Source: Patescibacteria group bacterium (GTDB lineage Bacteria > Patescibacteriota > Patescibacteriia > Patescibacteriales > JBAZCA01). Taken from it: 48,351 bases of DNA. Under the pieces are notes generated by a model. The model did no database searches and was not told where the DNA came from. It saw only the letters and a list, made by a program, of their open reading frames with translations. Numbering within the stretch: the first letter of the stretch is position 1; every line of letters begins with the position of its first letter. Below are positions 1 through 48,351 of this stretch, piece by piece. The stretch is from contig JBAZCA010000007.1 of NCBI GenBank assembly GCA_041671125.1, forward strand, positions 1 to 48,351, given 5' to 3'. The position numbers were made by a program, and so were the translations under genes.

Positions 1-1114
1 CAAAGCCCTTCCACGGGTTTAGCTGTCCCGGAGAAACTATAATTTTTCCGTCCCGGCCGTATTTCTCCTTTATGGAAGAAATAAAAGCTTCATTAAAAGG
101 ATAGCGGGAAAAATCTAAAGAGTTATAGATGACTTTTATCTTTTCCTTTTTAGCGCCAATTCTTTCTAAAACTAGGCCGATAAAATCACTCGGCGCGACT
201 ATTCTGTCCGCCTCAAGGAGAATTTTTTTTCTCCGTGCCTTTAGCTTTTCAATCTTTTTATCGTAAACCTTGTCCTGAAAATCAAGGATATAGTCCCGGG
301 TCCAGCCCGCCCGAACCGCGGTTTCCCAGGCGCTGTCGCCGACGAAGCGGACAACGTAGCTTATCCCCTTTATCTTTTTCATAAGATAAGTAAAGTATCC
401 CGCGCTGTAAACGTCCAGGGCGTAAATAACATCGGCTCGGTCGGAGAGCCGCCAGAGAGTTAAAAAATACTGGATTTGGGAAATTATTCTGACCGGCCGG
501 TTAAGTATCCGGTAAACCCTTCCAACTTCTTCCGGCCGGGTTTTTATGTGCGAATAGGTAATAATTTTTACTTCCATTCCCCGCCCCGTGAGCTCGCCGG
601 GCAGGGCTTCAAGCAAGGTCGCCGGCCCGCGGTAATCAGGCGGGTAAATTCCGGTGGCAATAAGAATTTTTAATTTTTTTTCTCCCCTATCCGCGGGAGG
701 CGCATCCTTTCCATTAAATATGGCATGCTTATATATTAAAAAACTTTCGGCGGCAATGACAATGCTTACTAAAATCTGGGCTAGGAGATACCAGATACCA
801 AAAATATCTACTACCAGATACATGCCTAAAGTATTAATTCCAAGATTAACGAGACCGACAAAAAAATACCTTCTCATCTGGGAATACATTTTTTTCCGGT
901 CGTTATCCCGAAAAGTCCAGAATTTTTGCAGGAAAAAACTAACGAAAAAAGCCGCGATAAAAGCTAAAATCGCGGAAAATAAATACCAATACCCGGCCAA
1001 GCTGGTTAAAACGTATAAGAGACCCAAATCAGTAAACGCGGCCGTTCCTCCGGAGATAATAAATTTAACAATAATCTTTCTCTTATATACCTCCCTTAAT
1101 ATTCTTAATACCAT
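1..1114 (-). CDS. GtrA-like membrane domain fused in frame to a family-4 (GT4) glycosyltransferase; 3' end runs off the window
   Basis: Own minus-strand translation. The ATG at 1112-1114, 12 nt after the ackA stop, opens MVLRILREVYKRKIIVKFIISGGTAAFTDLGLLYVLTSLAGYWYLFSAILAFIAAFFVSFFLQKFWTF... (GtrA-type, about 4 hydrophobic helices). It continues without a stop into ...KILIATGIYPPDYRGPATLLEALPGELTGRGMEVKIITY...RIVAPSDF... (GT4 N-terminal half) down to base 1. It is missing from the ORF track because it has no stop in the window. Plus-strand ORFs 476..673 and 654..1310 are its shadows. Confidence 0.7.
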   Translation of the reverse strand, partial: MVLRILREVYKRKIIVKFIISGGTAAFTDLGLLYVLTSLAGYWYLFSAILAFIAAFFVSFFLQKFWTFRDNDRKKMYSQMRRYFFVGLVNLGINTLGMYLVVDIFGIWYLLAQILVSIVIAAESFLIYKHAIFNGKDAPPADRGEKKLKILIATGIYPPDYRGPATLLEALPGELTGRGMEVKIITYSHIKTRPEEVGRVYRILNRPVRIISQIQYFLTLWRLSDRADVIYALDVYSAGYFTYLMKKIKGISYVVRFVGDSAWETAVRAGWTRDYILDFQDKVYDKKIEKLKARRKKILLEADRIVAPSDFIGLVLERIGAKKEKIKVIYNSLDFSRYPFNEAFISSIKEKYGRDGKIIVSPGQLNPWKGF

Positions 1115-1126
1115 AGGAAATTTTAA

Positions 1127-2251
1127 TCAGCCTCTTACCAATAATTTTATTTTTTTAGCGATCGCGAGCTCCTCATCCGCTTCAACGGCGATATGGGGGC
1201 ATTTTAAGAACTTCAGCTTGCGCATTACCGCGTTTCTTGTCATCGGATTGCCGGCTCCTATCCGGCCGGTAAAAATAATGCCGTCCAGCCGGCCTTCTAA
1301 AACCGCGTAGTATGAACCGATGTATTTTACCAGTCGGTAGGCGGCCATGTCAAAGGCCAGTTTGGCCGCGGAGTTACCGAGCGAAACCAGCCTTAAAAGC
1401 TCTTTGTAGTCCCCGATTCCGCCGGATACGCCCTTAATTCCCGAATTGTTATTTAGAATTTCTTCCAGACTTAGAACCGTCTCATTGTCGCCGGGTTCAG
1501 CTACGGCCGGATGGTTTCGCGACCGGCTGAAATCCATGACAACTTCCCTTTTTTTATCTTTTTCCGGCAGTTTGCCTTGCTTTAAAAGATAAAAAATAAC
1601 CCCCGGATCAATATCGCCCGACCGGGTCATCATCATTAGTCCCTCCATCGGCGTGAAACCCATGGAAACGTCAACCGGCTTGCCTTTTTTTATGGCCGCT
1701 ATTGACCAGCCGCCGCCGAGATGGCAGGTAATCAGATTAACTTTTCTTAAATCCAGCCCGAGTTTTTTTGCTCCGGCCGCGGCGGCGTATTCATGAGAAA
1801 TGCCGTGAAAGCCATAGCGCCGGATATTAAAGCGTTCGGCCAGGTCTTTTGACAAAGGATAATTTTTCGCTTCTTCCGGTAAATCCCGAAAAAATCCGGT
1901 GTCAAAAACCGCCGCCTGCGGAATCTCCGGAAGAAAGTTTATCGCCGCCCGGATGCCGGCGAGGTTATATGGGTTATGAAGCGGAGCGAGTTCATTATAT
2001 TTTTCCAGCCGAATAATATTATCGTTATTTAGAATCAGCGGTTCGTAAAAATCATCCCCTCCGTGCACTACCCGGTGGCCGACGGCCGCGAGACCCCGCA
2101 AATCGCCGATTTGCCGCAATATATCTTTTAAGGCTTTTTCATGGTTAGCCGCGCCGTCAATAATTCCGCTCTTTAAACATTCCTCCCCGCTGTCAAAAAT
2201 TTTATATTTTATTGAAGTGGAGCCCGAATTAAGGACTAAGATATTAGACAT
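1127..2251 (-). CDS. ackA: acetate kinase
   Basis: 374-aa ORF. The N-terminus MSNILVLNSGSTSIKYKIF is the canonical acetate kinase phosphate motif. FHGISHEY and ITCHLGGG are also present. It lies immediately downstream of pduL. Confidence 0.95.
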   Translation of the reverse strand: MSNILVLNSGSTSIKYKIFDSGEECLKSGIIDGAANHEKALKDILRQIGDLRGLAAVGHRVVHGGDDFYEPLILNNDNIIRLEKYNELAPLHNPYNLAGIRAAINFLPEIPQAAVFDTGFFRDLPEEAKNYPLSKDLAERFNIRRYGFHGISHEYAAAAGAKKLGLDLRKVNLITCHLGGGWSIAAIKKGKPVDVSMGFTPMEGLMMMTRSGDIDPGVIFYLLKQGKLPEKDKKREVVMDFSRSRNHPAVAEPGDNETVLSLEEILNNNSGIKGVSGGIGDYKELLRLVSLGNSAAKLAFDMAAYRLVKYIGSYYAVLEGRLDGIIFTGRIGAGNPMTRNAVMRKLKFLKCPHIAVEADEELAIAKKIKLLVRG

Positions 2252-2260
2252 AGAGGATAA

Positions 2261-2833
2261 TTAGTTATTCAACAATAATCTTCCGTAATTTTTCTTTTTC
2301 CAGATTCCGGCGGCGTTAGCTTCGTCCGTGTCAATGTGCATGGAAAGCCGAAAATTTTTCGCTACCCTGACGATCACGTTTTCAAAAACTACTCCTCTTT
2401 CGCCTTCGGTTCGCACTTTTACCTTATGCCGGTGACCGAGCCTTAATTTTTTCGCTTCTTCAGGACTCGCGTGTAAATGCCTTTGAGCGATAATTACCCC
2501 TTCGCTAATCCGGACTTTTCCTTTTGGGCCGATAAGTTCAATCCCCGGGGTGCCTTTTAAATCGCCTGACAGCCGGACCGGAGCTTTAATCCCGAGGTGA
2601 TAGGCTTCGGTGGCCGTAACCTCAAGCTGAGTCCGCGGCCGAACCGGTCCGACAACCCGAACTTTCAACGCCATTTTTTTTCCTTCAGCCATAACCGTTT
2701 CCCGGGCGGCGAATTCGCCTATTTCACTTAAAGCTTTAAATTTTTTTAACTCATAACCCCGGCCAAAAAGCCGCTCTACATCTTTTCGCGATAAATGAAC
2801 GTGCCGGGCTGAAATTTCTATGGGTATTTTCAT
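2261..2833 (-). CDS. pduL: PduL-type phosphate acyltransferase (phosphotransacetylase substitute)
   Basis: 190-aa ORF. MKIPIEISARHVHLS, VRVVGPVRPRTQLEV, IIAQRHLH and SMHIDTDEANAAG match the duplicated PduL/PTAC motifs. Confidence 0.9.
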   Translation of the reverse strand: MKIPIEISARHVHLSRKDVERLFGRGYELKKFKALSEIGEFAARETVMAEGKKMALKVRVVGPVRPRTQLEVTATEAYHLGIKAPVRLSGDLKGTPGIELIGPKGKVRISEGVIIAQRHLHASPEEAKKLRLGHRHKVKVRTEGERGVVFENVIVRVAKNFRLSMHIDTDEANAAGIWKKKNYGRLLLNN

Positions 2834-2853
2834 AAATTCTACGAATTACGAAA

Positions 2854-2933
2854 CGTCATCCTGAGCGAAGCGAAGGATCTCGTGTTTAGCGGAAATACCA
2901 TGGGATTCTTCGGCCTTCGGCCTCAGAATGACG
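2854..2933. repeat. Family A inverted-repeat element, copy 1 (GTCATCCTGAGCGAAGCGAAGGATC ... GATTCTTCGGCCTTCGGCCTCAGAATGAC)
   Basis: 80-nt imperfect palindrome between the pfkB-like stop and the pduL start. It is nearly identical to 37668-37747. Related copies lie at 16675-16752 (inverted) and 23511-23607. Confidence 0.85.
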
Positions 2934-2999
2934 GGATAAAAAAGGCGTTTCATAATTCAAAGGAATTAGTTAATTTGTGAATAATTATAATCACTTAGC

Positions 3000-3983
3000 C
3001 TATTTAAGATCTTTTCTTTTTATTAACCCCGTCTGCGCCCCGTAATGGCCGACGACTGAGGCGGTATTTTTAACCCCTAAAAACATGGCCTTTTTAATGT
3101 TCCCGGCGTAAATTTCCAATCCGGCGATAAAAGATGATCCAAAGGCGTCGCCGACGCCGGCGGTATTGATCCGCTTCTTTTCTTTTAAAATCTTCTGGTA
3201 ATAATTTTCATTTCCCGCCCGGACGCTAGCGCCGTGTTTACCGTTGGTTATTACAACAATTTTCGGCCCCCAGGAACTAATAACGCCAAGGAGGTTATTC
3301 ATATCATTTAAAAATGCGCCGCCTTTAGACGCGAAATCACCGCATGACTTAACCAGCTCAATCGCTTCGTCTTTATTGACGATAAGCGCTTCGGTTTTTT
3401 TTAAATATTTTCCCAGGGTCTTATAGCCTTTTAACAGCTGGCGGTGCCCCGGATTCCAGACGATTTTCGGCCCCTCGGCTTTAAAAATTTTTTTTAACGC
3501 ATCCTGCCACTCTCCTGACAGAGAGGTAATATAAATCCACTTGGCTTTCCCTAGAATTCTTAATTCATAATTCATAATTTTTAATTCGTCATTCGCCGCC
3601 CGGTTGGAAAAAACCACATGCTCATTTTCCTGTCCAGTAATAAGAAAAGAAAATCCGGTCTCTTTATTCCGCGAGTATTGCAGGAAGCCCGCGTCCACGC
3701 CTTCTTTTAAAAAATTATCCCTGATTCTTTTTCCCCGGTCGTCATTCCCAAGGGTTGCCAAAGCCGCCGACTTAAGCCCGAGCCGCGAAGCTGAAACCGC
3801 GACGTTTGCCGCGCCGCCGCCAAAAGTCGCGCGCGACTTATCAACTTTGATCTTCGCGCCGTATTCAAAGCAGATTAATTTCTGCCTTAAAACATCCTTT
3901 TTGTTGTCCATCAGTATTCCTTCTTTAGTGTAAAAAGTGATGTCCTCGGTCGCGCCGCCAATAGAAATTAAATCATGTTTCAT
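3000..3983 (-). CDS. PfkB-family carbohydrate kinase (ribokinase-like)
   Basis: 327-aa ORF with the N-terminal PfkB motif GGGAANVAVSASRLGL and the C-terminal motif NTAGVGDAFGSSFIAG. Confidence 0.85.
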   Translation of the reverse strand: MKHDLISIGGATEDITFYTKEGILMDNKKDVLRQKLICFEYGAKIKVDKSRATFGGGAANVAVSASRLGLKSAALATLGNDDRGKRIRDNFLKEGVDAGFLQYSRNKETGFSFLITGQENEHVVFSNRAANDELKIMNYELRILGKAKWIYITSLSGEWQDALKKIFKAEGPKIVWNPGHRQLLKGYKTLGKYLKKTEALIVNKDEAIELVKSCGDFASKGGAFLNDMNNLLGVISSWGPKIVVITNGKHGASVRAGNENYYQKILKEKKRINTAGVGDAFGSSFIAGLEIYAGNIKKAMFLGVKNTASVVGHYGAQTGLIKRKDLK

Positions 3984-4048
3984 ATAAGTAAAATAAGGTT
4001 AATTCGGGCTCTTTTCCTTATAAAATTATATCATATTTTGCATTAAAT

Positions 4049-4073
4049 AAAAAATCCCGGAAATCGGGATTTT
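4049..4073 (-). terminator. Rho-independent terminator after the ABC/DUF4340 cluster
   Basis: Minus strand reads AAAATCCCG-atttc-CGGGATTTTTT, 31 nt after the stop at 4104. The A/T flanks are symmetric, so it could act in both directions. Confidence 0.6.
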
Positions 4074-4103
4074 AATCAAAAACAGCCGCTTCTATAAAGA
4101 CTA

Positions 4104-5018
4104 TCATTTCAAATCCTCCATCTTCTTATTAAACATATCCCGTTCGGATTTAGCAATTAAATATATATTGTCACTGTCAGAGCGCTTAGCATAGTATTGG
4201 CCTTGGCTATTGTCTTTGCCGACCATAAGCGCGCCTTCAATTCCTTCGCCTTTATATTCAACGATTATCAGGTTCTTTTCTAAATCCGTGCCTTTGAAGT
4301 CCTGAGCCGGAATGACTTCAGCTCGCAGGTTAGCCAAGGCGATTAATACCGGTTCCAGTTTTTCTTCATTCGCGTCAAAAGCGGCGGGCGCCGTGCCTTT
4401 CCATTTTCCGTCTTTTTTCTCCAAAACGAATTCCCGGTCAGGGTAATGGAACCTTATTCGCTCCAGCTTATTCTTATCAAGCGACAAAATCATCCTGTCC
4501 CGCCATTCATAAGGCGAGAACGCCGCGGATAACCGGATCGGAACGGCATAACTATTATCATCGCCCTCTTTTCCGATATAAACGCCGGAGTAATCGCTGG
4601 TCATCTTGCCGATTAGAAAATTTCCAAACTCGTTCCCGCCCTGATAGAATTTTATTTCTGTTCCATATTCCTTATCTAAGTCAAAATCGCTCTTTTTATT
4701 TTTATTGGCGCTCGCGATTTCCAGACTGGCGGATTGGGCTTTTTTAAATTCGGTTTTTAAAGTCTTTATTGCTTCCGGGTCAGCGAAAAATTTTCCCTCG
4801 CCTTCCACTCTCCATCCTTCTCCTTCTTTTACCAACTTAACGGTTTTTTCTTTTCGCGCGATTTCGATTCTTTCAGCCAGGTTAATATCTATTGCCACTA
4901 AAAAATTCTTCGGCGCCCGCTTTTTCTCATCCCAATTTTTTATCGGACCGGTAAGTAAATAAGCGCCGCCGGCTAGAATGATTAATATTACTAGTAGTTT
5001 TAAATTTTTCTTAGCCAT
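4104..5018 (-). CDS. DUF4340-like membrane-anchored protein, last gene of the GldG-like ABC cluster
   Basis: 304-aa ORF with an N-terminal anchor (LKLLVILIILAGGAYLL). It occupies the position downstream of a GldG-like gene that DUF4340 proteins usually hold. Assignment is by context and general resemblance only. Confidence 0.55.
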   Translation of the reverse strand: MAKKNLKLLVILIILAGGAYLLTGPIKNWDEKKRAPKNFLVAIDINLAERIEIARKEKTVKLVKEGEGWRVEGEGKFFADPEAIKTLKTEFKKAQSASLEIASANKNKKSDFDLDKEYGTEIKFYQGGNEFGNFLIGKMTSDYSGVYIGKEGDDNSYAVPIRLSAAFSPYEWRDRMILSLDKNKLERIRFHYPDREFVLEKKDGKWKGTAPAAFDANEEKLEPVLIALANLRAEVIPAQDFKGTDLEKNLIIVEYKGEGIEGALMVGKDNSQGQYYAKRSDSDNIYLIAKSERDMFNKKMEDLK

Positions 5019-5051
5019 AATTATTATTTCTTGAATAATTCCGTGGGTAGC

Positions 5052-5165
5052 AATTCCCCTCTTGAGAGGGGTGGCCGAAGGCCGGGGTGTGTAAGGGTGG
5101 CGGGCGGAAATTCGTCATTCCAACCCACCCCGCCCCTCCGGGGCACCCCTCCGAGGAGGGGAATT
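5052..5165. repeat. GC-rich long inverted repeat (family E)
   Basis: The left arm is AATTCCCCTCTTGAGAGGGGTGGCCGAAGGCCGGGGTGTG. The reverse complement of the right arm is AATTCCCCTCCTCGGAGGGGTGCCCCGGAGGGGCGGGGTG. It fills the spacer between the gldG-like and DUF4340-like genes. Plus-strand ORF 5031..5318 is a translation artefact of it. Confidence 0.8.
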
Positions 5166-5172
5166 AAGGGGG

Positions 5173-6690
5173 TTATATTCCGCTTTCCTTTCTCCTTCTC
5201 CGCGATATATACCTCACTGCTCCCAAAGCAATCACTATGGCCGTCACCCCAAAAACATTGCCGTATCGCGCGGTGGCTTTCCCGGCTTCGGATAATTCTT
5301 TCACGGGACGGCTGGTAACGCCTTTAGAGCGGATGTTTATGAGATCCTCGTCAAGGCTTAATATGTCGGTAAGATTCTGGAACAGCGCGAGATTATCCGG
5401 CGCGTTCCTTAAAAAGCTGTCTTTTATAAAATCGCTGTCGCCAACAACGGCGATTCTTGAAGAAAAAGTCTTTCCGCTCTCGTAGGCGGACTGGAAATTC
5501 CCGGTCGCGAGAACGGCCAGGCTGTATTTTCCTCTACTACTGGCAGGAGCGGGAATATTTTGCGGACTTAAATTAAAACCGGACGCGACTTTCCAGGCTT
5601 TATCAGAGCTCATTAAGAGAAACGATACGTTTGACTCCTTACTTAACTTATCTTTAATTACATCCACGCCGGACACCCAGGGCAATACAACGGTTTCCAG
5701 GTTGGAAACCGCGGACACTTCCTTATCAAAGCCATCTTTTAAAATTTTCGGCCAATACGGATATTCAACGGAAAAAGTAATAAACCCCTGATTAAACGAG
5801 GCAATGCCCGACTGTCCGTCCAAAACCAGGTTATTTTCAACTTTTATCCCGTATTTTTCCAATAATCCTTCCAGTCCGGTAACGTTTTTTTCGGCGCTAA
5901 GCCCTTCGCCGACTTTCACTCCGTCCAGCAAAACCAGTAAATTTCCGCCACCAAAAAGAAAGCCGTCAACCGCCTTCAGCGCTTTTTCATCAAATTTTTC
6001 CGTCGGTCCGGCAATGATTAAAGTCTTAATATTTTTCGGTATTTCGCCGATTTGTTTTAAGTCAACATCTTCGGCTGAATAAATTTGCGCGAGATTCTTC
6101 GCGGCCGCGCTTCTCTCTTCCGGGGCTATGGTTCCGTAACCCGTAAGCCAGCCTAAGCCCTGAGTTTCTTTGGCCGAGGCTTTTTTTATCGCCGCCGTAA
6201 CCTGATATTCAAGATCTTCGGTTCCCTGGATTACCGGAATAACCTCGGTTTTATCGCCGTAACCGATAGTCATGCCCATGTAGCCTTCCATAATCTGGTA
6301 TTTATCTTTTTCCATGACATTAAGCTGTAAGGGTGGAATTCCGGCCGAGTAAATCCGGGATTTTAATTCTTCGTCATCCCCCGGATCAATAAATTCCACT
6401 TTTATTTTCCCCTGGCCGTAAGTTTCGTATTCGGCGAGGATGTCGGCCGTTTCCTGCCTCAGGGCGATGAACTGGGCCGGAAGATTTTCGGAAAAATACG
6501 CTTTTATATTAACAACGTCGTCAATATTTCCGACCGTCTCCCGGGAAGCTTTAGAAATTGAAAAAACGCCGGTCTCGGTTAAATCAAGCCGGTAAAAAAA
6601 CCGGTAAGAAATAAAGTTAATTACCGCCAAAATCGCGATAACGAGGATTATGGTCAGGGACTTATTCAGTTTTGTCAAAATTTTTTTCAT
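5173..6690 (-). CDS. GldG-like ABC transporter auxiliary component
   Basis: 505-aa ORF with N- and C-terminal TM anchors around a large soluble domain. LDLTETGVFSISKASRETVGNIDDVVNIKAYFS resembles the ABC_transp_aux/GldG N-terminal region. It follows the ABC-2 permease. Confidence 0.8.
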   Translation of the reverse strand: MKKILTKLNKSLTIILVIAILAVINFISYRFFYRLDLTETGVFSISKASRETVGNIDDVVNIKAYFSENLPAQFIALRQETADILAEYETYGQGKIKVEFIDPGDDEELKSRIYSAGIPPLQLNVMEKDKYQIMEGYMGMTIGYGDKTEVIPVIQGTEDLEYQVTAAIKKASAKETQGLGWLTGYGTIAPEERSAAAKNLAQIYSAEDVDLKQIGEIPKNIKTLIIAGPTEKFDEKALKAVDGFLFGGGNLLVLLDGVKVGEGLSAEKNVTGLEGLLEKYGIKVENNLVLDGQSGIASFNQGFITFSVEYPYWPKILKDGFDKEVSAVSNLETVVLPWVSGVDVIKDKLSKESNVSFLLMSSDKAWKVASGFNLSPQNIPAPASSRGKYSLAVLATGNFQSAYESGKTFSSRIAVVGDSDFIKDSFLRNAPDNLALFQNLTDILSLDEDLINIRSKGVTSRPVKELSEAGKATARYGNVFGVTAIVIALGAVRYISRRRRKESGI

Positions 6691-6692
6691 AA

Positions 6693-7421
6693 TTATTTCC
6701 TTTCCTCAATCACTTTAACATTCAGCCATAAAAACAAGGATATAAAAGATAAATAATAGAGGATGTCTCTCGTGTCAATTACGCCTTTGGCAATATTGTA
6801 AAAATGGCTGCCCAATCCGAGGAAGCGCATTATTGGCTGAATAATTTTCGGCGCTCCGGAAACGGCAAAATCGGCGCCGACGACAAAAGCGATAAAACAG
6901 GCGGCTAAAGCCAGGACAAAAGCGATGATCTGGTTGCGGGTTAAGGAAGAAATGAAAAGCCCGAGCGAGAGGTATGACCCGCCCAAAAACAGAGCGCCCA
7001 AATATCCGCCGATTACGGGGCCAAGATCAATATCGCCGAGGAACGAAATTGTTATCGGCAGGCTCAAGGATAATAAAAGGGTGATTAACAGAAACGCCAG
7101 AGCGCCAAAAAATTTCCCTAAAACCGCTTCCCTGTCTCTTATGGGCAGGGTGAGTAAAAACTCAATGGTTCCGCTTTTTCTCTCCTCGGCCCAAAGCCTC
7201 ATGGTAAGAGCGGGCGCGAAAAACAAAAACATCCAGGGGAGGAGCGAAAAATAATTCCTCATGGATGCCTGGCCGGCCAGAAAGAAGGAATTAAAGTAAA
7301 GCCAGTTACCGGCGATTAAAAAAACCGCGATAAAAATATAGGCGATGGGCGAATTGAAATACGACCACAGCTCTTTTTTAAACAGTATGAAGATGTTTTT
7401 AACAGTTTCAGTTTTGAACAT
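6693..7421 (-). CDS. ABC-2 type permease (GldF-like)
   Basis: Multi-pass membrane ORF directly after the ABC ATPase. The track start at 7436 is a TTG inside the upstream palindrome. I prefer the ATG at 7419-7421 (MFKTETVKNIF...). Confidence 0.8.
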   Translation of the reverse strand: MFKTETVKNIFILFKKELWSYFNSPIAYIFIAVFLIAGNWLYFNSFFLAGQASMRNYFSLLPWMFLFFAPALTMRLWAEERKSGTIEFLLTLPIRDREAVLGKFFGALAFLLITLLLSLSLPITISFLGDIDLGPVIGGYLGALFLGGSYLSLGLFISSLTRNQIIAFVLALAACFIAFVVGADFAVSGAPKIIQPIMRFLGLGSHFYNIAKGVIDTRDILYYLSFISLFLWLNVKVIEERK

Positions 7422-7433
7422 AAAGTCAAAGCG

Positions 7434-7522
7434 CAATGATCAATTATCAATTTCTTAATTTAAAAATTGCGTCATTGTAAAATTGAAAATTCATTGAAAA
7501 TTGATCATTGATAATTGATAAT
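7434..7522. repeat. AT-rich self-complementary spacer (word family CAATGATCAATT / AATTGATCATTG)
   Basis: CAATGATCAATT (7434-7445) pairs with AATTGATCATTG (7499-7510). The same words recur in the 34245-34345 spacer. Confidence 0.7.
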
Positions 7523-8452
7523 TTATTTCGTCAGTTCCCTAAACACGTCCTCAAGGGAAACGGATTTCCTTGAAAATTCCAGGATACTCCAGCCGCTGTT
7601 CATAATCGTCATGGACAAATATTCCCTTAAATCAACGCCGGTCTTTGGCTCAATTTCATAGCCGTAAATCTCATCCGATTCCCTGTCTTTTACTTCCGCC
7701 CGGATGACGTTTTCCATAGCCCTGATTTTTTCTAAAACCGCGTCGCGAATGCCTTTGATTTTTACGTAAATCAAATCCTTTCCGGCAAATTGGCCACGCA
7801 ATTCGTCCGGCGTCCCTTCCCCGACGATTTTTCCCTTATTAATAATCACCGCCCGACCACAAATAGCCGCCGCTTCGGCGAGGATGTGGGTGGAAAAAAT
7901 AACGGTTTTTTCTTTCCCGAGCTTCTTAATAAGTTCACGGATCTCGGCGATTTGGTTAGGATCAAGGCCTGTTGTTGGCTCGTCTAAAATCAGGATTTCC
8001 GGATCATGGATTATCGCCTGAGCGAGACCCGCCCGCTGGCGGTAACCTTTGGATAACTCGTCTACGGGGCGGTCGTAAACGTCTTTTAAGCCGCAAGACG
8101 CGACCGTTTCCCTGATCCTTTCTTTTCTCTTTTCTTTCGGAATTTTTCTTATTTCCGCGGCGAATTTTAAATACTCACTCACTTTCATGTCATCATACAA
8201 AGGAACATTTTCCGGTAAATAGCCGATTTTTTTTCTAATCTCAAGCGAGTTATCTTTTACGTCTATTCCATCAACTAAAACGCTTCCTCCAGTCGGCGAC
8301 CAAAAGGAAGTGATAATTTTCATGGTCGTGGTTTTACCGGCGCCGTTCGGTCCGAGAAAACCCAAAATCTCCCCTTTTTTCACGGAGAATGAAATATTGT
8401 CCAGGATTATGTTATCACCGAATTTTTTAGTAAGGTTTTTAATTTCAATCAT
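7523..8452 (-). CDS. ABC transporter ATP-binding protein (GldA-like)
   Basis: Walker A GPNGAGKTT, signature LSKGYRQR, Walker B ILILDEPTTGLD and H-loop STHIL. Confidence 0.95.
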   Translation of the reverse strand: MIEIKNLTKKFGDNIILDNISFSVKKGEILGFLGPNGAGKTTTMKIITSFWSPTGGSVLVDGIDVKDNSLEIRKKIGYLPENVPLYDDMKVSEYLKFAAEIRKIPKEKRKERIRETVASCGLKDVYDRPVDELSKGYRQRAGLAQAIIHDPEILILDEPTTGLDPNQIAEIRELIKKLGKEKTVIFSTHILAEAAAICGRAVIINKGKIVGEGTPDELRGQFAGKDLIYVKIKGIRDAVLEKIRAMENVIRAEVKDRESDEIYGYEIEPKTGVDLREYLSMTIMNSGWSILEFSRKSVSLEDVFRELTK

Positions 8453-8460
8453 GCGATCCG

Positions 8461-8488
8461 GTAGAGACGCGCCGCGGCGCGTCTCTAC
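8461..8488. repeat. Family D hairpin GTAGAGACGC-N8-GCGTCTCTAC
   Basis: Perfect 10-bp stem (gtagagacgc gccgcggc gcgtctctac) in the 42-nt spacer upstream of the ABC ATPase gene. The same stem sequence recurs at 47878-47909, 48055-48081 and 48241-48269. Confidence 0.85.
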
Positions 8489-8494
8489 TATTGT

Positions 8495-8989
8495 CTATTT
8501 TCTATCCTTGTATTCCCTTATCGCCTCAACCACTTTTGATTCAGGCTTAAGGTTTTCCACGAATAATACATGCTCAAGGTTCACGGACATGTTATCTTCC
8601 GGTCCGTGGATTTCATTGCCCAATTTTACCAAAGAAAAACTATCCGTGTCAATTCCCGGATCCGCCTCCCCGGCTTCTTTTTCGGCGCCGGAATTCCCTT
8701 CGCTCGCCTGCAAGGTCTGCACGGTTTTTAAATAATATATATCCTCAATCAAAAGGGTTTCCGGAGTAACGTCAGCCACCCGGCCGAAATATACCTGGCC
8801 GTTTGATAAAAATATCGCCTGGTATCGTTCCGGATTGACCCAGTTGGAAAGGCGGTTAAATTTCTTCGTGCTGTAAAAAAGAAAATCAATAACTATCAAT
8901 ATTAGGATCGCGGACATGATAATTACGGCCGCCCAAAGGATGGTTTTTTTGCTCCGCGAATTGCCTGATAAAATTTCATTAAAGGACAT
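8495..8989 (-). CDS. hypothetical membrane-anchored protein
   Basis: 164-aa ORF with an ATG start and one N-terminal TM helix (ILWAAVIIMSAILILIVIDFLFY) followed by a soluble domain. No family recognised. Confidence 0.6.
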   Translation of the reverse strand: MSFNEILSGNSRSKKTILWAAVIIMSAILILIVIDFLFYSTKKFNRLSNWVNPERYQAIFLSNGQVYFGRVADVTPETLLIEDIYYLKTVQTLQASEGNSGAEKEAGEADPGIDTDSFSLVKLGNEIHGPEDNMSVNLEHVLFVENLKPESKVVEAIREYKDRK

Positions 8990-9063
8990 AGAATGATTAT
9001 AATTATGGATTAAAATTCTTACCGCCTGTTAAAATTAATTCGTAATTTTTAATTGAAAATTCA

Positions 9064-10110
9064 TTAATTATCCTCAGCCATCCGCTGGTCAAAAATATCC
9101 TGGATAAAAACGCTGGCCGCTGTCGCCACCGGAATGGAAAGGATAGCGCCGGCGATCCCGGCCAGCTGAAAACCAATTAAAAGCACGGCAATGCTGACAA
9201 TCGGATTCAGCCCCACGGCCTTCTGCATAATTTTCGGAACTAAGACGTTATTTTCGGTAAACTGGACGAGATAATAGAAAACCGCCGTTATGAGCGCCAG
9301 CATAGGCGCAACGGAAAAAGCGATTAAAACCGCCGGCACCGCCCCCATAATCGGCCCAAGATAAGGGATAAATTCGGTAATTCCGGCGATTAGGGCGAGT
9401 ACCAGCGCATATTTTATGCCAAGGATTTTCAGGCCGATGTAAACGAGCAGTCCGACGGCAAAGCATAATATGAGCTGGCCCCGGAGCCAAAGGCCGATTT
9501 TTTTCTGCATCCGGCCGACCAAATCCAAGGCGTAAGGCTGGTGCTTAAAGGGGATTATTGAGCGGACGATTTTTTTCATGGCATTATCCTCAACCGCCAT
9601 GTAAAAAGTTACGACTAAGGTCAGAAAAAAGGAGAAAATGCTCCCAAACACCCCGGTTACGGTAGAAAAAACATTACCGGCGTTAGTTTCCAGTCCTGAC
9701 CGGACGGCGTCCAAGGCGCCTTTAATACTGCTAAAAGTATTGCCTTCCTGAACGCTGAAAAATGAATAACCTTTGACAATCTTATTCATGTAATCAGGGA
9801 AGTTTTCGGACAAATCCCGAATCTGGGCCGAAATCGGCGGAATCATTAAATAGATGATTGAACCGACTAATATTAGCAAAGCCAGATAAATGAATATTAC
9901 CCCGAGCGTCCGCGGAATTTTTCTTTTCTGCATCCAGTCTACTAAAGGCCCGATGGCGGCCGCGAAAACTAATGAAACGAAAAAAACCACGAGAATATCG
10001 CGGATTAAAAACATGATATAAATTAAAAAACCGATCAAAATTACTTTTATCAGAGTAACCGTGGAAATATTTATGTTGGTATAGCGGTTGGATTCCATGT
10101 TATTTCTCAT
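9064..10110 (-). CDS. AI-2E family transporter (PerM/UPF0118-like)
   Basis: 348-aa polytopic membrane ORF. The conserved C-terminal block ...GITEFIPYLGPIMGAVPAVLIAF... is typical of the family. Confidence 0.8.
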   Translation of the reverse strand: MRNNMESNRYTNINISTVTLIKVILIGFLIYIMFLIRDILVVFFVSLVFAAAIGPLVDWMQKRKIPRTLGVIFIYLALLILVGSIIYLMIPPISAQIRDLSENFPDYMNKIVKGYSFFSVQEGNTFSSIKGALDAVRSGLETNAGNVFSTVTGVFGSIFSFFLTLVVTFYMAVEDNAMKKIVRSIIPFKHQPYALDLVGRMQKKIGLWLRGQLILCFAVGLLVYIGLKILGIKYALVLALIAGITEFIPYLGPIMGAVPAVLIAFSVAPMLALITAVFYYLVQFTENNVLVPKIMQKAVGLNPIVSIAVLLIGFQLAGIAGAILSIPVATAASVFIQDIFDQRMAEDN

Positions 10111-10133
10111 ATTTATTAATCCATTATAGGTTC

Positions 10134-10162
10134 ATTATACGCCATTCCACCTTCATAAGCAA
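10134..10162 (-). promoter_or_regulatory. sigma70-like promoter for the AI-2E transporter gene
   Basis: Minus strand reads TTGCTT-17 nt-TATAAT, ending 23 nt upstream of the ATG at 10110. Confidence 0.5.
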
Positions 10163-10253
10163 TAATGAATCAGCTTAATTTCGTCCGGCCAAACACCTCG
10201 CGGGAAACGATAATCGCCTAAAAACACCTACCACGCAATAAAAGCTGAATTTT

Positions 10254-10282
10254 AAAAGACGCCCGATGATGGGGCGTCTTTT
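10254..10282 (-). terminator. Rho-independent terminator after groEL
   Basis: AAAAGACGCCC-loop-GGGCGTCTTTT, a 7-bp GC-rich stem with A/T runs on both sides, 45 nt after the groEL stop. Confidence 0.7.
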
Positions 10283-10326
10283 AAATGAATTCTGTTATCT
10301 TTCTTCTGTCGTCTATTTTCTGAGTC

Positions 10327-12344
<2,018 letters not shown>

Positions 12345-12538
12345 AATTTTTCTCATAACCCATAACGCATAACTCATAACACTACTTAGGACATGTTATA
12401 AGTTATGGCCGGGCGATATTTATAAATGTAAAATTAACCACTGACAGCCAGTAACGTAAAAAAAATCCTGTTATCTGCTGTCCCCGACCGACCGGATGCC
12501 AGCCATTCGGACAGGTGTTTTCTGTTTATCTAAATGCG

Positions 12539-12565
12539 TTAGCACTCTAACTCCTCGTCTGCTAA
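12539..12565 (-). promoter_or_regulatory. CIRCE-like HrcA operator (TTAGCACTC-N9-GTCTGCTAA)
   Basis: It matches the CIRCE consensus TTAGCACTC-N9-GAGTGCTAA with a perfect left arm and 2 mismatches in the right arm. It starts 11 nt downstream of the -10 box, upstream of groES. Confidence 0.6.
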
Positions 12566-12575
12566 ATTCAACCAT

Positions 12576-12604
12576 ATTTTAGCCCGAAGAAATTTTCTTG
12601 TCAA
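12576..12604 (-). promoter_or_regulatory. sigma70-like promoter of groES-groEL
   Basis: Minus strand reads TTGACA-17 nt-TAAAAT, immediately followed by the CIRCE-like element. Confidence 0.6.
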
Positions 12605-12609
12605 GGGGT

Positions 12610-12642
12610 AAAAAAACCCCGAAGACGGGCTTGCCTTCGGGG
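12610..12642 (-). terminator. Rho-independent terminator after the NTF2-like gene
   Basis: Minus strand reads CCCCGAAG-gcaagcccgt-CTTCGGGG followed by TTTTTTT, 24 nt after the stop at 12666. Confidence 0.75.
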
Positions 12643-12665
12643 AATCTTGAATCCACGCGAACAAC

Positions 12666-13367
12666 TTATTTTGATTCCGGCCTCATTGATAAATGATGTT
12701 GAATAATTTCCCACTCTTCTCCGCTCTTTTTCCAGGTAATAGTAAACCGGGCATTATCACCTTCTTCGGTATTATACATTCCCGAATGAAGATAGCTGTC
12801 ATCTGAAAGTTTCTGGACTGCGTTTTCTTTTTCAACAATCGTTCCGATATTATTTTCCTTAAAATATTTACTAAAAAATGCTTCCTCGTCACCTTCTTTA
12901 GGTTCTCCGGAAAGTGTGGCATCCGGTTTGAATCCGCTCTCCAACTTCTCCTTTTTTTCATCATTTTTCTTTGAAGAATGATGGTGATCAATCTCCCACT
13001 CACCCTCCTTATTTCTAACCCAGACATAAGTAAATTCAGCTTCTACTACCTCTCTTTGATCTTCCGGACCGACTGTAAAATTATATTTTCCTGAATGGAC
13101 ATAGCAATCTGATGAAATAACATCAATTTTTTCCTCAACAATTTCGCCTTCAGGATCTTTTTCAATAAAATGTTTAAAATATTCCTCAGCCCCGGTTTTT
13201 CCTCTTTTAAAGTCTCCAGAAACAGTGGGTAAAAAAGTATTTCCGTCTGTATAATGAGCCGCTACGTTCTTAGCGTTTTTTAATAAAAGAGACTCATTCC
13301 ATTTTTTAAAATTGTCCTTAGCGATTTGTTCCATATTTTGCTCGTTAACGTTTTCTTTCTCAATCAT
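12666..13367 (-). CDS. NTF2-like fold protein (DUF4440 / CaMKII-association-domain-like), one full plus one truncated copy
   Basis: 233 aa. The first half (...NFKKWNESLLLKNAKNVAAHYTDGNTFLPTVSG...FTYVWVRNKEGEWEIDHHHSS) fits the SnoaL/DUF4440 pattern ending in HHSS. The second half repeats its C-terminal part (...RFTITWKKSGEEWEIIQHHLS). Confidence 0.65.
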   Translation of the reverse strand: MIEKENVNEQNMEQIAKDNFKKWNESLLLKNAKNVAAHYTDGNTFLPTVSGDFKRGKTGAEEYFKHFIEKDPEGEIVEEKIDVISSDCYVHSGKYNFTVGPEDQREVVEAEFTYVWVRNKEGEWEIDHHHSSKKNDEKKEKLESGFKPDATLSGEPKEGDEEAFFSKYFKENNIGTIVEKENAVQKLSDDSYLHSGMYNTEEGDNARFTITWKKSGEEWEIIQHHLSMRPESK

Positions 13368-13390
13368 AAATATTTGCTTAAATATAAATT

Positions 13391-13834
13391 TTATTTTTCC
13401 ATCCCTTTTATCCTTCTCCAGCGATTCGCCGCGCGGCTGCGGGCGAGTTCTTTTTGGATCTTGGCCGCGACGCTCATAAACTGTTCAACATCCTGACGCT
13501 CTAGGTTTTCCCGGGTTTTCTCCGCCCGCGCCCTGGCTTCTTCGGCCCGAGAAATATCAATCTCCGCCGCCCGTTCGGCTGTATCGGCGAGAATTATTAT
13601 CTTATCCTTTAAAACTTCAATAAAGCCGCCGGAAACAGACATCACTTCAATGTTGCCGTCCGGCTGTCGGACTTCAATCACCCCGGGCGCGAGAATGGAA
13701 ACTAAAGGGATGTGGTGCGGCAGAATGGTAATTTCGCCGTTTCTCGTCGGCACGGTTACCTGCGCGACCATCTCCTTAAAAACTTCCCGCTCGGGAGTGA
13801 CTATTTCAAATTTGATTGTTTTTAAATTACTCAT
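13391..13834 (-). CDS. atpC: F-type ATP synthase subunit epsilon
   Basis: 147 aa. N-terminal beta-sandwich pattern (FEIVTPEREVF...VTVPTRNGEITILPHHIPLVS) followed by C-terminal charged helices. Last gene of the atp operon. Confidence 0.9.
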   Translation of the reverse strand: MSNLKTIKFEIVTPEREVFKEMVAQVTVPTRNGEITILPHHIPLVSILAPGVIEVRQPDGNIEVMSVSGGFIEVLKDKIIILADTAERAAEIDISRAEEARARAEKTRENLERQDVEQFMSVAAKIQKELARSRAANRWRRIKGMEK

Positions 13835-13855
13835 ACCTTAAACTATAATATTATT

Positions 13856-14005
13856 GCGAGCATTGAAAAATTTCGGTGATAATCACGAGCGTAGAAAGCG
13901 TACAAAATTCCACTGTTTGAGGAGCCGGAGCAAAGCGGAGGCGACGAGTTTGGAATTTTGCTAGCTTTCATAGCGAGTGATCCAAAATTTTTCACTAGCG
14001 AGCGC
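13856..14005. repeat. Long inverted repeat (family G) in the atpD-atpC spacer
   Basis: The left arm GCGAGCATTGAAAAATTTCGGTGATAATCACGAGCGTAGAAAGCGTACAAAATTCC pairs imperfectly with the right arm GGAATTTTGCTAGCTTTCATAGCGAGTGATCCAAAATTTTTCACTAGCGAGCGC. It is followed by a separate perfect hairpin GCCACTTTTT-cta-AAAAAGTGGC (14013-14035) and a solo family A arm (14074-14106). Confidence 0.75.
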
Positions 14006-14120
14006 TTTTTGCGCCACTTTTTCTAAAAAAGTGGCAAAATTATTATTAACAGGCTAATAACGTTCAATTACTTAGATCTCTCCTCCCTGCGGTCGTCGAG
14101 ATGACAAAAAAACAGAAAAA

Positions 14121-15512
<1,392 letters not shown>

Positions 15513-15574
15513 TTAATGTTATGCTTTAACTATATTAGTCCTTTTAAATCATCCAACGAAAGGAGGTGAAGAAT

Positions 15575-15634
15575 ATGTTGGACGCGATTATTTTGGTTAT
15601 CATGTTCGCCGTATGGTGGCGACTTATTCAATGA
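15575..15634 (+). CDS. candidate 19-aa hydrophobic peptide (MLDAIILVIMFAVWWRLIQ), antisense to the atp operon
   Basis: AGGAGGTG (15561-15568) lies 6 nt before the ATG at 15575. The ORF ends in TGA at 15632-15634. A plus-strand-specific intrinsic terminator starts 8 nt later. It is too short for the ORF track. Confidence 0.45.
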   Translation: MLDAIILVIMFAVWWRLIQ

Positions 15635-15642
15635 AACTATTC

Positions 15643-15676
15643 CCCGCCGAACTAAGGAGATCGGCGGGCTTTTTTT
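15643..15676 (+). terminator. Intrinsic terminator oriented for the plus strand
   Basis: CCCGCCGA-actaaggaga-TCGGCGGG followed by C and TTTTTTT on the plus strand. On the minus strand the stem has no T-tract after it, so atp read-through is expected. Confidence 0.55.
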
Positions 15677-15685
15677 ATGGAATAA

Positions 15686-16666
15686 TTATTCCGCTAACGC
15701 GTTGGCTCCCGCGCTGATCTCCGCAATTTCTCTCGTAATTCCCGCCTGCCGGGCCTTATTGTAAAATAATGTTAACTCGCTAATCATGTCGCCGGCCGCT
15801 TCAGTCGCCTGGTGCATGGCCGCCATCCGGGCCGAGTGCTCGGACGCGTTTGATTCTAAAAGCGCCTGAAAAAGCTGCACTTCTATGAGCCGCGGCACCA
15901 TCTCGTCTAAAACTTCCCGGGGCGAAGGCTCAAAAGTATATTCATATAAAAACTCTTCGGCTTTTAAATGCTTAGCTTTTTTATCTTCCATGAACTTTTT
16001 ATCAATCCCCACCCGGCTGTCACCCCCGACCACGCCTAAAAACTCGTCATCCTGCTCCACTTCAACCGGAAGTAATTGTTTTACCCGCGGAACCTGCTTG
16101 GCCGGATTAACAAAATCAGTATAACCAACCATGACTTTATCATAATTTCCGGCGAGATATTCGTCAATTACGAACTTTGACATTGGAATCACTTCCGCCA
16201 CTTCGGTAACAAAATCCTCCTTGGAAAATTCTGCCCCGAGCTTGTAGCCGTAATAGCGGGCAATAGCTTTACCGCGCGATCCGATAAGGATTATTTCCGG
16301 CTCAACCACTTTCTCTTCGCCAATGTAATGGAATTTTTTTATGGATTCATGGACTTTATTAACGATGTTGGTGTTAAACCCGCCGCAAAGCCCGCGGTTA
16401 GAGGTAATTAAAATTATTCCGACCCGCTTAATGTCTTTTTTCGGGATAAGAAGCGGATGCAGAGTTTCACCGTTGCCATTTCCATTAGCCGTTCGCGACA
16501 AATGCAAAACCGTCTCCCAGCTTAAATTGGCGTAAGTCCGGGTCTTTAAGACCGCTTCAATGGCTTTGCGCATTTTTGAAGCCGAGACCATTTCCATGGC
16601 CTTGGTAATCTTCTTTGTATTGCCGACAGACTTGATGCGTCTTCGGATGTCTCTGGTTGATGGCAT
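15686..16666 (-). CDS. atpG: F-type ATP synthase subunit gamma
   Basis: 326 aa with the conserved N-terminus MPSTRDIRRRIKSVGNTKKITKAMEMVSASKMRKA and C-terminus ...RQAGITREIAEISAGANAL. Confidence 0.95.
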   Translation of the reverse strand: MPSTRDIRRRIKSVGNTKKITKAMEMVSASKMRKAIEAVLKTRTYANLSWETVLHLSRTANGNGNGETLHPLLIPKKDIKRVGIILITSNRGLCGGFNTNIVNKVHESIKKFHYIGEEKVVEPEIILIGSRGKAIARYYGYKLGAEFSKEDFVTEVAEVIPMSKFVIDEYLAGNYDKVMVGYTDFVNPAKQVPRVKQLLPVEVEQDDEFLGVVGGDSRVGIDKKFMEDKKAKHLKAEEFLYEYTFEPSPREVLDEMVPRLIEVQLFQALLESNASEHSARMAAMHQATEAAGDMISELTLFYNKARQAGITREIAEISAGANALAE

Positions 16667-16674
16667 TTTATCGT

Positions 16675-16752
16675 CGTCATTCTGAACGAAGCGAAGCGGA
16701 GTGAAGAATCTCGTCTATTTTCCACGAGATCCTTCGCTACGCTCAGGATGAC
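16675..16752. repeat. Family A inverted-repeat element, copy 2 (inverted orientation)
   Basis: CGTCATTCTGAACGAAGCGAAGCGGAGTGAAGAATC ... GATCCTTCGCTACGCTCAGGATGAC. The right arm overlaps the last three codons and the stop of atpA. Confidence 0.85.
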
Positions 16753-18260
16753 ATTGTCGCTTTATAATCCTCAATCAATTTTTTTACGTCCCTTTCAACC
16801 TGCTCGTTTAATTCTTTTACTTCATCAATCGCTTTTAAGACCGCTTCCCCGTTGTTTACGGCGTATTTATGGAGACCGGCCTCAAACTCGCGGACTTTTT
16901 CCACCGCGACGTCGTTAATATAGCCGTTAATCAAAGCGTAGAATATTAATACCTGCCGGGCTACCGGAACGGTCGCATACTGATCCTGCTTTAAAATTTC
17001 CATGAGCCGTTTTCCGAGCTCCAGCTTGGCTTTAGTCTCTTCATCCAAATCCGATCCGAACTGGGCGAAAGCCGCTAACTCCCGGTACTGAGCCGCGTCA
17101 AGCCGCATCTGGCCGGCTACTTTTTTCATGGCCTTAATCTGCGCTGAACTGCCGACGCGGGAGACTGAAAGTCCGGCGTTTATCGCGGGACGCTGACCCT
17201 GGTAAAACAAATCGCCTTCTAAGAAAATCTGGCCGTCGGTGATGGAAATAACGTTGGTCGGGATATAGGCGGATAAGTCTCCGGCCTGAGTTTCAATGAT
17301 TGGTAAGGCGGTGATGGATCCGCCGCCGAAATCTTTATTTAATTTACAGGCCCGCTCCAAAAGCCTTGAATGGAGATAAAAAACGTCGCCAGGATAGGCC
17401 TCGCGTCCAGGAGGCCGCCTTAAAAGAAGCGATATTTCGCGGTAAGCGACAGCGTGTTTGGACAAGTCATCATAAACAACTAAAACATCTTCGCCTTTAT
17501 CAAGAAAATATTCGGCAATGGCCGTTCCCGAGTAAGGCGCGATATATAATAACGAGGCCGGATCCGAGGCTCCGGCTAAAACCACGGTCGTATATTCCAT
17601 GGCTCCGGCTTCTTCCAGCTTAGCGACGATATTGGCGACTTTAGATTCTTTCTGGCCGACAGCGACGTAAACGCATTTCATGTTCTCACCCTTCTGGCTG
17701 ATAATCGTATCAATGGCAATAGCGGTTTTTCCGATTTGGCGGTCGCCGATAATAAGTTCCCGCTGTCCCCGGCCGATCGGAACCATGGCGTCAATGGCTT
17801 TAATTCCGGTCTGAACCGGCTGGCGCACGCCCTCGCGGGTAATTACGCCCGGAGCGATTTTTTCAACCGGATAATCATCCTTGGAATCAATCGGTCCCTT
17901 GCCGTCAATCGGCTGACCCAGGGCGTCCACTACTCTTCCGATTACTCCCTCGCCCACCGGCACCGAAAGAATCTTTTCCGTCCGGTTTACCTGATCGCCT
18001 TCTTTAATTTCCGTATAATCCCCTAAAATTACCGCGCCGACATTATCTTCTTCAAGGTTAAAAACCACTCCGGAAACTTTTTTTCCGCTGGCAGTAACAA
18101 ATTCAAGCATTTCCGAAGCTAACGCGTCGGAAAGGCCGGAAATTCTCGCGATGCCGTCCCCGACTTCTATAACAGTGCCGACCGATTGTTTTTTCGCTTC
18201 AGTCTTAAACCCCGCGATTTCGTTTTTTAACTGCTCAATGATGAAATCTTTTGTAGCCAT
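16743..18260 (-). CDS. atpA: F-type ATP synthase subunit alpha
   Basis: 505 aa with Walker [10 protein letters not shown] and overall alpha-subunit collinearity. Confidence 0.98.
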
Positions 18261-18277
18261 ATTGGTATTATAGGTAA

Positions 18278-18679
18278 TTATTTAGCTAATTCCATTTTAA
18301 GCCGGGACAACCGGCTCTTTAAACTGCCATCAATTATCTTATCTTCATACTTGATAATTATTCCGCCCAAAATATTTTTATCCACTCTTTCGGCAACTTC
18401 AACTTTTTTCGCGCCGCTCGCTTCCGTTACGTAATCTTTCACGATTTTTACCATTTCTTTTTTAAGCGGGCTGGCAACGACGATCTCCGCTTCTAATATG
18501 CCTTCTTCTTCCCGAAAAATTTTATCAAGGTTCCTGATTACGTCTTTGGCTTTTTTAAAATCATTATTTTTTACTAAAACCTCAATGAATTTTTTTAAGA
18601 CGCCCTTAACCTCCCCGTCCTTTTTTTCCTGAACAGCTTCATATAATCCTCGCGCGTATTGTTTGGCCGATATTTTCAT
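18278..18679 (-). CDS. atpH: F-type ATP synthase subunit delta (short OSCP-like)
   Basis: 133 aa from the ATG at 18677-18679 ([15 protein letters not shown]...). The track start (TTG at 18736) would overlap atpF and is rejected. Its position between atpF and atpA supports the call. Confidence 0.8.
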
Positions 18680-18701
18680 GCAAATTTTTGGAATTTGAAA
18701 T

Positions 18702-19205
18702 TTACAAGCCTTTAGCTTCCTTGACCATTTTCTCAATCAATTCTTTATCTTCTTTCGCGTCCATCTTTTTATCAAGCACTTTTTCCACCGCGAGAACGAC
18801 TAGCTCGCCAATTTCTTTCCTTATTTCCTTTAAAGTAATTTCTTTCTCCAGCTGCATTTTTTCCTTTTCTTTGTTAATTATTATTCCGATCTCCTCCCGG
18901 GCCTTAACTACCATTTCTTTCTTTTTTTCCTCGGCGTTAGCGTTAGTTTTTTCAATAAAATCATTAGCTTCCTTTTTCGCCCGGGCTAATATCTCCGCCC
19001 GCTCTTTTTCGGTTTTCTTTAATTCTTTTTCAATCCGTTCGGCGTCCGAAAGGCTCTTTTCAATTTTTTCCGTCCGCTCTCCCATGGTCTTTAAAAGGGG
19101 CTTTAAAATAAGGAAATACAAAATCGCCAGGACTATGGCAAAATTTATTACCTGGGCGATTATTAATTTTAGGTCAATGTGAAAAGTTTCAATTAGCGAT
19201 TCCAT
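18702..19205 (-). CDS. atpF: F-type ATP synthase subunit b
   Basis: 167 aa with a single N-terminal TM helix (LKLIIAQVINFAIVLAILYFLIL) followed by a long charged helix. Confidence 0.85.
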   Translation of the reverse strand: MESLIETFHIDLKLIIAQVINFAIVLAILYFLILKPLLKTMGERTEKIEKSLSDAERIEKELKKTEKERAEILARAKKEANDFIEKTNANAEEKKKEMVVKAREEIGIIINKEKEKMQLEKEITLKEIRKEIGELVVLAVEKVLDKKMDAKEDKELIEKMVKEAKGL

Positions 19206-19362
19206 ATAAATTTTCTAGCAAATCAACGAATTATACAACAAATATTATATTCGTGAAATTCGTTGTCAGATTCGTTGTCAGATTCGTTGATTCGCTAGAT
19301 TAATATTCTTACTACTACCCCGCTCTTATTAAAGAGTGGAGCAGTCAGTAAGTCTACTAATC

Positions 19363-19617
<255 letters not shown>

Positions 19618-19656
19618 TTACCTTTAATTATTTATATTCATAATTCGCGTTACGCG

Positions 19657-19676
19657 CCTGCCTGCCGGCAGGCAGG
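19657..19676. repeat. Family C perfect palindrome CCTGCCTGCCGGCAGGCAGG
   Basis: An identical 20-mer occurs at 22145-22164 and an expanded version at 27859-27891. Here it is nested between the complementary words CGTAACGCATAACG and GGTTACGCGTTATGCG in the atpB-atpE spacer. Confidence 0.85.
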
Positions 19677-19699
19677 TTCCAGGTTACGCGTTATGCGAT

Positions 19700-20626
19700 C
19701 TAATGCTCTTCTTCCATGGTATTCATTGTCAGGTACGCGAGGATCAGCATGGAAAAAATCAAAGCCTGAATTAATCCGACCACTACTTCCAAAAACATAA
19801 AAGGCACGGGCAGGCCGAAAGCGAGAATCGCCGCCATGGAAGCGAGTAAAACTTCCCCGGCAAAAATATTCCCGAATAACCGGAAAGAAAGGCTCGCGAT
19901 TTTTGCCACTTCGCCGACTATTTCTATGAGGCCGACAAAAGCCTTAATCGGATTAACGATTATGATCGTCGGATCTTTCCTGATCTTTTTCGGTATCTCC
20001 AAAAACGCCTTTATATTAATGAACTTGTTGAAATATTTCCAGACCCCAAGGGCCATGACCCCAAAAATATGGCTTGCTACCACGCCGATAATCGCCAGCG
20101 CCAGAGTTGTATTAAGGTCAGCGGTTCCGCCCCGTAAAAAAGGGACAAAAACTTTTTCTCCGTGCTCGGAAACTACCTGGCCGATTGAGCCGACTCCCGG
20201 CAAGAGCCCGAGCCAGTTGTTTACTAATATTAAAATAAAAAAGCTGAAAACTATGGGAAAAAATTTAAGGGATTTATCCCGCGACCCGGTAACCGAATCA
20301 AACATTCCCAAAAATCCCTCAATAATCATTTCAAAAGCGTTCTGGATCCCCCGCGGAACGGCCTTAATTTTAGTTCTCACGGCGACGGCTATTATCAGGA
20401 TGATAATAATCGCCAGCCAGGAATTGATTAAAGAATTAGTGATGCTAAAATTGCCAAAATGGGCGATCGGCTCGGCGAAAAGAGTATTTTCATGAACCAG
20501 CTCTTCCACGCCTTCTTTAGCGTCGCCGACCTCGGCCGGCGTCTCGGTTCCCGACTCTTCAATTCCATCTTTGGCAATTTCGTGCTCAACGCTCTCTTGG
20601 GCCAATTTTGTTTCGCTATGCTCCAT
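19700..20626 (-). CDS. atpB: F-type ATP synthase subunit a, with an acidic N-terminal extension of about 50 aa
   Basis: 308 aa. The conserved helix-4 motif LSFRLFGNIFAGE is present. Residues 1-50 (MEHSETKLAQESVEHEIAKDGIEESGTETPAEVGDAKEGVEELVHENTLF) precede the usual first TM region. Confidence 0.9.
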   Translation of the reverse strand: MEHSETKLAQESVEHEIAKDGIEESGTETPAEVGDAKEGVEELVHENTLFAEPIAHFGNFSITNSLINSWLAIIIILIIAVAVRTKIKAVPRGIQNAFEMIIEGFLGMFDSVTGSRDKSLKFFPIVFSFFILILVNNWLGLLPGVGSIGQVVSEHGEKVFVPFLRGGTADLNTTLALAIIGVVASHIFGVMALGVWKYFNKFINIKAFLEIPKKIRKDPTIIIVNPIKAFVGLIEIVGEVAKIASLSFRLFGNIFAGEVLLASMAAILAFGLPVPFMFLEVVVGLIQALIFSMLILAYLTMNTMEEEH

Positions 20627-20629
20627 ATT

Positions 20630-20947
20630 TTAAACTTTTGGTTTATTTTCGCCTTTTTTTTCTTTTTCCTCCTCTTCAATCCTTTTATACTCCCGACCGA
20701 CTTCCTTTACCAGGCCGAATATTGAAATAATGAAAGAGAAACCGACGCTGAAAAAAATGTAAAAAGAATTTTCATTATTATACCGGCTGTCCAGCCAGTT
20801 GCCGATTAGCGCTCCGAGAAGGACCGGCGCGGCAATCCAGCCGGAAAAGCGGAAAAATAAAATAAGCGCCGGTTGCCACCAGGCGTTGTCTTTGGATCCC
20901 TTCCTGTCCGCGTCCAATGCTACTGGCTTTTTACCTTTATCACTCAT
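20630..20947 (-). CDS. AtpZ/AtpI-like small membrane protein, first gene of the atp operon
   Basis: 105 aa with two TM helices. The pattern FRFSGWIAAPVLLGALIGNWLDSRY resembles the AtpZ (ATPase_gene1) family. Its stop lies 3 nt from the atpB start. Confidence 0.6.
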   Translation of the reverse strand: MSDKGKKPVALDADRKGSKDNAWWQPALILFFRFSGWIAAPVLLGALIGNWLDSRYNNENSFYIFFSVGFSFIISIFGLVKEVGREYKRIEEEEKEKKGENKPKV

Positions 20948-20950
20948 ATA

Positions 20951-21112
20951 GGGTCTGTCACCGAATACGCTTTTGAAGCGAAATTTTCAAAATCCGAGAC
21001 AAATTTTTCAAACAAATTTTGAGGTTTATATGGAATATAAGCTGAAAAATTTTTTGGAAAATTTGGCCGGATTTTGGGAATTGCAGCCAGAATGGTATTC
21101 GGCGACAGACCC
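20951..21112. repeat. 162-nt long inverted repeat (family F), termini GGGTCTGTCACCGAATAC / GTATTCGGCGACAGACCC
   Basis: Arms of about 60 nt pair imperfectly. The reverse complement of the right arm is GGGTCTGTCGCCGAATACCATTCTGGCTGCAATTCCCAAAATCCGGCCAAATTTTCCAAAA. It ends 4 nt upstream of the atpZ-like start codon. Confidence 0.8.
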
Positions 21113-21160
21113 GATACCAAACGAATAGGGGCGCGAGGGTCCCTACTCTTCTTACTCTTC

Positions 21161-21189
21161 TTTTTATCTTAAATCATGACAAAAGTCAA
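21161..21189 (-). promoter_or_regulatory. candidate sigma70-like promoter of the atp operon
   Basis: Minus strand reads TTGACT-17 nt-TAAAAA. It lies upstream of repeat F and the atpZ-like gene. Confidence 0.4.
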
Positions 21190-21234
21190 GTGGTTTTTTT
21201 CGCGATAACGCCGCCTGCCGCTGGTTCAGCCGTC

Positions 21235-22077
21235 TTAAATTCCGAACAACTCCCTCGCGTTTCTAGTCGTTACCTCGGCGATTTTTTCCAGGGTCAATCC
21301 TTTAGCCTCGGCAATCCTCGCGGCGACGTATTTAACTAAAAGCGGCTCATTCCTTTTTCCCCGGAAAGGCTCGGGCGCCATGAACGGACAATCGGTCTCA
21401 ACCATGAATTTATGCAAAGGGACTTTGCGGATAATCGCGTCGGCCTTGTCGCTAAAAGTTACGAGACCGGTAAAAGAAACTATAAGTCCGAGATTGAAGT
21501 ATTGCCAGGCAAGGTCTTCTGACCCGTAAAAACAATGCATCACCCCCCAAGGCCGCCCGTCGGCCGGAAAAAGCTCCCGGTTTTTCCGCTTAAAATCTTT
21601 TAAAACCGTAAGCATATCATTATGGGCGTCGCGGCAATGGATAATAACCGGCAGGTTCTTTTTCCGCCCCAAAGCGACCTGCGAAAGAAACACCTCCTTC
21701 TGCTTCTCTTTTATCGCGCTAATATCCCCTGTTTTCGGCAAATGGAAATAATCCAGGCCGACTTCGCCGATGGCAACTACTTTTTCAAAGGTGGCAAGTT
21801 TCTCGTAAATATCATAATTAAATTCCTCGCCGGTTGTGTTAATTTCTTCGCCTTCTTCCTCAGCTTCGGTTTCATGAAGATGAATCGGGTGGATGCCGAT
21901 GGCCGCGTAAACCCCCTTTTCGTATTTATTGGCATAATCAATCGCCCGGCGGGAAGTCCGGTATTCGGATCCGACAAGAATCATCCAGGTATCATTTTCC
22001 AATGCCCGCTTTATCACCTCATCGGCGTCTTCGCGGAAAGCGCGAAAATTTACATGGGCGTGAGTGTCTATGAACAT
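21235..22077 (-). CDS. tatD: TatD-family metal-dependent hydrolase
   Basis: MFIDTHAHVNF, GEVGLDY, IIHCR and ETDCPFMAP motifs. I prefer the start at M13 (ATG at 22075-22077). The track ATG at 22111-22113 lies inside the arm of repeat B. Confidence 0.9.
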   Translation of the reverse strand: MFIDTHAHVNFRAFREDADEVIKRALENDTWMILVGSEYRTSRRAIDYANKYEKGVYAAIGIHPIHLHETEAEEEGEEINTTGEEFNYDIYEKLATFEKVVAIGEVGLDYFHLPKTGDISAIKEKQKEVFLSQVALGRKKNLPVIIHCRDAHNDMLTVLKDFKRKNRELFPADGRPWGVMHCFYGSEDLAWQYFNLGLIVSFTGLVTFSDKADAIIRKVPLHKFMVETDCPFMAPEPFRGKRNEPLLVKYVAARIAEAKGLTLEKIAEVTTRNARELFGI

Positions 22078-22108
22078 AAAATTTTTAATTTTCAATTTAT
22101 AACCTTCT

Positions 22109-22245
22109 GTCATTCCGGAAGCCGTTAGGCTATCCGGAATCCAGCCTGCCTGCCGGCAGGCAGGGATTTAGAGGTAATAATGCCTTTAATCCTGAAAATT
22201 CGGTCAGAGCTCCTAATCCTGGATTCCCGCTTTCGCGGGAATGAC
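22109..22245. repeat. Composite inverted repeat (family B: GTCATTCCGGAAGC...GGATTCCCGCTTTCGCGGGAATGAC) carrying a nested family C palindrome
   Basis: The terminal arms are GTCATTCC... and ...GGAATGAC. The internal 20-mer CCTGCCTGCCGGCAGGCAGG sits at 22145-22164. Confidence 0.8.
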
Positions 22246-22294
22246 AGGGACGAGGTTGCCTAATTTATCCACAAAACCTAAAAAACCTTATATC

Positions 22295-22882
22295 TTATCT
22301 CAAAACCATAATGTTACCCGCATCTCTCAAATCAACCAGCCTGGACGGCTTTCCCTTTAAAACTCCCGCGTCCACTATCAAGTCAGGTTTCTCTTTCTTA
22401 AAAATTATTTCCACATTCCCGAGATCCGATATAACCGGCTCGCCGCTTAAATTCAGGCTTGTAGAAACCAGAGGCTCGCCGAGCTTCTTAATTATTTTAA
22501 GAAGAAAATCGTTTCTAGGCAACCGCACAGCCAACGCCCCCTGTCCGGCCGAGAGTTCTTTGGGCAGATTTCTTCTGTCTTCCAAAACAACCGAAACCGG
22601 ACCGGGCCAGACCTTCTTCAGGTAGACCGCCTGCTTCTTATTTATCCGGCAATATTTTTTTGCCATTGCGAGGCTTTGCGTGAGGATTAAAAGCGGCTTT
22701 CTATTTTCCCTCTTTTTTATTTTAAAGATCCGCCGGATCGCTTTGGCGTCGGTCGCGAGACAGCCGAGCCCGTAAACCGTGTCAGTCGGACAAGCAATCA
22801 CTTTTCCCTGATTTAAAAAATTGACTATCAAGTCAATTTCCTTTTTACCGGGATTTTTTAAATTTATTTTGATCCATTCCAT
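22295..22882 (-). CDS. tsaC: L-threonylcarbamoyladenylate synthase (YrdC/TsaC-type, single domain)
   Basis: 195 aa with the YrdC-domain motifs VIACPTDTVYGLGC and LAVRLP...VSTSLNLSG. Confidence 0.85.
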   Translation of the reverse strand: MEWIKINLKNPGKKEIDLIVNFLNQGKVIACPTDTVYGLGCLATDAKAIRRIFKIKKRENRKPLLILTQSLAMAKKYCRINKKQAVYLKKVWPGPVSVVLEDRRNLPKELSAGQGALAVRLPRNDFLLKIIKKLGEPLVSTSLNLSGEPVISDLGNVEIIFKKEKPDLIVDAGVLKGKPSRLVDLRDAGNIMVLR

Positions 22883-23502
22883 ACTTTTTCTTTTAAGTAT
22901 CCGCCCGTGTCTTTCAATTTTTCAATGTTAAAATTATCCGTATCAATGCCTTTAAAATCTATATTCTTCAAACCGGCGCTTTTATCATCCCCAAAACTCT
23001 TAATTTTCTCCCATAAGTTAGGCAGAAGCGGAACTATTAAACCCGCGTATTTTAGGAGAATCGGCGCTATTTTTGAAGTTTTTACGTATCCGGCTAATAG
23101 TTTAGTCCCGAGCCCAACCTGGTTAAGGCCATACAAAGCCAGTCCGATTATTAGTCCGCCTAATACCAGTCCGAATATCGCTCCTAAGAGACGGTTGATG
23201 GATTTTAAAAACGGGATGAAAAAAAGCGAATTATAGCTTCCTTCAACGAGGATAAAGAAAAAGTTTATCAGCCGGTTGGTGATTATGAATAACACCATGA
23301 AAATCACCGCCCGCCCGAGACTTTCAAAACCGAAGAACAATTTTTCCGCCAAAGAGTAAATCGGAAGGTAAAAAAAACTCGCGATCCAAACCCCTAAAAC
23401 CAGAGCGACAATAGCGCCGACGGTTTTAATGAGGCCGTTAAACAAGCCGTAAAAGGCGAAACCGGCAATAATTAGGATGAGTATAATGTCAAAACCGGAC
23501 AT
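22864..23502 (-). CDS. cvpA: CvpA-family membrane protein
   Basis: 212 aa. The N-terminus MSGFDIILILIIAGFAFYGLFNGLIKTVGAIVALVLGVWIA is typical of CvpA. Four TM helices. Overlaps the tsaC start by 19 nt. Confidence 0.8.
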   Translation of the reverse strand: MSGFDIILILIIAGFAFYGLFNGLIKTVGAIVALVLGVWIASFFYLPIYSLAEKLFFGFESLGRAVIFMVLFIITNRLINFFFILVEGSYNSLFFIPFLKSINRLLGAIFGLVLGGLIIGLALYGLNQVGLGTKLLAGYVKTSKIAPILLKYAGLIVPLLPNLWEKIKSFGDDKSAGLKNIDFKGIDTDNFNIEKLKDTGGYLKEKVWNGSK

Positions 23503-23510
23503 AAGATTCT

Positions 23511-23607
23511 TGTCATCTCGAACGGAGCGAAGCGGAGTGAGAGATCTAATTACGACAATTCTAGTCTATTAGATTTCTCGCCTTCGTTCCTCAGGCTCGA
23601 AATGACA
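23511..23607. repeat. Family A inverted-repeat element, copy 3 (diverged)
   Basis: TGTCATCTCGAACGGAGCGAAGCGGAGTGAGAGATCT ... AGATTTCTCGCCTTCGTTCCTCAGGCTCGAAATGACA, between the metG stop and the cvpA start. Confidence 0.8.
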
Positions 23608-23615
23608 AACTAAGA

Positions 23616-25091
23616 TTATATTCTCGGAAACAGCGGCGCTTCTTTTTTTACCTGTCTTTGGCTGAACTGCCGGACAATTTTTTCCGCTGTCTCGGGCATA
23701 AAAGGCAAAAGCAGTTTACCTATATTTAAAATATTTTCGGCCACCGGCTTCAATACTGCCATTATCTCATTTTTTTCTTTCATTTTCCAGGGGGCCTTTT
23801 CGCTTAAGAACGCGTCGCTTTCGGCGATTTTTTCCCAGATGATTTTCAGAGCCTGGTCAAACTGGAATTTTTCCATTTCTTCATCCAGCCGCCGTTCCAG
23901 CTCCCGGTCATTAACTCCAGCCAAATCCAGCTCAATCCCATTTTTTTCCAGCAGTGTCGCTGTCCGGCCGGCTAAATTCCCGAGCCCATTCGCCAGGTCG
24001 GCATTGAATTTTTTCTCAAATTTTTCAAAAGAAAAATCGCCGTCTTCAAAAGGGGTGATTTCCGCTAAAAGATAGTATCTCAGAGCGTCGGTTCCATACT
24101 TTTCCACTACTTCATGGGGATTTATAACATTGCCTAAAGATTTACTCATCTTCTTACCGTCGGCAGTTATAAATCCAAAAATTAAAATCTGCGTTGAGGT
24201 TGGCAGGCCGGCTGACATAAGCATAGCCTGCCACATGGCCGACTGCTGACGCAGGTTGTCCTTACCCGCCACCTGCGTTCCCGGCCAGAATTCGGTAAAC
24301 AAATCGGGCTTGCCCTGCGTAGCTTTCTTGTCCTCCGGAGCTTCAGTGCAGGAGGAGGCGGAGCAGGGCCAGCCGAGAGCGGAGATGTAATTTACCAACG
24401 CGTCAAACCAGACGTACATAACGTGCTCCTCGTCGCCCGGCACCGGCACCCCCCAGGGCATCTTAGACTTCAATCTTGAAATACTAAAATCCTGGAGACC
24501 AGACTGAACGAAATTTTTTATTTCATTAAGCCTGTGGCCGGGTAGGACAAAAAGAGGATTTTCGTCATATAGCTCAAGGAGTTTTCTCTGATAATTTGAC
24601 CATTTGAAAAAATAATTTTCTTCCTCAATAATTTCCAGCTCCTGGTTCGGATGCAAGGGGCACTTTCCGTCAATAAGTTCAGAATCGGTTTTCTCCAGCT
24701 CACAGCCGACGCAGTACTTTACCTTATAAATCTTTTTTTCAATGTCGCCGTTCTTATCGCATCTTTTCCAAAATTCTTGGGCGGCTTTGACGTGATGTTC
24801 ATCCGTAGTCCTTATGAAATTATTATAGCTTAAATTAAGCGCTTTCTTTAAATTTTCAAACCTGGCCGCGTACTTGTCGCAATAGCCTTGCGGATCCATA
24901 CCGGCTTCAAGGGCTTTACGGTAAATTTTTAAACCGTGCTCGTCGGTTCCGGTGTTAAAAAAAACCTCGTCGCCTTTCCGCGCGCGGTATCTCGCGATCG
25001 CGTCCGCCTTAATGATCTCCGCCGCGAACCCGATATGCGGATCAGCGTTGACGTAAGGCAGGGTGGTTGTGATGTAAAATTTGTTTTTCAT
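23616..25091 (-). CDS. metG: methionine--tRNA ligase (short form, no C-terminal tRNA-binding domain)
   Basis: 491 aa. HIGH-region variant PYVNADPHIGF, the KMSKS motif (GKKMSKSLGN) and a Cys knuckle CVGCE...GKCPLH. Confidence 0.95.
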   Translation of the reverse strand: MKNKFYITTTLPYVNADPHIGFAAEIIKADAIARYRARKGDEVFFNTGTDEHGLKIYRKALEAGMDPQGYCDKYAARFENLKKALNLSYNNFIRTTDEHHVKAAQEFWKRCDKNGDIEKKIYKVKYCVGCELEKTDSELIDGKCPLHPNQELEIIEEENYFFKWSNYQRKLLELYDENPLFVLPGHRLNEIKNFVQSGLQDFSISRLKSKMPWGVPVPGDEEHVMYVWFDALVNYISALGWPCSASSCTEAPEDKKATQGKPDLFTEFWPGTQVAGKDNLRQQSAMWQAMLMSAGLPTSTQILIFGFITADGKKMSKSLGNVINPHEVVEKYGTDALRYYLLAEITPFEDGDFSFEKFEKKFNADLANGLGNLAGRTATLLEKNGIELDLAGVNDRELERRLDEEMEKFQFDQALKIIWEKIAESDAFLSEKAPWKMKEKNEIMAVLKPVAENILNIGKLLLPFMPETAEKIVRQFSQRQVKKEAPLFPRI

Positions 25092-25105
25092 GCTTTAATC
25101 TAACC

Positions 25106-25951
25106 TCACCCGATAATGACAACAAACTCGCCTTTTTGGTCGCTCGGGCTGGCTTTTATTTTTTCTATGATATTAGGGAGGCTTCCGCGGTAAACGGTTT
25201 CAAACATTTTTGATAATTCGCGGCAGACCACCACCGAGGTAATTTCCTTTTTCTTCATTTTTTCCTTTTTATCTTTTTTGTTCCGCCTATAATACCCCGC
25301 CCCTTCCGTTTCGGGAGCGACAGCTTCTTCCGGCTCGGCCGCGAGGCTCTCTAGTTCTTCAAGGAATTTTACGATCCGGTGCTTTGATTCGTATACCACA
25401 ACAGGATAATCGCTCTCTAAAACCCGCCGAATAAACTTTTGTCGGCCTTTTTTATGGGGCGGAAATCCTAAAAATATAAATTTATCGGTCGGAATGCCGG
25501 AAATGGAAAGCGCCGCGGTAACAGCTGAAGGTCCGGGTACGGATTCAATCTGAACGGTCGCGCCTTGATGCGCTTTTTCCAGACTTTTACCGGCAACTCC
25601 GAATTCCCCGCCGTTTTCATCCTTAGGCCGCTGGTCAGATCCGAAACGCTCAATTACCGCCTGGACAAGTTTTCCGCCCGGATCAGAAATTCCCGGCGTG
25701 CCGGCGTCGGAAACTAAGGCCAGGTTTTTTCCGCGGGCGAGCAAATCCAATATATACTCTATTTTTTTCAAATCCGAATGCTGGTGGTAGGAAATCGCCT
25801 GGGTGGCAATTTTATAGTGATCAAGAAGCCTTTTGGTAATCCTTGTATCCTCGCAAAGGATAAAGTCCACCTCGCCCAATATCCGCAAAGCGCGCAGGGT
25901 TATGTCTTCAAGATTTCCTATTGGAGTGGCGACGATATATAAAGTAGACAT
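25106..25951 (-). CDS. rsmI: 16S rRNA (cytidine1402-2'-O)-methyltransferase
   Basis: 281 aa. LYIVATPIGNLEDITLRAL...ILCEDTR is the RsmI N-terminal signature. Confidence 0.9.
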   Translation of the reverse strand: MSTLYIVATPIGNLEDITLRALRILGEVDFILCEDTRITKRLLDHYKIATQAISYHQHSDLKKIEYILDLLARGKNLALVSDAGTPGISDPGGKLVQAVIERFGSDQRPKDENGGEFGVAGKSLEKAHQGATVQIESVPGPSAVTAALSISGIPTDKFIFLGFPPHKKGRQKFIRRVLESDYPVVVYESKHRIVKFLEELESLAAEPEEAVAPETEGAGYYRRNKKDKKEKMKKKEITSVVVCRELSKMFETVYRGSLPNIIEKIKASPSDQKGEFVVIIG

Positions 25952-26123
25952 AAAAAATGTAAAATGTAAAAACTTGAATCATGAATTACAAATTATGAAT
26001 AATGGAATTATAATGTCGCCAACTACCGTAATTCATAATTCTTTATTCATTATTCATTCATTTCTATGGCACAGGGGGGTTAACTACCGTCAAAATGTGA
26101 CAGGTTATGAGTTATGAGATAAA

Positions 26124-27788
26124 TCATCCAATCTCCTCCCGCCGCTCTTTGACATACTTCGCCCATTCTTCGGTTACTTCCACCAGTATTTTAAAAGGCG
26201 CCTCTATTATGAAATCCAGGATAAAAACAAAAACATTCATGCGGGAAAATTTCTCTGACAGCCATTTCCCGACCGCCAAGATCGGGGTGTAAAAAAAGTC
26301 GGCCAAGAGGCCAAGGATGTTTTCATGGGTTTCTATTACATGCAGCTCCCTAACCCGGGCGCGGATGCGGATGCCGAAGAAACTTACCAAAGTCAGGAAG
26401 AAGAGAAAAAGAGTTATGCTTATAAAATTAAAATTAATCTGATCAAGCGACCAGACAACCGCCCCGAAAGTGGCGAAAAAAGTTATCGCGTATAAAGCGC
26501 CGAAAAATTTGTTCAATCCGCCGCTCTTGCCCGGAAGCGTCCTTATCCTGTAAGGTTCCTTTCTCTTTGACTCGGGAAAAATTATTTCTTTTATCCCCTC
26601 AATGATTTTTTTCGTATTCTCATCCGAAGGCACCGAAGTAAAAACGACTATAAGGAAAAGAAGAAACGGTGGAAAAGCGATGTTTACGGCCAGCGATTCA
26701 AAATTTATGGTCTGACCGAGTATCTTCGTCACCGGAACCTCAAGGATAAAAGCTAAAATCATCTTAGTCAGAAAAATATAAATAATGCTCCGGACGGCCG
26801 CCCGCCAGAGCTTAGAGCGGGTGTTTTTATATTTTTTTTCGCAAATCTCTTTAATCGTTTTCTCAAACTCCGGCAAATCGCTTTTTAGCTTATGGTAAGC
26901 GCCGACCGGATCGGCTTCAATCACCTCGGAAAGGACGGAAAAGAAAACCGTATAGCGCCCGATTATCCGGTCAAGCCTTTTCGCGAGCGGATGGCTAAGC
27001 TGGTAATCAATGGCTTCCCTTAAAGAAAAAATGTTGGCGGCAATTTTTTTTATCTCATCCTCTCCGGCTTCGTTCCAATCCTGGTTGTAATATTTTAAAA
27101 GGATAAATTCCATCATGTCCCGGTCAAAACGAAAATAGTTCCGGTGGATGCCGGTATAAATCTGGATATCTTTATCCCGGTCAAAAGCGGAGTCCGCGAG
27201 CTCTATGTTTCCGGCTAAAATATCAAATATATAATTAATAAGGATTCCATCCGATTCCTTCCGGCCGAGCTTTTCCTCAATCTCCGAGGCGGCCATGCCG
27301 ATAATCCAGTCGGAAAGGCTGCCGCCGCTTTTCCTCTCCCCGCCCTCTTTGGGGGAATAAAGCTTTAACAAAACATACTTATTGATGGTCGCGGCAATTT
27401 CACCGATTTTTGTTTCGGGAATTTTATTATTGGGAAGATAATCGGCGCGGATAAGTTCGGTTAAAAGATGGCGGGACACTTCCTCTACCCTTTGCTCGGA
27501 AAGCGCGCCCTGGATTACGAGCTGTCTTTTTAATATCCTTTCAATCGCGTATTTCCTTAACAGATGCTCGTCTTTATAGTCTACCGAATTCCTTATCTTT
27601 TCGTAAAAAAACGCCATCTTGGAAATCAGGGTGGAGACTTTTATCTTGGGCTCGCCGGTCTCAGGTTCAACTTTTTCTTTCGCGTCATAAATAACGCCAA
27701 AAAGCTTCTTTGCCCGGTCGTCTATAATAAGGCCGTTTTCGGTTTTTTTGCGGGATAAAGTGGGATTTTGCATAAATTGTGTCTCCAT
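26124..27788 (-). CDS. hypothetical protein: soluble N-terminal region of about 330 aa plus about 6 TM helices
   Basis: 554-aa ORF with an ATG start. The hydrophobic helices lie in the C-terminal 220 aa (for example IIYIFLTKMILAFILEV, FFGALYAITFFATFGAVVW, FISITLFLFFLTLVSFFGI). No family recognised with confidence. Confidence 0.7.
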   Translation of the reverse strand: METQFMQNPTLSRKKTENGLIIDDRAKKLFGVIYDAKEKVEPETGEPKIKVSTLISKMAFFYEKIRNSVDYKDEHLLRKYAIERILKRQLVIQGALSEQRVEEVSRHLLTELIRADYLPNNKIPETKIGEIAATINKYVLLKLYSPKEGGERKSGGSLSDWIIGMAASEIEEKLGRKESDGILINYIFDILAGNIELADSAFDRDKDIQIYTGIHRNYFRFDRDMMEFILLKYYNQDWNEAGEDEIKKIAANIFSLREAIDYQLSHPLAKRLDRIIGRYTVFFSVLSEVIEADPVGAYHKLKSDLPEFEKTIKEICEKKYKNTRSKLWRAAVRSIIYIFLTKMILAFILEVPVTKILGQTINFESLAVNIAFPPFLLFLIVVFTSVPSDENTKKIIEGIKEIIFPESKRKEPYRIRTLPGKSGGLNKFFGALYAITFFATFGAVVWSLDQINFNFISITLFLFFLTLVSFFGIRIRARVRELHVIETHENILGLLADFFYTPILAVGKWLSEKFSRMNVFVFILDFIIEAPFKILVEVTEEWAKYVKERREEIG

Positions 27789-27858
27789 TAGTTATCTCAA
27801 TCTCACTCCACCTTATCATTTTACGGGTTAAAAATCAATTAATTTGCGTGCGAGCAAA

Positions 27859-27891
27859 CCTGCCTGCCCTGCCTGCCGACAGGCAGGCAGG
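27859..27891. repeat. Family C palindrome, expanded copy (CCTGCCTGCCCTGCCTGCCGACAGGCAGGCAGG)
   Basis: It shares the CCTGCC/GGCAGG words of 19657-19676 and 22145-22164. Confidence 0.8.
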
Positions 27892-27940
27892 TTATCCCGT
27901 AGCCAAAGACATGCGGAACCTGGCACGCGAACGAAGCGCC

Positions 27941-27966
27941 AAAAAACCCTCCTTTATTAAAGAGGG
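27941..27966 (-). terminator. Rho-independent terminator after the 74-aa membrane protein gene
   Basis: Minus strand reads CCCTCTTT-aata-AAGGAGGG followed by TTTTTT, 40 nt after the stop at 28006. Confidence 0.65.
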
Positions 27967-28005
27967 CTCAGTTATGATCCGCGAGTTTAAGAATTCAACG
28001 TCCGG

Positions 28006-28230
28006 CTACATCTTAATAAACTTATTAATTTCCTTTTTTATGGCATGAATTTTATAAGCCATGTAGAAAAAACCGTAAGCAATAATAATTGTTACCAGCC
28101 CGACGACCAGCCGGAGCATAAAATCGGTCCAGACAATAAGAATGCCAAGAAGCAGGAGAATAATCCCGTTACCGACCAAGCCATAAATAAAATGGTCAGC
28201 TTTTTTTTCAATTTTTTTGTATATGAGCAT
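28006..28230 (-). CDS. small two-TM membrane protein
   Basis: 74-aa ORF with two clear hydrophobic helices (IYGLVGNGIILLLLGILIVW and LVVGLVTIIIAYGFFYMAY). It starts 10 nt downstream of the preceding membrane-protein gene. Confidence 0.5.
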   Translation of the reverse strand: MLIYKKIEKKADHFIYGLVGNGIILLLLGILIVWTDFMLRLVVGLVTIIIAYGFFYMAYKIHAIKKEINKFIKM

Positions 28231-28239
28231 AAAATAAAA

Positions 28240-29211
28240 TTACTCACTTTTACCAAACATCCTTACGATTTTACTCGTTCCACCTTTATTAATAAGCTCA
28301 AGAAACAGCCCGGTCCAGGCCGAAACCTGAAAAGTCGCGAGGATGGCTCCGGCCAGGAAAAGAAGAGCCATAAAGCCCGCAAAACCGAGTAACGCAACCA
28401 GCCAAAAACCGGCGACTGACCCAAAATTAATGAAAATCGCCGCGAGAAAAAGAAAGGGCACGGACAAAACAAGAACGATGAAGATGGCGAGAAGACCGAG
28501 GGCAAAATTTATTAAAGTGAGAAGTAAAGCCATCTCAACACTAACGAGCCAGTTTTCTTTAAATAGTTTCCAGCCGTTTCCAAGGGCGGCAAAAAGCGGC
28601 TGGCCTTTTATGACCACGTAGCCGATTGAATATTTAATGATAAAAGAAATAAAAATTGAAACCGGAATGAGGATGATAAATAAAATGACATAAAGCGGCG
28701 CGGCAAGGCTGAGGCTAACGGCTATCGGAATAAGGAGTAAAATGAAAATTCCGGAAAAAATCAGCCGGTTAAATAAATTCAGGATAAAAACCGGCCAAAA
28801 ATTACTTATGCCCGACTGGAGCGTTTCGCGGAAAGCCGTCTTTTTATTCTGGATTATTTTAGCCGACGAATTTACTAAAGCCGCCTGGGAAATAATTACC
28901 AGCCAGACAAGAAAAACGCCGGCCGCCAGGGTTAATAGAAGGACGATGATGATAATGGAAAAATTTATCGGATCAGTGGCGGCGGTTCTGGCTACATTTC
29001 TCATTCCGTCCATGGTAAAAATTCCAGTATCTGCGAGAGTCCTTAGTCCGGGAAAAAGTCCGGCGCCTTCTTCATCGCCAAAAGTTTTAACAATGATTTC
29101 GTACTCTCCGCCGTTCCCTAAAAGAGCGGTAAAGAGGCCAAAAAACCAAAGGAACCGGAATTTCCAGGTAATTTCCCAGGCTTTTTTTATTATGTGGCGA
29201 TAAAAGGTCAT
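28240..29211 (-). CDS. hypothetical polytopic membrane protein
   Basis: 323-aa ORF with about 7 TM helices and the N-terminus ...AWEITWKFRFLWFFGLFTALLG. No catalytic motif recognised. Confidence 0.7.
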   Translation of the reverse strand: MTFYRHIIKKAWEITWKFRFLWFFGLFTALLGNGGEYEIIVKTFGDEEGAGLFPGLRTLADTGIFTMDGMRNVARTAATDPINFSIIIIVLLLTLAAGVFLVWLVIISQAALVNSSAKIIQNKKTAFRETLQSGISNFWPVFILNLFNRLIFSGIFILLLIPIAVSLSLAAPLYVILFIILIPVSIFISFIIKYSIGYVVIKGQPLFAALGNGWKLFKENWLVSVEMALLLTLINFALGLLAIFIVLVLSVPFLFLAAIFINFGSVAGFWLVALLGFAGFMALLFLAGAILATFQVSAWTGLFLELINKGGTSKIVRMFGKSE

Positions 29212-29372
29212 AATTTTTCAATCTCGCATCTCATAACTCGTATCTCGTATCATCTTTACGATAATTTAATTTTTGAGAAAAATTTGAGATATGAGATTTA
29301 AGATACGAGATACAATAATTATACCATTTATCGGAAAAGCTGAAAAGGGGGTATAAAAATTTCCAGGCATGA

Positions 29373-31244
29373 TTAGACAACTTTGGGAACGGCTTCCTCT
29401 TTTTTAGAATTTATGGCGGGTTTTTCGCCGACTAGTTTTTCAAAATCTTCCTTTTCAATGGTTTCTTTTTCCATCAGTTCTTTTACGACTTTTTCCAGCT
29501 GATCCTTTTTCCCGGAAATAATTTCCGCGGCTAATTTCATGCCTTCTTTCATTAATAAAGATATTTCTTTGTCTATCTGCTCGGCCGCTTTTTCCGAATA
29601 GTCCCTTTGTTCGTGAATTTCGCGCCCGAGAAAAATCATTTCGTCTTTTTCGCCGAAAGTCCTTGGCCCGAGTTCGTCCGACATGCCGTAATCGGTTATG
29701 AGTCGCCTAGCGACCTGAGTCGCGCGCCGAAGATCCGACTGGGCGCCGGTTGACGGTTCGCCGAAAATTTCTCTTTCGGTCATATGGCCGGCGAGAAGAA
29801 CCGCGATTTCTTCAAGAAATTCTGTCCGGGTATGGTAATGTTTGTCCGCCGAAGGAAGTTTTAAAGTATAACCTCCGGCCCGGCCGCGAGCGATAATGGA
29901 TATTTTATGCACGGCGTCAGTATGAGGAAGGAAGTGGGCGACGACAGCATGTCCGGCTTCGTGGTAGGCGGTTATTTTTTTCTCGTTATCCGAAAGGACG
30001 CGCGAGCGCCTTTCGGGTCCAAGCATGACTTTTTCAATTGATTCCAAAACGTCGGGCATTTCAATTATTTTCTTGTCGCGCCGGGCGGCTAAGATAGCGG
30101 CTTCGTTTAAGAGGTTAGCGAGATCAGCGCCGGAAAATCCCGGAGTCCGCTCAGCCACCCGCCTTAGATTAATATCTTTGCCGAGCGGCTTTTCTCTCGC
30201 GTGGACTTTTAAAATCGCTTCCCGGTCGGCAATGTCCGGCTCGTCCAGTATCACCCGCCGGTCAAAGCGTCCGGGTCTAAGTAGCGCCGGATCTAAGACA
30301 TCCGGCCGGTTGGTCGCCGCGACGATGATCACGTTCTCATTTTCTTCAAAACCGTCCATCTCCACTAAAATCTGATTTAGGGTCTGTTCCCGCTCGTCGT
30401 GCGATCCGCCGAGCCCCGCCCCCCGCCTTCGGCCGACCGCGTCAATTTCGTCAATAAAAACTATACAGGGCGAACTTTTTTTCGCCCGCCGGAAAAGGTC
30501 GCGGACGCGCGAAGCGCCGACGCCGACGAACATCTCAACGAATTCAGAGCCGGAGATGCTGTAAAAAGGCACGTTGGCTTCGCCGGCCACGGCTTTGGCG
30601 AGCAAAGTTTTTCCGACGCCCGGCGCGCCTAAAAGAAGGACGCCGCGGGGAATCCTGGCTCCGAGTTCAATAAATTTTTTCGGGTATTTCAAAAAGTCCA
30701 CTACCTCTTTTAATTCTTCCTTCGCCTCTTTCACGCCGGCCACGTCCTTAAAAGTAACTTTCACCTTATTTTCTTTGCCAAATTCTTTAGCCTGGGACTG
30801 CCCGAACATCATAGCCCGGCTGTTCGCTCCCGCGACCGAACGCATCATGAAATAAATAAAGACGCCGATTAATAATAAAGGCAAAAGGAAAGGCAAGATT
30901 GAACCGAGCAAGAACGAAGTGCCGGATTCGCCCTTTACTTCAACGCTAATCGCGGCGATTTTATCCGGAGCGATGCCGTAATTTTTTACGATATCGGAAA
31001 AACTTTCTCCAATCTCTTTTTTAACGCTCTCCTTTTTCCCGTCTTTCAGGGTTATTTCCAGGCTGTCGCCTTCAACGGAAATCTTATCAACTTCCCCGTT
31101 ATTGATCTGGCCGACCAAAGCCGGTATACCGACGGTTTCGGGTTTTTTCCCGGTATTAAAGCCGTTCTGAAAAACGCTGAACAGGCTGATTATTAAAACA
31201 AAAATTAGAAAAAATATAAAGAAATTTTTTATCAGGTTGGACAT
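29373..31244 (-). CDS. ftsH: ATP-dependent zinc metalloprotease FtsH
   Basis: 623 aa. Walker [14 protein letters not shown], Walker [10 protein letters not shown], zinc site HEAGHAV and two N-terminal TM helices. Confidence 0.98.
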
Positions 31245-31396
31245 ATGATTAGCGGACTGGCAAGCCAGTTTTATATTAGTTTAGCGCGCTCAACGCTATA
31301 TTAAGACGCGAACATTAAGTAATTTATAACTACCCTCAGTATATAGTTTTAACCCAAAAAAAACAAGAATGCCGGATTAAGTGCAAAATTCTCAAT

Positions 31397-31434
31397 AAAA
31401 AACATCCCGCCGCGAAACGCAATGGGATGTTTTT
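31397..31434 (-). terminator. Rho-independent terminator after rpsA
   Basis: Minus strand reads AAAAACATCCC-loop-GGGATGTTTTTT, 14 nt after the rpsA stop. Confidence 0.7.
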
Positions 31435-31447
31435 ATGAGAATTTCTA

Positions 31448-32752
31448 TTATTTTTCTTTCTTAGCTTCCTTCTTCGCCTTCGGCTTTTTTGCCGGAGCTT
31501 CTTTTTTATCATCCTCACCTTCGGCCGCTGTTTCTTTTTCCGCTTTAGCTTTCGGGGCTTTTTTAGCTTTTTTCGGTTCTTCGGCTTTTTCGTCAGCTTC
31601 CTCACCGGGCGCTTTGGCTTCGTCAGCCTTGGCTTTCTTGACCTGCCCGGCTTCAGAGCCTTCCTCTTTTTTCACGGTGAGCCCGAGGCGATGCTCTCTT
31701 GGTTCAAGGGAAATAATGGTAAACTCCCTTTCTTCCCCTTCTTTATAGATTTCGTTAATTTTCTGGTTCGGCGCGAGACCAAGCTGGTTGATATGAGCGA
31801 GGCCGTGGATGTCCGCGTCCAGGGCGACAAAAAGGCCAAAAGGATTAATTTTTAAGATTTTTCCTTTTACCACCTGCTCAACTTTATATCTCTCACCGGC
31901 CTCTTCCCAGGGGTTTTTCATGAGTTTCTTCGCGGAGAGGAATATCTTTGAGCCGGTCATGGAAATAATTTCGGCTTTTATCGCATCGCCGACTTTATAA
32001 AGCGAAGACGGGTTCTCAATCCTTTGCCAGGCCAGCTCGGAAATATGGATCAGTCCTTCAAGATTCTCACCGAATTTTATGAACACGCCGAAATCGGTTA
32101 CCGCCGTAATAGTGCCATCAATCAACGATCCAATCTGGTATTGGCCGATTATGTCTTTTCTCCGTTCCAGCCAAGCGTCTTTTTCCGAAAAAATAATCTT
32201 GTTTTCCTTTTCGTCAAGCGTAATCACTTTCACCTCAAATTCTCTTCCGGCGAAAGTTCTGAGCTTGTCTAAAATCTTTGACTTGTCCCCGCCTTCAACT
32301 CGCGGATAATTTTCCGGCGAAAGCTGGGATACCGGAAGGAAGCCGGCAATCTGCCTGAAATTGGAAAGCAATCCGCCTTTGTTAGCGGCGACGATTTTCA
32401 CTTTGATATTATTCCTGTTTTCATAAGCGTCGCGCAAAACCTGCCAGGCCTTTTCCTCGCCCGCGTGGCGGAATGAAAGTTCCAGCTCGCCGTTTTCATT
32501 TTCTTCCTCAGTCACAGTCGCTTCGGTCGTGTCGCCGGTTTTAAGGTTCGCGTATTCTTCAGCTTCGTTGTAAAGCTCGCGGCCGCGGACCACGCCGGTC
32601 ATGATACCGTCAATATCTAATTTGACTTCGGCTTTGGAAGCCGAGACCACGGTTCCGGTTACAATATCCCCGACTTTGGGGACTTTTATCGGATTCTCTT
32701 CCAACAAAGCCTGAAAATCGCTGTTTGCCGATTTGTTCTTATCATCTTCCAT
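31448..32752 (-). CDS. rpsA: 30S ribosomal protein S1 (four S1 domains) with a Lys/Ala/Glu-rich C-terminal tail
   Basis: 434 aa with repeated S1/OB motifs (VGDIVTGTVV..., GSLIDGTITAVTDFGVFIKF, VVKGKILKINPFGLFVAL). The last 74 aa are a low-complexity KAE-rich tail. Confidence 0.9.
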   Translation of the reverse strand: MEDDKNKSANSDFQALLEENPIKVPKVGDIVTGTVVSASKAEVKLDIDGIMTGVVRGRELYNEAEEYANLKTGDTTEATVTEEENENGELELSFRHAGEEKAWQVLRDAYENRNNIKVKIVAANKGGLLSNFRQIAGFLPVSQLSPENYPRVEGGDKSKILDKLRTFAGREFEVKVITLDEKENKIIFSEKDAWLERRKDIIGQYQIGSLIDGTITAVTDFGVFIKFGENLEGLIHISELAWQRIENPSSLYKVGDAIKAEIISMTGSKIFLSAKKLMKNPWEEAGERYKVEQVVKGKILKINPFGLFVALDADIHGLAHINQLGLAPNQKINEIYKEGEEREFTIISLEPREHRLGLTVKKEEGSEAGQVKKAKADEAKAPGEEADEKAEEPKKAKKAPKAKAEKETAAEGEDDKKEAPAKKPKAKKEAKKEK

Positions 32753-32893
32753 AAGTGCTATGCCAGTCTTTATTATTCCCGCAAATAAAAAAAGACGTTT
32801 TAACCTCTGCCTCTGGCAAAAGCTCTTCGGCCGCCTTTATACCGAAGATTTCATTAAAGGCGTTATGAATTTCCTTAATTATACATAAATACC

Positions 32894-32936
32894 AAAAAAA
32901 ATCAAGGAACCCCGAAGAAATAGAAGATTCCTTGAT
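32894..32936 (-). terminator. Rho-independent terminator after the thioredoxin-fold lipoprotein gene
   Basis: Minus strand reads ATCAAGGAA-loop-TTCCTTGAT followed by TTTTTTTT. Confidence 0.65.
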
Positions 32937-33040
32937 GTAATTTTTTTCTGGCCTCACTATGAATTACCGGGAATTAAACACAAAATTTTCAAACCAAAAA
33001 ATTATTCTTAATTCTTAATTCACAATTCTTAATTCATTCC

Positions 33041-34042
33041 CTACTCCGCGCACCCGGCGTCCGCCGAACCTCCGGCCACGGTTCCTTCCCCGAAACCGGG
33101 AGCCGGACTGTCGGATGAAAGTTTTTCCTTGCATTCTTCCGGCGCGTTGTTAAAGCCGGCGCAGATAGTCGCCATCAAATCGGCCTGGCTCCGGCCGGAT
33201 TGGGCTTCGCCGCCGTTTACGATCAGGGTCGGTGAACCGCCTACCCCGTATTTTTCATTATCAGCCGCGTAAACTCCGAAGGACGGATAACTGCCTTTAA
33301 AATCAATCTTTCCATTAAATTTTTTCATGATTTCAAACTGGCTGTCAGTCTCGGCCGCGCAGGAAGCGACTTTCGCCAAATCAACTCCGGATTCTTTTAA
33401 GCAGGCTTCGCCGTTCCCTTCCTTTAAAAAACATTTTAAATAACTTATAAGCTTATTCGGTTCATTTTTCTGGACGCAATATTGGTTTAACTCTTCTTTA
33501 AGCTCTTTTTCGCCGTGCATGGCGTAATCGCAAAATTTCAATTTAAAATCAATCTTATCGCCGAGTTTTTCCACGACCGGGATTATGCCTTTTTCGATCT
33601 GAGTGCCGTAGGGGCAATGGCTCATGACAAAAAGCTCAACCACCGGCTTATCGCTCTTAGCAATATTAGCCGGAGCGGGCTCACTGGCCGCGGTATCCTC
33701 ATTCTCCGTATTGCCGGCCGCCTGGGCGCCTTCAACGCTTAAGGCCTGCGGGAAGAAAGTCTTCCCGTCCTTCGTAATGTAGGAATCAACCTTTTGCCCG
33801 TCGCCGAGATTAACCGAAAGCTTATAAAGCCCGTTTTCATCCACGATAGAATCAACCGTGGCTTTCCGACCCTGCATTAAATTTTCATTTATGTAAGTTT
33901 CCGCTTTGGCCTTAGCTTCTTCGGGCTTTAAAATTTTCGCCTTGGAGGATTTTAAATCCGCCAAGGAACAACCGGTTAAAACTAACGCTAACGCCATTGA
34001 TATCCCTCCGATTTTCGCCCATCTCGCAATGATTGTTTTCAT
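33041..34042 (-). CDS. secreted lipoprotein with a thioredoxin-like fold and a monothiol CPYG site (DsbA/GILT-like)
   Basis: 333 aa. The signal peptide has a lipobox (ALALVLTGC, Cys25). VVELFVMSHCPYGTQ sits where a CxxC motif would be in a thioredoxin fold. Nine further Cys residues lie in the C-terminal half. AAAGGAG lies upstream of the ATG. Confidence 0.65.
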   Translation of the reverse strand: MKTIIARWAKIGGISMALALVLTGCSLADLKSSKAKILKPEEAKAKAETYINENLMQGRKATVDSIVDENGLYKLSVNLGDGQKVDSYITKDGKTFFPQALSVEGAQAAGNTENEDTAASEPAPANIAKSDKPVVELFVMSHCPYGTQIEKGIIPVVEKLGDKIDFKLKFCDYAMHGEKELKEELNQYCVQKNEPNKLISYLKCFLKEGNGEACLKESGVDLAKVASCAAETDSQFEIMKKFNGKIDFKGSYPSFGVYAADNEKYGVGGSPTLIVNGGEAQSGRSQADLMATICAGFNNAPEECKEKLSSDSPAPGFGEGTVAGGSADAGCAE

Positions 34043-34137
34043 ATTTTTTTCTCCTTTATATTATTATTTTTTAAACGCTATCATTCTTAATTGGCTATCA
34101 TACCATGAAATCGCGCGGCGCGCAAAAATAGATTCTG

Positions 34138-34206
34138 CTACAGAATAACCAGTAGAACAATTACCGCGATAAGCGCGAAAAAAAGAAAAGCAATGATTTT
34201 TCCCAT
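34138..34206 (-). CDS. candidate 22-aa hydrophobic peptide (MGKIIAFLFFALIAVIVLLVIL)
   Basis: ATG at 34204-34206 preceded by GGGAG with a 5-nt spacer, and TAG at 34138-34140. It is on the same strand as all neighbours, between gyrA and the lipoprotein gene. Below the ORF-track size cut-off. Confidence 0.3.
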   Translation of the reverse strand: MGKIIAFLFFALIAVIVLLVIL

Positions 34207-34244
34207 GGACACTCCCAATCTTTTTTTGTCAATTAAAGGCATGT

Positions 34245-34345
34245 ATTCAATTATCAATTATCAATTTACAATGATCAATGAATTTTCAAACGTTTGAAAA
34301 TTGAATCATTGAAAATTTAAAATTGATCATTGGCAATTGATAATT
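34245..34345. repeat. AT-rich long imperfect palindrome directly after the gyrA stop
   Basis: AATTATCAATT...CAATGATCAAT...GAATTTTCAAA pairs with TTTGAAAATT...ATTGATCATTG...AATTGATAATT. It uses the same word set as 7434-7522. Confidence 0.75.
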
Positions 34346-34348
34346 AGT

Positions 34349-36967
34349 TTACACCCATGTCGTAGACGCGACTTTATCGCCTTTTTCTTTAAAGCGCATG
34401 AGGCGGACGCCCTGGGTATCCCGCCCAAGCTTCGGCACTGATTTAAACGGCAGGCGGATGACCTGGCCGCTCGCGGCAATAATGATCATGTCCTTATCGC
34501 TCATCTTTTCCTTATCCACAATAAAAGCGTTCACGATGTCTCCGGTTTTAGCCGTTACTTTGGCGGTCCTTATCCCTGACCCTCCCCGGCCCTGGATTTT
34601 AAAGAGATCCAGGGGAGAAACTTTTCCAAAACCGTTTTCCATGACAACGAGGGCCATGCTCTTTTTTAATTTTTCCTTGTCATTTTTTATCACTCCCATG
34701 CCGACAACGAGATCGTCTTTTTTAAGGCGGATACCCCTTACCCCGGCCGCTCCCCGGCCCATGTCCCGGACATCGGTTTCTTTAAACCTGATGGACTGAC
34801 CCTTAGCGGTTATGAGTTGGATTTCATCCTTGCCGCCGGTCGGCTTGGCCCAGATTAACCGGTCATCCGCGTTAATTTTTATGGCGATAAGGCCGGACCG
34901 GCGAACGTTAGCAAAAGCCGAAAGCTCTACTTTTTTAACCAGCCCTTTTTCCGTGGCGAAAAAAAGATATTTGCTTGACGTAATTTTATTTAACGGCAGG
35001 ATTGAGGTTACGCTCTCCGAACCTTCCAGCTGGAGGAAATTGACAATCGCCTGTCCTTTGGCGGTTCGGGCCGACTGGGGAATTTCATAGGCTTTGAGCT
35101 GGAACGCCCGGCCTTTGGTGGTAAAAAACAGTAGGTCGCTGTGGGTGTTGGTCATAAACATGAATTCCACCATATCTTCTTCTTTGGTCGTAAGGCCGAT
35201 TACGCCCTTGCCTCCCCGCGCCTGAGCCTTAAACGTATCGGGCGGCAGGCGTTTTATGTAGCCGTCGCGGGTCATCATCACCATGGTTTCCTCGTCCGGA
35301 ACGAGATCTTCCATCTTAAATTCCTTTATGTCGCCGGCGACAATGGCGGTTCTTCTCTCGTCGCGGTAATTTTCGTTTAATTCCTTTAATCCGTCCTTAA
35401 TAACGCCGCGAATTTTATTCTTTGACTTCAAAAGCTCTTCCAGTTCTTTTATGAGTTTTTTCTTATCCTTTAACTCGGTTTCAATTTTTAAGCGCTCGAG
35501 GTTAGCGAGCGTCGCCAGCTTCATTTCCAGGATGGCGATAGCCTGCCGTTCGGTCAGCTTGAATTTCTTTATGAGGTTAACCTTTGCCTCTTCGCGATCC
35601 TTTGACTTCTTTATGGTCGCGATCACCTCGTCAATTCTCGCCAGGGCAATCATTAAACCTTCTAAAATATGAGCCCGGTCTTTAGCTCTCCTAAGTTCAA
35701 ATTCAGTCCGGCGCCGGATTACAACTTCCCTATGCTTTATATATTCCTCAAGGATCATTTTGAGGTTTAAAACTTTCGGCTGGATGCCGTCCACGAGAGC
35801 GAGCATGTTAACGTGAAAGGTTTCCTGAAGCTGGGTCATCTTGTAAAGATTGTTTAAAATCTTTTTCGGGTAAGCGTCTTTTTTCAGTTCAATAACAACG
35901 CGGACGCCGTCTTTATCCGATTCGTCGCGCAAATCCCTGATGCCTTCAATTTTTTTGTCTTTTACCAGGTCGGCGATTTTTTCCACCAAAGTCGCTTTGT
36001 TAAGCTGGAAAGGAATTTCCGTGATTATGATCCTGAAACTCCCGCCCTTGGTTTCAACGATTTCGGCCCGGCCGCGGGTAACAATTCCGCCTTTGCCGGT
36101 CGCGTAAGCCTGTAATATATCCCGCCGGTTATAGATAATTCCGCCGGTCGGAAAATCAGGGCCTTTAATAAAAACCATAAGATCCTCAACCGTAGCGTCC
36201 GGGTTGTCTATTAGATGGGTTATCCCGTCAATCAGTTCGCCTAAATTATGCGGCGGGATATTAGTGGCCATGCCGACCGCGATGCCCATCGCTCCGTTCA
36301 TGAGAAGATTCGGCAGTTTAGCCGGCAGGACGCGGGGTTCTTTCTGTGATCCGTCGTAGTTCGGAACAAAATCCACCGTGTCCTTGTCTATGTCAAAAAG
36401 TATTTCTTCGGCGATTTTCGCCAGTTTCGCTTCGGTATATCTCATGGCCGCCGCCCGATCGCCGTCCATAGAACCGAAATTTCCCTGGCCTTTGATGAGC
36501 TGATAGCGCATGGAAAAATCCTGAGCCATCCGGACCATGGAATCATAAACCGCCACGTCGCCGTGCGGATGATATTTACCTAAAACTTCTCCGACGACGG
36601 TAGCCGATTTCCTAAATTTGGCGTTGGCGCGGAGCCCTAAATTCCACATGGCGTAAAGAATCCGCCGGTGCACCGGCTTTAAACCGTCCCGGACGTCCGG
36701 CAGGGCGCGGGCGACGATAACCGTCATGGCGTAATCCAGATAAGATTTTTCCATTTCCCTGACGATTGAATGCGGTTCAACCATGCCGTAAGCCGTTTCC
36801 ATCTTTTTTTCAATCACCAAAGAAGCCGCCGGTTTAACGCCGTTTTCTTTTTCAGCCGATCCATTTTCATCTTTCGCTTCCGGAGCCTTAGCTACTTCTT
36901 CATCATCCCTCTTTTTCGGTTTTTTAGCGGCTCCTGGCTCTTTATTTTTTTTAACATTCTTTGCCAT
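34349..36967 (-). CDS. gyrA: DNA gyrase subunit A with a charged N-terminal extension of about 55 aa
   Basis: 872 aa. Contains GKYHPHGD, the catalytic-Tyr motif [10 protein letters not shown] and C-terminal beta-pinwheel repeats. Confidence 0.98.
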
Positions 36968-37004
36968 ATTTATTTTTTTCTTTTTTTAGATTGATTCGCG
37001 CGAA

Positions 37005-37601
37005 TCAATTCCCCTCCAGCCTCTTTTCCAACTCCTCAATTTTTTTCCTTAATTCTTTTAAATCAACCTGCTCAGCTGACGCGTCAGTGGAACTGGCAAT
37101 TCCGCTTCCGGTTTCCGGGCTCGCCGCGTCATCGGACGGGGTACTGCTTGCCGCGCCGTCCGAAGGCAGGGTAGCCGGAGAACTCGTCGCGTTTTCTTCT
37201 CCGGCAATATTTTTTACTTCGCTAATCCCCTTTTTCGCCTCTTCCATGGATCGGGAAAAATTTTCCGAAATCTCTTCCCAGTTTAAATCGCTTCCCGCCG
37301 TTTCCGGCGCCGCTTTAAAAACGCTTTTTATATTAATGGCCCAGATTATAATTATCGCCAGCATAAAAAAAGTCACCCCGCTCCACATCACCAGCCGTTT
37401 ATTCCTTTCCACCTCTTCAGGCGCTACCGGGACTTCAAGCGGTTCCTCAAATTTAAGGTTCACGGCGTTAATTTTGTCTTTCATTACCTCTTCTTCCGGC
37501 GCGCGGCGGGTAACTTTCAGGCTTCTCTTTAACGGTTTTGACGCCTTTTGCGCCTTCTTCGCCCGGGTTTCTTTTTTTACCTCGTTTTTCCTCCTTGGCA
37601 T
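37005..37601 (-). CDS. hypothetical single-pass membrane protein
   Basis: 198 aa. Basic N-terminus, one TM helix (VMWSGVTFFMLAIIIIWAINI) and a Ser/Ala/Asp-rich region ending in a short coiled coil. The overlapping plus-strand ORF 36961..37614 has shadow-like S/F/L composition. Confidence 0.6.
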   Translation of the reverse strand: MPRRKNEVKKETRAKKAQKASKPLKRSLKVTRRAPEEEVMKDKINAVNLKFEEPLEVPVAPEEVERNKRLVMWSGVTFFMLAIIIIWAINIKSVFKAAPETAGSDLNWEEISENFSRSMEEAKKGISEVKNIAGEENATSSPATLPSDGAASSTPSDDAASPETGSGIASSTDASAEQVDLKELRKKIEELEKRLEGN

Positions 37602-37667
37602 AGTAAAAAATTAAAATATGAAAATCAAAATGTAAAATGACAATGCAAAATTCAAAAATTAATTTAT

Positions 37668-37747
37668 CGTCATCCTGAGCGCAGCGAAGGATCCCGTGAA
37701 TAGAGCTATTACCACGAGATTCTTCGGCCTTCGGCCTCAGAATGACG
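37668..37747. repeat. Family A inverted-repeat element, copy 4
   Basis: CGTCATCCTGAGCGCAGCGAAGGATCCCGTG ... GAGATTCTTCGGCCTTCGGCCTCAGAATGACG. The right arm is identical to copy 1. It is flanked by complementary AT-rich words (AAAATCAAAATGTAA / TTACATTTTGATTTT). Confidence 0.85.
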
Positions 37748-37775
37748 AATTACATTTTGATTTTTAATTTTTACA

Positions 37776-38423
37776 TTAAATTTTTAATATCACCAACTCC
37801 ATGTCCTCCTGCGGCAGATCCTTCTTGGAAATTTTCAGCTTTTCTTCTTCGGTCGGTTTAATCCCGAGTTCTTTGACGAATTTTTCCACCCCGTCTATAT
37901 CGGTAATTTTTCCGCCGGCGGTTTTATAGTGCATCGGAATAACGATCCGCGGTTCAATCTGGTTAATTACTTCAACGGCTTTTTTCGCGTCAATCGTGTA
38001 TTTGCCACCGACCGGGATCATGAGAATATCGCACTTGCCGATTTTTTCCAGCTGTTTATCGGTTAAGACATGCCCGAGGTCGCCGAGATGGACGATAGCG
38101 ATCCCTTCCATTTCCATCCAGTAAATTATATTCCGGCCACGTTCAGCGCCTTCTTTTTCGTCGTGATGCGAATCAATCCCTTCAATGGAAATTCCTTTAA
38201 CGTCGTATTCACCGGCCGCGTTTATTATAAAAGGCTTGCCGCGCAGGGCGTCCGCGTTATTATGGTCATGGTGGCCGTGGCTAACCGTAACGATGTCCGC
38301 CTCAAAGTTCGGCACTTTAAAACCGGTATTAGCGTCAAAAGGGTCGGTAACGATAGTGATCGCGTCCGGACCGGTTTTATCCTGAATTTTAAAGCATGAA
38401 TGTCCGAGCCAGGTGATATGCAT
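37776..38423 (-). CDS. metallo-beta-lactamase-fold hydrolase (UPF0173-like)
   Basis: 215 aa. MHITWLGHSCFKI... and VTVSHGHHDH (HxHxDH motif). Confidence 0.85.
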   Translation of the reverse strand: MHITWLGHSCFKIQDKTGPDAITIVTDPFDANTGFKVPNFEADIVTVSHGHHDHNNADALRGKPFIINAAGEYDVKGISIEGIDSHHDEKEGAERGRNIIYWMEMEGIAIVHLGDLGHVLTDKQLEKIGKCDILMIPVGGKYTIDAKKAVEVINQIEPRIVIPMHYKTAGGKITDIDGVEKFVKELGIKPTEEEKLKISKKDLPQEDMELVILKI

Positions 38424-38485
38424 ATTTTGAGTTAAAAGTTTAAAGTTAAAAATTCAAAGTTGATCTGATGAGATATTCGTTGACT

Positions 38486-38522
38486 AATCAGTGAAATCAA
38501 ACTCAATCAGTGTTAATCAGTG
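38486..38522 (-). repeat. Three direct copies of CACTGATT (plus strand AATCAGTG) in the leader of the MBL hydrolase gene
   Basis: The 8-mers start at 38486, 38505 and 38515, spaced 19 and 10 nt apart. Confidence 0.7.
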
Positions 38523-38534
38523 GTTCTGACAATT

Positions 38535-38561
38535 AAAAAATAGGCTTAAATACCTATTTTT
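38535..38561 (-). terminator. AT-rich hairpin after the giant ORF (weak, bidirectional)
   Basis: AAAAATAGG-cttaaata-CCTATTTTT, 49 nt after the stop at 38610. Confidence 0.4.
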
Positions 38562-38589
38562 AATATAGCAGATTGGAGAGGGATGTCAA
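38562..38589 (-). promoter_or_regulatory. candidate sigma70-like promoter downstream of the giant ORF
   Basis: Minus strand reads TTGACA-16 nt-TATATT, abutting the hairpin at 38535-38561. Confidence 0.4.
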
Positions 38590-38609
38590 CGTGAAAAATC
38601 CTTAAAATT

Positions 38610-41600
38610 TTACCAAACACGGGGCTCCGGCGCTCTGGACGATATAGAAGGAGTTGATGGCCTTGGCGCCGGATTTTCGGGAACAGTTTTTGCCGCCACG
38701 GGCGCTTTGCGAAAAATTGATCTCGTTCCAGATTGTCCCTCCGCAATAACAGGTTTATTAATATTTCCACGATTAGCATCTTGCGGACTGCCTCCCATGA
38801 CTTTAATTTTTTCATTTGTCCATTTCATCACTTCGTCTATGTTTGTCGGGTTTAACTTATACGGCCCCTTTTCCCCTAGCCTTCCTTCCAGTTCGCTTTT
38901 ATCAAGAATCCAGCCGGAAGGATGGCGCACGTCAATGCTTTTCGGCCCGAGAACGATCCGCGCGCCTTTATGGTCTACTAATAGAGTTCCATCAACCGAA
39001 GGCGCGACTTTTTCAGGAAGACGATCTAAGCCTAAAAGATCGGCTACGCCCTTTTTTACCTGTCCGTCGGAAAATTTTCCGGCAAAAACCTTGAGATAAG
39101 CTCCGGCTTTGCCTTCAGCTCTAAATATATCTTCGGGCATTTCCCGGTAAGCTTTCAGCGTCGCCGTTTCCCCGAAAGACACTCCGGATTTTTCGGCCAG
39201 TTCGCAATAATTCCTTATCAATCCGGGCTTACTGACCGGGAAGATGTCTTTGTTATCAATCCAAACTTTAAGTCTTAGCCCTTCCGCCTTGCTAAACCCG
39301 TCCCAAATATTTATTCCCGCCCGGTAAAGAGTATCAGGAGTAAACGCGGCCGGATCAACGTCGCTTTTGCCGGCTTTAACTATTTCCTTAATCGCGTCAT
39401 CAATCACGGTTTCCTTCATCTCTACCGACTTATCAAATTCATATTTAACCTGATTGGCGAAATTGCCGACATTCTGATCACCCGCCCTGACAAGTCCTTT
39501 TTCATCCCGGTAAATTTCCATTATCTCGCCGTCTCTGTTTATCACTTGCGCCACATCCGCGTCGCCATCGCCGTTTTGATCTATTATCCTTAACCTAAGG
39601 CCGTATTTATTATCAAAGTCAACTTCTATTTTTCGCGCGCCCTTTCCTTCCGGCCACTGGGGCTTTCTGATCAGTTCCTCAATATCGCCCGGCTTCCCGG
39701 CTTTACCAGCCTGCTCTAAAACATGCGCTCCGGTTTTCCCCCGGCCTGAAGGATGTTCAATTCCGGCGCGGCCAGCCGCTATATCCGTTTCCTTAATACC
39801 CATGGCTCGCTCTCTAGCGCTTAGATGCCTGCCGTCCCCTCTCATCCCGGCGCCGTGCGCTTTCTCATGACCAAAATCTTTTATTTGCTCCGGCTTTATT
39901 TCATCATGCCCGGCAACTTTTTCTTCCAGCCCTTCGGCTTTTACGATTTTTTCCCAGATTCCTTTTTTTATGTTTCCTAAATATTTCCCGGCTCCTTTTT
40001 CCAATTTTCCTTCCTTCCAAAGTTCATCGGCGTGAGCTTCCAGTCTTCCGGCTAAAGCGTTAAATTTTTCATGATTAATAATTTTCAATTCATGAGTCTT
40101 AGGGTTCCAGCTTAAAATTTCTTTCAGATCTTCCGGCTTTATTCCGGCCGTTCCTTTGCCTTCCGCGAGCCGGACGAGATTAGCCGCTATGTTTAGGCTT
40201 TTCGCGCCTTCCTCATCGCCGAAAATATTATCCTGACCGAGGACATTTTTCATATGGTCAACGGCCATCATCTGGAAAGTCCGCTCCAATTCAACCGGGG
40301 TTTTGCCTTTGCCTAAATTCAGGGCAAAATTTTCTTTAAGACCTCTTTTTTCGGGAGTTGGAAGCGGTTCAACTCTTCCGGACGCGCTTTGCGGTTCGGA
40401 GGAAACGTGAGTAACGGGTTCTTGCGTTACAGCGGAAGGAGTAATGGGTTGTTCCGGGCGTTGCGAACTAGCTTCCGGACTTTCCGGCCGCAGTCGCGCC
40501 GCTGGTTCGGTCGGCGCGGCCGGTTTAACCGTTTTAGGCGCGTATATATGACGCTTTATAAACGGCTTTCCCTCGGGCGAAGACGGCCTGATAAACTTAT
40601 CAAATTCATGAAAATACCTGGGTAAATTTTCCCATAATTTCATCGCCGTAAACCCGGCTGTCTCAAGAGCCACTCCCCCGGTTACGGCTCTTCCGGCTGT
40701 GCTTAAATATCGCATTCCCATGGCCAAAGCGTCAACGGTTCCGTATTGGGAAACCATGCGATCCAGATCCTCCAGGTGGCTAGAATATCTGCTTAAAATT
40801 GCTTCTTTGCGTAACTCCTTTTCTTCCGGACTAATATCTTTTTGCTGTTCCACTTTATCCAGTTGGCGAATAATTTTTTCCGCCGACCTTTGCAGGTCCC
40901 AATGCATTAATCTTTGAACGCCGCGCATCACTAATCCGGAAGAATTTTCAGCCAGCGGCTCGCTTTCCAGCCGATCAAGAATATCTTTTGGCATTTCTTT
41001 TTGGTAGGCCTTTTTAAGGTCTTCCAGCGTAACTTCATTTTTTCCGGCTTTGGCTTTATTATATATATTCCAGGCTTCATCCATGGCAAAATCAATATCG
41101 TGAATCCTGGTCTTATCCATTGCTTTCTCGCTGTTTAATTCAGCTTCTTTTATCGCCTCCGCTCCCTGCGCGAAAAACATGCCTCCCATCATTACATATC
41201 TCAAAGGCATGAGGGCGGTGTAACCCGCGACATCGCCGACAACTCTTGCTGTTTTTATAACGTTAGAAGAAACATAACCGGCGTTAGAAACGGACAGTAA
41301 GTTAGACTCTTTTCCCGCGAAAAACCGGCCTCTTCCTTTTAACCCTTTTCCTTTGCGATTTTTCCTTAGCTCGTCCAGAGTTTCCATTTTTCCCCTGGCC
41401 GAATTAGCGTTTTTAGAATAGCTCTCGCCCATGGCATAGAGAAATCTAACCATCTTATTCTCCGAAATTATCTTCTTATCCTCTTTGCCTTTGGATAGTT
41501 TTTTAGCTAATCCCTTTAAACTCTTGGCGAAAAAGTTATCCGTTTTTTCTTCAACGTGAAAACCAAGATTCAATATAGCCCGGCCTACCTTTCTTAATTT

Positions 41601-44600
41601 TTCCGGCTTCATGCCCTTAATTTCTTCTTCAATCTTTTTTTCTTCTTCGATCCGAGCGTCTGTTTCTCCCGCTTCTTTTAATTCATTTTCCAATAATTTA
41701 ATTCTTTCCCTGGTTTCCTGAAGTTGGAGCTGATAATCCGCTAACTCCGCTTCCAATTCTTTTATCTGCCTGTCTATTTCTCTAATATTTTTTTCTTTTC
41801 CAGGAATCTCTTTCTTTTCTTTTTTCTTTCTGGATTTTTTTAATAAATTTATTTCTTCCAATAACGCGACTCTTTCCGCCTTTATATTATTTAAGCTCTT
41901 GCTTAAATTTTCTTCCTTAATCGCTAGCTCGCTTTCCTGTTTTCTCGCTTCTTCCAGTTCGGCTGAAATTTCATCAGCTTCTCTTACTATTTCATCCAGC
42001 CCAATAAGCTCCTCTTCCTTTTCTTTCGATTCTTCCCTCTCTTCGGCCTCGCGCAGTTCTTTATCCAGTTTCCTTATTCTGGCTGTCTGCGCTCTGATTT
42101 GCGCCTCAATATTAAAAACTTCACTCTCTGGGGAGCCATCTATTTTATCAAATAATTCTTTTTCCAAAGCCACGGCCTCGCCGCGTTCTTTCCTGATTCC
42201 TTCAGCAGTCCTTAAAACCGGCGCGTCCGGCTCCCCTTCGCTCGCTGGCGCGACCTCCGATTCCAAGGTTTCTTCCTCAGGTTCTCTGGCAGGCTCTAAT
42301 ACTTCCGATCCGGTCGGCGGCGTTTTTTGCGAAGCTTCCGAGTTCGGCAGTTCCGCGGCCGCGGACTCCCCGGCCTCCGCCTCGTTCACAATCGGCGCCC
42401 TGGAGTTTCTATGCCGTAAAGTTTCCACTATATAGGCAGTGGTTTTCTCCACCAAAAATTTTCTTCTTTCCGCGCCATTCACGCGATAAAAATCCAAAGC
42501 TTCATTAATTATTTCTTCTAGCCTAACCCCGGTTTGCTCTTCATCCGGCAAAAGTAAAAATTTACTGCTCGCCATTTTATCCACATTCATTTCTTCCAAA
42601 TCTCTCCTTATTATTTCGTCCCTTTTGGCAAAAACCTCAGCAGGCGAAATAGGAGCTTGTTCTGCCGCCTCGTCCGCAACAGGCGCTTCACCGGCTAAAC
42701 CCGGAGTGATTAATCCATCCGACGGTTCAGCTCTGCCGGTAGTTTCTACTTTTGCCGCAATCTCTTGAACCCTGGCTCTACTCGCCGCTCTTTTTTCCAG
42801 CTCTTTAACGACTAACTCCTTTACCCTTGCCTGAATAATATCTATATCTTCGGCCGTAATTCCGATCCTTGCCCACTCGGGAACAGAAGACCAATAATAA
42901 CCTGATTTAGTTAAAAAATCATCTATCTCTTCTTTATTAACTTTATCATCTTTCGCCTTTTCTAAAACATAATAATACTGGCTGATATTCGTTCTCACTA
43001 ATAATCGTATTATTTTTTTAACTCTTTCCGCTTTCATCTCGGGCGTTAATTCTTCTAATAAGTTTCTTTCTTCTTCAAACAATTTTACCACTTCCAGCTT
43101 TGCCAATTCTATTTCCGCGTCCGTTACTTTTAAATTTTCAAACTTATTATTATACCTGCCTGTAGTGACGGCAAGATCAGAAATGGCTATTTCTAATTCT
43201 TTCTTTGTTTTAATCTCTGTTCCTATTCCTAAATGTGATTCTTCAAAATTCAATGAAGCGCGCACGCTCCTGGCTAGATCGGCTATTACTTCCCGCCTCG
43301 GCGCTTTCTCTTCCGCTTTGGAGGTAAACGCCGCGATCCTTTGATTAAGATCACTAAGAACAACCGTTTCCGCCCTGGCGGAACCGGCTTCGTTATCAAA
43401 AGATTCTTTAATGGCCGCGACCCCGGCCGCCTCGTTGTAGTCAACAACCTGAAAAATATGTTTCCCGGGCAATTCTTTGCCGTCTCCCAGATACTCGCCA
43501 TATTGATCAGCAAACTCTTCTTGAGATAATAGTTTTACGCCTCTCTCACCGGCCAATCTTTCGGCCGCGTCCATTCTCACGGCTCCTCTTCCTATCCAAT
43601 CTTTCCTGATTCCTTCAGGCGTAATATTATAGACCGTTTCGCTGTAATTTTGATCTTTAAATACCGGAAAAGAGTAATATCCGTCTTCTTTGTGCTGTGA
43701 TTTATATTTTTCCTCATAATAGTAATAAAAACACCGGCCGATTACCATCGTTTCAAATTGACCGCCGCCGTCAAAAGCATTCTCCCAGATCACATATTCC
43801 GTCCCCGGCGGGCCGAATTCTTTTTCAAGGCTTTCAATCATCTCATCATCCTTCTTTTTCGTTTCCGGATCTTTTTGCCGGTCTTCCATAATCTTCTCGC
43901 CGTAATCTTTATGCTTTTTTCTCAGTTCTTCCAGTTCCGGCAACGTGATTTTAGAAGTCCCATATTCACCATCTTTAAATTTGCTTGACTCATTAATAAT
44001 GATAGCCATGCCTGTTTCCGGCTGATATTCAAGTATTTGAATCCAACTTCTATCTTCGTCTTTAATGTTCGCTTCCTGGTCAAAAAGCATATGCCCCATG
44101 GGATGCCTGATTGCGAATTCTTTTAAAGTCGGGAATCTCGACTCTGACTCCGCCTTTTTCTCATCCGTGGCCTTACCTAATAAAGCGCCTTCTTTCGCCG
44201 CTCCCGCTTCCGGCTCAGGCTCAGGATCTTCCGCTGCCTTTTCTCCCTTCTTTTTCTCTATCAAATCCCCGACAAGCTTTTCAAATTCTCTTTTAAACTT
44301 TTCCGCCGCTCTTTTCCGCCCATCGCCTCCGGTATCGCCGCCCGCGAGGTGTCTGGCGATTTCACTAGCAGTTATTAAATGCGCGTCAACCAATTTTCCT
44401 TTATCATCCCTGACATTAATCGCTTGTTCGGCCGCCCAAATATTACTAAAAATTTCTTCCTCGTTCATGCCATCAAATTCGGGTCTCCAGTATTTATCCG
44501 GGTTTCTCCTGAAATCCTGCAATAACACGGCTTTTACCCTTTCCGTTCGGGCGAATGGAAGCGTTGACGCACTTCTCTTCTGATCAATGCCCGACTCCTC

Positions 44601-45077
44601 GCGTGATTCTTCTTTTTCCGCACCCCACGACTTTTTTGAGTTCTCAATCATCTTCTCCTGTTTTTGATAAAAATCATCTAAACTTTTTAATGCTCCTGCG
44701 ATTATTATTTTTAAATCATTAAGCTGCTGATTTTTGTCCTCCCCCGATTCTACTGACTCACTTTCAAGAATCTCCTTCATTTTTTCTAAACGATCATTTA
44801 TGTGTTTCCAATATTTTTGGCTTTCCTTCATCATCTCAATATTAGACTTTTTCACGTCCTCCTCTATTGCTCTTAATTGTTCCTCATTATACCTATCCGA
44901 ATTGCTCAAATTTTCAAAAAATTCTTTTTTCTCTATATATAAATAAATCTGGGCGGTGTCAATCGCATCAAATAAATCACTTATTAAAGTCTGAATTTCT
45001 TCAGAATTAATAGCATCAAGCCGTTTTTCCGTCTCCGGCGTCCAAACCGGTTTTAATTGTTCCTGTTCACTTCCCAT
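38610..45077 (-). CDS. giant 2155-aa protein of unknown function (coiled-coil rich, no recognised catalytic domain)
   Basis: Uninterrupted 6468-nt ORF on the universal coding strand. ATG at 45075-45077 preceded by AGGTGA with a 9-nt spacer, and TAA at 38610-38612. The composition is protein-like throughout. See the findings for the architecture read from the translation. Confidence 0.85.
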   Translation of the reverse strand: MGSEQEQLKPVWTPETEKRLDAINSEEIQTLISDLFDAIDTAQIYLYIEKKEFFENLSNSDRYNEEQLRAIEEDVKKSNIEMMKESQKYWKHINDRLEKMKEILESESVESGEDKNQQLNDLKIIIAGALKSLDDFYQKQEKMIENSKKSWGAEKEESREESGIDQKRSASTLPFARTERVKAVLLQDFRRNPDKYWRPEFDGMNEEEIFSNIWAAEQAINVRDDKGKLVDAHLITASEIARHLAGGDTGGDGRKRAAEKFKREFEKLVGDLIEKKKGEKAAEDPEPEPEAGAAKEGALLGKATDEKKAESESRFPTLKEFAIRHPMGHMLFDQEANIKDEDRSWIQILEYQPETGMAIIINESSKFKDGEYGTSKITLPELEELRKKHKDYGEKIMEDRQKDPETKKKDDEMIESLEKEFGPPGTEYVIWENAFDGGGQFETMVIGRCFYYYYEEKYKSQHKEDGYYSFPVFKDQNYSETVYNITPEGIRKDWIGRGAVRMDAAERLAGERGVKLLSQEEFADQYGEYLGDGKELPGKHIFQVVDYNEAAGVAAIKESFDNEAGSARAETVVLSDLNQRIAAFTSKAEEKAPRREVIADLARSVRASLNFEESHLGIGTEIKTKKELEIAISDLAVTTGRYNNKFENLKVTDAEIELAKLEVVKLFEEERNLLEELTPEMKAERVKKIIRLLVRTNISQYYYVLEKAKDDKVNKEEIDDFLTKSGYYWSSVPEWARIGITAEDIDIIQARVKELVVKELEKRAASRARVQEIAAKVETTGRAEPSDGLITPGLAGEAPVADEAAEQAPISPAEVFAKRDEIIRRDLEEMNVDKMASSKFLLLPDEEQTGVRLEEIINEALDFYRVNGAERRKFLVEKTTAYIVETLRHRNSRAPIVNEAEAGESAAAELPNSEASQKTPPTGSEVLEPAREPEEETLESEVAPASEGEPDAPVLRTAEGIRKERGEAVALEKELFDKIDGSPESEVFNIEAQIRAQTARIRKLDKELREAEEREESKEKEEELIGLDEIVREADEISAELEEARKQESELAIKEENLSKSLNNIKAERVALLEEINLLKKSRKKKEKKEIPGKEKNIREIDRQIKELEAELADYQLQLQETRERIKLLENELKEAGETDARIEEEKKIEEEIKGMKPEKLRKVGRAILNLGFHVEEKTDNFFAKSLKGLAKKLSKGKEDKKIISENKMVRFLYAMGESYSKNANSARGKMETLDELRKNRKGKGLKGRGRFFAGKESNLLSVSNAGYVSSNVIKTARVVGDVAGYTALMPLRYVMMGGMFFAQGAEAIKEAELNSEKAMDKTRIHDIDFAMDEAWNIYNKAKAGKNEVTLEDLKKAYQKEMPKDILDRLESEPLAENSSGLVMRGVQRLMHWDLQRSAEKIIRQLDKVEQQKDISPEEKELRKEAILSRYSSHLEDLDRMVSQYGTVDALAMGMRYLSTAGRAVTGGVALETAGFTAMKLWENLPRYFHEFDKFIRPSSPEGKPFIKRHIYAPKTVKPAAPTEPAARLRPESPEASSQRPEQPITPSAVTQEPVTHVSSEPQSASGRVEPLPTPEKRGLKENFALNLGKGKTPVELERTFQMMAVDHMKNVLGQDNIFGDEEGAKSLNIAANLVRLAEGKGTAGIKPEDLKEILSWNPKTHELKIINHEKFNALAGRLEAHADELWKEGKLEKGAGKYLGNIKKGIWEKIVKAEGLEEKVAGHDEIKPEQIKDFGHEKAHGAGMRGDGRHLSARERAMGIKETDIAAGRAGIEHPSGRGKTGAHVLEQAGKAGKPGDIEELIRKPQWPEGKGARKIEVDFDNKYGLRLRIIDQNGDGDADVAQVINRDGEIMEIYRDEKGLVRAGDQNVGNFANQVKYEFDKSVEMKETVIDDAIKEIVKAGKSDVDPAAFTPDTLYRAGINIWDGFSKAEGLRLKVWIDNKDIFPVSKPGLIRNYCELAEKSGVSFGETATLKAYREMPEDIFRAEGKAGAYLKVFAGKFSDGQVKKGVADLLGLDRLPEKVAPSVDGTLLVDHKGARIVLGPKSIDVRHPSGWILDKSELEGRLGEKGPYKLNPTNIDEVMKWTNEKIKVMGGSPQDANRGNINKPVIAEGQSGTRSIFRKAPVAAKTVPENPAPRPSTPSISSRAPEPRVW

Positions 45078-45261
45078 ATTTAGATTTCACCTGGTTAATC
45101 TTATTAAATCCCCTCAATTTTGCCTTTATCGCCTTATCCCTCTTTTTTATTATCTCATCAATTCTTTTCAAATATTCTAAGTGAGCTTTTTTCAATTCTT
45201 CTGCCAGCCCTAAAAACTCATCCGCTCTTTTTATCTTAATTTTTCTGTTAGTGTCTTTCAT
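45067..45261 (-). CDS. 64-aa basic coiled-coil protein whose stop overlaps the giant ORF start
   Basis: MKDTNRKIKIKRADEFLGLAEELKKAHLEYLKRIDEIIKKRDKAIKAKLRGFNKINQVKSKYGK. It overlaps the giant ORF by 11 nt (AAATATGGGAAGTGA). It starts 30 nt after the ftsK stop and has no obvious SD. Confidence 0.45.
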   Translation of the reverse strand: MKDTNRKIKIKRADEFLGLAEELKKAHLEYLKRIDEIIKKRDKAIKAKLRGFNKINQVKSKYGK

Positions 45262-45291
45262 GCGGCAATTATATTTTTACCCTATTTTTTT

Positions 45292-47868
45292 CTACTTCGC
45301 AAAATACATCCCGTCATCATCGTCCTCATCTTCCGCGCGTTTCTCATTATTATCATCAGGCGCTGGAGCGGTGCCTGCGGTCTTCTTTTTTCGGGAAATT
45401 TTTTCTAAAGCGTCTTCCGGCTCTTCATCGTCTTCGTGCAAATCATCAACCTCTTTTATCTCTTCCTTGCTGTATCGGATTTTTTTCTTCGCCGATTTTT
45501 TCGCGCCCGGCCTGCCAGTATCGTTATCATCGTCTTCCGCGTCCTCATCATCCGCGTCCTCATCACCTTCATCTTCCTCATTCTCGTCTTCATTATCTAT
45601 GCTACCCGGTAAATATTCATCCGGCGCGACCGCCTCGTCGCGGTTATGCAGGGACACACCGGACACACCGGTTTCAATCATACCTTCGTATTGTTCCCGG
45701 GAAACCATTATTTCTCTCGGCTTTGAACCGTTACCCGGACCGACAATGCCGTTTTCTTCAAGTAAATCTATGAGTTTGGCCGCCCGCGAATAGCCGACCG
45801 AAAGCCGCCTTTGCAGAAGCGAAGTTGACGCCCGGCCCATGTTAATAACGATTTCCTTTGCTTCTTCAAAAAGATCATCCGAATCAGCGTCTCCGCCGGA
45901 CATCCCGGCTCCGCCGATGCCTTTGACTTTTTGCCGGTCGGTGATGCCTTCAATATAGTTAGTTTCCCCGCCGTTTTCTTTTATGTAGCGGACGATTTTT
46001 TTAATTTCATTATCCGAGACGAAAGCGCCCTGGATCCGTTTTGGCTTTGATAACTCAGCGGTAACGAAAAGCATGTCTCCGGAGCCTAAAAGTTTTTCCG
46101 CGCCGAGCGAATCTAAAATAGTCCGCGAATCAATACTGGACGCGACGGAAAAAGCGATTCGGGCCGGCATATTGGCTTTAATCAGGCCGGTAATAACGTC
46201 AACGCTCGGCCGCTGGGTGGCGAGGATTAAGTGAATCCCGACGGCCCGCGCCATCTGCGCGAGGCGGATAACCGCGGTTTCAACGTCCCTGGCCGCCACT
46301 ACCATTAAGTCAGCCAATTCATCAATAATAAAAACGATATAGGGCATTTTTTCGTATTTGTCTTTGGCCGATTCGTTGTAAGACTGGATGTTTCTTTTGC
46401 CATGCTTAGCCAGCTCGTCAAACCGCCGGTCCATTTCATTCAGGCACCATTTTAAAGCGTTAATGGTTTTATCAACGTTAGTTATAACCGGGGTTAAAAG
46501 ATGCGGGATGCCATTATAAATCGGGAGTTCCACCCGCTTCGGATCAACCATAATAAAGCGCAGGTCGTCAGGATTATTCTGGTATAGAAGGCTGACGATT
46601 ATAGAATTAAGGCAGACCGATTTTCCCGAATTGGTCGCGCCAGCGACTAGAAGGTGCGGCATCTTAGGGATATTGTAAGTCCAGGGCTTACCCGAAACAT
46701 CCTTGCCTAGACCGATATAGAGGTTAGCTTTTCTTTCTTTAAATTCTTTTGATTCTAGAACCTGCCGGAGACCGACAATGGCCTTAGTCTGGTTCGGCAC
46801 TTCCACCCCGACTAATGATTTTCCCGGAATCGGCGCTTCTATCCGAATCGGATGCGCCGCTAAAGCCAAGGCCAGATCATTTCCTAAAGTCGTAATTTTC
46901 GCGAGCTTAATCCCCTCGGCCGGCTTAAAAGTATACTGGGTGACGGTCGGCCCGACTGAAACTTCTCCCATGCCGACGGCAATGCCGAAATTCTTTAAGG
47001 TCCGCTCTATTACCTCGGCGTTATTTTTTATATCACCGCTCATCGGCTTAGTTATCTTATCCGAAAGTAAATCTAAAGGCAGGTCAATTTTAACATGGCT
47101 CGTTTTCCAGGGCTTTTCCTCTTCTTTGGCTTTTAATTTTTTCGCGTCCAGAGCCGGATTAATTTTTCTCGCGCTGAATTCGGTTAGCGCGGAAATTTCC
47201 TCTTCGGCTGTTTCGTCTTCGGGTTCGGTTTCTTCCGGCTCATTTTCCGCTTTCTCCCCGTTTTTGCGCCTCGTTATAAAAGCTAAAGCCCGGCTTATCC
47301 CGGACCAGGCTTTGGCAAAAATACTATCGCTTCCAATAATCGCGCTTAAAGTCGTATCAAAAACCAGCATGAGAGATATGATTATTAAGCTGATAACCAA
47401 AATTATCGCGGCCCATAACCCTAGAACGCGCGTAAGCCCGAGGCCCATAAAATACCCGAGATAGCCTCCGCCCCGACCCTCTTCCAGCGCGGCTTTCCAT
47501 TCATCCCGGCCGATAAAAAGCTGGAACATAGCTTCCATGGCAACGACAAATAAAAAAAGGCCGAGGTAATTTGAACCGCGGATATGGTATTTTTCCGAAG
47601 CGTAAAGAAGATAGCCGAGCCCGAGTAACGCGAGCGGCAGCATGAATTTTCCCCAGCCAAAAACATAAGTCAGCCCTTTAGCGTAATAGATCCCGAGACT
47701 GCCGGCCAAATCAAAAAGGCTTAGGACGCCGATTGCGCCGAGCGTGAGTATTATGACGATATAGATGCCTTTTTTCGTCGCCGGATCAAGGTCCATTGAC
47801 GGCATAGACGGCAGGCCCGGCGAATAAAGCCGGTTAATGAGTTTTCTTTTTCTTCCTCTTCTGGCCAT
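45292..47868 (-). CDS. ftsK: DNA translocase FtsK/SpoIIIE with an acidic C-terminal tail of about 100 aa
   Basis: 858 aa. N-terminal TM helices, Walker A GATNSGKSV, Walker B FIIDELADL and a gamma-domain-like winged helix (LLQRRLSVGYSRAAKLIDLLEENGIVG), followed by an Asp/Glu-rich tail. Confidence 0.95.
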   Translation of the reverse strand: MARRGRKRKLINRLYSPGLPSMPSMDLDPATKKGIYIVIILTLGAIGVLSLFDLAGSLGIYYAKGLTYVFGWGKFMLPLALLGLGYLLYASEKYHIRGSNYLGLFLFVVAMEAMFQLFIGRDEWKAALEEGRGGGYLGYFMGLGLTRVLGLWAAIILVISLIIISLMLVFDTTLSAIIGSDSIFAKAWSGISRALAFITRRKNGEKAENEPEETEPEDETAEEEISALTEFSARKINPALDAKKLKAKEEEKPWKTSHVKIDLPLDLLSDKITKPMSGDIKNNAEVIERTLKNFGIAVGMGEVSVGPTVTQYTFKPAEGIKLAKITTLGNDLALALAAHPIRIEAPIPGKSLVGVEVPNQTKAIVGLRQVLESKEFKERKANLYIGLGKDVSGKPWTYNIPKMPHLLVAGATNSGKSVCLNSIIVSLLYQNNPDDLRFIMVDPKRVELPIYNGIPHLLTPVITNVDKTINALKWCLNEMDRRFDELAKHGKRNIQSYNESAKDKYEKMPYIVFIIDELADLMVVAARDVETAVIRLAQMARAVGIHLILATQRPSVDVITGLIKANMPARIAFSVASSIDSRTILDSLGAEKLLGSGDMLFVTAELSKPKRIQGAFVSDNEIKKIVRYIKENGGETNYIEGITDRQKVKGIGGAGMSGGDADSDDLFEEAKEIVINMGRASTSLLQRRLSVGYSRAAKLIDLLEENGIVGPGNGSKPREIMVSREQYEGMIETGVSGVSLHNRDEAVAPDEYLPGSIDNEDENEEDEGDEDADDEDAEDDDNDTGRPGAKKSAKKKIRYSKEEIKEVDDLHEDDEEPEDALEKISRKKKTAGTAPAPDDNNEKRAEDEDDDDGMYFAK

Positions 47869-47872
47869 AAAT

Positions 47873-47914
47873 ATAATCTGTAGAGACGCATTGCCATGCG
47901 TCTCTACAGATTAT
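47873..47914. repeat. Family D hairpin, extended copy (ATAATCTGTAGAGACGCATTGCCATGCGTCTCTACAGATTAT)
   Basis: 42-nt near-perfect palindrome starting 5 nt upstream of the ftsK start codon. Confidence 0.85.
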
Positions 47915-47961
47915 ATCATTTTCCAGGGACGAAAAAAAGGGCGGTTAAATCATTATCATCT

Positions 47962-48351
47962 TTTCGCGTCCGAATAGGCAATAACGCGCACCGCGCGCGC
48001 GTCATCCGGACGGCAAAACCCGCGTAACCGCGTAGAGACGCATTGCAATACAATGTAGAGACGCGATTAATCGCGTCTCTACGGATGTAATATTTACCGT
48101 TTCGTCCGGACGCAATCGTCTGCACCGCGCGCGCGTCATCCGGACGGCGAAACCCGTAAACCGCGTAGAAACGAGGCAATGTCTCGTCTCCATAAAATGC
48201 ATTTTCACGCATCATCCCGCGGCACAACCCGATTAACCGCGTAGAGACGCCCCGTCGGGGCGTCTCTACAAAATGCGTCTTTACCTCTTCGCCCCGGAAT
48301 ACGCAATCGCTCTCACAATGTCCCAAGCGGTTGTGGAGACCGGCGCGTAGC
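47962..48351. repeat. Degenerate tandem array (period about 134 nt) built from GC-rich units and family D hairpins; continues past the window edge
   Basis: The identical 27-mer GCACCGCGCGCGCGTCATCCGGACGGC occurs at 47988 and 48122. AACCGCGTAGA(G/A)ACG occurs at about 48026, 48159 and 48235. Hairpins lie at 48055-48081 and 48241-48269, with a decayed one at 48165-48192. Track ORFs 47916..48326 and 48002..48208 are translations of these repeats. Confidence 0.75.

Follow-up and report, generated by a model that had tools for sequence, protein, structure and literature searches.

The giant gene at 38610..45077 on the minus strand of the window, this being the whole stretch of 48,351 nucleotides of Patescibacteria DNA that was analysed, may be an accessory gene that varies between strains and encodes an unusually long protein of an unnamed Patescibacteria family. 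Its product is tentatively explained, with a probability of about 40%, as an accessory cytoplasmic coiled-coil protein, probably membrane-tethered, whose arms are exchanged by recombination.

Identification of the gene and its locus

The ORF (2155 aa plus stop, from the ORF list and its translation) begins with ATG and is unbroken over 13.4% of the window, as the sequence-only reading had stated for this 6468-nt frame (about 13%). Two features speak for the assigned start: an AGGTGA motif at 45087-45092, 9 nt upstream, and the similar N-terminus of the allele found in the related locus L028. The protein is acidic (net charge -59) and contains 2 Cys. As that reading had also held, neither a hydrophobic N-terminus or signal peptide (composition and hydropathy) nor a Walker A motif was found in it; tandem and internal repeats were likewise not found. 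The two modules that it had placed at residues 300-600 and called weakly similar are not similar, BLASTP giving E=2.3 and tile-versus-tile BLAST nothing.

An artefact, either a chimeric assembly or a non-genic long open frame, was considered on account of the metagenomic origin of the DNA and of the contigs Ga0209016_1002152 (L025/L029), Ga0074197_1002670 (L026) and Logan L030, which end inside the equivalent gene. However, the identical 2155-aa product is encoded on four or more contigs that come from different samples and pipelines (ENA and Logan were the places shown, and the listed sources also included NCBI and JGI), and 2155 stop-free sense codons at 45% GC cannot be chance. Hundreds of homologues also exist, as does a 2049-aa allele that is full-length and begins similarly, and module A, the helical core described below, is under purifying selection (dN/dS ~0.12 against the L025/L028 allele). 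This selection and the identical copies across assemblies establish a real coding gene, not a misassembly, and the artefact is effectively refuted.

Canonical FtsK (858 aa; 45292..47868, minus strand; Pfam FtsK_4TM, FtsK_alpha, FtsK_SpoIIIE and FtsK_gamma) is the upstream neighbour on the same strand, so that the position downstream of ftsK given previously was correct, with a Lys-rich, helical ORF of 64 aa (45067..45261, minus strand) in between. This small ORF lies 30 nt from ftsK, overlaps the ATG of the giant ORF by 11 nt and has no Pfam match. A 53-aa counterpart (first 31 aa 55% identical, E 2e-8) precedes the 2049-aa allele in L028; the small ORF is not conserved ahead of other family members. 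Directly past the stop of the giant ORF, a promoter-like site (TTGACA, 16-nt spacer, TG, TATATT; 11/12 matches; 38562..38589, minus strand) falls within a 65-nt block conserved with the relative L027 and presumably serves the downstream MBL-fold gene. The remaining genes of the window are housekeeping ones (ATP synthase, GroEL, MetRS, FtsH, S1, GyrA), as had been described, and no secretion-system genes were found in it near the giant gene.

Relationship to a Patescibacteria protein family

The protein had been called an orphan, which proved to be wrong: residues 1200-2155, searched exhaustively with HMMER, matched 377 protein clusters at E<=1e-3, 143 of these at E<=1e-30, the match lying in modules A and B. 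Module A was present in ~135 of the 153 fetched homologues and module B in 37, some carriers of the latter being devoid of module A. The named sources were mainly Patescibacteria / Paceibacterota / Parcubacteria MAGs; the exceptions were three contigs, probably mis-binned. These similarities assign the centre of the giant protein to a large unnamed family specific to Patescibacteria (Paceibacterota/Parcubacteria). Its hypothetical proteins (P0002-P0154; e.g., Candidatus Paceibacterota WC694_02650, P0154) share with the giant module A, at E-values down to 1e-102, often module B and rarely module C. They also have the same domain order, which consists of a variable acidic/coiled-coil arm, the module A core, a linker rich in Pro and Ser, and C-terminal globular modules that are interchangeable, and as in the giant there is no signal peptide, an N-terminal hydrophobic stretch or signal peptide being present in 0 of 147 members. 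The family has a median length of ~920 aa, and the giant differs from the rest in an extra N-terminal arm of ~900-1000 residues whose homologues are confined to its own allele group.

No significant match for the giant protein, including its search as eight tiles, was obtained in Pfam, NCBIfam, PHROG, PADLOC or PDB sequences, and its earlier description as unassignable and without a recognisable domain stands. For the family, neither a Pfam or NCBIfam model nor a studied member was found, and no relatives were found in phages, plasmids or IMG/VR contigs. A characterised family across the protein, which the sequence-only reading had left as a possibility, did not emerge, since profile, sequence and Foldseek (PDB and BFVD) searches gave no significant match and no characterised function follows from homology or fold.

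The context of the giant (ftsK / small ORF / gene / MBL) also differs from the usual one of the family, which in ~11 loci is LysM-M23 peptidase (divergent) / family gene / UvrD / KsgA; neither ftsK nor the MBL-fold gene nor gyrA flanks any of 19 other family loci. In ~11 genomes the usual context is conserved and housekeeping-like, which argues, against the accessory reading, that the gene may be a core one in its ordinary form of ~900 aa.

Architecture of the giant protein

All the following coordinates are on the minus strand. The acidic helical N-terminus (residues 1-167; 44577..45077), defined by composition, has 24% identity to the L028 allele by BLASTP and is followed by a conserved island (residues 168-284; 44226..44576) with 70% amino acid and 80.6% nucleotide identity to that allele, not found in 153 other family members. 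For the hypervariable block at residues 285-938 (42264..44225) no homologue was detected: it has no nucleotide or amino acid similarity to the L028 allele, no family member covers it, no phage matched it, and a word-indexed protein search with residues 170-830 gave no match. The E/K/L-rich heptad coiled coil reported at residues ~960-1160 (41598..42200), which runs into module A, was confirmed by composition and by a heptad scan, the pattern being heptad-like over ~984-1146 (segments 984-1017, 1024-1068 and 1093-1146); the helices predicted by AF2 begin at residue 1126.

Module A (residues ~1130-1500; 40578..41690) is the all-helical core that defines the family, delimited by family conservation and AF2, with long helices of pLDDT 65-93 and the motif SPLRYVMMGGMFFxRGAEAAKEARLKNEEVIEKTRI..D...AAEEAW.IY, together with QYGTVD..A. 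Within it, hydrophobic segment 1 (residues 1276-1306; 41160..41252) is a helix / GYTxxxP turn / helix hairpin, predicted by AF2 as a helix-loop-helix at low confidence, in which R1278, D1282, P1291 and R1293 are each kept in 89-96% of family members. Hydrophobic segment 2 (residues 1447-1482; 40632..40739) starts a 47-residue helix after an invariant G1446 / D1449 turn. F-BAR domains (PSTPIP1, 7aam; Hof1, 4wpe; syndapin, 2x3v), likewise elongated bundles of very long helices, headed the Foldseek list for module A. They were rejected as not significant (E 0.4-2, probability <=0.38, TM-scores 0.07-0.25, rmsd >30 Å) and reflect the all-helical shape only.

The Pro/Ser/Glu-rich linker (residues ~1497-1578; 40344..40589) has 17 Pro per 100 aa and is predicted to be disordered (pLDDT <50), in keeping with the earlier description. 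The ~570-aa C-terminal globular region of that description is instead composite, made up of module B and, beyond a disordered linker, a small beta unit of low confidence and a helical domain. Module B (residues ~1579-1735; 39873..40343) is a compact α/β domain with pLDDT >95 in two independent AF2 runs, for which Foldseek found no fold match in PDB or BFVD, and it has no invariant acidic or His residues. The small beta unit (residues ~1816-1865; 39483..39632), with AF2 strands of low pLDDT (44-64), carries the DxNGDGxxD loop already recognised, located by motif scan as a single, Ca-loop-like DQNGDGDAD at residues 1833-1841. Module C (residues ~1889-2050; 38928..39413), a helical domain with a small sheet (pLDDT 77-96), is common to only four fetched homologues (P0006, P0018, P0050 and P0083). 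The Pro-rich tail, also noted before (residues 2106-2155; 38613..38762), is part of a conserved backbone flank.

The two hydrophobic segments previously pointed out are present but only weakly hydrophobic, their best 19-residue Kyte-Doolittle means being 1.05 and 0.86, and they lie where the protein is most conserved, with nearly invariant charged residues (R1278, D1282, R1293 and D1449) within or beside them. The equivalent of segment 2 reaches 1.6-1.7 in some family members, and members lacking module A have at the same position Pro-centred, Arg-flanked Gly/Ala segments with values up to 2.1. Both flanks of the pair are basic, with a net charge of +8 ahead of segment 1 and of +5 behind segment 2. 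Because of the low hydrophobicity and the near-invariant charges, the segments of module A could instead lie buried inside a soluble helical bundle, as its core.

Strain variability and mosaic structure

The gene fills a strain-variable slot (38600..45291, no strand assigned) reaching from the ftsK stop to the MBL-gene promoter and delimited, with exact breakpoints, by blastn against L027, in which similarity stops at window position 45292 and restarts at 38599. The slot measures 6.7 kb in the window and 2.07 kb in L027, and three relatives have three different contents. That of L027, whose GyrA and FtsH are 96 and 94% identical to those of the window, is an unrelated pair of 579 and 70 aa. 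In L028 the slot next to ftsK holds the 53-aa and 2049-aa pair, a mosaic of the window's pair, in a relative with a GyrA also 96% identical. Conservation of the small-ORF and giant pair beside ftsK, a point raised by the sequence-only reading, is thus seen in L028, and the giant is absent from the slot in L027. Since a relative with a 96% identical GyrA holds an unrelated pair there, this comparison indicates that the giant gene is dispensable at the ftsK-MBL locus.

Against the L028 allele, nucleotide identity is 91% in module A (dN 0.033 and dS 0.275 against L025/L028), 96.8% in the tail block from residue 2118 into the intergenic region (tail dS 0.28), and 71% in module B, where synonymous sites are saturated; residues 1857-2117 show no nucleotide similarity. 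Synonymous divergence of the C-terminal domain from the other allele is also saturated, alignment in the most divergent blocks being unreliable, and dS is 0.55 for the flanking MBL gene and 0.83 for GyrA. The blocks of the gene differ greatly in evolutionary age, which indicates recombination, as judged from two other alleles of the locus and five mosaic pairs elsewhere in the family. P0058 (with an alternative hydrophobic module) and P0152 (with module A) are 96% identical over a C-terminal half of 448 aa, which suggests that their upstream modules are interchangeable; other family pairs are likewise half-identical and half-unrelated. A scaffold confined to the cytoplasm is not usually hypervariable, and this counts against the explanation that we favour.

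Possible functions

In the favoured explanation the entire protein would stay on the cytoplasmic side, and module A would anchor it at the membrane through the Pro-kinked hydrophobic hairpin and the second hydrophobic helix with their basic flanks. The N-terminal arm of ~1100 residues and the linker-tethered C-terminal domains would then act as long-reach interaction surfaces for partners varying by strain, and such differences between partners would account for the exchange of whole blocks. The likeliest role would be that of a membrane-tethered scaffold or tether with variable ends selected for diversity, through conflict with phage or another cell or through strain-specific partner recognition. 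EzrA, TolA, MapZ and DivIVA-type proteins are bacterial membrane-anchored coiled-coil scaffolds. The giant resembles them as a long helical cytoplasmic protein with a candidate membrane tether, adjoining ftsK and having a disordered linker to a terminal globular domain. However, it has no sequence or profile similarity to them, its candidate anchor is central rather than N-terminal, and its gene is missing at the locus of a close relative and is mosaic between strains.

A polymorphic toxin, effector or anti-phage defence protein, whose variable C-terminal domain would be delivered or regulated by a helical carrier region together with a small helical partner, was judged highly improbable. LXG toxins are substrates of type VII secretion that have small helical partners and need an FtsK/SpoIIIE-type ATPase. 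The giant likewise lacks a signal peptide, has a helical N-terminal half and recombining variable blocks, C-terminal ones included, is co-inherited with a small helical ORF upstream, occupies a variable slot and adjoins an FtsK-family ATPase, as other family genes adjoin TrwB/DUF87 ATPases in L006 and L008. Nevertheless, this neighbour is an ordinary FtsK with one motor and a gamma domain, not of EssC/EccC type; LXG, WXG100, toxin, nuclease and immunity domains and PADLOC matches were not found in these searches; variability extends beyond the C-terminus to the N-terminal half; no acidic or His residue of module B is invariant; and the downstream gene is a conserved MBL-fold one with its own promoter-like site rather than a variable immunity gene. 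An exported or surface protein that makes contact with a host or partner cell, or is a target of phage, and leaves the cell without an N-terminal signal is doubtful, the cassette-like hypervariability and ancient allelic blocks typical of recognition and conflict proteins being what fits the earlier host or partner proposal. The giant size, the acidic composition with 2 Cys and the one Ca-loop-like motif agree with it, and proteins >1500 aa are reported to be surface-targeted preferentially in other Patescibacteria (PMC13059738). The very large surface proteins of Absconditicoccaceae, which resemble the giant in exceeding 1500 aa in a reduced genome, nonetheless have adhesion domains and either signal peptides or TM domains (PMC13059738). 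In the giant no signal peptide, N-terminal TM or adhesion domain was found, the 147 family members also lack such N-terminal signals, and adhesin, Ig, cadherin and RTX repeats were not found. With two candidate membrane segments, an even number, both ends would come to lie on the cytoplasmic side, and the absence of nearby secretion-system genes and of phage, plasmid or IMG/VR relatives likewise speaks against export.

A membrane-tethered coiled coil that works with FtsK, organising the septum or linking nucleoid and divisome, is improbable, and the giant probably does not belong to the core division machinery. The sequence-only reading was right to see a long coiled coil and a possible membrane-association module; the ftsK-based division role that it proposed is little supported. 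The canonical ftsK lies directly upstream on the same strand, 30 nt and the small ORF away, the pair beside it recurs in L028, and the family has suggestive neighbours: the LysM-M23 peptidase in ~11 loci, FtsW two genes away in L008, DivIC and VanY in L003, and recurrent DNA-handling genes (UvrD, UvrB and TrwB/DUF87-type ATPases). Against this, ftsK was near 0 of 19 other family loci, L027 carries its unrelated pair in the slot, wholesale block replacement between strains is unexpected for a core divisome part, and no similarity was found to EzrA, DivIVA, ZipA, SepF or any Pfam division family. Small genomes are rich in informational and envelope genes, so that neighbours of this kind are likely to occur by chance.

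The giant gene and its neighbours

The gene encoding the giant (38610..45077, minus strand) starts with ATG and is an uninterrupted ORF of 2155 aa that takes up 13.4% of the window, close to the 13% first read from the sequence. An identical 2155-aa product, with ENA, Logan, NCBI and JGI among its sources, was found on four contigs, and an origin by one-off misassembly was therefore ruled out. All sizeable window genes are carried by the minus strand and the GC skew is negative across the whole window (1-48351), with an extreme of -0.29 at 41-46 kb which coincides with the giant's purine-rich E/K codons. As had been proposed, the window is otherwise made of housekeeping genes, among them those for FtsK, GyrA, S1, FtsH, MetRS, Sua5, TatD, F-type ATP synthase and GroEL. 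The tRNA, rRNA and Rfam scans of these 48 kb gave zero matches.

The location immediately downstream of ftsK was confirmed. The ftsK gene (45292..47868, minus strand) is canonical, with 4TM, alpha, motor and gamma domains, and a small Lys-rich ORF of 64 aa (45067..45261, minus strand) lies between both genes with an 11-nt overlap at the giant's ATG. An AGGTGA motif is placed 9 nt 5' of this ATG. The 30-nt spacer from the ftsK stop to the small ORF (45262-45291, minus strand) holds a perfect TATAAT 7 nt before the small-ORF ATG and no obvious Shine-Dalgarno motif; the transcript may be short-leadered or leaderless. The giant is followed by an MBL-fold gene (37776..38423), by a gene for a 198-aa unknown protein and by gyrA. 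Since a strong promoter-like site (38589..38562, 11/12 matches) was identified 3' of the giant's stop, the giant is probably the last gene of its transcription unit. The 198-aa protein (37005-37601, minus strand) is 72% identical to its orthologues, its neighbours reaching 94-96%, and gave weak sub-threshold NCBIfam matches only (sll0565 family; Mbov_0395 pilin-like). Its gene is overlapped by an opposite-strand 217-aa ORF at 36961-37614.

A modular family of Patescibacteria

The sequence-only reading had taken the giant for an orphan protein. However, an exhaustive HMMER search with residues 1200-2155 revealed 377 homologous clusters (50%-identity representatives) at E<=1e-3; 335 of them remained when the limit was set to E<=1e-10, and 143 when it was set to E<=1e-30. 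Word-indexed searching returned, among the matches listed, only the giant itself when the whole protein was used, 8 matches with the conserved core, against the 377 clusters of the exhaustive search, and zero with residues 170-830. A scan of genome contigs for exact giant peptides gave zero matches, and the genome loci of the family were retrieved by a contig scan with a trimmed motif alignment.

Modules were defined by mapping the full giant onto 153 fetched homologues. Module A, the all-helical core (residues ~1130-1500) which holds both hydrophobic segments, is present in about 135 of them. Module B, an α/β domain (~1570-1750), occurs in 37, of which 18 also have module A and 19 lack a full one, while module C, a C-terminal helical domain (~1815-2060), is found in only 4. 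None of the 153 covers residues 1 to ~875 and the median length of the family is ~920 aa, so the giant is a family member extended by a very long N-terminal arm. The 14 module-A signature residues R1278, D1282, P1291, R1293, K1310, E1311, T1323, R1324, D1327, W1336, Y1339, P1363, G1446 and D1449 are all in the giant, and across an alignment of 125 members the conservation of each lies between 84 and 100%. The possibility that proteins with only module B carry a cryptic module A was rejected, as only the truncated fragments P0007 and P0102 hold part of it.

The labels of 15 out of 18 genome loci read Patescibacteria, Paceibacterota, Parcubacteria, Nomurabacteria, Saccharibacteria or plain 'bacterium', and the named sources of the family are MAGs designated 'Candidatus Paceibacterota', 'Parcubacteria group', 'Patescibacteria group' and 'Nomurabacteria'. 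The other three (L007, L019 and L024) are labelled as Gammaproteobacteria, Burkholderiales and Arenimonas MAGs; these contigs are probably mis-binned. The window GyrA clusters with 'Patescibacteria group bacterium', and no family members were found in phage records, plasmids or IMG/VR contigs. Judged by these records, the family is restricted to Patescibacteria chromosomes. The gene is real, and the protein it encodes is a very large member of a modular, uncharacterised family specific to Patescibacteria.

Protein anatomy and comparison with known families

The giant is acidic (407 D+E versus 348 K+R), has 2 Cys and begins with a hydrophilic N-terminus, which agrees with the absence of a signal peptide initially noted; the family as a whole is without signal peptides. 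Most of the architecture first read from the translation was recovered: heptad-like stretches extend across residues 984-1146 within the coiled coil placed at ~960-1160, the Pro-rich linker covers residues 1497-1578 and was predicted as disordered by AlphaFold2 (residues 1475-1575), the DxNGDGxxD loop is a single isolated DQNGDGDAD at residue 1833, no Walker A motif ([AG]xxxxGK[ST]) occurs anywhere, and no adhesin-type tandem repeats were detected in the DNA, within the protein or as Pfam repeat domains. Conversely, the two similar modules suggested at residues 300-600 were not supported (BLASTP E=2.3) and an internal duplication was discarded there; the two hydrophobic segments proved weak, with best 19-residue Kyte-Doolittle means of 1.05 and 0.86.

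AlphaFold2, run with family alignments, predicted module A as all-helical with long helices (pLDDT 65-93, falling to ~50-60 across the first hydrophobic hairpin). In two independent runs module B came out as a compact α/β domain, its pLDDT exceeding 95. AlphaFold2 also predicted a second disordered linker at residues 1740-1814, a low-confidence beta unit containing the DQNGDGDAD loop and a helical domain at residues 1889-2050 (pLDDT 77-96).

The reading of the giant as unassignable held up, with zero Pfam matches for the whole giant, eight tiles and eight homologues, and zero NCBIfam matches for the whole giant. Among the known anti-phage defence systems of PADLOC, 0 families reached E<=0.1 when the giant, the small ORF and the two downstream genes were queried. 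PHROGs gave nothing significant (a lone match at E=0.56), and PDB sequence searches with the giant and two family profiles only coiled-coil noise. Foldseek detected nothing at E<=1e-3 in PDB (both models) or in BFVD. Its top rows for module A were F-BAR domains at E ~0.4 (best 0.42) with TM-scores of 0.10-0.21; no significant superposition on F-BAR or BAR domains resulted, and the rows reflect an elongated helical shape only. Unlike EzrA-like and other named division scaffolds, the giant has neither a Pfam/NCBIfam match nor an N-terminal TM anchor; it differs from SMC, Rad50 and MukB-type ATPases in having no Walker A motif and no Pfam match, and from RTX and type I secreted adhesins in lacking tandem nonapeptide or Ig/cadherin repeats beyond its one DQNGDGDAD. 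LXG and type VII substrates are likewise set apart, as neither the giant nor the small ORF has an LXG or WXG100 Pfam match, and the window's FtsK, which combines a single motor domain with FtsK_gamma and FtsK_4TM, is not an EssC/EccC-type multi-domain ATPase. Literature searches retrieved no such named family. No relationship of the giant to a characterised family or fold was detected.

Module A and the membrane

In the conservation map, built from the 125-member alignment, the most conserved positions of module A are charged or structural. R1278, D1282, P1291 and R1293 surround the first hydrophobic hairpin, in which a GYTxxxP turn joins two helices, and the KEARLKNEEVIEKTR.D stretch, W1336, Y1339, P1363, G1446 and D1449 of the QYGTVD turn, and K1463 are also among the most conserved. 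The net charge is +8 in the flank preceding segment 1 and +5 in the one following segment 2, with an acidic stretch of 140 residues separating the two segments; this arrangement of basic flanks and acidic loop would fit a membrane hairpin whose two ends are cytoplasmic. In family proteins devoid of module A, the corresponding position is taken by Gly/Ala-rich segments that are centred on Pro, have Arg on their flanks and reach a hydropathy of 2.1. P0058, which has this alternative hydrophobic module, and P0152, which has module A, are 96% identical over their C-terminal half only (448 aa), and for this reason the upstream modules look interchangeable. In addition, a hydrophobic segment at the N-terminus is absent from all 147 family members that start with Met. 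From the basic flanks, the TM-like segments of relatives and the hydrophilic N-termini we infer that the giant would be cytoplasmic and membrane-tethered via module A. However, the hydropathy of both segments is low for a membrane hairpin and charges are conserved inside them, so that a soluble helical bundle is a live alternative for module A.

A strain-variable slot and the mosaic structure of the giant

Looking up the GyrA cluster mates yielded two genomes with the window's gene backbone, L027 (JGI Ga0376277_0001407) and L028 (ENA k141_241620). L027 has the same gene order over ~20 kb and its GyrA, FtsH, MBL and FtsK are 95.9, 94, 94 and 86% identical to those of the window. The giant is missing from it: nucleotide similarity stops exactly at window position 45292 and resumes at 38599, and the L027 slot, from the ftsK stop to the MBL promoter (L027:6532-8596), holds a 579-aa E/K-rich coiled-coil ORF and a 70-aa helical ORF. 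Neither has similarity to the giant or a module A, and the 579-aa protein was rejected as a divergent family member. This pair of a large coiled-coil and a small helical ORF may have a function analogous to that of the pair in the window. Upstream of its ftsK, L027 carries a RhuM-family gene and a gene for a 1171-aa beta-helix protein (L027:1-3686).

L028 has a complete giant of 2049 aa, preceded by a small ORF of 53 aa that shares 55% identity with the window's small ORF over its first 31 aa (E 2e-8). Four further contig records, corresponding to three distinct contigs (L025/L029, L026 and L030), are fragments of the L028-type allele. All of them end inside the N-terminal variable half (L025:1, L026:1, L029:1 and L030:1), where assemblies tend to break. 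At another locus, masked or unknown bases were seen in the ORF just upstream of the family gene (L012:4682-5470).

Comparison of the giant with the L028 allele by blocks revealed nucleotide identities of 80.6% at residues 171-284, 84% at 939-963, 92% at 1018-1050, 91.3% at 1118-1538 (module A), 70.8% at 1558-1784 (module B), 69.6% at 1819-1856 and 96.8% from residue 2118 through the stop codon to part of the spacer, with none detectable at 285-938 and 1857-2117. Nei-Gojobori estimates were dN 0.033 and dS 0.275 for module A and dN 0.166 and dS 0.28 for the tail, with synonymous sites saturated in module B (pN 0.24, pS 0.77) and the C-terminal domain (pN 0.45, pS 0.79); the flanking MBL and GyrA genes gave dN 0.040 and 0.025 and dS 0.55 and 0.83, respectively. 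The low dN/dS of module A shows a functional gene. That blocks of very different age occur within one gene indicates recombination between divergent alleles and not relaxed constraint alone. Pairs of family proteins that are half identical (71-96%) and half unalignable include, besides P0058/P0152, P0003/P0140 (82%, module A only), P0009/P0151 (71%, N-terminal 360 aa only) and P0120/P0139. Thus, the giant is accessory at the ftsK-MBL locus and its blocks recombine; the slot (38600..45291) appears from these alignments to be a recombination hotspot.

Possible role of the giant

Hypothetical proteins are common in patescibacterial genomes. In these tiny genomes, 6.5 kb are nevertheless spent here on a gene unexplained by curated libraries or solved structures. 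What looked like a singleton is now a definable family of hundreds of clusters, and two of its domains, which have no known relatives, can be folded with confidence; this gives a concrete basis for defining a new domain and for structural work. A conserved core beside synonymous-saturated blocks, together with the slot swap in a sister genome, shows that family ends are exchanged by recombination, and such a mosaic is a mark of recognition or conflict genes. To our knowledge, these are almost wholly undescribed in the uncultivated episymbiont Patescibacteria. The newness lies in the undetected relationship to characterised families or folds; no new mechanism is claimed. The definable family and the clear cassette exchange are testable leads, and the ftsK-MBL slot is a practical marker of strain-level variation in the clade.

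Our preferred, still tentative reading (probability about 0.4) is that the giant is a membrane-tethered variable scaffold, in which module A would tether it to the cytoplasmic membrane face and the N-terminal arm and head domains would act as strain-specific interaction surfaces. A division role with FtsK would agree with the envelope and division neighbours that recur across family loci, but it is weakened by the replacement pair in the L027 slot and by the lack of family-wide ftsK synteny. The hypervariability would also fit a surface or host factor; however, the export signal is absent, and the very large proteins of other Patescibacteria are reported to be mostly surface-targeted with adhesion domains (PMC13059738), neither of which the giant has. 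A toxin or defence protein finds no domain support. Beyond the scaffold reading of this one protein, we consider it unlikely that Patescibacteria hold an undescribed class of modular, recombining intracellular proteins, with a membrane-tethering helical core and exchangeable arms and heads, which by cassette shuffling at a hotspot beside ftsK would diversify recognition of phage, host or mobile DNA from the cytoplasmic membrane face, modules A and B being new folds.

Genomic context across the family

The pairing of small ORF and giant beside ftsK, whose conservation had been raised as a question, is kept in L028 and absent from 19 other loci. In none of these 19 distinct loci do window neighbours such as ftsK, the MBL gene or gyrA lie within 6-8 kb of the family gene, and family-wide synteny with ftsK was discarded. 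The small upstream ORF is likewise kept within the giant's allele group only. About 11 Paceibacterota loci (L005, L012, L016, L017, L019-L024) share a conserved block around an ordinary family gene of ~600-1150 aa, in the order CCA-adding enzyme, YraN, divergent LysM-M23 peptidase, family gene, UvrD-type helicase and KsgA. Elsewhere the family gene is 5' of UvrB and near DivIC and VanY, two genes from FtsW, adjoining DnaE, or between EF-G and EF-Tu. At two loci (L008:2095-5183 and L006:10744-13943) it adjoins a TrwB/T4SS-coupling/DUF87-type ATPase of the FtsK-HerA superfamily. A 103-aa DUF5663 protein lies between both genes in L008, an arrangement that echoes the window order FtsK, small ORF, giant.

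Finally, three other conserved, uncharacterised proteins of the window are encoded at 26124-27788 (554 aa, zero Pfam matches), 28240-29211 (323 aa, weak DUF7544 match) and 33041-34042 (333 aa, weak thioredoxin-like matches), all on the minus strand, and are 86-92% identical to their L027 orthologues.
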